This document shows positions 1 to 64,000 of a stretch of 64,000 nucleotides of DNA, piece by piece. The DNA comes from Fimicolochytrium jonesii (lineage: Eukaryota), in NCBI RefSeq assembly GCF_025526975.1, contig NW_026515673.1, positions 1-64,000 of the forward strand, read 5' to 3'. Made by a program: the position numbers and the translations under genes. The notes under the pieces are model-generated. The model was not told the origin of the DNA and searched no databases. It saw nothing but the letters and a program-made list of their open reading frames with translations. Numbering within the stretch: position 1 is the stretch's first letter; every line of letters begins with the position of its first letter.

Positions 1-86
1 TAATTAGAACGAGTGCTGTTCAGTACTGCCGTTCGAGATGCATGGGCCGATGGCTTCATAATGAACATTCGCGGAACGAACGCCAA

Positions 87-520
87 TACCCGTGCCAAGG
101 TCTCGTATCATACTCGCCCGCAGTCGCGCCGAGGGCGCTCCGGCGGCACTCTCTTCCAGAGAGTGCCGGACAGTTCAACGCAAAGGACAGTCCAACGCAC
201 TTTTCTAGCTTTTCTTAAGAAGGGTTAGCTGATTTTTGCTGCGGATGGTCCGATGTCTTTAGTGCCCCAAAGTCTGGGTACGACGCGTCAAGGACACATC
301 ATCCCGAGCATAGCCACCAGCAGAAGTCACCGGCCTGCCTGCACACCTGAAGAAGTACGGAAATTGTCGTTGACTTTTGGGTTCCACAAACACCCAAAGA
401 AAAGTGCGTTGGACTGTCCTTTGCGTTGGACTGTCCGCCACTCTCTGCAAGAGAGTGCCCGGCTTCACGCACCGCGGGAAGTACCGGGTCGAGTATGATA
501 CGAGACCTTTGGCACGGGTA
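87..520. mobile_element. MITE-like non-autonomous element (Tc1/mariner-type, TA-flanked) with bipartite inverted repeats
   Basis: TACCCGTGCCAAGGTCTCGTATCATACTCG at 87-116 is the reverse complement (1 indel) of CGAGTATGATACGAGACCTTTGGCACGGGTA at 490-520. A second ~60-bp inverted pair lies at ~145-206 and ~398-459. TA at both ends; no credible coding sequence. Confidence 0.7.
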
Positions 521-1168
521 GCTCGACCATTGGGACATGCGCGTCATGCATTGCCTGCATAGAATCTCGCGTCGAGTATCCATAACCCTCCCTTTCCTAA
601 GTCAAAAGGCTGGAATCTCTACGCTGTCTTTAGCGTCCAGAGCCCGAGCCCTGGTGCAGGTGGTGTGGAAACCGAGGTGAGGTCTTCACAAAATGAAAGA
701 AAAATTCGTCAGGCCCACATCGACGTCCATCTCACCATGTGAAAGGTCGAGCAGCGCTTCCGACTAGCGGTTGCCGCACAACAGCACAACAGCACAACGA
801 GGGAACGTCAACCACTTTGTGTAGGGTTCCGTTTGCGGCGCTGAGTGAAGAACGGGAACCCACGTTTCGACTCCAAGTTCAAGATTGAGAAGCATATCCG
901 AAACATAAAGTTACCGTACACGAGTGTTTCCTTCCCAGCACACATGCGACAAGAGGATGGGAGAGGGAGATTTTGAGAGAAAAATGGAAATTGCTATTCA
1001 CAAAAAGGCTATACATGAGGAGTGGGAAACAGCTATATAAAAATCAAATATAGAATGGAGAAATCTACGAAGGTGTCTATGATTTACAGAGAAAAACGGG
1101 GGAAGGGAGGGGGGCACACGAATACGTTGGAGCACCCGCCGACTGAAGGGAAAACCAATACCAATGTC

Positions 1169-1741
1169 CTATTCGGATGTGCTCTCCTCCTCAACGACGG
1201 TCTCCTCCTCCCCATCCACTCCCACAAAATCCCCAACGATATCCTCCTCAGGTCCATCAAAAGCCTCCACATTCACATCACCCTCCACCACCGTCGCATT
1301 CCCATCCCTCCGCCCAGGCATACAAAAGTTATTAATCTCGCTCCTAATCGTCGCTCCAGCCCGACATCCCCTCGAAAAGTACACGGCCCCGACCTGCTGC
1401 GGCTTATCAAACCCTAAAGTCTTCCTCGCCGCGACCGCCGGGTTCCAGCCCCCACCCTTCCCATTCAACTTGCAGTCCTCACCCGGGCCCTGGAACGAGA
1501 TGCGGCAGTGCGGGACTCCCGTTGTCCCTTTGGTCAACGAGCGCTGCAGAACGACGTGGCCACGGTAGCACGCGACTTCTTGGTCAGAGTCGATGCGGTC
1601 GTCCGAGCGTTTGTCAGTCATGCGGTAGATGCAGGAGTTGGCGGAGCAGGTGGAGCAGTTAGAGCCTTCGAGGGTCGTCCAGACGGCTGTGGTGGAGGTG
1701 ATCAGGGTGGTGGCGGTGAGGAGGGTGGCGAGGAATTTCAT
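1169..1741 (-). CDS. Small secreted cysteine-rich protein with acidic C-terminus (190 aa)
   Basis: Uninterrupted ORF, signal-peptide-like N-terminus MKFLATLLTATTLITSTTA, 8 Cys, TATAAA ~155 nt upstream on the minus strand. Confidence 0.75.
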   Translation of the reverse strand: MKFLATLLTATTLITSTTAVWTTLEGSNCSTCSANSCIYRMTDKRSDDRIDSDQEVACYRGHVVLQRSLTKGTTGVPHCRISFQGPGEDCKLNGKGGGWNPAVAARKTLGFDKPQQVGAVYFSRGCRAGATIRSEINNFCMPGRRDGNATVVEGDVNVEAFDGPEEDIVGDFVGVDGEEETVVEEESTSE

Positions 1742-3403
1742 TTTTGGTTTTGTCGGTTTTGTTGGAGGATTGGGGTGAGGTTCTTTTTGTTGCGTGGAGT
1801 GTAGAGATGAATAGTAGATTTGTGCGTGCGATGCTTGCTGGATGCTGGATGCTTTGGTGAGGCGGAGAGGGAGTTGAGGGTTGCGACCCTCGGCCCTTTA
1901 TAGACGGTGGAGAATCCATTCCGGTGGATGAGATCAGGGTCTTCTGTCTTTTGGCCCATCCACTTACCTCATAGAGCAGAAGACCGAAACCCGCTCTCAG
2001 AAGAGATACGCCGCCGGGGAAGAAGGAGGAGGATAGAGTGCGGAAGGGGGTCCGAGCCGAGTGGTGTGCCCACGTCCAGCAGCTTTAGTCGAGCTCCCTG
2101 CACCATACCTTTCCCCTCCTTGACGCGTACGCCCCAGGCACCGCGCGCCCTGCTGACGTAAGCCCGCACACGGGCCCCGGCAACAAAAACGCGTCGGCGC
2201 GCCGCAATCAGTTCGGGGCCTCCCGTCAAACGTCTCCTCACGTCCTCTGCAGTCTATTTTTCTTTTGAGGAACACTTCCGAATATTTGCTACAGAAATCC
2301 TACTACCCCACCCCATTTACCGGCCATGTCCCATCTTTCAATCTTGCATGCTAGGTCTATTTTTGGCACCTTTTACCGGTGCGTGCTTCACATAAAGTCC
2401 CGCGTGGGCCATTTTTGTGTTGGGACGGGGGCGGGTCCATCACAGCAGCAAGTCGGCCACCACATATCTTACCTCCGTGACCTGCTCAAAATCAGGGCAT
2501 CGCACTCGGGATGAGAATAGGGCTCCGGATGGAGATGCCCGGGAATCGATGCGAGACCCTTCGCCTTCGATTTAGAGCTTTTAACTTTTACCTCGAGATG
2601 TCTCATGAACTATTGCTGATGGAGCGTTTCTTGCGCTTGTTCTTGGTCGATGATCGACGGGGGTTACTATGGATGGGAGGAATGTCAGGCAGACTGTTCA
2701 AAACTGTCAATCAGAACGCGGTCAGTTTGAACTTCCGACAGGGTGCTGTACGGGTTCTCCATAACTCTTGGAAAGCCAGTATTTAGACCGAAACAAGAAC
2801 AAGACTAGGGAGAACTGGTGTTGATCTGCTGGGGAATCAGGATGGGGAGCGGAGGGGAGCCGGCTATTTGTGCTTTTCTGGGAAGGCATGGGAAGGTGTG
2901 GGCAAGCAGAGAGCACGGAACAAGAGAGAAGGTAGAGGATACGCCAAGAGTGGGGAAGTATAGGGGATAGAAGAAGGGAGGAGATGCGGCTACGTGGGAG
3001 CTGCACGTCCGAACCTCCATCGGGAAAGAAAGCCAACAGCGGATTTATCAAGTTTATCTCGGGTGGAGATCGGGTCGATGCGGAGCGACGAGCGCTTGCT
3101 ATGGCCCGCCGGAGAGCGGCTGTAGACAGGATAGCGGCTGGACAGGAGTACAGGTTGATGTTGACCTGAACACCGAGCGAAAGGGCTCGCTAGTGGAGCA
3201 GATAAGGAGAGAGTGGTGAGGAGCAAAACGATTCGACATTTCGAAGAAAAAAAATTTACAAAAACAGAACGGTAGGGACTATTTACACAGCACTCACGAG
3301 TAAAAGCGCATACAAGTGGACGTAATTGGCTCACAATGACATCGGGGGATTCGCGGTGATGATCTCTGAGAACTAAGCAACGGGGAAGAACGGAAATGGT
3401 CCC

Positions 3404-5102
3404 CTACAGAACATACGCCGGACGATTCATCTCACCATCTGCGCTCTCCCTATCTTGCCGAGCAGCGTGCTGCTTTTTGTTCTTACGCGCATAGATGATT
3501 CGTAACGCCGCGGCGACAACTACAGTCAAAGCGAGACCGATGCAATTTATCATGTGCGAGCGCACGTACTTTGGCTTGTCGTCCTTATACTGTGCGTATG
3601 ACGCAACGACCGATCCGAGGTTTCCGACAGACGAAACAAACGCAATGGCGGTCACTTGGAAAGTGGAATCATGGATGTTCGCCGACAGCCAGGCAAAAAC
3701 CAGGGGAATGGCGCTGAACACCCCGCCAACGGCCAGGATGCATCCAACGTACTTGCCGGTCTTGTCCGCGAACGGCGTTCCGGCGAGGATAGCGAAACCG
3801 ATAACGCCAATGAGAGCGCTAATCATGATGAAGATTGAGCGTTGGCGTGTGCGGTCGGACAAGTAGGCCATGCCCATAGTGAGGATAACGCCGGCGGCGT
3901 AAGGGCCGACGGACATACGAGTGGCATCTAATGACGTATAGCCGAGGATGAAAAGGATGGTCGGGAGGAACAGGCCTGAGGAAAATGCAGGAGCCGTCAG
4001 CATTGGATATCGCAGCGCCTCAGAAATGCGAAAGATTCACACCCACCTAGTGCATTGGCGGCCATCACTACGCTGAAATACATAACGATGAACAAATAAT
4101 TCTTGTAGTCCTTGAAGACCTTCCAAAATTCCCTCTTGTCGATCTTCGACTGGCTGTCACTGACTCCGGTAACTCGAAGACGGTTGCAGGCTAGAGCTCT
4201 CTCGTCAGGAGTGAGCCACTTGCTCTCATCAGAGGGTTTCGCCGGCAAGATGAAGTACACCAACAATCCCAGAGCGATTGTGGGCACGCCATTTGTGAGA
4301 AAGAGAAGTTGCCATCCGTAATACCCGGCTTGCCCATCGATTTGAGCCATTCCATACGCCCAGGCTGATCCTACGACGCCGGAAACCGACGTGGCGATAT
4401 AAAAGCCGGCGATGCGCTTAGCGCATTCAGTCTTGCGGTACCAAAAGGTGAGGTAATAGACAACACCGGGGAAGAAGCCGGCCTCGCATGCGCCAAGGAG
4501 GAACCGAAGCAGAATGAAGTGCCAGGGCTTTGTGATGAGGACTTGGCAAGTGGTGACGATGCCCCAACTGACCATGATGCGGGCAATCCACGTAGGGGCA
4601 ACTACTTTCTTGAGGGCGAGGTTGGACGGGATCTCGAATAGGATGTAACCTGACATGGGAGAATGAGGGCATCCATTAGATTCAAAGGTAGAACCCCGAC
4701 GCGGAAAGCATATCTCGCGTACCAACGAAGAACGCAGCGAGCGCAATTGAGAACTGCTCTTCGCTGATGTTCGCCGTGGCTTGCAGGTTGCGCTTCTTCT
4801 CCACGTTGGAGATCTTCGCGAACGAAACGCTACTACGGTCTACCACGGAGAGGAAATAACTTGCAAAGAGGATCGGCATTATCCTCAGATCCAACTTGCG
4901 AAGGAGCCGACGTTCTGCCTATGACCATAGGGAGATTTACGGTGGAATCTGGATCAACATGACACTCTTTGACGCTGAGGCTTACCTCCGAATCGGTAAG
5001 AAGCTCCGCATGGTCAACTACAGTCGCCTGCGAGTGTACCTGAAGGAGGTCGGTCTTTTTCGCGTCTTGAACGCCGACCGCTGTAGGCTCTTGGGTGACC
5101 AT
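3404..5102 (-). CDS. MFS transporter, anion:cation symporter family (Dal5/Tna1-like allantoate/nicotinate permease), spliced
   Basis: Motifs ERRLLRKLDLRIMP..YFLSVVDR, EIPSNLALKK, RFLLGACEAGFFPG, SDRTRQRS. GT-AG introns at about 4919-4985, 4650-4721 and 3980-4046. Confidence 0.9.
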
Positions 5103-6454
5103 GTCGTTTGATGTATAGTATTGGGGAATCTTTAGATGTGAACTGATGTGTAGCAACTGTGGCAACAGGTCTCCATCGATGTCTTTTATGCCTCATTTTC
5201 CTATCACCAGGCTGCTCCTGGCCAGCTCTCCCCACCACCATATCGCTTCGACCCGCAAGCCCCGCACGTCCGCCTTGACCAGCAAGCTCCGCACGTCCGC
5301 TTGCGCCAGATATACGCAAAACCACTCATCCCCTGATATATTGAAGCCCATGTGGCGGCATCGCTTTGAAGGGAAAATTTACAGCATCATGTGCAATATA
5401 CGGACGGTATATGCCTTCGCTAATACAGATTGTCACTTTTATCATCATGCGCCAAGCAACCTTATTCAATCTGTGCTGCCTCGTCGAATGGACCGGGGGT
5501 AGTACAGTATTCAATCTCCCTCCTCCCTGGCAATACGGCGGCCGCCGAAGTTGCACGCGTCCAGAGGCGGAGAAGGCGCGTGACGACTCTGACGGGAGAC
5601 CAGCTGCGCTGCACACACCTCCCTGCACCCCGTGATGGTCAGTGGATGTTTTAAGATCTCTCAGGCTTCTACAGTACTGTACAGTACGCCGCCCCATGCC
5701 AAACGCCAGAAAGGCACGGCGATGACCTTAAGGTTGCGCCGATCGCAATAATTTCGAGCTCCGGCCGGGATTGACGTTTAACATTATGAGGGGTTTTCGG
5801 TCGTGGGGTAATTTGAGTACAGTACATCGCTTCTCGCTTTCGATAGTGGCCATAGGGTCATACTCACCAATTGCAGATTTTAAGCTTCTTCACCTGGACG
5901 CATTTCACTTTGCCTGCCCCCACCGATGCCATTGAACCTGTCTGATGGCCCTGCTGGTTGTTGAGGTCACCTACAACGGGACTCGACAGCAAGTTCGCTA
6001 AATTACTTCTTGTACGGGGGGTAAAGTAGGACTTTCTTATATCGAAAACATAAAGCTCTACATGTCAAAGTACAGGAGTACATGCAATCGCCCTCCTTTA
6101 ATACTTGTTGAAGGGATCGTCATCTCGCACGGATGCCCGATATTCGGCAGAAAACAGGTGAAGCTACCAATTCTGGAGCATTTATAGGTTGGGTGGTCCC
6201 GCAACCCGCCACGAGGGAAGGGCATGCTGAACCGCCTCGCTCCAGTACATCGAGCGATAAATTCATGTCAACCCACGTTTAAAAGTCAGTCGAAGTGACT
6301 CCTCGATTCATAAGTCTTGGTCCGCAGACCACAGTAGTTGCTGATGAGTCTGAGGGATCGGCGACGACAAGCGTGAGAAAAGAGGTGGGAGGGCAGAGCC
6401 TGCCTGTGCGTTAGATGAGTTCCCCACCGTATGGCAGCGATACTCAGGGAGCAC

Positions 6455-8053
6455 TTATAAAGCACTTCCGATGCCTACAGAGATAGCATAGTTCCAGTAA
6501 AGAGCTCTGTCATATTCCTGGGCGAAGCGAAAAAGATTCATCACGTCAGGAACAGGATAGCAATGGGAGAGCGACGTCGGGGAAACGAACATTATATGCC
6601 AGCGACAACATGCCACGCAGGCCCCAGCTTCCGGGGAACTGTACGAACACTCCCGCCTTGATGGCATTGAACAGCATATTATCCGTCCAGCGTGAATATC
6701 GACTCGATAGCAACCCGATCGTTAGAGCCGCCGCAAAGGCGTTGATTTCGGAGGAGATTGCCAGACACGCTTGCATAGATTACCAGCAGGGGACCCAAGT
6801 GCCGTGTTGGGGATCATGACGAACCATTGGCGAAATGGAGCCTGGAGAGAATAGTTGGCACATGTGAGCATCGTAGATGTCAGGACGATTCATTGTCTTG
6901 GAGACCACGTTGACGCTAATATTCCACCTTCAAGTATACATTGCGCAAAACGATGTGTACACCGGCACGCATAGAAGCAGCCAAAAATTGCTGACGGTGA
7001 TACTCTGCTGACTCCCACAGATTCGTTCTTGCGAAGCCTGGCTCGGCCGTCTTTCGAACCCGGCACCAATCATCGCGTGATAGAGTAGATGTCCCGCGGT
7101 AAGGCCATACGCCATGGCTGCTTCATACACGGTGGTATTGCATAATCTCGCTGCGCCTGCTACGACGTTCTTTGTGAGAATCTCAACTACGGATGCCGTG
7201 ACGGCGTATCCGGGGAGCATCGTTACGACGGATGAGAGTAGGATGGATGAGAAGCAGAAGGACGGGAAGTTCAGTACAAGCATACGAACGTGATGGCAAA
7301 CTTAGACGTCGAAAGCCACTCACCGAGAGAGTAGGATGTCTGTTGGCTACGAAGCGCATAGCCGCTGGTGTAATCGCGAATAAGCCCGAGACAACGTCGC
7401 ACGCATCACCATGAAAGAACATGATTGCACTCGTAGAAGCCGACAGCGGGTAATCCGAGGCAATCCAGAATTCATTCCACGCAGCTTTCGTATTCTGTAT
7501 CCATCGCAACTCCAGCCCGTACTGTCGTACGTCCATCTCTCTGTGCAGTTTACGGAAATCGGTTCCGCGGCGAGTTTTGATGATTTGGTGCCACTTTCCC
7601 TTCCGCACCGAACCCGCCTCAAAGCGGGCTGGCTGGAAGTCCAAGAGAGTGCATGTTGGGAGATAGTTCACTTTCAAAAGATGATGAAGAACGGTCCCGA
7701 GCGCTTCGACCACACTTTCGCTTCGATGAGACGATGTGCCGAACGCAAGAAGGGCCTTTAATAGCTCCATTAAGAACTGAAACGCCGCGTCCTCGACTTG
7801 ATGAAGGTTCCCAGCTCATCAGGAGGGACAGCTTCCATCGCTAGGTGAACCGGGCGGACGTCTTCCTCTGCAGAGCGAAAACAGGCTTTGTCGGTTAAAC
7901 AGCTGCATTTCGGATTGTACCATGCAATTTGGAGGGCTTCGGAGACGCACCCATACCTTTCGCGGTTACGTCCTCTGACCTTCGACCTTGCTCTACCTTC
8001 CAATCAACTCCAGCTCCTATTTCTACAACCCTTGCCATCTCAATGACATGCAT
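6455..8053 (-). pseudogene. Prm10/ThrE-family (threonine/serine exporter-like) membrane protein; spliced and apparently degenerate
   Basis: Segments LKALLAFGTSSHRSE, SSILLSSVVTMLPGYAVT..VEILTKNVVAGAARL, AGVFVQFPGSWGLRG and AISVGIG resemble Prm10/ThrE. Several frame changes lack convincing introns. Boundaries approximate. Confidence 0.6.
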
Positions 8054-8799
8054 TTCCTGCTTGTTGGTCTTTTGCCGATGGAAGCGATTCCACGCACGGC
8101 TTATCGAGATCAAGCCAACATGTGTGTTCTTATAGGAGCACGTCGGGATTTAAAGCTGCTTCTGAAATGGAGAGCGTAGAGCGCGAATGTAGGAGTTGGA
8201 CAGGATGGCAGGGTGACATTCCTCGTCCGGAAACCCGACGCTACGTTTCATGAATTCTTTCCGGCATTCTTCACGTGTGACCGCAGAGAGGGGCCACCGG
8301 GCCAGGCTCCAACCAAGTCAACGCTCATTAGGCCTTTTGTCATTTTTCTGTGCAGACACAGCTCCGCAGATTGCACCCATGTGCACATGCAATCGGCTCT
8401 GCATGCAGTGGGTGGATCCGGGGCATGTTGTATGTAGTTTCCGGAATGGGGGTGTCGTAACCCGGGAGGGCCTCCTTTGCTTCGTCCATCGTTGAATTTA
8501 CCGGAATCGACGCGACGCGCAGCAACCTTTGCGGCCCTCTTGCTGTTTTTCGTCCGTGGGCGTCGGGCATCGTCATTTCTCGCCAATCATGGCCCACAAC
8601 AGCAATGTCCACCTCTAAAGCACCGCAACGTAGTATGCACACTGATGCTTGGTCGATGAATGGATGAAAACGAGTGACTGCCGTGCTCGCCAGCCGGATA
8701 TACAACATCCTCTCTGGGCGACTCGCCAGTTCGTCGCATTGGAAATCACCCACCTCGTAAGCATACAAAGTCCAGTCTCATTCACTCATATACGCCGCA

Positions 8800-9959
8800 A
8801 TGCTATCTGACGACGATCTCGAGGAGCTGGTCGCCGAGACATCGGCAAACGCAACCGCCACCGTGCAAGCTCGCAACACTCTTGTCTACGCCGTCCTACA
8901 TGTATACCAGCAATTTTCAGAACAGCGTTCGCTCACCCCTACTGCGGAAGTCAATGCATTGTTTAGCGAGCTCGTCGGCTTGTGTGGAAAACATCTGCCT
9001 GATACTATCGTTCATGGAATTTTGGCTCATCCGGGAATCTGCTGCATCATTCCTCATCTGAGGAATATGTGCGCCGAGGGCGAGTATCAGCTAGAGATGT
9101 CCTGGTCTCGAAGAATCCTCCGTCAAGGGGAAGCTTTCGGTAAGTCTTGTTGAGTAAAGTATCCGATCGTACGTACGCTGACACTCGTTGTGAACACTAG
9201 AATCCCGCCCCCAACTCCGTGACTTTCCTTACTTTTCGAATTACGTTGATCTGACCAGAATGGAATTGAACGCAATTTCGTCGGTGTTGCCTCGTGCCCA
9301 ACCGGCTCCGAACAAATTCGTGCTCCTCGGCTCGGGGCCTCTTCCCATGACCTCTATCTGCCTCGCCCGCGAGTTGCTGGCCCGAGCACCCACCGGCGCG
9401 AAAAGCTACTGTGGAAGGACGCCCATTCAATCCTATAACCAGCCCCATTGTGTACACAACATCGATTGTAGTATGGACGCCTTGATCTGCAGCACCCAAC
9501 TCGTCGCCGACCCCAAACTCCGCAACGACCCCGACTTCGCTGGTGTGTCCTCGGTCATGTCATTTGAACTTGCAGACCTCGCAAGATCTCAATTTGAAAG
9601 CGTTTGACGTCGTCTACCTTGCGGCTCTAGTCGGTCTTGACGTGAATACCAAGCGTAAGGTGCTGGAGCGACTTCACAGGGCGATACGTCCGGGGGCTCT
9701 CTTGGTGGCTCGCAGCGCTCATTCCCTCAGAACTTTATTATACTCGGTAAGCTTTCTCTGCGGCCAAATTCACACTTTACTCCATCTGGACGAAAAACAA
9801 ATTTGACTTACATACTCTTCTTCTCCTTTCCACCCCCCGGTCCAAAAGCCCATTGATGTTGGGTCTTCGGAATGTCACCTGAAAGGGTTCAAGCCGCTCC
9901 TCGTTATGCATCCGCACAATCATATCATCAATTCAGTGCTCATTGCTTCCTGTATTTGA
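8800..9959 (+). CDS. NAS: Nicotianamine synthase (3 exons: 8800-9139, 9201-9746, 9849-9959) with an internal frameshift at ~9570-9600
   Basis: NAS motifs SLTPTAEVNALFSELV, LRNMCAEGEYQLE, FPYFSNYVDL, LGSGPLPMTS, FDVVYLAALVG, ARSAHSLRTLLY, HPHNHIINSVLIA. Splice phases are consistent. Confidence 0.88.
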
Positions 9960-11145
9960 AAACGTCATTGCTCCATGTATTCCTCTCTTCTTCTAAATGT
10001 ATCCCTAAACGACCCGAATACATACTAATGAAGCATTTTGCGGCCTTATGTTCACCCATCCTCGACTACGAGAAGAGACTTGACAACCCTGGTTCGCCGG
10101 AAGACATTTCGAACGTCCTCTAGACGCATTGACAGGGTTTAGAACCGCAAACATACATCCATCACACAATGGCATCATGATGGAAGCTGCAACAGAGAAA
10201 GATCACCCTCATAGAACGGTTCTTGCTCGATTCCGTGCTGATCTGAGCCAAAAACGACATAAATTTGAAAATCTCAGATGGGCGGAGAGGCGTGTCGACA
10301 AAAGCGCGTACCGCCCTGGTTACAACTCGTAGGCAATTCGCATGGGGTCCCTCCAAGGTTACGACGGCGCACACGCAAGCAAAACTTACGGTCGCCACAA
10401 AGCTGCACAACCCGGACACATCCATCCTAGCTCCGCACTACGCAATCGTATTGAGCTTGCCACATGGAGTTCAAAGAAGAAGAAAATGACAGCGCTCGTG
10501 CGTCGATATCAATATGGTAGCTCGCCCGGGGCCGCGTTGCGCAACTGTGAGACCCAACTGACCAATCAACGATGTATTGAGCTTGTGACATGATAATGCG
10601 GCACCGAAAAGTGAAAGAAACAGGAAATAACATTCAACGCCCGCTGCTGTAAAGTATCGTATTGAGTATGATGTGACCGTATGATGCGACCGGCGTAAAG
10701 TCGTATATCGGTTTGGGTTACGAAATTGGGTTGTCAGACAAATGCTCTCGCGGCAATGAATCTCATCACTGTCGCGCGCTCCATAGAGCATCATGGGGCC
10801 TCGGCTTCGCCTTCCAGCAATCCTGCGCCCTCGCTCGCAGTCCAAGTTTGCCAGCATTGCGTTTCTGTACCGAGGTCCATATCCGTGGGCATAGCCTTTC
10901 GATGAAGTACTACCATCACGATTGGAAGCTCATCTTATGCATGCATTGTGTGCCATAAACGACGAACTCAGCCGGCACTTGCGGTTCCGCGTCTAACTTC
11001 GATTTGAAGGAATCCACAGGAACGGTGACTACGCCGCAACAGTGTGGGCGTGCCAAGAAGTCATCGGAATGTAACATCCTCTCCATCCGACATCTATCCA
11101 AGCCATCCCACGACGACTCTCCCGGTTGAATGCAATCCGGTATCT

Positions 11146-12300
11146 CTAACCCCAACAAGCCAACTTCTTCAGCAGGCCGCCCGGTCCGACGACTGGCTCG
11201 TCGGCCAGTTTCCGTGTCGCGACCTCCACCCATATATCATCATTCGGATGATCGCCCCTCATAACGATCTTATGGAACAGCTGCTTGTTCACTGGCGCAG
11301 GCACGTATTTAAGCAATGGGCCCCAGTCGAATGGAAGACTTATAAAGTCCTGTGGAGCAGGCATGATGTTTGCGCGGTGCAGGACTCCCTGTTTTGGGGG
11401 TGGGGTGGTGTTTAGGATGTAGATGGCGTGGTCCCAGTCGGCTTTGTCCGATTTCGACTTCTTGGGAGCGGGTTGAGCAGCGTTATGGCTGTCGTCTGCG
11501 TCGCTCTCGCTTTCTTCGCTGGTAACCAACTCTTTCTCGTCTCCGTTAAGTTGTGCGGTCTCATCCACTTGTTGATCATTGCTATCGTCCCTTTCACTGC
11601 TCTCCTCCATGGGCTCCACAGTCCTTTTTTGACCGTCTTTCCCTATGCGATACTCCTCGCGGAATGGTTTCCACACAGGAGGCTTTGGTAAACCGTTCCT
11701 CCCTCTATGTGACTTGGTGGGGCCGTGCGATTGATCTCCATGCTCGTGGCGGGTAGGGATAAACAGTTTGCCGTCTCGCAAGGGATGCACATACGCCACC
11801 GGCTGGTTCGCTCCAGCGTTATCGATGATGCAGACGAGAAAGCTGAAATCTATGTTGTAGTGCCGCTGAAGAAGAGTGAAGATTTGGTCCTGGATCTTAA
11901 AAACGTGGTCTTCGAGCCGATGAAAATCCTCCAGAGTGGGAACGACGCTGTAGCGGTAGGCGCCGCAACGGCGGATTTCTAGCTTCTTGGTTTGACTTTC
12001 AGGAGCGGACCTCGCACCTTTGACGACAGACCTCGCTTTTGGCCGTTTCGGCTCAAAGTGTGTTCTCAGTGGCGTAAAGACGTCAATGTTCTTGACGTTC
12101 ACCATTTCGCAGCCGTGCTCGGAGGTGGCGGGCATAGGCAATATCATGGCGACGGGCTCGCGCTCGAAGCCGACGGTGTTGGCATAGATGGTGAGCTGCT
12201 CGGGCAGGGCGGCGGGGTCCTTTCGGGGTTTCTCGCATACGAAGATATTTGTGTCTGAGACGTGGACCGGTTGGCGCTTGCCCGCCTGCACGATGCACAT
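11146..12300 (-). CDS. Intronless hypothetical protein resembling a conserved giant-virus (Mimiviridae-type) family
   Basis: 384-aa ORF with motifs MCI..V.VSDTNIFV, QLTIYANTV, AMILPMP, GAYRYSVVP.LEDF.RL, FSFLVC, P.AYVH, LFIPTRH, DWDHAIY. Family recalled from memory, not searched. Confidence 0.7.
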   Translation of the reverse strand: MCIVQAGKRQPVHVSDTNIFVCEKPRKDPAALPEQLTIYANTVGFEREPVAMILPMPATSEHGCEMVNVKNIDVFTPLRTHFEPKRPKARSVVKGARSAPESQTKKLEIRRCGAYRYSVVPTLEDFHRLEDHVFKIQDQIFTLLQRHYNIDFSFLVCIIDNAGANQPVAYVHPLRDGKLFIPTRHEHGDQSHGPTKSHRGRNGLPKPPVWKPFREEYRIGKDGQKRTVEPMEESSERDDSNDQQVDETAQLNGDEKELVTSEESESDADDSHNAAQPAPKKSKSDKADWDHAIYILNTTPPPKQGVLHRANIMPAPQDFISLPFDWGPLLKYVPAPVNKQLFHKIVMRGDHPNDDIWVEVATRKLADEPVVGPGGLLKKLACWG

Positions 12301-12831
12301 TCTAGTCGCTATCTGTTCTCCGTCAGGATTTCCTTCCAGTCAGCACGGCGACGAAGTGGGTGGTTCCCGTCAGAGCTTTTGCGAGTGGACGAGTGGAGTA
12401 AGCCTTCGGTGGAGTTGCCCGCGACGAGGTGCTCCGTACGTTTCCAGTCGCCTTCAAACCCTCATTCGGCGTTTACCAATAAGAAGGCCGTTCGACATCC
12501 GTCTCCTCGTCATGGCAGATCTCGTTGTCAGTTCCCGCGTTTTTCCCCAACCCTTTGTCACAATCAGAGCTCCCGATCACTCTGCGGTTGAAGTCTAAGA
12601 GCAGTATGTTTGTTGTTTTTCAAGATGAACTGCCATGAAGTACACCGCGGTGACGAGATGTACCGGTTCTACGTACGCGAATTTACAAAAAGGGGCGTTG
12701 ATGTCTATTGTGGTGGTGCGGGGATATACTACGTACCTACGCCGCGGTAACGGCTCGCGCTATTGTAATGAGGGCAAAAGCAAACAGAAGTCTAAAGTCC
12801 GGAACTGAACAGTTTTGCGTCCTCTCCCGTT

Positions 12832-15800
12832 CTACGCCTTGACAGCAACCTCCCGCGACGACTCGCTCTCCACGCCCTCTGCCGAAACAGCCCTCGCGAT
12901 GTAGTAATACGTGCCAGCCTTGGGCGGGGTAGCAGCATACACGCCATCAACGACGGTCGCAACGCGAAGGTATCCACCGCCGGAGACAACCGAGCGGTAC
13001 ACGTTGTAGGACTTTGCGCCGCGGTCGCTCTTGAAGGCGATGGTGCGGCCAGCGGCTGCGCGGTTGCACCGTTCCGCGACGTGTGGTTTTGAGGGGCTGT
13101 CGAATTTCCCGGACAGAATCAAGGTGGTGGCGGAGAGGCCGTCCAGTTTGATTGTCACGGCGGCGTTGTCGGTGGTGCTGGTGCTGTGGACGACCTTTCC
13201 GCGGTTGGCGAGGACGTCGACCCATGTGGTTTGATTGGGAAGGAGACCGGCAGGGACGGCTACTGTGATGGACTGGGCATCGGCGGCGCGGTTGACGACG
13301 ACGACGGCTGCGGAACCCGCGCGGGCGTCGCGGAGGAGGTATGCGAGGGTTTTTTGCTTCTTGTCCGCGAGCAGGAAGACGGGGGCGGCGGATGTGCGGA
13401 AGACGGGGAAGAGTTGACGGATCCGCGAGACGGCGGCGGTGTGGTGCAGGATAGCGTGGTCGCCGGCGGGGCCGAAGGTGGCGGGGTCGGCGGTCTCGAC
13501 TTTGCGTTCCATGGACGGGCGGATCAGGTCTAATACATTTTTGGGAAGGCCAAGCACACCGGTGCCGATGGCGCCGGTGTTGATTGGGGCGGCGGTCCCT
13601 GCGATATCAGTCCAGTTGAAGGTGCGGCGGGTATCGGGGTCTTGGGCGCCGTTCTGGCCAATCTCGTCACCGTACATGATCATCGGTGTGCCGGGGACGG
13701 TGAAGGAGAGAGTGGTTGCGATCTTGAGAAGTTTCTTGCCGACGGCGACGTTGGCGGCGTCGAGCTCGCGCTCAGCGCGAGAAGCCTTGCCGGGAGTCGC
13801 GATCCAGAGGAAGCGAGGGAAATCGTGGCTCCCGATCAAATTCCAGTTGCCCAAATACGTGCGGTCTGCGTAATCCTCGCGGATGGCTTCCAGCCCGTTG
13901 GCAAACTCCTCCGGGTCCTCGTTACCGCCGTTCTCCTCAGGGATCAGATACGCCATGACAGCGTCGCGGAAACGGTAGTTCATGCCAGCGTCCATCTTGG
14001 TACCGTACAGCAAAGGAAGACACTGCTCACGAGCCATCACCTCGCCGACAAGGAACGTGTCCGGACGGGCGCTGTAGGTAGCCTTGCGGAATCCAGGCCA
14101 GTAATCGTCGGTGTAGGTCCCGCTCCAAGCTGCGTCAAGGCGCCACCCTGCGACGCCCTTTTTCAACCAATCGGCCGCTGGGGTGTAGGTGAGATCCTTG
14201 ACGGCCGGGCTGGACTTGTTCAGCGTGGCCAGGGTATCGTAGCCAAGGAAGCTGTAGTAGTTCTTGCGCTTGCCGTCTTCGCCGACGCAAGGCCCGTTGG
14301 GGTCATTGGTCCACATGAACATATCGCGGTACGGGCTATCGACGGACTCGCAAGCGCCAATAGAGTCGGGGTAGTTTCCGTATTTGTCAAAATACTTAGA
14401 GTCGCTGGCCACGTGGTTGAACACACCATCGAGGACGACGCGGATGCCAGTTTTTTCGGCCGTGTCGACGAATGTTTGAAGGGCCTCGTTTCCGCCAAAG
14501 TACTCGGAAACGGTAGTGAAGTCGCGGGTGTCGTAGCCGTGGTTGGACGCGGCGTCAAAGATGGGGTTGAGCCACACGACGGTGACGCCCAAGCTCTTGA
14601 TGTACGCCAACTTCTCCTTGGCGCCGTTGAGGTCGCCGCCGAACCAGTCGCGGTTGTACGAGCCCTTCGTCTCCGCGGTGCATCCTTCGAGCCAGTTGTT
14701 GCAGCCGGCTTCCGGCAGATCCGTCCAGCCTTGGGGGAAGGAGTGCAGCGTTTCGGCTTCGCTGAGTTCGCCGCAGGTGGTGCAAGTGGCGTTACCGCCC
14801 TTCCATGTGTAGCGGTTCTTCACATACGGGACGGGGTCGTTCTTGACGTCGCCGTTGCGGAATCGATCCGGGAAGATCTCGTAGACGACGGCGTTCTGCA
14901 TCCACTTTGGCGCCTCCTTGTCAAAGGATTTGGGGTAAAAGGTTACGGCGAACTTGTTGACGGGGTTAGCGACCGCCCACTGGCCCACGCCGTTGTCGAA
15001 TGCGACATCGTCACCGTACACGTAGGATGCTGTTCCATCGGTCACCTTGAAGTGGTAGAAGAGTACCGTGGGGACGCGGGATTGCAGCTGGGCCTCCCAC
15101 ACGTCGCATTTGAATGCCGAAAGGTTGTCGTCACCAAAGCAGTCGACGCCAGCGGCGACCACCTTGGCTGCAACGGTGCCGGCCTTCCCGGCAGGGTCGA
15201 GTGATTCGAACTGCACCTGGACTCCAGTCGCATCACCGGCGCGAGTTTGCAGACGGACGTTGACCTTTTGTCCGACGGTAACAGCGCCTTGCGGGGCCCT
15301 GAGTGCATCGTCGCGTGTATTGTGGAGTAAAGCATCGGCGACGACACAGTTGTCGTGGGCACCGGCGATGGTCGAGCACTTGCTCGAGATCTTGCCATCG
15401 ACCGTGACGAGAAGGAGGGAGCTAGCTGCGTCGTAAACGAACGCAACTTCGGCACCGGTCTTGGTGACGGTAAAGTCGGTCTTGGTGCTGGGCACTGTGT
15501 CTTTAGCGGAGAGAACGGCATAGGCGGTGTACGTGCCGGCAGGGATGGCTTTCGAGTTGAAGGCGTAGGTGCCGGTGCCAGATTTGTCGACGGCGTATGC
15601 GGCCAAGCACGAGACGTCATCGTTGGTGGTGCATCCTAGAGTCTTTTGGAAAGTCCCGGCGACGGAGACAACGGCGGTGTTGAAGGTGTCAGAGACGTAA
15701 TGGGAGTTTTGGTCAAAGAAGAAACCGATCTCTTTCGGTTGGTCCAACTTGAGCGCAATGTTGGCACCTCCAAGCTCGCCCTCTGGGAAAACAGAACGGA

Positions 15801-16128
15801 AGGGTATGAGAAAACAAGGGAAAGCGACAAGAACACTCGCCACATGGATCCAATACGCACTTTGTCCATAGTTCACCGTCCAGCCTCCATTGGCGGCGAC
15901 CTTGTAATTGTACGTCCCAGCGGGTAGGGAAACGGTTATTCTCCATACTCCATCTTGGGTAGGAGGGGTCAACTGTGTCTGTACGCAAGTGGGGTCCCAC
16001 ACTTGGGGACATCCGCCGGCAACTTGAAGATCACCAACGAGTGTGATTGTCTTGAAGTCCGGCAAGGCCTGAGCGGAGGCGACGAGGGCGCCAAAGGCCG
16101 AAGCGGCCAGTAGGCGGAAAGGGACCAT
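12832..16128 (-). CDS. Secreted GH13 amylopullulanase/neopullulanase-like enzyme with N-terminal X25-like binding modules and C-terminal FnIII-like tail; one in-frame 78-nt intron (15783-15860)
   Basis: Signal peptide. YEIFPDRFRNGD, GGDLNG, LNPIF..SNHGYD, LDGVFNH, GWRLDAA (nucleophile D), GEV (acid/base E), GSHD, YGDEIG, DPDTRR. GTGCGT...CCCAG intron. Confidence 0.92.
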   Translation of the reverse strand: MVPFRLLAASAFGALVASAQALPDFKTITLVGDLQVAGGCPQVWDPTCVQTQLTPPTQDGVWRITVSLPAGTYNYKVAANGGWTVNYGQSAYWIHVASVLVAFPCFLIPFRSVFPEGELGGANIALKLDQPKEIGFFFDQNSHYVSDTFNTAVVSVAGTFQKTLGCTTNDDVSCLAAYAVDKSGTGTYAFNSKAIPAGTYTAYAVLSAKDTVPSTKTDFTVTKTGAEVAFVYDAASSLLLVTVDGKISSKCSTIAGAHDNCVVADALLHNTRDDALRAPQGAVTVGQKVNVRLQTRAGDATGVQVQFESLDPAGKAGTVAAKVVAAGVDCFGDDNLSAFKCDVWEAQLQSRVPTVLFYHFKVTDGTASYVYGDDVAFDNGVGQWAVANPVNKFAVTFYPKSFDKEAPKWMQNAVVYEIFPDRFRNGDVKNDPVPYVKNRYTWKGGNATCTTCGELSEAETLHSFPQGWTDLPEAGCNNWLEGCTAETKGSYNRDWFGGDLNGAKEKLAYIKSLGVTVVWLNPIFDAASNHGYDTRDFTTVSEYFGGNEALQTFVDTAEKTGIRVVLDGVFNHVASDSKYFDKYGNYPDSIGACESVDSPYRDMFMWTNDPNGPCVGEDGKRKNYYSFLGYDTLATLNKSSPAVKDLTYTPAADWLKKGVAGWRLDAAWSGTYTDDYWPGFRKATYSARPDTFLVGEVMAREQCLPLLYGTKMDAGMNYRFRDAVMAYLIPEENGGNEDPEEFANGLEAIREDYADRTYLGNWNLIGSHDFPRFLWIATPGKASRAERELDAANVAVGKKLLKIATTLSFTVPGTPMIMYGDEIGQNGAQDPDTRRTFNWTDIAGTAAPINTGAIGTGVLGLPKNVLDLIRPSMERKVETADPATFGPAGDHAILHHTAAVSRIRQLFPVFRTSAAPVFLLADKKQKTLAYLLRDARAGSAAVVVVNRAADAQSITVAVPAGLLPNQTTWVDVLANRGKVVHSTSTTDNAAVTIKLDGLSATTLILSGKFDSPSKPHVAERCNRAAAGRTIAFKSDRGAKSYNVYRSVVSGGGYLRVATVVDGVYAATPPKAGTYYYIARAVSAEGVESESSREVAVKA

Positions 16129-18371
16129 TATATCTATTCCTTTTTGGCGGAGTTTGACCGTAGCAAGCCTTACGGACGCCGGCGTCCTTTTTCCCTCTTC
16201 GTTCCTTTTATAGGATTACAGAACTACACCGGGCAGCGGGCACCACACTCACCAACTTACACGACATGCCCATATCGATCGTTTCTCCTTCTGGCCGCCC
16301 GAAAGAATACCACCACGACTGGCAACAATTGAAGCCGGTCTGCGCAGAGGCGATCTCTCTGATTCTCGTTGCCCGGCATATACGGAAGTTGGCAATACGT
16401 GTGTCCGTTGGGCGGAGTATGATTGTGAATACCGCTGGCAACGTTCTTGCGCCCGCGTTTACGGAGCCAAAAGTGCTCCGGCGGACACTCAGCCTAACAC
16501 AATGAACAATGGCAACAAGGGTTGAATGGTACAACTTTTGGACCAAATCAACACAGAAAACCGTCAGGCGGCCGTGGAAAAGAGGGTCACGCGGGAGGAC
16601 AAAAGCAGATCGGGTTGGCAACTAAATAATGACTCGGAAGCGGCAGTCGTCAATCCGGGATTCTGCAGCTACGCCTGCATAGCCCACTTGTTGCTCTCAG
16701 AAGATTCGGCCTGGGGAGGGGAGAAGATTTGTTGTTAAACGCTTGCTCCACATGTGGTTACTCTTCTCCCTACCGGGCTTCTTTGAAGATTCGGACCATG
16801 ATCCAAGGTAAACTAGCGCGGCATAGGGATGAGATGCATGCTCATGTGAAGATGAGCTCAACCTATTATCGCGTCAGTAACAAGGATGGGACGTTAGGTT
16901 ATCCCCTCACCGGTCCGTCACAACCCAAACGGCGCATTATAGCCTGGACGAAGGGCATAGTGCCACTCGGAACCGTACTTCAGTTACTATAGTCATTCAC
17001 TGCCTTTTCGAGCTCCTTCGATTTGGGTTCCGCCTTTCCTCGAGCTTCTTCCGCTTTCCGAAGCTCGTTTCTGAGCTCACTTTGGATATCGTTTGTTTGT
17101 CGGCTATTTCTCTCATCGGTCTGCAGCTCATTCTTGTCAGTCTTGCCTTCCCCAGGCCAATCTGCTTGGCAGCTTCGGTCTTCTCCAGTTGTCGGGACTG
17201 GTCTTCCTCGCACCAGAGGGCGCAGCCTTCAACACAGATATCCAGTTAAAAATCACGCCTGCCACGTTCGCGACTTGCAGTGGCAGCCAACGAATCGACA
17301 CACAAACCCCTCGCTCTTCACACACCCACCTATCGACTCTCGTGATGGCCGCGCCGCTTCCCGCTTCGCCTCTCTTTGTCGTCGGGTAGATCTACAAGGT
17401 AAGCGCCATGTTTCATCCTGATGTGCAGCTGGAGTCACCGCTGTCCTCCAGGATCTGGAAAGATCCCCTCCGTACGTATGAAAGTAGCGACCGGTGGATC
17501 GTCGAGTACGTCGCAAGCACCAATATTGGGACCATTTTCCTCGCCACCACCAGCAAAGAAGCCATTAAGCACCGTCGGTTCCTACCTTTGCCCTATCCCG
17601 ACGTGGATGCTGAAGGAACACTTGCGACGGAACCACCGTTCCCATTTCTGAAACGCACCTATCTCAACTTCACCCATCCGGTCCGAGTTCGCCTTCATCA
17701 CGTCGGCACTGAAAGCCTAAACAACATCAAGTACATGGCCCTCACGCCTTCTCCACCTCCCGGTGTTGGGGCTCGCCTTCCTGAAGTTGCTGGAGAGCAG
17801 AGCTTTATCCCATGAATCACGAACGATGAAATGGCGCTTTTCTGGGCAAGGCACAGACAATACCATTGCGCTCGCAGGGGTGGTGTGGTTGTAAGTGCAA
17901 CTGGCGAACTAAAGGGAGAGGAAGACAGGGGGCGTGGAGGTGCAAGTGGCGCCACAGGGTCATCAGGCAGCGCAGGCGCTTCCCGGGCAGTGCGCGGTGG
18001 GCAACACGGTGGGGAAAGCCAAAGCGAACGTGGAAGCCGAGGGGGTGATTGGGGAAGCATCACCAGAACGCAAGGAGCTTACCGCCCGCCGGACACGAAC
18101 GCGCCCTGGGGATATATTGACGACTAGCGAATTGGCATTGACATGGCGGCCGTTACGGAAGACCCAGAAGCCTCCGATCCGGACACGGAAGAGGATATCT
18201 GGGCTAGAGAGGGTGGCAGGTGGGGGAAGATTTGGTGGAGTGGATTGCCGGAGATGTACCTGTGGAGGACTTTGATCCGGAATTGTCATTAGTACGCCCT
18301 CGCCGTCCTCGACAGTGATTTGTCTATTATCGAACTGATTCTCGTTTTAAGTCATTCATAAGTTTAGGTAG

Positions 18372-18482
18372 TTGCTAACGACGCTACCCGTGTTTGCTAT
18401 CCACGCTACCCTTTAAGCACACATACTCTAGTGTGAAGTGGAGGGTAGGGTGGATAGCAAACACGGGTAGCGTCGTTAGCAA
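18372..18482. repeat. Long hairpin: 41-bp inverted repeat with 1 mismatch and ~29-nt spacer
   Basis: TTGCTAACGACGCTACCCGTGTTTGCTATCCACGCTACCCT pairs with AGGGTAGGGTGGATAGCAAACACGGGTAGCGTCGTTAGCAA. Confidence 0.85.
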
Positions 18483-19418
18483 TTCCCTAAGTTTACTATG
18501 TTTAACCCTTTTAAGGGGTTCCCGTCTTAAGATTGACTTCGAACGAAGACTTCTCAGCATCTGCATCCGTTCGCACGCTCCCTTTCTTTTGCCGACAACA
18601 ACTGGTAGTAAGGGATCCATACTCTCTCCGCATGACCTGTGAGTGCCACGAAGGAGGACGCAAAAAGCACAGAGGATTTTGGCACGGATGACAACATCCA
18701 CGGAGTGCCGAGATGAATTTTCTCTACTGGGATCCGACGCCGCTTGTGATGTACGGCAATCTTGAGCAAGTACGGTTGGAGATGGTTGCTTCCGTCGTAG
18801 CCCATTGAAATGATCAGCTCCATTGCCTGTCCGCGCTTTTTGAGCTGCGGTAGGTCTGACCGTGCCGCCCATGGTGAAAATATGCACGTGGATATCATTA
18901 TTCTCACCCCGCACGTACTGCCTTGCATCCTAAGCCGTGCCTGCCTTAGGGTAGGATGCAGCAACCGCACCGTGCACTGAGCAGAGAAAGAGACGTTAGT
19001 CACAGCAAAGACGGAAGGATGGGCAAATCCCGCGCACCCTTAATCCTCCGTGCCAGACGGCGAAATTGTTTTCACGCCTAATCTTCGCATGCGTCTCTAT
19101 AGGCCCGCCCGCTTCGCATCTCTTGTATAAAACGAGGATGGAGCTCTCTCTGCAAACGCCACTGGTGCGTCATCGCTACTGGAGAACACGCTGAGCGTGA
19201 TGTGTCCTCGTCGCGTCGTACCCAGATATCTGGCCATCTACTGTAAAGGCATCATCCGGCCATGAGTGAGATGAGTGCCCGTCTCCCTGCGCTTGCGCCT
19301 GTTTGCATGACAACCGTGAACTAGACTCATAAAGCTACAGTACTCGCCGGCTACGACCCTCGGGCCTCTAGAACAAGACCGTCGCTGTCCCTCCACCAGA
19401 CCCTCGCCCCGGAAGTCG

Positions 19419-21260
19419 ATGCTCAAACATGTCTCGTCACGGTCGCGTCTCCCGACTCAACGTGTTGCAACAGGGCGGTTGTATGCACGACGCCCATCAT
19501 CAAGACCGCCATTGCAACGTCTCACTAGCACCCAGTTGATAATAGCTGTTCCACAACCACGGTCGTATTCCTCCGTGTCCAAAGACGAGTCAAAACCAGC
19601 CGCTACCAAACGCCCACCATTCAGGCTTCACCTTGAAGAGTCCCCTGGACTTTTGGCTACAAAGACCGACAGAGGCGATCGGGAGCAGAACGAGGTACCT
19701 GCCAGTTGAAGCGCTGCACTCTATATGTGCGGGTTCTGACGATTGGAATTTGGCGGTTTTGGTCCTAGGATAGATCCTCTTACGCGCTCCTCCAAGTGCC
19801 GTGCCCTGAGGATCCCGATACGACGCTTGATGTGTATTGGTTTGCCGTATTTGATGGGTATGTAAGAGAGGAATGTGGTGCTCTCGCGGGGTGCCAGGTT
19901 CTAAGTGCATCCCATCTCAAACCCGCTCCTCAAGCCACGGCGGTAGCGAATGCTCCGAATACCTTAAATCCCACCTCCACACCCATTTCTCCACCGTCAC
20001 CTCCATCGATCTTCAGTCCACGCTAACCGAGCTCTCCACCTTTTACAACCGTCCATTATCCGTAACCCACCCCCCACCGCCCCACACCACCGAACATTCC
20101 AAATGGACAGACCCACTCACCCTGCAACAGCGCCTGTACGTCGCGTTCCTGAAAGCCGAGTTGGAGTTCTTCAAAACCCATGACGGGAACGCGGATAGCG
20201 TCGGCTCAACGGCCTCGGTGGTCGTCATCCGCCCCATCCATCGGGACGAGACCACCTCCCCCCCATCATCGTCAACAGGAGCAACAGCCCGCACCCTCGA
20301 CACCCAAACCATCCATCTGGACCTCCTCATAGCGCATCTCGGCGACTCCCGCATCCTCCTCTGCGCCGGGGATAAAGGCATCGCGCACCCGCTGACGACC
20401 GCGCATGTCCCAAGCGTGGAATCGGAGAAGGCCAGGATTACCCAGTTGGGCGGGTTTACAACTGCTGTGCCGGTGCCGACGAGTGAGGGGGATGGACCGG
20501 GGGATACGGATTCTGCGCATCATCGAGCAAGGCGTGGGGAGGCCGTCAAGGAGTTTCCATCGTCTACAACAACGTCGTGTTCCTCGTCCGATTCTGCTGC
20601 AGACCAACCTGACCCATCCTCCTCGTCATCGCCCCCCGAACTCGTCCTAGGCGCCCTCGCGGTCTCCCGCTGCTTCGGCGACCTCAAATTCAAGAAATTC
20701 GGCGGAGTCATCGCTGAACCGCAGATTGTCAAACGCACATTGGATCACCGGCACAACGCGGCGTTCCTGTGTCTTGTTACGGATGGCGTCAGTGGCGTCG
20801 CGTTTGATCAGGAGATTTGTGATGTGGTGGGTTTTCAGGGAGTCACTGCAGATTTGCTTCGTGTGTTTGGGTGCCATGTAGCGGGATACATTGGATGTTT
20901 GACTGAAAGGTGGTGTTTGTTTCTGCACAGGTCAAAAACGCACCTACACCAGCCCAAGCCTGCGACGCCGTCATCAAACTCTCCGACTCGCTCGGGTCCA
21001 CAGATAACAAAACGGTCACCATCGTGCGATTGCCGGGCTGGATGGGTCCTCCAACGAGCGCCTCCCAACCGTCCTCATCCTCCTCTTCCACATCATCTGC
21101 ATCTACAACACCGTCGGCTCGGGAATCGATGAGCGGAACGACACCCGGTACGCAACCCTCCGACGAGCAGCCGAAACCAGACACCCCGGCCGGGGTGGAC
21201 ATCACCCGCGAATCGCGAGCGCAACGGATTGAGAGCGTCGCGAGTCGGCGGAGAGGGTGA
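19419..21260 (+). CDS. PP2C-family protein phosphatase, probably mitochondrial (Ptc6-like), spliced
   Basis: RGDREQNE, FAVFDG|HGG, GSTASVV, AHLGDSR, EKARITQLGG, LAVSRCFGD, LVTDGV, GSTDNKT. Arg/Ser-rich presequence-like N-terminus. Confidence 0.88.
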
Positions 21261-22917
21261 CCGTCATACGGCGGGGGGCGGAGTGAGAATGAGGGGGGCG
21301 TCACTTAGGGAGCATTTGCTTCCCGTGATGGTATTACAGAACGGTCCTGGTGGTTCTGGCTCCGTAAACATCACGTGCTGGTGCGCTTCCTACAATCAAT
21401 ATCTACCACCCAGTCTGTCATTTCAATACGATGTGAAAAGTGAGATTTCCGAAGCTATTCTGGGTCCCAATACGCCGATCTGAGCTGAGGTCTTGTTTTT
21501 GAATCAAAGTCTGAGGTTTTCCCATCTCACTAATATGCGTGCTTAGATCTGAGCTTTCCCCCGTCCTATCATGGGCGTGGGGGTAAAATATCTGCGAAGC
21601 GCCTCCAAACTCTTCGAAAAACCGGCAGATCCACATCCTTTTACTGTCCTTCCACAAACCTCACCCCGTTCCGGCGTACGCACCGGCGGATGCATGCGCG
21701 GGTTTTGCATGCTGTCGTTTCGGGCGCCGTCCAGGGTAGAACTGTCGCCAACCCAGCGATTGGTACCGACTGGATCTGTCCTTGTCCATCGCGTGGCGCA
21801 CGGGCGTTGGCACGGTGCCACCTCGCCTCGCTGGTTGCAGTTCAACACCCACGCTCCCGGCATCGCATGGCCCGCATTGCGCCGCGGCTCGTGGAACCTC
21901 ACGCATTCTCAGCCACCGCTCGCAACCCACCCTCAACCCCTCCACGCTCCAAATCAAACTGACACCGCATAGGACAAGGTTCGCCGCCGCCGTTCTCCCC
22001 AAAGCGTCCGACCGGCCGGGGTCATGGCGTCCGCAAAGGCGCGCGGATGCTGTAAACCCAGATAAAGTCGGGGTCGGTGAATATTGGGGGCTTGTGCTCG
22101 TACCGGAACTCATTGGACGGCTTCTTCGGGGATGGGGGTGCCCGACGAGGTCGCGGCCGCGGCGGGTTAGTAGCGGGCGGGCGCGGAATGCGCAGGGTGA
22201 TGACATTTTTTTTTGGTTGTTGCGGGGTGTGGGGTGTGAAGATGGATGAGGAGGTTGGGTGGTGATGACCGGGAAGCTAAGTGAAGTCGGTCAACGCGTT
22301 GGGCAAGATGACTTGACACTTGCGCCTTCCGGCTACCTCTGGGCATTCCATATGCATGCAAGGAAGGGCATGGCTTCGCAAAGTCTGCCTGCAGCATAAT
22401 CATCTGAGCTTGGGTCTAGATATACACGGAATGCATCGAGCCGTGCGTCGCTGTTATGTTGTTCTTTGCAGGCGTGCTCCTTTCACAATGTTACATATGT
22501 ATAGATATAAGGATGCCACTGCGGACTACATATGTACTACATTATCAACAGTAAGCATCAGCCTGCCTCCTCCTCTTCCTGCTGGGTTCCGTCCTCCGAA
22601 GAAAGCTCCGCTGCAAGGGAGAGGGAGTCCTTCCTACAGTAAGGGCAAACACGCGTGAGGCGGGTGATGAAAGCAACGTCACGGCTGTGAGCTTTTGAAC
22701 GCAGACGAAGACTCGCAAATACTCAACAACAGCAACAGCACACGATGACCGCAAACCCACTCCCCCCCTCCCTCACCGCTGTCCACAGCGCTCTTATGGC
22801 TCAAAACTCGCAAAACACAGGGAAGGCCGTCCTCGCAAGGCCCTCGCTCGTCGGTAAGTCCTGTCTCAATTCTCCCTCCACCGATGGCGTGTTATCCTAA
22901 TCCCCACGCCAGCCCAG

Positions 22918-25811
22918 ATGCCCTCGCAAACCTCAACACCCGGCACTCCCGCCATACTCACCCCAACCGTGTCAGAAAGCTCCTTCTGTGTCCTGCCCGA
23001 AATAGACTCGCTATCCGGTCTGCCTCACAACCTCCAACAGATTCTGCGGAATTTGCCGTTTTTCCCACGCGACGCCATAAACGCTGAGGTTGTCAGTTCG
23101 GGCATACTTGACGAGTTTCTGACCGAACTCTCGAATGTGGTGCATGTTAGGAGTTTTTGTGCTGGGGATGTGATTACTCAGGAGGGGGAGAAGGCGAGAG
23201 CAATGTTTTTTCTCATTAAGGGTGAGTCGCCCGAGCGTGTGAGGCCGAGGGAGTGCGAGCGGACCGAGCCACATTGCGCCAAAGGCGCGGGATTCCCCTC
23301 ACCGCAACTCTTAAGGAGCCTCAGCGAGCGTCAGAGCTTTTGCGAGCGGAGCGAGCACGACATTGCGCCAAAGGCGCAAGATTCCCCTAACACCATTCTT
23401 AGTGTGAGCGACAGAGAACGGTTGCTATTTTAGACCCCCGTCGTCCTTGATGATGGGTTGATGGATGGTTGATGGTTGATGGTTGATGAGTTGATGGGTT
23501 GTTTGTTGGATGATGGTTTGATGGGTTTGTCGCTCACGCGTTCTTCACTCACCATAGGGATCGTGAAAGTTATCAGTGAGGATGGTGAAATAAATTTTGC
23601 GGAGCTGAGACCTGGTAGTTATTGTAAGTGTCTATCCTTCGGATTCTGAAACTCTTTTTGAGCATGCATCATCTCATGTCAGGAATCTGTTCATAGTCGG
23701 GGAAATCGGGGTACTATTGAACATGAAACGAACGGCAACAGTAGCCGCCAAAACCAAATGCGCGTTGGCCATCGTCACCTCCGAGAATCTGCAGTGCAAA
23801 CTGCAAAAGTACCCGCAGATAGCAGAAATAATACGAGGGCAAGCGAATCAGAGACTGGAAGAGACACGGGCAAAGCAGGAAAAAGCGGGGATACGGCCGG
23901 AAGCGAGGAGTTCGGAAAATTCGGCAGAATCCTTGAAGGTAAGGAGACGGGGGCCGTCCATCAAAGTTAAGGCATTAGTAATGACGCAGAACATCCATCC
24001 AGTTTGAACGAAGCGGATCGTTGCGGGAGCTATCGGCATCACGAGCAGCATCGCGGCGCCAGTCCGGCGATTGCATCGGCATTGTCGGAGTAGACACCGC
24101 CAGGCCGCTACAGCAAAAGCAAGGCCTTGGATCCTGCGACGACTTCTCCATCTCCCCCATCATGATATCGGAAGATCTGCCCGATTTGCAGCCTGCACAC
24201 AGCGGGGTCCAACCCCCGAGCGAGCCGACGGAATCTGCGTCGGAGGGGCTGGGCACTTTACCGTCCAACATGGCGGCGAATTTCGCGAACCGGTATGGTG
24301 GACGCCGGAGAGCGTCTGTCGCGGTGTGGTCCGACGACCGGTTGATGCAGTTCGCTCAATCCGCGAATGACCGGCACGAGGTGTGTGAGAAACACGTCGC
24401 GAAAGTGTCCTCGATCTTAACGCAGGGCAGCACAACCGCAATAGGCATGGACATCTCCCCCGCACTTTCCTCGTCACCATCACCGAACACATCTCAGGAG
24501 TACGGCATCCTCGGCCGGGAAATCATGACCCGCATTCTCGGGTACCTCAACTTCCGGGCGCGGATGCGGATCCGTCTCGTGAGCATGCAGCTGCTCCGCC
24601 TGCTCCTCGACCCGCGCGCGCAACTCACCACCGACGTCGATTTATCACCGTGGCATAAACGCATCGACGATAAGGTGATTGGCAACGTCGTATGCTTTTG
24701 CGGGCAGACTGTCCGTAGCTTGAGTCTGAGGAACTGTTGGAGCGTGTCTGATAAAGGGCTCGCTGCGATCGCTCACTATGCCGGGTCCGGCCTGGAAACG
24801 CTGTCGCTGAACAGCGTATGGGATATAACCGACGCAGGCTTGGCGAGCATGGCGCGGATGTGCGTGCAGCTGCAAACACTGGATCTGAGCAACTGCAGGA
24901 AACTGAGCGACTCCGGCGTGCTCAGCGTTCTGGACGCGTGTCCCAAAATCGAGTGTCTGACGCTATCCTACTGCAAGTTCCTCTCAGATAAAGTGCTGAA
25001 ACACGTCAAATGGAAGGCTCTAAAACGTCTCAACCTCCAGCGATGTACGGGGATCCGCGACGACGGGTTCGCCAACTGGGTCGCGATCGCCTCCCAACCC
25101 TCCCCCGACGAAACAACCAAACAAGACGGGAACCCCACAACAACCGACGGCAGCGACAACGAAGACGACACAACAACATCCCAAACCCAACTCGCCTCCC
25201 AACGCTGCTTCTCCATGCAACTCGACCCCGACCGCATGATAAACGACGAAGAGTCCCGTTGGGGAACCCCTTCCCCGCTCACCGCCTCCCCTGTCCCAAT
25301 AACGGGGTTCGCACTCCAAGAACTCGTCCTCTCAGACTGCTCCTTCCTCACCGACACAACCGTCACCTCCGTCGCGGCATCCTGCCATCGACTCCAATAC
25401 CTCTCTCTCTCCTTCTGTTGCGCGGTCACGGAGGACTTTGCCGATAAATTAGTCAAAGGGTGCCCGGACCTGCGCGCACTGGATATGTCCTTCTGCGGAA
25501 CAGCAGTCACCGACGCCAACCTCCTCAAACTCGCCCAGGGCCTACGCGCACTCGAGCGTCTCTCCATCCGCGGCTGCATCCAAGTAACCGAGCGCGGGAT
25601 CATGTATCTCGCTAGGTACGCGCGGTGTCTGCGGATGCTGAATGTGAGCCAGTGTAAGAATGTGACGGAGGAGAGTGTGAGAAGGACGGGGAAGGGGTGG
25701 CGGTTGTTGACGTGTCAGGGGTTGGTGGATGTGGATGAGGCGGATTTCAGGAACGCGGAGCGGGGGAAGAGGGGGGGACGGAGGGAACGGGCTAGGGCTT
25801 CTACTGCTTGA
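22918..25811 (+). CDS. Cyclic-nucleotide-binding domain + F-box-like + cysteine-containing LRR protein, spliced
   Basis: cNMP motifs GDVITQEGEKARAMFFLIKG, LRPGSY|GEIGVL, KRTATVAA. F-box-like LGREIMTRILGYL. Repeated LxLSxCxxLTD LRRs. Introns at 23222-23557 and ~23624-23697, plus another near 23939. Confidence 0.85.
23254..23388 (+). repeat. Intronic ~47-bp direct repeat with GCGCC-AAA-GGCGC mini-hairpins, followed by (GATGGTT)-like repeats to ~23528
   Basis: 23254-23299 and 23341-23388 share TGCGAGCGGA..GAGC..ACATTGCGCCAAAGGCGC..GATTCCCCT. Confidence 0.75.
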
Positions 25812-26604
25812 GGGGGGGGGCACGAGATTGATGCGGAACGCACCGTCGTCAACTTTCTGCTCTACCGGATCTCGCCAACCTGTCGGGCTGCGGGTCTATC
25901 TCCCGCCCGCCCGCTGAATTCATATCCCTCTCCCCTGGAAACGCATCTCCATGCCCTCTCGCACCAGCCCCAATCCCGCATCCCATCGCTTCTGCGCGCA
26001 CCCGACGTGCTGTATGATTATTCGTCGCCTCCACCATCCCTGGATTATGTTTTGGAATTATGTCTCTTGTGCCCCCTCTAAAATTCGTATTTTTGGGTTT
26101 TTGCTCGCCTGTTTCAACTATGAACGAAATCAACCTCGCAGCGTCGTCACAGCTTTTATCGACATGTCGGCGAAAAACGTCTTTTTTTTTCTTTTCCTTA
26201 TCACGGTATCTAGTGAACGAACCGCTCTCCATGTCTCAACCGCCTTCGAATACACCGCGGGGGCGGGCTGAACGCAAGTTTGCGAAAAAAAAAAAACAAA
26301 AAATGGGAACAATAAAACGGTTGCATCAGCGTATCAGAGAAGCACACAACGAAAATGTAAACAAAGGCATTATGCTAGAAAAAAGCCCGTGCGCCGGTCG
26401 CGAGCGTCCCTAGGCTATGGGAATCTACGGTGAGGAGTCCGGGTCCACTTGTCCTGCGCGTTGTGCCCCCCGGGGGTGTTTCCGGGGGACGTCTGTGTGT
26501 TGTGTGTTATGGGTGACGGGCTCAAAAGGGGTGGGGGGGAAAGTACGGGAACGCCGCATGGGAAACCCGAACCGCCGGGTGATGTGGGGTACGATCTCCT
26601 CAGT

Positions 26605-29424
26605 CTACAGGTGTACGCCGGGATCCTGCAGCTCGGGCAGGTTGTAGTACAGCTTGAGTGAGTCTGGGTTGACGAGTGTTCCACTGTCGGAATATGACGT
26701 TTAGGATGAGTTGCGGTGTGTGTGTGTGTGTGTGGGTCAAAGAGAAGTGTGAGATTGCTGGGGGTGACGTTACCTCGGGATGACGGTTTCGCCCGAGATG
26801 ATGCGTTTGACTGCCACTTCTACTTTCTTGCCGTTGACCGTGTGCTGCGTAACCAGGGAGGGGGGGGCGAGTGAGTGGGGGGCTCACGAATGTATAGATG
26901 GCTGTTTGGGGTGTAGGTTACGTACCGGGATATCAGCGATGGGCATGATGACTGCGGGGACGTGTCTACAACCAATGCAAAGTAAGTGCCACCAATCCAG
27001 TGCAATCCAATCAATCCCGCAATGAAACCCCGGGGGGAAAAGCCCGCGTACCTAGCCGACAACCGGGTCCTAATAGCGGTCTTGATCCTCTCCACAATCT
27101 TGTCATCAAACACCTCCCCCTCCTTCATCTTACAGAACAGAATCACGCGTTCGTCCTCGCCCCGCTTCTGGCCCACCACAAGGGTATCCGCCAGCTGCGG
27201 GAACTCATCCAGGATGTTGTACAGCTCCGCGGAGCCGAACCGCACGCCCGCCGGGTTCAGGGTCCCGTCGGACCGGCCGAGCATGGTGACTCCGCCCGTC
27301 TTTGCGTTAACGTAGACAAAGTCGCCGTGGTACCATACGCCGGGGAAGCGGGCGAAATAGGCCGAGTGGTATTTCTCGTTGTTGGGGTCGTTCCAGAAGT
27401 AGACGGGCATGACGGGGAAGGGTTTCGTGCAGACCAGGTCGCCCGCGTCGTTTGTGATGTTTTTGCCAGAGTCGTCCCAGGATTCGATCGCCATCCCGAG
27501 ACATCGGCACTGGATCTCGCCGCGGTACACGGGGAGGGCGGCGTTGTGGCCTGCGAAGAGGGAGACGATGTCGGTTCCGCCGGTGATGGAGCCGAGGAGG
27601 AGATCTTTTTTGATGTGGGTGTACACGTAGTCGAAGGATTCGGGCTTGAGGGGGGAGCCGGTGGAGTAGATGGTGCGGAGGTGCGTGAGCTTGTGGGTTA
27701 TTATGGGGGTTAGGCGGGATTCTTGGAGGGATTGGATGTACTTTGCGGAGGTTCCAAACACTGTGATGTTGAGCTCGTCGACTAGATTCCAGAGGCGGGC
27801 TGGGGTTGGTTTGAAGGGGCTGCCGTCGTAGAGCACGATAGTGGCGCCGGCGGCAAGACCGCTGATGAGCCAGTTCCACATCATCCAGCCGGTGGTTGTG
27901 TAGTAAAAGTAAACGTCCTTTTCGCTCAGATCTCCATGGATCACATGCTCTTTCAGGTGTTGAATCAAGACACCACCGGCGGAGTGCACGATGCATTTGG
28001 GTTTCCCGGTAGTTCCAGAACTGAAAAGGATGGCGAGAGGGTGGTCAAAGGGTAATTGCTCAAATTCCAGTTTGCGGCCGTCGTCGTTTTTCAGGAATTC
28101 GGCAAAGGTTTCACTGCATTTGGAACCTGTTAGCTCTATGTGGACCTTCCATAAAAGAGATATGATGCGTACCCATGGCGAATGGAAGCGGCATCGAACG
28201 GGCGGTCCACAAACGGCACAATGACCACCTTTTCCAGACCTTCTAAGCCTGACGGATGGGAACAAAAGGGTGAGCTTCATGGTACAAGAATCGCTCAAAC
28301 AAATGTTCCAAGTCTACTCTACCATTGACGACCTCGGTAAGCTTCTCCAAATGATCATGCGCCTTGCCATTGTACATGACAGCATTCACAGAAAACAAAA
28401 TCTTGGGCTTGATCTGCGTGAACCGTTCCAGCACACCGGTCGTTCCGAAATCGGGCGACGTGGACGACCAGATGGCTCCTATGCTGACAGCCGCAAGGAA
28501 TATGATGACCTGGGGAGGTTGATATGTCAGAAACGACGCCCGTCGGAGAGTGAGAGGGAGGGAGGGATGCGGGTCATACCGTTTCCGGACAGTTGGGCAG
28601 GTATCCCGCGATCCGGTCGCCGGCGGTGACGCCCAGTTTGCGCATCGCTGCCGCACAGGCACGGACATGCTCGTGCAGTTGTGCGTAGGTGATCCTTGTC
28701 AACGCTTCGCCTTCCCCTATTCAGTTTTCCGTGACGCGCATCAGCAACAGTTGAGCCCAATTTCGGCAAGTCAGTCGGCATTGGGCATGCGTACCTGCTC
28801 CAATAAGCGCAACATGGTCGTCTGATCTAACGAGCATGTTTTCCGCAAAGTTCAACCGCGCGCCCTGTAAAACCAAAACGTTGAGTGAGCGATGCAATGC
28901 TCGCGAACCTCAAGCATTCTCCTCGCTCCGCTCAGTCCCAGCACCCCGCTTCACTCTCCCCAGTCCACCTACCATAAACCACTTCGGTATCTTATTCATC
29001 GGAACACCCTTCTCCAAGATCTACGCATTCACCAAACCAGCGTTTCAATCAGTCATCATTCCCCAAAATCCGCGGTAACAGCATAAAAGCATAATCCTCC
29101 TCCTCTCCTCTGCGCGTCTTTCTTTACCTGCTCGTACCCGACCGAACTCTTGATCCCGCAAAACTCCCACACGTCCGCCCAGAACTGCTCATGCTCGGTC
29201 ACGGACCATTTCCAGAGGCCCTCGTAGTTGCCTAATCAACCAACCAAAAAGAAAACCTTAGTTAGTGTGCCCTTTCATTTTTGGTAATTGGGTGAGTCCC
29301 GGAGACAGTTACCGAGTGAGACGTGATGCTTCTTCTCGACAAAGGTGCGAAACCGCTCCATGTTTGTGTTTTCCGGGTGTGCGGGTTTCCAGAGCATGGC
29401 TGGTTGGGTTAACGGGGCGGACAT
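26605..29424 (-). CDS. AACS: Acetoacetyl-CoA synthetase (acetoacetate-CoA ligase), multi-exon
   Basis: [86 protein letters not shown]. Confidence 0.92.
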
Positions 29425-30066
29425 TTTGGGGTCTGCTGGTGGTTGTGGTTGTGATTGTGGTTGGGCGCTGAGCATTGGGTTGGTTGGGTTGCGAGGGAGG
29501 GAGGGTGTGGAGGGTCAATGGGTGCGGGTGGGTGGAAGTGGACGGCAAGCTGCGACGAGAGAAGGAGAGAGAGCCTACATACCTTTTGAACCTTCTTTTC
29601 TACGGAGGGGGCCAGCTGTTGTGCTGACGGAGAGCGAGGGCGGTTTATGCGAGGGACAGGCGAGGGACACGGTTGCGTAGGATAATAGGATTCCCCGTTC
29701 TAGCAGCGACGGGGTCAGGCTACCTACGTACAGGTGGAGCGTGTGTGGCCCCCATCTGACGTCGCGCCCCAGTGGGACTCCCCGCCTTAGACCGCGTCAG
29801 TCACGCGTTGTCCACACCCACTCACAAAGGGGAGAGAGCGCAGGTCCGACAAAAGAGTACACGTCTCCGCTATCCAGCAGTCAGCATATCCCGAGTGCAA
29901 GATTCTATAATGATTTAAAATAAAAGAAACCCCTGTCTGGTACTACCGTAGACACAGATACTATAAAAAAGAAGAAGCAAAGCACCCGACTTTAAATGGG
30001 CAAAGACACACAAGGGTGGACCTAAACAGACCGTGTGTGTCCCAAGCATCCATCACACACAGCACC

Positions 30067-31017
30067 CTACAACTTCGCCCCAGCCTTCTTCTGATTCGGC
30101 GCAACCGGCGCATTCCCCTTGTCATCCCCCCTCGGCACCCCCAAATCAATCAGCTTCTCAAACGCTGCCGCAAAGTCTTTGAAGAACACATCCTTGTCCT
30201 GCGCGTACTCTTTAGCAATCTTGGCGAATTCAGGGTCGCGGATCACGGCCATGTCTGCGGGAAGCATCATCAGCTCGTCGTCTTCGTCGGTGTATTGAAC
30301 CGGGCCGTCCCATTCTTTTTTGCGCCAGGTGAGGCCGGTGAGGAGCTTGAAGTATTGGTTGGAGAAGCGGGTGGGTGTGTGTGTCCATGCTGTGAATAGG
30401 AAGGGGGCGACTATGAGCACCGGTTCGCGCACACAAGGGTAAGCACACAACCATCCAAAAAGTGCAGTTTACTCACGTCCTTCGTAACCAGAACGGTCGG
30501 CATGGCACCTCCCCAAAGCATGGGCTCCGACAAGCGCAACAATCTCCCTGTCGTCGAACCCCATCCGGTAAAAGATCTGCCTGACATGGTCCTGCCCCAG
30601 GGCAGCATCAGGCAACCTTCCATTTGGCGGGACATCGTGCGCAGTCAATTTCTTAGGGTCCTTGTCGGACCTTCCGGGCTTCCAGTTGATGGTAGGCCCA
30701 CCCATCTCCTCAATCGCCGTGGCACCCGCAAGCGTCCACAGGTCAGCGTACGAGATCCACGGGTGTTTCTGCTTGATGGGCTCCAGGAAGGCGCGGGCGT
30801 GCTCCAAGCCGGCGTTGGCGCCGTCTGCTACCTCCGGGTCGAAACGCATCGTGGCGCCGTTGGAACCGCCCGTGCGTGTCTTTTTGTCGTAGGTGCCCGA
30901 GGCGTGCCATGCGAGGCGGACAAAGATGGGGCCGAGGGAACCGTCATCGTAGTCGGGCTTGTCGAGGATGGACGCAATGTCCTTCTTTACGGCGGCGTAG
31001 TCTCCTTTGGGGCTCAT
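30067..31017 (-). CDS. Class I heme peroxidase (cytochrome c peroxidase 2-like) with C-terminal PTS1 (-AKL); one intron ~30391-30477
   Basis: [54 protein letters not shown]. Ends GAKL. Confidence 0.92.
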
Positions 31018-32040
31018 GGTTGTGATAGTTCTAGCTAACGCGATAGGTAGGGGGAAGAAGAGGAGGTTGGAATTGAGTTGGTCGGAAAATACGTGGAGAA
31101 TGGAGACTGCCTTCTCCGCTTTTGACCGTGCAATACGGCTTAAATTTCGCGGTCCTCCAACCACCGTATCGCCGGTTGTTATTGTGCCGTTATGCCGTAT
31201 ATAGCAGGTACTGCCTTTTACTGCTGTTTTCCGCCTTTCTGTTTTTAGCTTCCCACGCGAGATGTTTACGCTCCTTCCCCCCGTATGGCGAACCGAATAC
31301 TAGAGCCTCCCTCGTCCAGCCCCCGCCTACTTCTGTCGTCTGCACCTACACATGGCCGAGCGATCTCTCCTCTCGTCAACTTACCTTTTGTTGCGAGTAC
31401 TTTTTGGCAAAAGCGAGCGGGGGGCTCTTTCGGGGGGTCTTAACTTGAATGAGTCCCTCGCGAGAATCCGGAAGCTGCTCCCGGAGAGAGAGAGAGAACG
31501 AGTGCTGTGCCCTTGTGACTGGTGTAACAGCGCCGTTTAATAATCCCGCTCGGCTGTTTGTAACGGCGTGTGCCTTTCACATGTCAGGCGGTGCAGATAA
31601 AACAGACGCGCACGTGATCCGCGAATAAACTTCCGTAAACAGCCCATAGGAGAGCCCCCTCTGGAGAGCAATCTTGCCCCGTCGTGAACCCACTCAACGT
31701 TAACCGTCTCCGTGAATCCGTCGAATTCTGAGCACAAACCTTTTCGATCTTGGCAAACCGGGCGGCGAGGGTCGGCTCGTTCGCCACTCATTTCCGAACA
31801 GTTTCTGTTGGAGGCGCTGAACCTAGAGGAACGGAGTGGATGAAACGAATGTGTATTTGCATGGAATCCATTGCGGTACATAGGATATGTATGTGATGCC
31901 GTGATGCTAATGATGTAAACTGATATCTATACGTGGAACATATCCAGACTATGTTCCAGCAAATGAAGGGTGATGATGATGACGTCTATGTAAGTCTACG
32001 GGCCCTGGAAAACCCTCTAACAGCCTTCCCCTCGACTAGC

Positions 32041-32853
32041 TCAGTACCAAACGTTGACGTCCACGTTAGCGGGCAGCCAGAAGTCTCCGTTGGGGGTCGA
32101 GTACTTTGCCGTGTACGACACATGGGGGTCGTGCTGACCATTGGCCGCAACGTCACGGGTCGGGATCGCAAAGGTGAACAGATGTTCCTTGATATCCCAC
32201 TTCTGTGCCGGGGTGTCTTTCCACGTCTTCCAGCCGTCCGCGGACCACCGCACAGTGAGGCTCTCCGGGCGGACGTCCTGGCCGTCAAACACCCACGCAC
32301 GGACCGCGCCGTGGAGGACGACCTTCCCGTTCTCGCTCTCGACCTTGCCGCCGATCGCCGCGATGGGCTTGGCGGGCGTGCCCTGTGCAAGACTGCCGTA
32401 GTTATTGACGGGATCCCACACGCGGGGCGCCGCGTCGAAGGAGGCGTAGGCCGAGAGGGAAAAGTCGTAGAAGCGGTTCCCGTCGCCGAACGCGTACGCG
32501 TTGTCGCCGGCGTCGATGTTGAGGTTCCACAGCTCGAAGCCGTTGTCGAGCGCGCGGACGTAGGCGGCCGCGGTCTCGTTGTTGGAGGCCCAGTTGTCCT
32601 TGGTCCAGCGGACGCCGACGGTCTTCTTGTACGCCTTGTTGCGGACCGCGACGTCGACGGAGATCTTGTAGGCGTGCACGCAGGTGTAGCGGAAGCAGGA
32701 GACGGTGGTGTCGTCGACGGTGGATTTGACGATGGACACGTCGGCGTCGGGGCGCACGTTGTACGGGTAGTCGAAGGCGGCGGCGGGCGCGGCGGACACG
32801 GCCGAGGCGAGGAGGGCCGCGGCACACGCGAAGACCTTGGTGGAGATGAACAT
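32041..32853 (-). CDS. Secreted CBM21-like starch-binding protein (two modules)
   Basis: Signal peptide MFISTKVFACAAALLASAVSA. VAVRNKAYKKTVGVRWTKDNW, FELW, WDPVNNY; second module TVRWSADGWKTW. TATAAAA upstream. Confidence 0.8.
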   Translation of the reverse strand: MFISTKVFACAAALLASAVSAAPAAAFDYPYNVRPDADVSIVKSTVDDTTVSCFRYTCVHAYKISVDVAVRNKAYKKTVGVRWTKDNWASNNETAAAYVRALDNGFELWNLNIDAGDNAYAFGDGNRFYDFSLSAYASFDAAPRVWDPVNNYGSLAQGTPAKPIAAIGGKVESENGKVVLHGAVRAWVFDGQDVRPESLTVRWSADGWKTWKDTPAQKWDIKEHLFTFAIPTRDVAANGQHDPHVSYTAKYSTPNGDFWLPANVDVNVWY

Positions 32854-34690
32854 CGTGGAGGGGTTGTTGGGTGGCGTAGGGTGGTGTTTGGGGGTGGGCG
32901 AGATGTTGGAAAAGGGGAGAGGCACACCCTCTCCCTCCTTTTATAGCCCGGAAATGTCTTTCGCCTTCCCACGTACACTTCCAGCGGCGGCACTGCACTC
33001 ACCGGAACGCATCGATGGACCGGCAGCACTCAACGTGCTCTACGAGTATCTCACCCCATCATCTGCATACTCCTTCTCCCAACCCCGCCGTTCTCTCCAT
33101 ATCGTATGCATATCATCCTTTTCTTTTCCTTCCGCACACCTCATCGATCTCCTTGTAGCACCGCAACGCCATTCAGTTATGACCGCCGCTTCAGCTGCGA
33201 AGTTCAAGCCCCAGATATCCAGTCCGCCCGTAGCCGCCGTCATTCACGCCGCCCCATCATCTACGCGGGCGTTATCGATGAGAATGGCGTAGCATGTTCG
33301 GGCATCCTACACCAGAGTGGAAACCATTCTTTGTTTGCAAATGTATTTTGGTGTATAAATTGGCGCTCGTTCGGGCACAAAAAAATGTTGTCCACTCTGG
33401 TGTAGGGAACCCCCGCTCTGAAGGCCACGCCGCCACTACTCAACGGGGGCGTCCCAGACACGAACGACGAGCGAGGGGAACACGTTCATCGTCGTACGCA
33501 GCTGGTGGGGGTGTGCACCGACGAACTACTGTACCTGTTCTCGCTCCTAAGCGCAGGACGAAAACAAAAAAAAATGGAACAGTGTACTCACCGACGATTC
33601 CGGACAATCTTGCACACCGTCCCCGGATCTCCCAGGATCTCCCTATTCTCATAACCGCCTAGCACGCCGCAATGGTCATTCCACATCACCATCCACCCCC
33701 GAAGACCGCCCCGTGATATCCGCACAACTCCGTTCTTTTAATGAGCGTAATTTGACGACTGGGAGGTTGGCGCCATGTCGCCATTTCGTGATGAATGTTG
33801 ATTATGCCGAACTGAATCGGGCGGGGGTGGCATGAATGCCCCCATTTTTTCCGAGGGGGCCGCCCCGATGAGGGTGGGGATCGGGGGTGAGGCTTGCGGC
33901 GCGGGCGGGCTACTACTAATCTCCAAGCCGTCGAACGCCTACGCACGCTCGAAAGTCGTCCGGGCGGGGCGCACGGTCGGCGGTAGGCGCCCCCAACCGC
34001 CCATCTCTGCTGATAATCATCTCCGCTGGTCGATATGGAGATCGAGGCTTTGCGGCTCCGGAAACGCGGCAGGTCTCGAAGCGCAGCCTGGCCTATTTAT
34101 CGATGGCTCCGCAACACCTTTATGGTCGGAGGTGATTGATTGCTGATTACGAGCGAACGCGTCCAACTTTTCTTTTTTTTTGGGGTGACGGACAACGCGC
34201 CGACGCGACCCCGACACGCCTGCTTTCTGCGCACCCATTCAGCAGAAACCATTATTGCCGAGACGTTCAAGAACGTCTCGATGACTTGCGAAAGGGCGCA
34301 GGATGGGAGACGGCCCGTGCGCTCGTCCCCCCCTCTGCTATGCTCGATGGGTGTGTCCTTTCCCTCGATGGCGGTCGGTTGCTCGAGTCTGTGATGGATT
34401 CAACGACAAAGCCAGCGGGGCTCGCATCAAATGGGGTGGGAGATTCCCAAAGTATGTCCTTTTTTTGACCAGTGATATATATGCAGAGCTATGTACAGAG
34501 GGTGTGGGTGGGGTGTATTTACAAGACCCGTCCAGTGGGAATGCGTAGAATGTACAGATATGGCCGCGGTCTCTTGAAGAGTCGGACGGGGGTAAAAAGC
34601 GCTGGACAGATGTGAAAGGAAGGAGATGGGGGGGAGGCTTTACAACTATGTTACATTTGAGGGGGTGGGGGTGAGGTAAGGAGGAGGAAT

Positions 34691-35518
34691 CTACTCGTCA
34701 TCCTCGTCCTCGTCGTCGGCGTCGTCGGCCTCGGCCTCTTGGCGGGTTTCGAGCGCGGCGGCGGTTTCGGCGTTGGTTGCGGCTTCACCGGCGGCGGGTG
34801 CGGCGACTTCACCAGCGGCGGGTGCTGCGACTTCACCACCAGCCGCAGGGGCAGCCGTAGCAGCAGCTGTCTCAGCGCCCGCAGCGGTAGCCGTAGCCGC
34901 CCCCTGGGTAACGGGCACACACCCACCAAACGGACCCGCCCTCGCGGGGTTCCTGCACCTCACGAGACACATATTGCCGGCGGCGCCACCGGCACACTTC
35001 AACGCGGCGGGCATCTGCACGACCAGCGGCTGGTCGGTCAGCTGCGTGGCGCGGTTGTTGCCGCGCCGGCCGGGGAGGTTGGTGGTGATCTGCGCGGCCT
35101 GGAAGTTGTCGCCCGTGCCGCTCTGGTCGACCTCGCATGTGTATGGGCCGGCTCCGTCGCCGTTGATCTGGTGCACGGTCAGTTCGAGCGGTTGCCCCGC
35201 GGCGACTTCGGGGAGCCCCCCGAGTTCCTGCGTGAGCGCCGCGACGCCGGCGGCGATGTCGTTGGTCCCGCCGGCGAGCGTGCGGCCGCAGGCGGATGCT
35301 CTACCGGAGGCAATGTCGCGGTCGCGGATGATGGAGGTGTCTTGTTGGAAGGGGTTGCGGCCTTTGCCGTCGCGGGGGGTGGCGGGATCTATGCCGAGGG
35401 CGCGGCCGGCGGGGCCAGCGACGCCTTTCGCGCCGATGATGGCGCCGTGGGCTGCGACGTGGGTGATGGTGAGCGCGCAGAAGGCGGTGAGAGAGAGGGC
35501 TGCTGATGCGAACTTCAT
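34691..35518 (-). CDS. Secreted Egh16/GAS1-like (DUF3129) protein with Ala/Glu-rich repeat tail
   Basis: Signal peptide then HG. PRDG...NPFQQDTSII, CGRT, HQINGDGAGPY, C.VRCRNPARAGPFGGC. Confidence 0.88.
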   Translation of the reverse strand: MKFASAALSLTAFCALTITHVAAHGAIIGAKGVAGPAGRALGIDPATPRDGKGRNPFQQDTSIIRDRDIASGRASACGRTLAGGTNDIAAGVAALTQELGGLPEVAAGQPLELTVHQINGDGAGPYTCEVDQSGTGDNFQAAQITTNLPGRRGNNRATQLTDQPLVVQMPAALKCAGGAAGNMCLVRCRNPARAGPFGGCVPVTQGAATATAAGAETAAATAAPAAGGEVAAPAAGEVAAPAAGEAATNAETAAALETRQEAEADDADDEDEDDE

Positions 35519-36439
35519 TTTTGCTGTTGGTTTGGTGTCGAAGGTTGAAGAGGGAGTGGAAGAGCGCAGAAGCTGCTTGCTTGCTTGTTGTTTGCTTGCT
35601 TGTTGTGTGTCTGGAATGAAAAAAACGAGACGGACCTGCTCAATTCCACCCCCAGCTTAAATAGACCAAAAATCCCTGCTCAACCCCCTGTAACTCGGAA
35701 GAGGAAAAAAGAGAGACAGCCATGCGCCAACAGCACATCACGTCCCCCCCCCCCCCCCCCCCCCCCCCATACGCACCCATGCATAAAGTGGCTCCGGCCT
35801 TGTCTCCTCTGCATCCCACACAAGTGGCACACAATGGACCCCCCCTTACTCACTGGGCGTCTCCGTCGCAACACAACCCCCCATTGCCCACTCACGCACG
35901 TCACGGCCTTGCAACTCCGTAACGGGTGACTTCGGAGTAATACCGCACGGGGGGTGAGTGGTGTAAGAGCGTATACGAAGCCGTGGATAAATGAATGTAC
36001 CGGGCGGAGGTGCCACTGTTGGGGTTAGAGAAGTGCATGGCAACCAAGTTCTTTCTTTGGGTCTTCTGTAACAGTTGGGGCGGTGGCGATGGGAAGTAGA
36101 AGAGCTGTGTGGGAGGAATAGCGTCCGAGAAGTGGCTGCAGTAAATTAATACGTACAGCGTTCAGGGACGACTCCTTGGAGGGTAATGCCGTTTTGGGTC
36201 TATGGAACGTTTGATGTTCTCATAAAGGACTGTCAGTTGAAGTGGCAGGGGCGCGACGGGAGTGAGCAGTGTCAAACACCCGTCACTCCTGGCGCTTAAT
36301 TAACGGGATGACGTACGCGCTGACCCATCCATCTCCACCTCGCGATCGTCTTATTCCAATGGAATGAATCTACACACAACGTCTGCGTAAAGGTGATGCT
36401 TTGGAAAAGTGTATTCCACAACTACCGCTCTAAACCCCC

Positions 36440-38845
36440 TCACCGACACGCCTCCCCAGCCCTCCATATCCGTCTCCTACGCGTCTTGCGTCGTCTACCT
36501 CCATGCACATGTGCGTGCATACTGCTACTACTAGCCCCGGTCTCAGTGGCACGTGTCGCTTCCCACCCTGCATCCCCCGGCCCCCTCCCGCTTTCCCTAC
36601 CCGTTCCACCACCACCCGCTTCTTCCTCCTCCTCATCCACACAGCTACACACTTCCTCCTCCTCCCCGCTCCTGTCCCCCCCATCATCGCCCTTATCATC
36701 ATCATCACTGCTAGAAGAACCAGAGGATTCCGAGTCGGTGTCGGTGACTGCAGCCGGGTCCCCGTCCCGCGACACGGCGACCGCGTCGAGGTGGCCGAGG
36801 ATGTCCCAGCAGTGGCGCCAGGGGGAGAGGCGGCGGCGGCCTGTTGGTGGTGCTGCCGGGGCTGTTGTTGAGGAGGATGATGATGCACCTGGCGGTGGGG
36901 GGTAACCGTTGATGGGGTCGCCTACGGATGCTACGCGTAGGCCTGGGGTGGTTGAGGGCGATAGTGCCGGGATCATTGTGGGTTGCGACGATTCGAGTCC
37001 GGTGGTATTCGAGGGAGCAGAGTCAGAGGAGGAGGAGGAAAGTTTGAGCTCCCCGTTAGCGTCCAGACGCTCGCTCAACATCTTATCCAGCTCATCCATC
37101 ATGCGCTGGACCATGGTGCTCGGGTTATCTTCATCGTCTTCAGCTCCCCCCATGCCCGCCTGTCCAGACCCAGTAGCATCCGCTCTCAAATGTCTATGGC
37201 GGTTGGGTCGTGGAAGCAGAGGAGCGTATATATGCGGGGACGCGCGCATGGGCGGCGGAGGCGGCGGGCGACGGTGGATCGAGAAGGTGCGAGACAGGGA
37301 ACTCGTGGGCGCCAAGTTGCTGTCTCCGTCTTCGTCGTCCGCGTGTGCAGATGCAGCCGGTGGTGAAGAGTACGTCAGCAGCCTATTCCTCGGTAAGGAC
37401 ATCACTCCCGCCCGTTCCGCCAGCGACAACCGTCTGAACGCGTCGGCACGGCCTCGTTGGCGACGGCGCCGTAAATCGTACTGGTTTCGCCCGGCGAGGT
37501 CGGATGGGAAGGGTCTGAAGTGTCTTGCGTAGTTCATGAACGATGGGAAGGATGGGAAGGTTGTTTGGGCGAGGACGTCGATGAGGGATTCGTCGAGCGT
37601 CCATCTGTTGCTCCTGCTGCGGTGGGCGTGCGCGTGGGAGCGGCGCCGGGTGCTTCGACTGAACAGGCCGCGACGGCGGTGGGGGAGGTATCGGCGGATG
37701 TTACGACGCGCGCGGTTTGAGTGCGGGGTTGGGGTATAGAATGCGTGTGATGCTGAGGGTGAGGATGTGAAGCCGTGCAGGTAGGAAGAGATGGCGGCGC
37801 GGGTGGAGGAGATCGGTTGCACGCCCTGAGCGAGGACGGAGGACGGGCCTGGCATTGAGAACTCGGAGGTGAGCACGCCGGCTAGGTCGATGTCCATGGG
37901 ATCCTCCTCATCCGAGTCGCCTGCGTTGAGGACATTTTCCAGCGCGTCGTCGGCTGCCCCTCCGTCGTCGTTTTCGGCTGGATCGTCGATACTCTCGATA
38001 TCATCCTCAATCTGACCATCGTCTTCGTCACTTTCGCTGTCGCTCTCGCTATCTTCAAATCCTTCCATTTCTTCCTCCTCCTCCGCGTCATCTACATCGT
38101 CAAGACCGGCCTCGCGCCTTTGCCTCAGCCTCTCTGGGTCATGACTACTGTCCTCATCCTCTTCCGAATGATGATCGCTGGCCCTAGCCCATTCGCGTAG
38201 ATTCTCGTCCGACGGAAGCGACACTCTCCTCACAACGATGCTAGCCTCATCGCGCATGCTACCCTCCTCATCGTTCAAACCAGCACCATCGTGGGAATTA
38301 GCAGCGGCATCAAAGGACCCGTCGACCAGCCAAGACCTCCAGTTTGCGCGCCGTGGCGTCAGCGGCTCTTGTCGTTGCTGTTGCTGCTGCGCGTCCAAGG
38401 GCGATCTTGATGACGACGCCGCAGGGTTCCTGTTGGGGCTGGTGGTCCCCCACCACCTCCGGTTATACGATAAGAAGTCGTTTGGGGCCGAGACGTATTC
38501 GAGGAGTGATGAGTACGCAGGTGGGCCCCACGCCACAGAAGACGCAGACGAGGAAGAGTGTGGGAACGCCCCAGCTGACGGCCTAGCCGACCCGCCTGCT
38601 GCCGTTCCTGGATCTGCAGTGGTGGAAGTAGGACGAGAGTTATTGCCAGTCCTGCTAGCGGCGGTGGTATTGTTGTTGGCCCCGTTGCGAGAGTGACTCC
38701 CAAAGATGCGGTCGTATGATTCGAGGTCGGTGAGGAAACGACGGAATGCGGCGTCTGGGGAGGAGTCTCGCGGGTTGTTGCTGCTGCGGCCGTTACTGTT
38801 TCTTCTGCCACCGCCCAGGCTTGAGGACGAAGCTACGGAGGGCAT
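36440..38845 (-). CDS. Hypothetical low-complexity, acidic/Arg-rich disordered protein (801 aa)
   Basis: 2.4-kb uninterrupted ORF divergent from the BAG gene; no domain recognised. Confidence 0.65.
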   Translation of the reverse strand: MPSVASSSSLGGGRRNSNGRSSNNPRDSSPDAAFRRFLTDLESYDRIFGSHSRNGANNNTTAASRTGNNSRPTSTTADPGTAAGGSARPSAGAFPHSSSSASSVAWGPPAYSSLLEYVSAPNDFLSYNRRWWGTTSPNRNPAASSSRSPLDAQQQQQRQEPLTPRRANWRSWLVDGSFDAAANSHDGAGLNDEEGSMRDEASIVVRRVSLPSDENLREWARASDHHSEEDEDSSHDPERLRQRREAGLDDVDDAEEEEEMEGFEDSESDSESDEDDGQIEDDIESIDDPAENDDGGAADDALENVLNAGDSDEEDPMDIDLAGVLTSEFSMPGPSSVLAQGVQPISSTRAAISSYLHGFTSSPSASHAFYTPTPHSNRARRNIRRYLPHRRRGLFSRSTRRRSHAHAHRSRSNRWTLDESLIDVLAQTTFPSFPSFMNYARHFRPFPSDLAGRNQYDLRRRRQRGRADAFRRLSLAERAGVMSLPRNRLLTYSSPPAASAHADDEDGDSNLAPTSSLSRTFSIHRRPPPPPPMRASPHIYAPLLPRPNRHRHLRADATGSGQAGMGGAEDDEDNPSTMVQRMMDELDKMLSERLDANGELKLSSSSSDSAPSNTTGLESSQPTMIPALSPSTTPGLRVASVGDPINGYPPPPGASSSSSTTAPAAPPTGRRRLSPWRHCWDILGHLDAVAVSRDGDPAAVTDTDSESSGSSSSDDDDKGDDGGDRSGEEEEVCSCVDEEEEEAGGGGTGRESGRGPGDAGWEATRATETGASSSSMHAHVHGGRRRKTRRRRIWRAGEACR

Positions 38846-39086
38846 CGCTCTGGGAGGCCTCCTGTGTGGGGTATGCTATGTGGGTGGTGTTTTGGCGTGT
38901 TGGACTGTCGTGGGCAGCTGTGTTGTTGGTTCTTGCGAGGACCCGAGGCCTCTTGTTCAGCTTCAACGGGCTCCACTCCTCACGCTTCGCCATTCTCCGC
39001 CCGACGTGATCTATATCCTGGATACATATTTAGACACACACCGCCTCGGAAGGTCCTCCTCCCTCTCCATCTCATCCTCACCCGCA

Positions 39087-40259
39087 ATGTCCGTCGTCGT
39101 CAACTGGAACGGCAACCGCTTCGACGTGCCCTTCCCCGAAGCTGTCTCCGCCGCTGCCCGCGAGGGAAACATCTCCAATCGCGACGCTTGGGCAAAGAAG
39201 GTCACGCTCGGTGACTTGCTCGCAAAATGCTCGCAGGGGAGCAAGGTGCCCATCTCGAGCATCAAGCTCCTGCACTCTGGATGTAAGTTACAGCTTAGGT
39301 ATAACCTTTGCTGGAAGCGCTGAGCCGGTTTTGGGCAGAGGTTTTGTGGCGGACATACTGGTTTCGCATCCGGAGGGCGATCTCGGTTTTCTGTCTTTAA
39401 CAAGTCTGATTGATATCTTTCTTCCTTTCCCCTCCCCATAGCTGTCATGAAAGACCCCAACATGTCCCTGGCCCAGTATGGGATCCGTACCGGCTCCAAG
39501 ATCATGATGATCGGGGATAACTCCGTAAGTTCGGCAAACCGCATATCTTACAATCTTAGTCTCACTCCGTGCATGGGCCAACGATCAATGATTTCATCCT
39601 TATAGGCGCCCTTACGTCCCCCGCCTGAAGCCCACCACCGTCCTACTTCCGGAACCCGCGGCGGGCACGGCGGCCATGCTCCCCAAAATCATCAACACTC
39701 GCACGCTCAGCAACCTGCCCACGGCGGAGGAGGTACTCGCCAACCTCAACCCCAATCCCGCCAACCGCCGACTCCCCAGCCACCCAGCACCAGCTCCCCG
39801 GCCCCGTCTTCACGCTCCGGAACACCGCAACAAGATCAGAACAAACCCCCAGCAGTCGACATGAAAAACGAAGACAGCGTCGTGAACCTCATCGACTTCC
39901 ACATGGACTACATCACAACCACCGTGATGCCCATCGTCGAGGAGTATGTCGCGAAAGCTACCGAATACCTCGAGACGGGCGATATCACCACCACGGATAC
40001 GGCCTCGCGGCCCGCGTCCGCCGAATCCGGCACCACACCTAATGCGCCTAAGAAATTGGCGGATTTGCACGCTAAAGCCGCGGAATTGCTCTTGCAGCGA
40101 TTGCTGAAGATCGATGCTGTTGAGCTGGAACCTGGGTTTGACAGGGCCCGTTCGCGGAGGAGGGAGGCTGTGCGGTTTGTGCAGGGGCAACTCGATAAGA
40201 TTGATGGGATTAAGGAGCGCGTCAAGGCTGCGGTTGCTAGCAAGAAGGGGTTATTGTAG
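39087..40259 (+). CDS. Ubiquitin-like + BAG domain co-chaperone (BAG1/Bag101-like), spliced
   Basis: UBL: VVVNWNGNRF..TLGDL..IKLLHSG|VMKDPNMSLAQYGIRTGSKIMMIG. BAG: ELLLQRLLKIDAVE...ARSRRREAVRFVQGQLDKID. Confidence 0.85.
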
Positions 40260-40522
40260 ATGAGATTCCGCATATGGAGGCCAGCTCATCTTTTGTGAGG
40301 CAAGTCGGCGGAAGAAGACACGCTGATGTCCATGGAGGAAGGGCTTCGATAGGATTATTCGAAGAAGATCAATCCACGCCGACGATTGTGGAAGGTTAAG
40401 AAATATAAATAAGTATAGATGGGAATCGCCGATTGAAAATATGCCGTCCGAAATAAATAGACGTAGTTACGCCCCACATGTCTGTGTCCACTTGACCACC
40501 TCACCGACCACAACCCCCCCCA

Positions 40523-43500
40523 TCAGTCCCTTCTCAAAATCCTCTCCAACTCCTCATCATCCTCCAATATCCCCATCCCACACCCCATTTTCCCACTACC
40601 ATCCTGCGTCGCCGCTTCACCACCCGTCGTGGGGAGGGTAGCCGTCGCATCCAACGAGAGTCCCGAGGATGATGATGAGGATGAGGAGGACGCGTGGATC
40701 GCAGAACATTCGGCAGCGAGCAAAGCTGCCAATTCCTCGTTTTGGATTTTCTGGCGAGACTTGTAATCTGCGTGGCGGCCTTTAAAGAGTCCTACGTGAG
40801 TTTGAAGGCGGGGGGTGGGGGGGGGGGGGGCCGTGGTCAGTAAAACAAGTCCCAGGGTGTGATGATGTGTCGGGGGCGGGGAGAAAACGGCCTGGGACAG
40901 CACGCCTCCAGCGCCTGTTCCCCCGTCCCCGGCTGCAAACTGTCACTCACCCCGATGCACAACCACCTCGCCCAACCGCCTCTTCCCCTCCGCCAGCCCG
41001 CGCACGCGTTCCTCAATCGTCCCCTGCGCGACCAACCGATACACAACCACACTCTTCGTCTGCCCGATCCGATGCACGCGGTCCTGCGCCTGCAGGTCCA
41101 TCTGCGGGTTCCAGTCCGAGTCGAAGATGATGACCGTGTCGGCTGAGGTCACGTTGATCCCGAGGCCGCCGGCGCGGGTTGTGAGGAGGAAGAGGGGGAT
41201 CGATGGGTGGGATTCGAAACGGGTGATCTGCGTGTGCAGGGGGAGGCTTGTTAACATCGAGATGACAATGTCTGCGGTGGGGGGGGAGGGAGGGGGGGGC
41301 TTTGCATTTAACGGGCAGATAACATATCCAATCACACAATTACCTCATCCCTCCGCAAAAGCACATCCGTGGCCCCATCCAGCCGACAATACTCCCACCC
41401 CATGACCTCCTCACACCACCGTCCGACGAGATCCAGCACGCGGGTCATCTGGCTGAACAGCAGCACACGGTGGCCGCGCTCAAAGAGGTTCGGGAGCAGC
41501 TTGTGCAGGATCAGCATCTTGCCGGAGGTGGAGACGATGCCCGGGGGGGTTGTGGGGAGGGATCTAGGCGGGATTGCGGTTTTGTCACCGGTGGTGGAAT
41601 GTGGACTAGGCGTGGCATACGGCGGTTGGGGATCGAGCGCGACGTCGAGGTTGAAGAGGTACGGGTGGTTGCAGATTTTGCGAAGCTGGACGACGGGGGA
41701 TTGCAGGTTTTGGGCTCGGAGAGCGATGTCTGTGCCGAAATCCAGAAAAAGAAGTTGCGGCCCCATTCAATACCGTCCGGGATTTCCCAGCTCTCACACC
41801 CAGCTCACAACACACAGACAGACAGACACACACACACGAAACGTACCAACAACCCGATCCTTATCCCCATCCCTGCCATTCGGCACACCCACCACCACAC
41901 CCCGCTCTTTTTCCTCTCTCTCCTCTTCCCCATCCTCATCTTCCTCCCCTTCCCCTTCCCCCTCACTATCACTCTCCACCTCCCCCTCCAACCCATCTTC
42001 AATCAACTCCCTATAACTCCCCCTCACCACCCGTTTCCTCTTCCCAATTCCCACAGGCGCCGCGGTGATATCTTTTCCTGACCCGAGGAGAATGGCTTTG
42101 ATGGTTTCGCGCAGCTCGCCTTTGAGTGTTGCGGCATAGAGTCGTTTCTGGAGGGGGGTTAGGGGGGCGTGGAGGATGTATTCGCGTTTGGGGGGGAGGG
42201 AGAGTTCGACTGGCGGAGATGAGGGGCGGTGAGGGAGGGTTTGACACACACAGACACGCACGTTGATTGTTTTTTTTCGTTTACCTTCAGTTTTGATCCT
42301 ACGCAAAAGGAACGGTTTCAGAATCTCGTGCAGCTGCGTGACAAACTCCGTCTCGAGCTGCCGCTGCAGGATCTCCTTTTGCGTTACGGAGGTTGTGAGT
42401 TGCGTCATGTCGTCGCCAAAGTCGAAGCTGGGGGGATGAAAAAGTCGGCGTGTAAATGCCAGATTTCTCTATGTTCTGAGACAACGAGTTAAAGTGGGAA
42501 GGCCTTTACCATTGCTCGAAAGCAGACCGATCAGAAAAGATATCCGGCTGTACGAAATTGAGCAATGACCAGAGTTCGCTTAGGTTGTTCTGCAAAAAGT
42601 GTCATAATCAGTCCCTTTCAGACCCTCGCTTTACAGACTCCCGATCCCACCCCGTATTACACACCTGTATAGGCGTCCCCGTCAACAACAACCGATTCGC
42701 GCTCCGATAACTCTTCAACTCCCTAATCAGCTTACAATCCAGGTTCTTCAGCCGATGTCCTTCGTCCACAATCACATACACCCATTTGAGCAGCTGGAGG
42801 TGGTTCTTGTCCCGCATGCAGATCTCGTAGGTTGTTACGATGATGGGAAAGGGTGTGGTGGAGCTGGGGGAGAGGCGGTTGCGCCGGAGGTAGTCGCGCT
42901 CTTCTTTGGGGCCGTGGTAGAGGAGGACGGGGATCGTTGGAGCGAATCTGGATAGCAACCATCATCATTTGGACTTGGGGGCTCGTATTTCTTTTCTTCT
43001 TGAAGGGTTTGAACGGGGCATACCTTTCAAACTCGCTCACCCAGTTAACCAGCGTCGACAACGGCACCACGATCAAAAACGGGCCGCGGGTGCCAACCTC
43101 CCACAGATGCGCCAGGAACGCAATCACCTGCAGCGTCTTGCCCAATCCCATCTCGTCCGCCAAAATCCCGTTCAGGCCGTTCTCGTACAGGCTGATCAGC
43201 CACTCCATGCCGACGAGCTGGTACTCGCGCATTTCACCGCCGGTGACGAGGGTGGGTTGCCGTGTTGTGCGGGGAGGTGGGAGCGGTTCGGGGGCGGGGG
43301 TGGGAGGCGGGTTGAGTGGTTTTTGGCGTTTGGATGATGTCGTCCGCTGTGGACGGAAGTTTGAGCTGACCTCAACCATTGAGCTTTCCTCGGCAAAATG
43401 AAAAGTCCTACACTCACGGTCTCAGCAGCAGCCTTCCGCTTCCCCCGTCGTCCGCCCCTGTCTTTCCGCACCATCACCCTCGCAGGCGGCTCGATGTCTC

Positions 43501-43860
43501 CATCCATATCCTCCTCCACCAAAGCCTTGGCCCCAACGTCGTCTGCTCCACCACCCACCTCGACATCGCCACCTCCATCGCCACCCTCACCCAAAATACA
43601 AAAGCCGTTCCTCAACTCCTCCTGCCGCTTCTCCAAGTCACGGGCGAGGAAGGTGGAATACAGGTTGGCTCGTTTCAGTAGGATATCGATACGGGCTTTG
43701 TGATGCGGGAGGAGAAGGTCGGCGCCTGCGGGGCCTTCTTTACCGTTCTAGTTGGGGGCAGCCACCCAATAGGGCTATTGAGCTGGGTTCCTTCTATTTC
43801 TCCTGCATGGGGATGAGGACTTACGATGAACGCGTCGCCATCGGCACCGGCACCCAGCAT
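40523..43860 (-). CDS. SNF2-family chromatin remodeller, HELLS/LSH/DDM1/Irc5 subfamily, multi-exon
   Basis: [103 protein letters not shown]. Confidence 0.9.
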
Positions 43861-45185
43861 ATCGAAGGTGTGCGGAGATCGATCGGAAAAGGGGACTAAA
43901 CTTCAACCAGGGGCCTAAACCGGTCCGACCGACAGAGGACAAGCGACAACGGCCTACAGATTTGCGTCAATACACAACAGCGAGGGCCATTCGTTCTGCA
44001 GAAGCAGCTGGACCTTGGACCTTTCGCACTTGCACCCTGCTCAGACAGGCGGGCACACCTTTTTGTAGCCCTTCTGTACCACCATTTCACACTCCCCAGC
44101 ATTCACTCCCTGACATTCACGATTTTTTGACACCTCGACCAGAGCGACGGCATGCTCTCAGACAGACTGACAGCAAAGGCGATTATCACCAGAGACATTC
44201 CCGTTTCTCTGGACATTTGCTCAAAAGTCATTTTCAGTCCTTGCGGCGGGTCAGACAACTAACTCTCTCGAAGCTGTCGCCGTAATTAATCTAGATCGAG
44301 CGCCGAAACCCCACGCTCTCGATTCTCTCAGACAGGAAAGAAGGAAAATATCGGAGTCTCTAATAGAAAGCACGCATCTGATCTCTCGACCAATCGATAC
44401 CTCCTTCAGAAAAGACTGCCTATTTGCTCGCAGGCGGCATGGAAGCAGCTGACCCCTGTAGGATGGAGGGTCCCCGCATGAAAGCTACGCCTTTGGTAAT
44501 ATTGATTAATAGTATTTATAGTATGTGGGTTATAGTGATTCAATGTATATGAATACAGAATAACTTGCCGGTTAACCGTCGGATGCCAGCGACCGCTCCC
44601 TTTTATAAAGGATTTCGCAAAAGTCTGTGCAACATCAGATGTGGCGGAGAGTGGCTTGCGCGCCACGCCTCCCGTACAGTACTGTACTTTAACGTACGCT
44701 ACAGTCACTCCTCGGAAATAAATCAGCGACTGCGGCAAAGCCAAATTCACGTGAGTTATCGACATTGATTTCAATAGAGGGGGCGCCCATCTCTCGGGGT
44801 TCTTTTTCCAAAACTCAGGATCCAATCATCTGGGCTCTCTGCTTATGGGAAATACTATTACGGAGCTGTTTTTGATCAACAACGAATAATACAATTCTGT
44901 CTCTCTGCTGCTCTCTCCGCTGCGACGGATCCATGTAGCACCATCCCAAACAAAAGATCGCGCAAGCAATAAACAAGTCTATTCCTATATGTCTAGAGAG
45001 GAGACTAGTCTACCCTTCCTCGCGCAACGGGATTCTACACTATGCAATAGGTAAAGAAGCTCAGAAATTCACACCTACGACCCCGATGCATGTCCCGATG
45101 CTTGTCCCCTCCTGCTCCTTGCAAAGCTGTCCGCGCTCGTGATAAGTCCCTCGTTCGTTCGTCATTCGGCTCCCGTTCTCGTTAC

Positions 45186-45388
45186 TACAGTAGGATGCCA
45201 AAACGGACGTTACGACGGGCGCGTCGAAATTGACGGCATTTGGGCTACTACCTAGGTTAGTAGTCGCGGCTGGCCGGCCCCCGGTCAACCACGCAATGGC
45301 TAGACGGCAGCCGGTGACTTCTGCTGGTCACAAAGATTTATTGACCGCGTCCATGCCGTCGTAACGTCCGTTTTGGCATCCTACTGTA
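45186..45388. mobile_element. MITE (Tc1/mariner/pogo-type), 31-bp perfect TIRs, TA target-site duplication
   Basis: TA|CAGTAGGATGCCAAAACGGACGTTACGACGG ... CCGTCGTAACGTCCGTTTTGGCATCCTACTG|TA. Confidence 0.88.
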
Positions 45389-45475
45389 ATACTGTTAAGG
45401 CTTCCAAAACAATCATCAATAAATGAATCCGTTGATCCAGCATGTAGGACCCACCTGTTCAGAGGCTATACCCCT

Positions 45476-46240
45476 TCATGTGGTGGGACATTCTCCTCGT
45501 CTCCCTCGGCAAGAATCTTCTTTCGGTTCGTGGCCATCGTTTCTTGCCCCCCCACTTTCGAGTTCCTCGAGTGCCTCGCGCTTCTTCGCAAACCACTTCA
45601 ACACCTTGTAGTCCTGCATCCCTGTCTCCCGCGATATCGGCTCAGGCTGTTCACGGGTTGGCAGCTGTGTTTCCATGAATAGCGTCTCCAGGGCCTCATC
45701 GTGCTTTTGTTTCTGGCTTTTCTCTTTGACTTTGACTTTGGCTTTCTTGGTAGGGCGAGGGGCCTTGGTTGGAGGGGCTCTCCAAACTTTCTTAGCCTCG
45801 TCGAGACCCTTTGCGACAGCCAGCCATCTCTCGCACTTCTCGTCGTCCAGCCCATGCGCACGGATCAAATGGTACTTCAAGTCTCCCCAAGTTCGCATGC
45901 GGTTTCTCGCATTGCACCTTTGTCCGCGTACCCGTTGCACAGTTTCGTGTTCCGCGTCATCATCGACCAGTACGCGGCAAATGAACGGTTCAACATCCTT
46001 ACTCGTGTCATTTGCGTCTCCACTGCCGCCAACGGGGGTGTCCATGCTCGAGATGGTGTTTGAGAAGGTCCGGGCTTTCATAGGAGATGTTGCAGCCATG
46101 GTGGGGGGAGGGGTGCAGTTTGGCGGAGCCGATGACGGGTGTACCGGGTGTTGGGAGCAAATGATCGGGTAGGGCATGCGCTCGGATGCATTCGGTGATA
46201 GCTTCTTTCGTACGACCTCCCCCTCAACGCTGCAGCCCAT
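45476..46240 (-). CDS. Divergent homeodomain protein with upstream atypical C2H2-like finger (likely element cargo)
   Basis: LETLFMETQLPTREQ..ISRETGM..YKVLKWFAKKR fits the homeodomain helix pattern (L..F...P......G....V..WF..R). Upstream FIC...C...DLKYHLIRAH. True start uncertain. Confidence 0.6.
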   Translation of the reverse strand: MGCSVEGEVVRKKLSPNASERMPYPIICSQHPVHPSSAPPNCTPPPTMAATSPMKARTFSNTISSMDTPVGGSGDANDTSKDVEPFICRVLVDDDAEHETVQRVRGQRCNARNRMRTWGDLKYHLIRAHGLDDEKCERWLAVAKGLDEAKKVWRAPPTKAPRPTKKAKVKVKEKSQKQKHDEALETLFMETQLPTREQPEPISRETGMQDYKVLKWFAKKREALEELESGGARNDGHEPKEDSCRGRRGECPTT

Positions 46241-46751
46241 TCTTGTATATCAACATGGGAGAGTGCGGCCGCCACGTCACCCCGTTGCTTCTGCATGCCG
46301 AGAAAAGAGTTGACCCCAACCAACGCCACCCGCAAATTACCCCTCCGTGTGGCCGTAGGAAATAAGACGGTTGTCAGCAATAATGTGGCAATCGCCGATG
46401 CGGTCGAAATTGAGCGACCATGGCAATCCCCCCCCTCCACGCTCCCAGCACGTTCGTGATTGCACAACGGTATCGACTGTTTACGGCAAGCGTGATGTAG
46501 TGCGATACACTCGCCCCTTCCCCCAACCGATGAAGGCGGGCGTCTTAATCCATTTGCTCTTACCTTCAGATGTCTAACACCACACCACACCGAAGCCCTT
46601 GTAGGACAGGACCCTGAAAGGAAATGTTCAACCTTTCACCTTTGAATGTGAACCTCCCGCCGACTTTGCAGATCTCTTCAGTCAGTGGTGATGCAAGCAG
46701 CGAGTTGGGAAGCTCGACGAAGATCGTGGGAAAATATCGTATCGACGGCTT

Positions 46752-46943
46752 CCTGGGAAAATATCGTATCGCCATGGCCATTGGAAGTAAAACATACAGG
46801 GGTTGCGGGGGAAAAAAAGCGCGGCACTTTGACGGCGCTTTGACGGCGCCCCTCCAAGACAGCCACCTAGGCACACACCTTTGGCGGCGGGCGGTATATG
46901 TTGCAAACGAGGGGAACGATCCGCTATCGGCGCGTAGGCTCCT
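46752..46943 (+). repeat. Second copy of the recombinase-upstream segment (inverted relative to 54262-54416; its 3' flank directly repeats 54414-54446)
   Basis: 46752-46924 matches the reverse complement of 54262-54416 apart from a few indels. 46910-46943 AGGGGAACGATCCGCTATCGGCGCGTAGGCTCCT matches 54414-54446 in direct orientation. Confidence 0.92.
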
Positions 46944-48880
46944 GTAAACGCGGAGGTGAAGTGTGAGGTTGGAACACAACCAGCGACTGACGTTGACGGA
47001 CACGCTACCTTTATCGGCGGCCATGGTGCTTGCTGTGCTCTCTGTCGTCGAGCTGGGCGTGCGTATATGTACTGTATGTATATATGCCCCGAGGAAGCGG
47101 ATGGGAGGTGGGGCGTGCGGTTGACATCCATGCGGTGGGAACGTAGTTTCAGGATGTACTTGACCTCGGCCATTGTCAATGTTGCGCCGAGTTGGTCGAG
47201 TACGGTCTCAACCGAGTGTAAAGTTTCCTCAAGACGACTAGGTTTCCCGCTACGGATTGTTGATGTTTGAATTGTTGATGGAATTGGTGTTGGGAAGTGG
47301 TGAATTGGTGAAAGAGAGTGAATTGGCAAAGGAGATGTATTGGTGTTTGAATGGTTGATGGTTATAGAACGGGATGGACGGTTGTCGTTGCAACTCGTTC
47401 TAGCAGCTCAAAGAACAACCCGACCTCATGATAGCTTTTGATAATGTTACACGCAGTGCAAGCAATGCGCAGATTGATCAAATCGCTGTATGGGCGGCCT
47501 GCTTCCAATCGCTCGAGTGTAATGGATGGGGTCGTATCCATCCACTGCCTCGTGATTTGCAGCGTCCGATGGCAATAACAGCACCTCCCATCCCCTATAC
47601 GCCATAGATAGCTGATAACGTCTGCCATCTGCGTTGTGAGCTAGAAAGACAGTTCGTACGTCTGTGTTAGACATTCCGATAGATGGCGTCAAGGACTCGA
47701 ACAACAAAGGTGCAAAATACTCCATACCTTTCGGTCGTCCCTGGTCGCTAGTACCTGCATCCGCATGTCTGGGGAGCTTGCGTACAGCTGTGGATTTCCA
47801 TTTCACGGGCAGTTTTGAACCCACGGCCGCAGTCACAATGATGAGGGCGGTCCGCATCGCATAAATGGCTGAGCAGGTGAGCATTCCGTGGTCGGGGCCA
47901 CCAGTACTCTCTGCCGCATAAGCTGCATCCCCAAAGCGTGTGTTGTGTCACGATGATTTGGAACCTTCAAAAATGCTGCCTAAATGAGGATATCCCAGGA
48001 TGAGGATGAGTGTGTATATATATGTGGGCACGACACTGAACGATGTAACCAGCGCGGATGTCAGCGTACCATTGAACAACCTCACGGCATCTTCACAGGC
48101 GCGTTTGTCTTCATACGTGAGTCGGGCGTGGTTTCTTCCCCGCGCTCTAGATCTGGTCAGCAGCTTGAGGCCCCTCGCGGGTTTCTTGAGGGCTCCGAGT
48201 CTCCATTGAAACCGAGACTCCTGCATGCACAGTCGATACCCCCTTCCTCCTCCTGTTCGACACCGTCAGCGCAATCGATCGTCTGTTCGTCATCGTCGTC
48301 GTCCCCATCGTTCTCGTCCTCGTGACGGTCTTCATGCATGTGCAGGTCGTGGTTGCGCTGGCCCTCCGTCTCGTCGGTCTCCACTCTCCCACGGACCCTG
48401 GGCAAGTGATCCCGGTAGTGTGCCTTTGTGAACTCTTCATAGGAGTGGAAATCGTCGGCGTACTCGCACTTTCGGCAGACAATGTGGACAACTTGCAGTG
48501 GTGGTGGGAGCCGCCCATAATTCCTTTCGCATGCTCGCACGTGCCGAAAGAGGTTGTGGTGGCGAAGGGTTCCTACCTCCTTTCGGCAGTCGGGCACTGG
48601 GCATTGCAAGTTGCCCAGGTCCATAGATTCCTACCACGAGCGCGAGTGGAAATGGCTTTGCTTGCGCTGGACAACCGATGGCATGCAACTTGCGTAGCAA
48701 CGGAACATATGCACTTGAAATTGAACCCGATCCCGATCGCGTAGTCGTACTCGAACTCATCGTCAGTGCCCCCGATCGCGTCTCCGCCATGGTCCTCTTC
48801 GACTAATCCAGCACCACCGCGCAAGGAGGCCTCCCAAGTGATCCCGCCGCGAAGAGTTTCTAGAGTCCCTCCAGCTAACA
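46925..48880 (-). pseudogene. Degenerate zinc-finger + HNH (His-Me) endonuclease-like gene(s)
   Basis: CPVPDC..HNLFRH..C and CRKC..H...H (48157-48624). CSLCGREY..RNAHLLSH and CDCGRGF..IHSC (47748-47951). GRCCYC..SITLERLEAGRPYS..NLRIACTACNIIK (47362-47628). Interrupted by introns, stops and frameshifts. Confidence 0.6.
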
Positions 48881-48934
48881 ACGAAACTCCAAGCCCTCAC
48901 AGCTCTCCCAATCCGGCGCCCTGAAAATTATCCG

Positions 48935-49140
48935 CGCCAAAGCCGGTGCCTGCGACATCCTTCTGCTGTAGCGATGCCTCTCCAGCGGTTCGTGGAAGAG
49001 ACCGGCGCCCCGTGGGGAATGTGGGCAACACGTCGCACTTCGGAGGCCGCGCGAGAGGTAGCACGCGGCTGCAGGGTCGGGATTCCGGCGTGGAGAGGCA
49101 TCGCTACAGCAGAAGCATGTCGCAGACAGCGGCTTTGGCG
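48935..49140. repeat. 50-bp inverted repeat (3 mismatches) around a 106-bp spacer
   Basis: 48935-48984 CGCCAAAGCCGGTGCCTGCGACATCCTTCTGCTGTAGCGATGCCTCTCCA pairs with 49091-49140. Confidence 0.88.
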
Positions 49141-50206
49141 GTCGCGGGGACTTTCAGATCTGCACGGCGCATGATCTCGCACCCGTTGTGAGGGGGTGTG
49201 TTTGGGATTCCGAAGGGGGTTTGAGGAGGAGAAGGGTTTAAGGCCGCGTGTAAGGTGTTTGTGAAGGGGTGGAGGAGGGAGAAGATGCGGCGGAGAGAGG
49301 GGGGCCGCGGATGTCCCGTTTGGGAGCCTTCTGTGGGTTTGCGTGGATAGGCGGGGTCGGGGGAGGATTCCGCTGTGGGTCAGTGGCCAAATGTCAGGCT
49401 CACACTCATCACGGATATATCGTTGGCCCGGTACTCGAAAAAACTTTGAGTGCTCGCCAGCCGATGCAGAACAATATGACGACACGAGTACGAAAACCGC
49501 TCATTGTTTTCTGGGTCCTTCCTATGCTTTTCAACCTCTCGACCGCTGGAAAGGCCGTTGCGCGCCAAGTGGTGCTTGTGCTTTGGTGCCCGCAGGTTCG
49601 CGGAGGCCGTGACGTCTGGGCTGAGGTGCTAGTGGGGAGCCAGGTTTGACGAGAGGGGGTTCTGCAACAAAATCAGAGGTCACCGGCTGTTGCAACACCC
49701 CAAACCCGCACTCCCTCGGCTAGCCTCAGTTTGCGCACTCTGTAGCGAGACGGCGGCCTTATACTAGTTGAGAATTTGTAGCCCAGCCCCCTCTATTACG
49801 TACCTCAAGTTCTTGTTGCGGTCGTGGGGCTGGTCGTGGGGGATGCCCATTAAGGGCGAAGCCGCGCTGCCGGCCGGTTGTGCCCTCAACTCCAGCCTCA
49901 ACTCCCACGACGCCGCCTGCGGCCTTCTGTGAACAATATCATATTTGGAAGTTCTTGGTTGTTGGCTTTCGTGCGAAGACAGAGCCCACGAATTTCAAAA
50001 AGTTCGCTATCATAGAGACATTCAGTTCACCATGTCCCCTATGATGCGCCCATGTCCGTCTCAGGGTCTATAAAAGACGGGACGGTCGACGTCCACGGCT
50101 CCTCCAGTTCTGTCCAAGATTCAGTCAGGCATAGTGACGTCCAAGACCGTCTCGTCTACATAACACTCCCCTCCATTCCCGCAAGGGACCGTAATCCCTC
50201 CCAGAA

Positions 50207-50461
50207 ATGACCCTGACCACCACTGCAGCGCCCGGCCAGCTGCCCTCGCGACAGCCGAACCAGCCGTTCTTTCAGCTTCAACGACCGGGCACGGGCATGG
50301 ACGTTGACCGGGCAGGAGATCACCGTGCCGAGAAGCCACCGAAGCCGGCCACACCGCCGCCTGTGCTCGAGCCCGTCACCGACGACGGCTCTATGCTGAA
50401 GTTTAATGACCGCGTTTGGAGGTTCGGGGGTAGTGGAGAGACCACCGGCTCGTCTGTCTGA
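50207..50461 (+). CDS. Putative small protein (84 aa) inside the recombinase element
   Basis: ATG ORF preceded by TATAAAAG at 50069-50076; no domain recognised. Confidence 0.35.
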   Translation: MTLTTTAAPGQLPSRQPNQPFFQLQRPGTGMDVDRAGDHRAEKPPKPATPPPVLEPVTDDGSMLKFNDRVWRFGGSGETTGSSV

Positions 50462-51213
50462 ATCCGCATCACGACCACCCCGCTCCCTTACTCCGGACCC
50501 TTGATTTGCATATTGTATACATAGTTCCCATCCCACAATCCCTTGCCAGAATCCAAAAATGCACACCAATTCAGATCGTTTCGTTCGTTTCTTGGCACAA
50601 TCGGCCGGCGGTCAAAATTATATTCGACAAAATAATACAAAGGCTAAAAGAGTAGAATTTACAAAATTGTATAAGCGCACGGAAGAGCACGAGCGCTGCT
50701 GGCGGGTGATATGTGTGAGTGATGTGATGGCTGGGGTTGGTTTCGCAGAGAAACGACAGCGGGTGCTTAGAATCAATTGTTCGATTTTCGCGGTGACGAA
50801 GGTGTTATGGTTTTGCGTCAGACGGAGGCGGGATTGAGGTCATGATGGCGAGGGGTATTGGTTGGATGCGGCGCCGATGTTGAATTTGGGATATGCGGGC
50901 GGGAGTTGCGTGATGGATGCGCTTTTGGTGCTTAGTACTTGAGGATGACTGCAATAGGGAAAAGACGTTAAAAATCGTTGATTAATGTTAAATCACATGT
51001 TAATAACAAAATAGATCTCTCTGACCCGCCGGTAGCGATACACCAGCAACGACAAAAGTAAGTTGGTATCTCAAATATATTCACTCAAAGTACAACGATG
51101 TACTTTACACCCCATATCTAATCAACGTCCTCCATGCGCGACTGTAACAGCAGCTTCTCACGTCTCATACAAAGTTCGTCTCCTCAACGTCCCCTCTACG
51201 TCCCCTTTAGAAC

Positions 51214-54159
51214 CTACGTGTTCTTATCGGGGCAAGACACAGCGTTGTGGCCTGTGCCCTTCTTCCCGCACGACCCGCATTTGCGTGCTTGTGGGCGGGC
51301 TGTACGTTTACTCGAACTGGGCCCCTCATTTACGTCCTCCGAGTCAGCCCGCACACGTTTCGACATCCCGTGCGTCACGCCAACGTTGGGTTTGCCAACC
51401 TTACCGGTGTGGTACACACGTTCCTTGCCAGGGGTGTGATACGCGACGTCGTGTTCCGCCATTCCTGAACGAGTCTCATTCCTGAACACGCACTTGATAC
51501 CGTTGACCGTCTTGTCGCAATGAAACTTGCATTGGCGCTCGTGCATCGGCAGGTGGGTCAACATGTGGGTCATGAGTGAAGTCAAACATTTCTCCCTTCT
51601 CGCGGACGTAAGAGCAAGGTTATCTGCGATTTTTTGGAAAAAGGGATTAGACTAAAGGGACGGGCGCGGGCAACTGGCATGCACTACTCACCATCACGAA
51701 CGAACTTTGGTGCCGGTGGGCTGTGCCAACAGTGTACGTTGCCAGCTGATGTGTCACGTGCAGGGAATGGGCAGGCCAAACCCCACGGGTTCTTGCACCT
51801 CACGTCTTGGCCGTAGATCCCCAATTCGATCCCGGATTCGACATTGGGGGCGATAGGGAGCAGTACGCTGAACTCACAATCGGCAGCAACGTAGCCCCCG
51901 ATTGTCCGTGCGGTGACCTTGAGTGTAGTAGGACCAGCTGACGTCCCAGCCGGTACGTTCCACCAAATGCCATTTTCGGTGACGTCGAACGCTGCGAGCA
52001 CCTCAAATACGACGTCGAACAGCGAGGACGTGTCGACCGGAGGCATAGTGACGCGCTCGGCCGGAGGAATGAGCCTTTGGCCTGCCCAGTAAAGATCCTC
52101 ATGACGTTCTTCGGCCTGACGTTTGAGAAACATGCGCCTACGTTCACGATCAGCCATAAGCTGCTTCCGGTCGTCACCGACGATTTCACGGTCGGCCAGC
52201 ATGTTATGAGCGTCCATCCATTCCTCGTCGGCGGCGTAGATCTTCTCCAGCTCTTCGGTGGATATGGGCGGGCACGGCGCGCTGCCACGTGTGTTCCACA
52301 AAGACGAGGGGCTTTCCTGGTACACGTTGCCGTCGCTGACCAGATCGCCGTTGAGTTCATCCGAGAGTGATCGGGCAGGTAGTCGCGTGTGACGGTAGAG
52401 CCAATAACGTGAGCGACGTAGGCTTGAAGATCGTCGGCCTTCATGCCGCTCTTCTTGGCGGCCTCGATCCATCCTCGTCTGTTTGACTTCATGGAAACGT
52501 AGCAAGGCTGCAGGCAGGCGGACGTGGCAAGTTCCTTGAGCAAACGACTCGCGACGTATGTCGATAGAGGTGAGTTTGCAGCACCCGCGCGCACCCAAGG
52601 GCTCACATCGACGACGACCTGTGGGGGGTTGGATGGAGGAGGTCAAAGACCGTCGGTGCACGCAGTTTGCATGCAAACCCACCTGCCACTCTTCGCACTC
52701 TGGCCGCAACGTAAAGTCTCCCGAGTTGAGGACGTCCCGCCACGGGCGCAAAAACATGCCTCGAAGGATGAATGAGATCGTCAGGAGGGTACCCAATGAC
52801 GTCCAATGCTCTTGGTCAAAGTCGATGCTGAACTTGAGCTGGACATTGGCGTCGCGAATCGTGTGGCCTTTGATGAACTCGATTACGATGCAACCACCAA
52901 CGTAAGGCGAACCGTTGGGCAGACGTTTCAAGGCAAACTCCACATTGCGAGCACGTAGTCCGCCAATCGCACGTTGGGTAATAGTCACCATGGTCCTTGG
53001 TAAGGTGGAGACATTAATCATGGTGTGCAAGGGGGCCCAATCAATACTCTGGTTTGCTGATCCATACCATGAGGGGACCGTCGACTAAAAAGTCACGTAA
53101 CTGAAAAGCGAGTCGTTCTTGCTCGGCGTCATTGGCAGGTCTGTAACCGTCACGTAAGGAGACGGAACTTGGCCGCAGTCCGTAGCAGTGCGACATTGAC
53201 TGCATCACGGCAGTCATCAACGTCCGCACGCGGTCCTCTCTGTTCACATCTTTGTCCTTGACGATGCATTGCGCTGTCTTCATCAAGAGACGGTGTTCTT
53301 GAGCTCCCAACGGCTTGCACCGAGTTACAGGTTTTCCAAAGCCCTTGTCTTGCGACTTGAGCAGCATAAGGTGGTCGATGGCCTTGCCGGTCACGATGGT
53401 AACGTCGTGCACGTCCTTGATCGCGTAAGACAGCACCTCTATTAGGAGAGAGAGGGCGATGAGATGGACGGTTCGACAACCCTCTGAAACAAGCTTTAGC
53501 AGGGGCCCGATCGATGAACGCACCCGGATGGTATTCCTTAGGGTCTTGTAACCGTACCGGCGCACTTGTCCTCCCCCGGCGCTCGGCTTCTTCTCCTCGT
53601 ACAACGTCCGCGCAAACTCAAAGAGGTCGTCCTCGCTGTCCTTGACGTCGTCCCATGCGCACTCATGGCCTGGGGCACGACCAAGCCCCACGCGTGCAAA
53701 CGATTTCCACGTCTCAAGGACGCGGTCTAGTTGCAGTTGGTACGTGACAGCCCACTTGTTGCGTTTCAACAGCATGTGGACCTTTTCACGTCGAGCCTTG
53801 AGCTCCTCACGTTCTTGTGCAGATCGCGCAGGCTGGAGGGCATCACGTTCTTCAGCTGATAAATGGGACTTCCGACAGACGTACTGACCGCGTGCGTTCG
53901 TTCGTTTGGCCTTGTAGGCGGCGAGGCGTTCGGCGACCGTCAACGGGGTGCTGGTGGCGGCCGAAGGGCGACAATCCTTGACATGATGGGGGATGGGGTT
54001 AGATTTTAAATGACTGCACTTGGGTGTCACGGCCTGGATACGCACATCTGCTTCTTCCACCACAGCTTCTTCAACGTTCTCCAAGACGTCGGCGGCCGCG
54101 TCTAAGAGCTCATCTTCATCATCGTCTTCGATCGCCGCCAACTCATGTGCGCCGAGCAT
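51214..54159 (-). CDS. Tyrosine recombinase, DUF3435/Starship-captain-like, with C-terminal C2H2 and CCHC zinc fingers; ~5 introns and one apparent frameshift (~52340)
   Basis: Ordered YR-type residues: YGLRPSS (R), IEFIKG (K), MKSNRRG (xxxR), VAHVIGS (H), TRDYL (Y). Then RGSAPCPPISTEELEKIYAADEEW, reminiscent of the captain C-terminal region. Last exon has CKFHC...C...EHDVAYH and CGSCGKKGTGHNAVSC. Donors GTGCGT/GTATGG/GTGGGT/GTGAGT join the ORF pieces. Confidence 0.72.
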
Positions 54160-54261
54160 GTTTTTTTGCCGTGAAGGGTGGTGACTGTGCTTTTGCTGTG
54201 CTTCGTAGTCTGATTTTCCCACGCTGATTTGATTTGGCAAATATGCAGAACAGCGATCGGC

Positions 54262-54427
54262 GCGGACGTTCCCCTCGTTTGCAATATATACCGCCCGCCG
54301 CCAAAGGTGTGTGCCTAGGTAGGTGGCTGTCTTGGAGGGGCGCCGCGCTTTTTTTTCCCCCGCAACCCCTGTATGTTTTACTTCCAATGGCCATGGCGAT
54401 ACGATATTTTCCCAGGGGAACGTCCGC
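54262..54427. promoter_or_regulatory. 166-bp candidate invertible promoter segment bounded by perfect 14-bp inverted repeats
   Basis: GCGGACGTTCCCCT (54262-54275) and AGGGGAACGTCCGC (54414-54427). TATATA at 54285-54290, ~126 nt upstream of the recombinase ATG. Confidence 0.55.
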
Positions 54428-54445
54428 TATCGGCGCGTAGGCTCC

Positions 54446-54544
54446 TTCTCGTCGTCGTTCTCGTCGTCGTTCTCGTCGTCGTTCTCGTCGTCGTTCTCGT
54501 CGTCGTTCTCGTCCTCGTCGTCGTCCCCATCGTTCTCGTCCTCG
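54446..54544 (+). repeat. 12-bp tandem repeat (TTCTCGTCGTCG)x5 + variant, ending in a 30-bp copy of 48293-48322
   Basis: Five perfect units at 54446-54505. TCGTCGTCGTCCCCATCGTTCTCGTCCTCG at both 54515-54544 and 48293-48322. Confidence 0.9.
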
Positions 54545-55029
54545 GTGCCGCTACTTTAATTTGACGATTAATGGATGATGCATGCATTAAGGTTGACATC
54601 CAGGTCATGGTCGCAATATTAGATTAATGGCGATACTTGTGATTCATGTACATATCTGACATATGATAATGGAAGGGGGAGGGAGGGGGGGGATGGATGG
54701 CTACCTAGCTAGGGGGATTGCTCGTGCTGTATAAACACGATGCAGAAGATGGTGATTGAGCGTGCTATTGACCGCGTACTTTTTTCCCACTGCCAAGTAG
54801 GGGCAATAAAGGCTTCCTTCGGACGGACGTCGATCTCAGGCGTCCCGTCCTGAGGAAGTTTCCAATCGTCTGCGTAGGGGGGCGTCGGCTTTGTTTTGCG
54901 CAGGTTGGTAGGGTCGCAATTGCGATCCTGATGGTGACTGAGTTCGATCTCGAAAAGTCGCAAAGGACGCGCCGACGGGGCACTGGGTATAATATACACA
55001 GTAAGTGGGGCTGCGAGTCGCCGAATTAT

Positions 55030-55274
55030 TTAGTACTTGAGGATGATCCAGAAAGCGTGGATGATTCCGGGGATGAAACCGAGGATCGTCAGTGCGAGGT
55101 TGATGAGGACGTCGATGCTGCATCCGCGCTCGAGGAAGACACCCTATAGAGATGAGAAGTAGGTGAGAATGGAGTTCGAAAAAGAGGTGAAGCAGCGGGC
55201 TAGTGGGAACGCACCAATGGGGGCAGGATGACGGCGGCAATGAACTTGAAGATGTCGGAGCAGGTGAGAGCCAT
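55030..55274 (-). CDS. PMP3: Plasma membrane proteolipid 3 (57 aa; intron 55144-55214)
   Basis: Spliced product MALTCSDIFKFIAAVILPPLGVFLERGCSIDVLINLALTILGFIPGIIHAFWIILKY. Confidence 0.93.
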
Positions 55275-56442
55275 TTTTGCTAGGTTGTGTTGTGGAGTGT
55301 TGTTGGGACGGGGTTGCGAGAAAGCGAAGTGTGCTGCGAGAAGTGCGAAAGAGAGCGAGTTTGCGTTTGGTGGGTGGGTGGGTGGGTGTGGAAGGGAAGG
55401 TTGCGATCCTTTTATATTTGCGAGCCGTCTCTTCTGGGGCAGCACGTTGGGGCGCCAAGCAAGCCAAGCAAGGCAGGCAAGCCTCACTCAAGTCAAGGAA
55501 GGACCCGGGGGGCCAAGCGAGAAAGAAAGAAAGAAGCATGACCGCGACATGCGTAATCCCATTCCTCCCCAGTCCAACATGTTACGTGTGTGTGGGGCGA
55601 TGACTTCATCAAGGAATGACGGAGGGAGAGGTCCGGGAGACAACATGGATGGATGGGCACACGCACGCACGCGAAAAAGAGGAGCGCGAGAGCGGAGAGA
55701 GGAGGGACAAAAGAAGGAGGCGGTGAGGAGGCGGCATGATGTCATGCTCTCGGGCTCAGCGGGACGCGTGATTCACTCTTGTGCGACGGGAGTGAGTCAT
55801 GCATTACCTCATCCCCCATCGAACAACTCGCCCCCCCCAAAATCGAAGGTTCCACATTCTTCGCAGTCCCGTCAACTTCCGCGGACCGCAACTGCAACCT
55901 CCGATGAGCCCCTGACGAACTCCTCTCGCAGCACGCCTTCGCCACTTCCAAAGTTGCGCTTTCCGTTTGGGACCGCCGTCATCTACCTCACCTGACCAGC
56001 AAACGGCTCTCGGAAGAATGACAGCCGCCGTCGCTACTGCAGTAGTCGCCGCGAAAGCTCCCCTCCGGATATACCCAGAATGCCGAGGTAAGGGAAGGAA
56101 ACGGAATTGGGGACTCTACAGACAATTCTGGAAACGTAGTTAGTGTGCTCATCCGGTCCTAGTGTAGCTTGTACAATCTCTCAGCATGCTCGGTCGTCCC
56201 GTTTCCTCCATCTTGTTCCTTTTACTGTGGTTGGTGTAAATACTACGTAGACAGTCTTCGCAAAGTGTGCGAGCCACTTCTGCGCGCGCGTCCGTCCGCG
56301 AAAGGGACACCGCAGGGTGAATTTAAAAGAATTCAAAAGAAGTAGCACGTGAGGCCCTGTGATGAGAGTCCTGATGAGAGACACGACAATCCGCACCACA
56401 ACCCTCCCCGGCCCATCTAAGATCCTTCCAGTGCACGACAAA

Positions 56443-57498
56443 ATGCTCAAACCAGCACCCGGAACTCCCTTCTCCATCCTCCACGATGGCCTGCACGATT
56501 TCGCCCCCTCGTGGCAGCTGCCCGTCTTGCACAGCATCGTCGTCGCGGTAAGTGTCTTGCCTTGGATGTGATTTCTCTTTCGGCGATGGTCAGAACTGAC
56601 GTGCCCTTTTTGGTGGATGATGGTGACAGTACAATATGCGAAAACGGTTCACGAAACCTGAGCATACGTTTATCCAAAAGATCCGTAAGTTGGCAAGCCC
56701 AAACCCTCATTTCCACACCCTCGCGAAAATCGATTTTCTGATCCTCAACATCGGTCCGCAGTCGCCCACCTCCTAGTAGCCCTCGGCGGCGGCACGCTCT
56801 CCGCCCTCCTCACCGCCCGCCCCGTCCCCCTCTTCACCTCCAACACCCTCCTCCCGCTCTACCTCACCGGCCACCTCCTCATCCACTACACCCCCTTCCT
56901 CTTCCCGCTCCTCACCGCCCTCTCGCCCCTCTGGGAACCCCTAGCGGCCATCATCGACGCCGCGTCACGCACGTGGGCGCTTACACACGGCCTGGACGCG
57001 TTCCGGGCGCATGTGCAGTACGCGCATCTGTCACGGGACGCGATCGTGGGGCAGTTTGCGTTGGGTGTGGTTTCGGTCACTGCGGGCGGGATCATCTATA
57101 AATGGAGCGCGTCGCCCGTGGGGAGGTATACGTGGCCCGGGTGGGATTTCGGCGTCGTTTGCTTTGTTACGGGGGTCTATGTTGCGTATTGGGATAGCTC
57201 CACGTTGGGGGTCGGGAAGGCGGCTGGGGGGTGGGTGGGGCCGTGGGTGAGGGAGTACGGGGGCGTGGTGGGGCTGCCGTATAGTGTTACGGGGGCGGAG
57301 ATGAGGACCGTCTGTATGGCGTTGATGGCGGTGGGGTTTTTGGCCGGGGTTTGGGCGCCGGTGGTGGCTGGGGGTGGTGGGGGAGCGACGGGGAGGACCG
57401 TGGGCAGGGGAACGACGGGTCAGGGTGGGTGGTATGCGCAGCAGCAGCAGCAGCAGCAGGGGAAGGGAAAGAAGAAGGGGGATGCAAAGAAAGAGTGA
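56443..57498 (+). CDS. Multi-pass membrane protein, TRIC (TMEM38)-like, 3 exons
   Basis: Phase-consistent introns at 56548-56629 and 56685-56761. LLVALGGGTLSALL..PVPLF, ALGVVSVTAGGII, basic C-terminus. Confidence 0.65.
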
Positions 57499-59613
57499 TA
57501 GAGGTGATCCATCGATGCGCGAATCAAATCTGAGATGATTGAGACGGGACTTGCCGCCGCTTGGGTCGTCAGCGCCTTCTCTGCGTACTGACCAGTCGGC
57601 TCATCAGATAGCCGGTTGAGCGGGATTGTCACAGCGAGCGCTATATGCTGGTGCGACCACCATGGATCCGCAGGAATCACGACATCAGCGTTGAAGCATG
57701 GGCCATAGATGCGTAAACTACATATGTATATATGTGCCCCAAGTAATCAAAGCCGGTGTCTCCAAGTTCACAAAGAGAGGACTGCGCGTCAGTCGGTGAA
57801 CACGAACTTGTCAGTAGCTTGGGGAAAATCGCCGGGGGTGGCATCCCATATGTAGGATTCACGCCCGTGTTCCATCGAACAGTTCCCGACGTCCCACGGG
57901 TACTTTGATTCTAATTCAAGAGGAAGAGGAAGAGATCGAAGATGTGGTTTCGATTAGTTTCAGAGGCCGGTCATGGACGCAAAAAGTTTGCTTCGAAGCA
58001 GACTGTTTTATGCGCACGTAGGGCCCACGGCACGAAACTTCTTCAAATATGTGCAGAATCGCCGAATCAAATCCTTCTCTATATATTCGGGACAGTCCCG
58101 ATTTGCTTTGCAGAACTTGCCAGGACAGTCATGATGATTTGATGCATTGGCACGTCGTCTGCCGGGAAGGGGATCGACCGAAACATGAAAGTTACGACAG
58201 AGACCAGCTGGCAGGAACGTGCCAGCGCGCTCCACGCGTTTAGACAGTGTCGGACACGAAAGCGAGGGTCCGACCACCTCGCGCACATGGGACCCTGGTC
58301 CTACCATTCCCGGTGTCAAGAGAGGGAAGGTGCCGATTTGGACTTGGAGGAGCCCGCATACAAGCAAGCTCCTTGACCCGCTCGCCCGCATGCCCCAACG
58401 TTCCGAACGGTGTGAAGAACCCCAATCACCCCGGAGCCAAAAACGCGTCCGTGACTGCTCCCGTCATCCCGCCCACAAGTTCCGAAAATGTTCTCGCACA
58501 TATACCCCCGCTCCTCGATGGTCATCCTTCTCCTTGCTCCTGCCTCCGAAAAGGGGAGTGGCATGCCTCAGGCTGCTTTGGCCACCCCAAAACGCGTTCG
58601 TGACGCCCCTCCACTTACGTAAGCGAGTTCGGACGTCCAACGAGTCCGAAACTCTCTCGGACTGCACATATACCCCCTCCTGCTCCTGTCCACCTCCATG
58701 GTGATATCTTCCCCCTTGACGAGAATATTTGCTCGCCTTCGCAAAACAGGGTTCTATGGCTGCAAAGCAGACAGAGCTCTACGCTCGTCGCATGGCGTCC
58801 CGTACGAGGGAAAATGGCAGGGCTCGTATGACCAGCGGCCGCAACGCGTGCCGTATCTGTCTTCTTCACTTGCCGTTCCCTTCGTTCCCTTCTTACTGCC
58901 TCCACCACTTCAAAGACCATTTCACAGACATCTTCCCCATCGGTGAGAATTTTTTTCTTTGACCAGCTGGGGATACATGCGACCATCTCACGCTTCAACA
59001 GGTAATGCTGTGAGTGCCTTCTGCCTGCGGCTGATGAGTTGCAATCCCTAGCCCCCTCCTGACATTCCTCTAAGGCAGAGACTTTCCACTGGCTTCCAGG
59101 CAACGTGCACTAGTAAGGATATTGGTAGCCATAGCAATCGCCCCGCCTAGGACGGCTACCAAGGTATAGAGTCGGACAAGTGCACTGCAGAGTGCCAGAC
59201 GGATCATGGTTGGGCACGTCACGTCTCCCGACCCATCTTAACAAGCGCTCCCGCGTGCCCTGCATGCTTCAACTGTCCGCTCCGCCAAATTGGCCGAGAC
59301 CCAAAAACGCGTCCGTGACGCGTTTCGAGTCAGCAACGTTCCATGCCTTCGGACATCCAAAAAATGTCCAAAAACGTCCACGTCAATTCGGCTACCATTC
59401 ACCTGTCTGGAATCGGCGCTCACGCGCTCACGAACGGTTTCCCGGGAATGGCCCGGGGTCGGTGGCGGCGTGGGTGCAGTTGAAATTGTAGGGGTCCAGG
59501 ACGCGGAGCCTCACCCCGTCCACCTACCGTACCTTCCGCTCAGTTGCATTGTGATGATCGGGGGATGTTCCCCGTTAAATGAGACCCGACCGAAGTCTTC
59601 AAATCTGTGTATG

Positions 59614-59969
59614 TACAGTCAGTGTCCATAAAGCTCCGACCCCCCCCAAGATTAAGTCAGAGTCGGCACGTCTCACGTGACGGGCCCCCAGAGCAAACAG
59701 CCCTAAGCCGTTGCCAAGATTGCGGAGCCTCCAACAAACACCCCAGCACTCGATGATGGCAGGGGTCTAGAGTAGGGCTCTAATCCCCGTACTAAGGATG
59801 ATGGGCTGCCGCCGTCCTTGTTGCCGTCATTTGCCGGTGTCGCTGGCTGTCTGGTTGGCTGTTAGCTCTGCCTTTCGCTGGGAAACGCGCGACTCGCTTT
59901 GTGAAACGGTCATTGAAATCAGTTGAAATCAATTATAGGGGGGTCGGAGCTTTATGGACACTGGCTGTA
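59614..59969. mobile_element. MITE (Tc1/mariner-type), ~30-bp TIRs with 1 mismatch, TA duplication
   Basis: TA|CAGTCAGTGTCCATAAAGCTCCGACCCCCC ... GGGGGGTCGGAGCTTTATGGACACTGGCTG|TA. Confidence 0.87.
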
Positions 59970-60466
59970 TGTACATGCCTCACGCGTTTACTACTGTCTG
60001 AGCCGCCTCGTGATTTTTTTTCCAAAAGAAAGAAACACGAAAACGCGTTCGTGACGCGTCGGTCGTCTTTCACGCGGTTTCTTGTTCATCATTGATTTTT
60101 CGTCGACAATTACAGTTATCGGACATGCATGCGGAACCCCTACGGATATCTTATCCATCTCGTCCATGTTTCGTGTGCAGGTTCATAAGTGTAGGGGGTT
60201 AAGCAGGGGGTTTGCGTACGGCTCCAGATATTCCTATTGGCATATGTTGTGAAGATGAAACATGATTCAGATGCTCTATCTCTAGATATCTACATGGCTA
60301 TGTACTGTGCACGTGCATGTATGTAGGAATGTATGTGCAAAAAACATATTGTGAGATACGCCGCGATGCAAGAGATGTCCTGAGGCAACGTACGCCAAAT
60401 TGACAAAAACCGTCCGAGAGTAGCAGAATGAGAGTCCCCCCAACGTCTCCCAGAACGCGCCGCGAA

Positions 60467-63400
60467 TCAAGCATCAATAAACACCTTGGCATAATCCGCC
60501 ACCTGTCCGTTCTCATCGACCACCACATACCCATTCCACTTGTTCCCCACCAGCGTATGTCCGGGGGGTAATCTCCGTCCATCCGGTCCCACCCCGCCAC
60601 CTTGCTGTCCCCCACTCGCAGTCGCATTTGCATCAAGCCCGACTTTGGCCCCCTTTGTCTTTTTGAGCGTCGATGTGGAGAACGGGTTGATGTGCGCGAT
60701 GAGACGGAAGAGCTGGTAGAGCACGACGCCGATGATGCGGATACCCGAGAGGCCCGCCGTGAAGAAGAGGAGGCCGACGATGTATTTGTCTGATAGGTCG
60801 CCTTTTGTTTGGGTTATGGCTGCGAAGGCGCCGACGTTTGAGATGAGCCAGCAGAGGAGGACTGGGGCGGAGAATTGGATGGAATGTGTGAGGAAAAATA
60901 GAAACAAGCAGGTTGTAGCGGTTGGGTGAAGAGCCAGAAAACTTACGATTCGTCCTAAAACTCTTATACGCGTCCTCCTGCGCCAGTCTCGGGTCGACTT
61001 TCGCCTTCTCAGCCTTGGTGTTGTGGATGCGCTGAATGTCTTCAATCCCTTTTTGCCAGAGACATTCCAGGTCCTGGCGCTCCATGACGTGGATATCGGC
61101 CGTGACGCCGCCTTCGGCTGATTGCACGACTTTGACGGCGGGCAGGTCGACTTTGACGTTGTCGCCTTTTGTTCCCCATGAGACGTCGTGTACTGTTTGG
61201 AGTAAAAAAAGATAAATACTCCAGCTAGGACGAGGGGTTGCCAACGGAAACAGAGCCACCGCTGTAAAACGCCACTTACGATTACAAAACGCATAAATCT
61301 GCAACACGTTAATGAAACTAGGCAGCATCATGATATACTGCACCGAGCACGTAAGCAGATGCAGCGCATCCCCATGCATCAGACTCCCGATCAAATACGT
61401 CCCCCACGTCGCGCCAATCCCCACCACATACGACGTCGGGCTCCCAATCTCATCAATGCGGCCCCACCCTTTGTTATCCTTCCCCAGACTCGCAATCTTG
61501 GCGCCGAGCAGGCCCAGCATTGCGAGACCGATGAAGGCGAAGAAGACCATGGAGGCTTTGTAGAGGGTCTTTGATGCCTGGGGGCGGTTGCCGAGGGAGG
61601 CGATGAAGAGGAGTGTGCAGAGACTGGGGTAGGTGAGGAAGAGGCCCGTGCCCACGCCCTGGGGGATGCCGATGCCTTTCAGAGCTTCGGAGGTGAAGAG
61701 GAAGTAGAAGATCTGTGTTGAGGAATGGGTGGTTAGGAGAGCGGCAACGGAAATGGGAGGCTCGTTTAGTGGAACTTACGATGGCGAATTGAGCGGGCCC
61801 GAACCAGCTGAACAGTAAACTGACTAGGGAATAGACAGCTTGGATAATGAAAACCAGCTTCCTCATGGGCGAGTGCCTTGTTTTCATCATCCTCCCGACA
61901 TTTGATAGTGCGTACACCTGCGCCGAAATGAATACGAGTAAATCGTTCAGGATAGCAAGCCCCCATAGTGGTAAGTAGGTTAAACCCACCTGAGCAAAGA
62001 AACTGCCATTCAACCATCGCCTCCGCTGACTGATAAACTCCGGCACAGAGTCCGGCACGTCCGTTTCGGCAGCACTCGACGCTACATACTTCAAGGTATA
62101 CTGACATTGCGGCTTGACACACAACTCCAACGCCAAAATTCGGTCCTCGGCAAGGTATAAATTGGCCGCGAAAATCTCCGTCCCCGACGTCGTCTCCGGT
62201 CTCACTTCTCCTTTGAAGTACGACGCTAACGGACCGCGATTGGGCATATTATCCAACAGCGCTGTATATCGGTATGCGGAGAAGGCACCGGGGAGCACGC
62301 CGATGTATCCGAATACAGATTCAAGGGACTTGTCGAGGTTGTTCGACACTTTGTACTCGAAGTTTTGGGCTGCGACTAGTGGGTTGAAGTAGCTGGTAGC
62401 TGACATTTGGCAACGGATTTCGCCGCATGCTCCCGCGCAGTTCGGATCTCGCTCGAATGCCTTCCATAGCTTGTAGATACTGTTGGGTAGAGGGCGGGTT
62501 CCGACATCAAGAAGCAGACAGATCTTTGGCTTCAGGAGCGGGCAGATCGCGTTGAAGAAGTAGCGATGGGAGTTGATCTTTTTCAGATTCTGTTCTTTTA
62601 GCACGAAAATCGTCTGGACAGGGGGTATTCCATTTTGCGTGCTCCAGAAGTGTAAATCGGGGTCCAAGACGATTTGCGATGTCGATTCGTAGATGTGCGC
62701 GGTCGTAGGCTTTTTGTTCACGGACTGCTGCTCCAGACCAGGCACGTAGATCCCCATCGTCTGAAGCGCCAACAAGAAACTCGGGTCGCATTTCTTACGT
62801 CCGTCGGAAACAATGACAACGACAATCTTCTTCCACCCATCGACATCCCATCCGTACTTCCGCTTCTGACAGAAATGCTGGATGTTCTGAAACACACCGA
62901 AAAGGGTTCTGTTGATCTCGGCAATCGTCTCATTGTAGCTGGTGATGACGATGGCGATCTCCGTATCGCGGTGGTATTCTTGCGCGGTGCGCAGAGTGTA
63001 GCCGTTGTTCACAAAGTCGTCTGGGTCACAGGTAGCGGCGGTATATTTGATCGTTTCGAATTCAGATCCCTTGTTGTATGCGACTCTGGCCAGTAGAGAC
63101 TCTGCGTGGTGTTCCGTAATCGTGAAATTTCCGCTAGAAGGCAACTTCACGGTCTTGCGTTTCCTCACGGTCCCTACGCCTCGGGATAGGCCCCCACTCG
63201 ACGCTGGGAATGAGTATTCCTCCTCACCCGGCACAACGAGCGTGTTGTTTGAGTCCATCGACGTCATCTCCAATGGGGGCGATAGTGGCGCTAATGGCCC
63301 GTTCTTCAAGCGGTTTGCAGCCCTGACCGCTTCTCCGGCGAATGTGACGCCGCGTGCGGCTTTCTTCGGTGATCGGATGACCTCATTGATGTCTCCTTCG

Positions 63401-63930
63401 TCGTTGTTGGATGGGGTCACAAAGAGACGCGGTGAGGGTTGCATCGAGGATGTGCCATATCTCTTTGCGGAGTTCTCCCCAAAGGAAGAGCCGTCGGCAG
63501 CCGAAGCTATGGATTGATCGAACGGAGTTTGGGGAAATTGAGCAGCCGGGAAGTGCACGGCTTGTGGGGGTTGATATGGCGCGGTGACCGATGTGCCACG
63601 CGGTGGCACTGCTGGGCTCGTATTTGCATGAGCAGAGTAGTCCGAGTTGGAGGGGCTCGGCGGGAATGGCACCCTGACTCTAGGGGGCGGTCTAACTCCT
63701 GCTTCCGGCTGAGGTTGCGACTGTTGACCATACGCCCCGGTCTGTGATGGCGCCCGTTGGTGTTGTGCTCTACCATATACGCTGTCACTGCGAGTCTGCG
63801 ACGGCGCCCGGCGGTGTTGTGCCCTATTATCGTCACTTCCAAAACCGGCCGCTGACGGTTGCACGTTACTATGGGTTGACCTCGACGATGCCTGCTCACC
63901 GGCCCAGGGGTTATGAGCTGAAGACGACAT
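60467..63930 (-). CDS. Chitin synthase (GT2, division 1, class I/II-like), multi-exon
   Basis: YTAATCDPDDF, ITSYNE, VSDGR, KKINSHR, LLDVGT, QNFEYK, VLPGAFSAYR, YLAEDRIL, QRRRWLNGS, HDVSWGTKG. Confidence 0.95.
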
Positions 63931-64000
63931 TTTGCCGGTGGCGGAGGTGGCAGATTCCTTGAGGCGAGACAACCGTTGGAAAAGAGAAGGGCTTCCCGTG

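Follow-up and report, generated by a model that had tools for sequence, protein, structure and literature searches.

A probable compact, damaged tyrosine recombinase element in the chytrid Fimicolochytrium jonesii, from a family apparently close to Starship captains

Locus and extent of the element

Between a SNF2/helicase-C gene and a PMP3 gene (PF01679, E 5e-17) of the chytrid Fimicolochytrium jonesii lies a compact, damaged tyrosine recombinase (YR) element, whose chytrid family appears close to the captains of Starships and which we do not take for a cargo-carrying Starship. On balance, we favor by a little the reading that 46752-54446 is a frameshifted, likely mobile element whose captain-relative YR is predicted to bind arms, recombine a core, form a circle and re-enter. 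The window analysed is the first 64,000 nucleotides of contig NW_026515673.1. An earlier note, made from the letters alone, had placed a ~9-kb block (45400..54550) between HELLS and PMP3 in an early-diverging fungus; PMP3 was confirmed, the putative HELLS gene was recovered as a SNF2/helicase-C gene, and the host's placement among chytrids was confirmed by a match to an NCBI gene model. The block has terminal repeats that the earlier note does not mention, and they bound a smaller unit of ~7.7 kb. GC and dinucleotide content of the block do not differ from the host's, and host frames of 1127, 811 and 608 aa run uninterrupted in the window.

Genes in and beside the unit

51214..54159, minus strand: tyrosine recombinase gene, spliced model of ~890 aa
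47362..48624, minus strand: probable single spliced gene with C2H2-like fingers, an acidic tract, two more fingers and an HNH/endonuclease-VII-like domain
48935..49140, no strand: foldback, MITE-like, 206 bp with 50-bp arms, inside the element
45476..46177, minus strand: finger-like and homeodomain ORF (PF00046 E 1.9e-5, above cut-off), outside the repeat-bounded unit

The YR gene comes first at the element's 5' end and points inward, the captain-first arrangement of Starships. Its introns were placed at 53523-53439/53437, 53047-52996, 52682-52619 and 51691-51624, the third being backed by NCBI gene model P0001, which is identical to exons 3-4; the frame is broken near 52335 and possibly a second time at intron 1. 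The catalytic residues occur in the order R300-K384-K490-R493-H516-Y526, and inspection of the C-terminus by eye shows fingers of C2H2-like and CCHC-like type. The minus-strand spliced gene that the earlier note had described at 54159-51214, with ordered YR residues and C-terminal zinc fingers, was thereby recovered; of its R/K/xxR/H/Y series the order stood, while box II had to be corrected to K-x-x-R (K490xxR493).

The zinc-finger and HNH pieces look like one gene broken by about three frame breaks; the HNH/endonuclease-VII-like exon was seen again, weakly, through phrog_1035 (E 2.4e-4), phrog_2118 (E 1.3e-3) and Pfam HNH (E 0.16). Frame breaks across the unit's two genes number ~4-5 and, because both genes are frameshifted, present activity is unlikely unless these are assembly errors. 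As had been reported, RT, gag and DDE families were absent, here from all 51/51 stop-to-stop frames of at least 80 aa in 45061-54623; the block likewise gave no family match for RNase H or methyltransferase, nor was there a match to the DUF3723/FRE/PLP/NLR families. No host-type cargo was found, the unit holding the YR and zinc-finger-HNH genes only. The homeodomain gene proposed as cargo is a real ORF, but it lies ~500 bp beyond the right module and is excluded by the terminal repeats. Five other foldback MITE-like elements occur in the window.

The recombinase family

Thirteen phmmer matches were obtained, 10 of which (P0002-P0008 and P0010-P0012) are homologues, seven from Geranomyces, three from Rhizophlyctis and none from another genus; P0009 (a repeat protein) and P0013 (PKD repeats) were rejected as spurious, and P0002, whose 1645-aa model is chimeric, counts among the homologues but is absent from alignments A1 and A5 and from the residue table. 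Because the homologues are divergent, mostly fragmentary and several per species, the family appears mobile-like. In the 10-row table, the catalytic columns are retained in all rows that cover them (R300 in 8/10, K384 in 10/10, K490, R493 and H516 each in 9/10, Y526 in 5/10), and KxxR is present in 9/10 alignment rows. A word-index search with the YR N-terminal frame found no match; further searches of this kind returned P0001 alone and, with alignment A2, P0012 alone, and the P0001 cluster has one member. No related locus was found in the viral and metagenome contigs searched, no match in the plasmids searched and nothing better than E 8 rows in the phages searched; exact look-up of four window frames in the protein collection was also negative. 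The literature search, with subscription papers, Repbase and bioRxiv supplements outside its scope, found no description of this chytrid YR family.

We regard the tyrosine recombinase identity as real; each test for it, taken singly, is weak. The family profile matched only two PDB entries, both XerD (E 0.15 and 0.19), with KSNRKG aligned on HVLRHA and H on LGH, and with 16% over 70 columns; hhalign against eight bacterial YRs gave P 79.7 and E 1.5e-5. One family member matched the NCBIfam XerD/XerC models at E ~0.01. An AF2 model of P0003 (pLDDT 57) searched with VIA found YRs in 8/25 rows, the top two included, at weak scores (Z 2.0-2.9), and found nothing in Foldseek at E <= 0.001. The poor model of P0005 (pLDDT 46.5) led to no YR in Foldseek or VIA, and PDB searches with single exons gave unrelated matches only.

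Among named families, DUF3435, that of Starship captains, appears nearest to the chytrid YR, as judged for homologue P0008 by its features and structure in the Atlas (DUF3435 0.95, 204/256 features, with the top structure row at the naming bar). For P0001, the window's own, partial model, the ranking by features was an unnamed cluster (0.95), NDC10_II/CryptonF-like (0.93) and DUF3435 (0.92), below the DUF3435 naming bar; Atlas models of both proteins match integrase and DUF3435 clusters with TM by target <= 0.79. A Pfam scan of the 13 phmmer hits and the separate window exons gave a best DUF3435 score of 13.5 bits (P0003, E 0.035), and the cut-off of 25.8 bits was reached by 0/13 hits and no window exon. 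No Starship captain was among the 13 phmmer matches, and GCR1_C had no Pfam match on exons or homologues. The earlier label of DUF3435-type recombinase agrees with the Atlas, where this named family ranks nearest for P0008, but every member scores below the Pfam cut-off and the motif is KxxR.

Terminal modules and candidate recombination sites

54447..54545, minus strand: left flank, where a slipped 12-mer array comes after a 36-bp copy of 48287-48322 from the interior
54435..54446, minus strand: P, a degenerate arm whose reverse complement matches arm a at 8/12
54428..54434, minus strand: site 1, core/spacer c, GCCGATA
54262..54427, minus strand: left module M, 14-bp arm a, ~140-bp X and the exact reverse complement of a
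54255..54261, minus strand: site 2, core c, GCCGATC, in the direction of site 1
46910..46943, minus strand: site 3, P, core c and arm a (one extra T)
46752..46924, minus strand: right module, M flipped, outer arm clipped after 3 bases (blastn E 3e-51)
46724..46751, minus strand: local 21-bp duplication at the broken right end

Module M (~155 bp, in copies of 155/173 bp), closed by 14-bp inverted arms, is present twice in opposite orientation, the right copy differing from the left by four indels and one substitution. The same core, CGCGCCGAT, adjoins 3/3 intact module ends in one direction; counting both strands, the window holds CGCGCCGAT as a 9-mer four times, three of them at these ends. 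Because three module ends abut the same core in the same direction, we read them as loxP-like sites and the unit as 46752-54446, with a provisional right boundary since that side lacks its outer arm and core. Site 3 repeats 54414-54446 directly over 34 bp, a match that 0 of 100 shuffles gave, and the match of P to arm a is equalled by 0.45% of window 12-mers. GCCGAT direct repeats at 54261 and 46931 bound the body, a terminal direct repeat in the 4-6-bp range of Cryptons, and the YR ATG at 54159 lies inward of both left-hand sites, by 96 bp from site 2 and by 269 bp from site 1.

The sequences beyond the two modules are unrelated (shuffle p 0.28), folding of the ends is no better than that of shuffles (z -0.94 and 0.86), Rfam gave no match, and self-blast and local alignment of the window found no Ngaro-type B1/B2 repeat. 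The left flank, whose 36-bp copy matches 48287-48322 at 35/36 (blastn E 2e-9), likely survives from an older copy or was filled in during repair. In the sequence analysed the composite layout occurs at one locus, with no second copy, solo module or empty site; ends made of flipped modules with loxP-like sites would be a novelty among such elements.

Predicted mobility and alternative explanations

In the favored reading the YR would recognise the 14-bp arms and recombine at the 7-bp core common to the sites, which would let the element leave as a circle and insert again at a site that matches; YR sites are described as having 11-13-bp arms around 6-8 bp (PMC3212892, available in part), and Starships circularise (10.64898/2026.09.21.753150, available in part). 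Pairing of cores could release three circles, comprising the module (173 bp), the body (7,330 bp) or both (7,503 bp), and the module alone would close to a perfect arm-core-arm site. In the simplest history, a module-plus-body circle would have integrated at the P-core-arm site within a copy already old and damaged, whose module pointed in the opposite direction, leaving an acidic remnant at the left and a clipped, indel-rich module at the right. The HNH gene product is a putative helper or homing nuclease. Classical homology-dependent YR exchange fails to explain a module flip that keeps core direction; our guess is inversion between identical arms. More tentatively, the locus may represent an unnamed chytrid YR transposon group, sister or ancestral to captains, built as composites of a YR and HNH body and a flippable mini-module with perfect loxP-like arms, moving alone or with the body; if true, the group would parallel KolobokP with a YR as its enzyme and would stand outside Dikarya as a proto-Starship free of cargo.

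An unlikely but serious competitor is an ordinary Crypton-like unit at 54261-46925, flanked by GCCGAT, whose ends were hit by, or landed in, an unrelated foldback MITE, so that the composite look is incidental. The 6-bp direct repeat around the body is as in Cryptons (PMC3212892, available in part) and the window holds five other foldback MITE-like elements, yet the far-left 34-bp P-core-arm copy demands an extra event and the resemblance of P to the module arm (8/12) ties body to module. The duplications at both borders are filler-like, and the differences are indel-heavy (four indels and one substitution between modules, ~4-5 frame breaks in the genes) while host frames are whole, as in unpolished repeats; a one-off rearrangement or mis-assembly, in which the P-core-arm segment, the acidic piece and the duplicated 21 bp arose by template switching at the borders of a simple long-inverted-repeat element, nevertheless strikes us as improbable: with the far-left P-core set aside, the same core still lies beside inverted arms at sites 2 and 3.

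We give as little credence to a true small Starship, the earlier note's view, with its right end past the homeodomain gene and that gene as cargo. A captain-like YR does stand first, 5'-3', near the left end, DUF3435 is nearest in the Atlas, and, given the broken right end, the element may once have been longer; against this, the DUF3435 cut-off is unmatched by 13/13 hits and the exons, phmmer returned no captain among its 13 matches, box II is KxxR rather than the YxxR/HxxR of captains (PMC11162782, available in part), the only terminal-type repeat precedes the homeodomain gene, and DUF3723/FRE/PLP/NLR matches are lacking. Of the captain-led or Crypton-like cargo element proposed earlier, a small, RT-less element led by a captain-like YR is supported, but a Starship with cargo is not. 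Least credible by far is descent from a DIRS-type retroelement with inverted terminal repeats that has lost its RT: ITRs and an ICR are features of DIRS (PMC13465315, available in part), recalling the long inverted ends and internal junction copy by the right repeat, but that copy is direct rather than complementary, RT, RNase H, gag and methyltransferase matches are missing, the YR has spliceosomal introns and the Atlas rows name no DIRS-type family.

Comparison with known systems and significance

The favored element, a frameshifted and likely mobile YR unit, shares with Starship captains (DUF3435, PF11917, including Basidiomycete Family 11; PMC11162782, in the part available) a large YR, interrupted by introns and bearing zinc fingers at its C-terminus, and with Starships a 5' first gene pointing inward and a short directly repeated core. 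It differs in scoring below the Pfam DUF3435 cut-off, in its host outside Dikarya, in being 7.7 kb without host-type cargo, and in having ~155-bp inverted modules with internal sites where Starships have short end repeats; captains also have YxxR/HxxR where the chytrid family has KxxR. The available text of the main Starship survey (PMC11162782) reports no Starship YR outside Dikarya, argues for a Pezizomycotina origin and scores all 14 of its Chytridiomycetes genomes 0; Fimicolochytrium, Geranomyces and Rhizophlyctis were not part of that survey. A chytrid family with captains as nearest named relatives would be a concrete outgroup, making Starship origin testable by one tree.

Like Cryptons (CryptonF, CryptonS; PMC3212892, PMC9977147, both available in part), the element is a small RT-less YR DNA element with a 6-bp direct repeat as likely core, and the target-site inversions reported for CryptonF-1_cRei in the same partial sources can be likened to the flipped ends here. 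Cryptons, however, are described there as having neither TIRs nor long direct repeats, whereas in the chytrid element the modules (155/173 bp) are inverted and a 34-bp stretch is directly repeated, with an HNH-like gene instead of GCR1_C or a C48 peptidase. KolobokP (PMC9587614, available in part) sets a mobilising enzyme and a His-Me/HNH nuclease between two terminal modules, each with short inverted arms of its own, a layout that the chytrid unit with its putative nuclease recalls, and solo modules and multimers are expected; it has a DDD/E transposase and 450/660-bp direct modules and is reported from animals, in contrast to the YR and inverted modules of the chytrid, and the resemblance is one of analogy, not homology. 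With Cre/loxP and XerD the element shares arm-spacer-arm geometry, 14-7-14 in the predicted joined form, and a box II region that aligns with XerD, although the chytrid YR is very distant in sequence, eukaryotic and intron-containing. The ends provide an explicit candidate arm-core-arm site for a eukaryotic YR, assayable like Cre/loxP.

Structure and contents of the element

The repeat-bounded unit at 46752-54446, flanked by PMP3 and an SNF2 helicase gene, is a real, damaged tyrosine recombinase (YR) element whose enzyme belongs to a chytrid family near the captains, the DUF3435 (PF11917) recombinases of Starship elements. Its composite ends are unusual, and their architecture is known from one locus. 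The earlier note did not notice the terminal modules with their arms and cores. The main parts were as follows:

54414-54446 and 46910-46943, 34-bp direct repeat (self-BLAST)
54262-54427, left module
54159-51214, minus strand, YR gene of five exons
46752-46924, right module, flipped and clipped; inverted match to 54262-54416 in self-BLAST (E 3e-51)

Read in the gene direction, the left end consists of a degenerate arm (P), a 7-bp core, an arm, the ~140-bp module interior (X), an inverted arm and a core; the right end consists of P, core, arm, inverted X, an inverted arm cut to three bases and a 21-bp local duplication. The left-module arms are exact 14-bp inverses, and P agrees with the arm in 8 of its 12 positions, a level shared by 0.45% of the 12-mers in the window. 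The window holds four copies of the 9-mer CGCGCCGAT; each of the three intact module ends has one, and these three point the same way. When inverted arm, core and arm are joined, the resulting site has a 14-7-14 layout; YR sites are reported with a similar geometry of 11-13 / 6-8 (PMC3212892). Beyond P on the left, 36 bp of an acidic-coding stretch from the interior recur, accompanied by a slipped 12-mer.

Within the repeats we found the YR gene, a 206-bp foldback and a candidate ZnF-HNH gene, probably a single gene with about three frame breaks, whose HNH part is endonuclease VII-like (E 2.4e-4) and whose finger motifs were identified by eye (Pfam no better than E 0.13). The earlier note had placed a homeodomain gene in the same block; ZnF-HNH does lie inside the repeats, but the homeodomain ORF (E 1.9e-5), the sole Pfam cut-off pass among 51 frames of at least 80 aa, lies beyond the right module. 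None of these 51 frames matched RT, gag, DDE or typical Starship cargo families, in agreement with the note as to the first three. The long frames of host genes in the window are intact, so the breaks in the element reflect either decay or a poorly polished repeat.

Two interior stretches, 49380-49850 (minus strand) and 50195-50461 (plus strand), carry splice-like signals and short frames with no family match and are possibly small or decayed genes. An exact 17-bp match between 50932-50948 and the last PMP3 codons (55030-55046) is either chance or a captured fragment.

The recombinase and its family

The spliced minus-strand gene proposed earlier was borne out: the model is ~890 aa long (scripted, with an X placed at the frame break near 52335), and P0001, the NCBI protein model from F. 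jonesii itself, is identical across the aligned part, confirms the intron 52682-52619 and goes out of frame at the same break. A phmmer search with the third long YR frame against 1.84 billion representatives yielded 13 proteins with E of at most 0.001, P0001 among them; two were discarded as repeat artefacts, and ten were chytrid homologues (seven from Geranomyces and three from Rhizophlyctis rosea). The first frame of the window aligns with the homologue P0005 as far as the first arginine (E 1e-10). When ten rows were aligned, the window model shared 29-34% identity with the nine homologues in the catalytic region, and the catalytic residues, in the order previously described, are R300 (8/10 rows), K384 (10/10), K490, R493 and H516 (9/10 each) and Y526 (5/10), each invariant in all rows that cover it. 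Searches of the openly accessible literature listed no description of this family. Two divergent Geranomyces members, P0004 and P0010 (35% identical), have locus tags just 30 apart in one annotation, which suggests local clustering.

The family profile had only two PDB matches, both XerD (E 0.15 and 0.19), and hhalign against eight bacterial YRs gave P 79.7 and E 1.5e-5. AF2 models of family members were weak; Foldseek found no match to them, and in a wide structure search with the weak P0003 model YRs made up 8 of the 25 matches listed (Z 2.0-2.9). In Atlas, a protein cluster resource, the top feature matches of the homologue P0008 were DUF3435 clusters (0.95, 204/256), and its top structure row reached the naming bar for DUF3435. 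For P0001, a partial model, an unnamed Ascomycota cluster and an NDC10_II cluster outranked DUF3435 by features, and by structure DUF3435 was the first row, yet below the bar. No family member reached the Pfam DUF3435 cut-off (best 13.5 vs 25.8 bits). Therefore the enzyme is a YR with captains as its nearest named family, and not a captain by the criteria tested; of the DUF3435-type label given earlier, the YR assignment and the affinity stand.

Proposed mechanism and alternatives

With three direct cores, the YR could excise the module alone (173 bp), the body (7,330 bp) or a circle of module plus body (7,503 bp); a circle is also employed by Starships (10.64898/2026.09.21.753150), and Cryptons recombine at short direct repeats (PMC9977147). 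The module-plus-body circle may have inserted into an earlier, damaged copy at its P-core-arm site, which would give the same outer and inner sites and wreckage at both flanks. That the module is flipped while the core is unflipped is not explained by such an insertion. Local rearrangement or mis-assembly is one rival account of the locus. Another rival holds that the body is a plain Crypton-like unit and the MITE incidental; Cryptons are described as having neither TIRs nor long repeats (PMC3212892, PMC13465315), and the present unit has inverted modules at its ends. A DIRS derivative is a further rival, to be read beside the absence of RT among the 51 frames. The nearest layout is that of KolobokP, with arm-bearing modules around a transposase and a His-Me nuclease, although its enzyme is of the DDE type and its modules are direct (PMC9587614).

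The last rival is a true Starship longer than the repeat-bounded unit. Starships are defined by a DUF3435 gene at the 5' end and by direct repeats on their flanks, often with TIRs as well (10.1101/2021.12.13.472469), and their YR motifs are given as YxxR or HxxR (PMC11162782). The survey in the latter source reports none outside Dikarya, with zero in each of the 14 Chytridiomycetes genomes among those listed; Fimicolochytrium, Geranomyces and Rhizophlyctis are absent among the genomes listed. The missed DUF3435 cut-off, the homeodomain ORF outside the right module and the lack of typical cargo in all 51 frames do not support the earlier proposal of a Starship-like element with cargo, and we conclude that this is no cargo Starship. 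The idea that the element marks a new group is tentative, and we consider it rather unlikely.

Other features of the window

The interval separating the homeodomain ORF from the SNF2 gene contains a MITE-like foldback (45183-45391) with 36-bp arms and TA-like ends. Further foldback elements were:

87-520
18359-18495
19176-19226
59608-59975

The stretch 273-323 resembles the inverse of 19176-19226, which suggests that they belong to a MITE family. Near the foldback at 59608-59975, a 23-bp motif occurs four times within 58421-60057, and the copies are possibly the ends of another small element. An intron-poor frame of 1127 aa at 12832-16215 (minus strand), labeled by eye as bacterial-type amylopullulanase-like, is a possible case of horizontal transfer.
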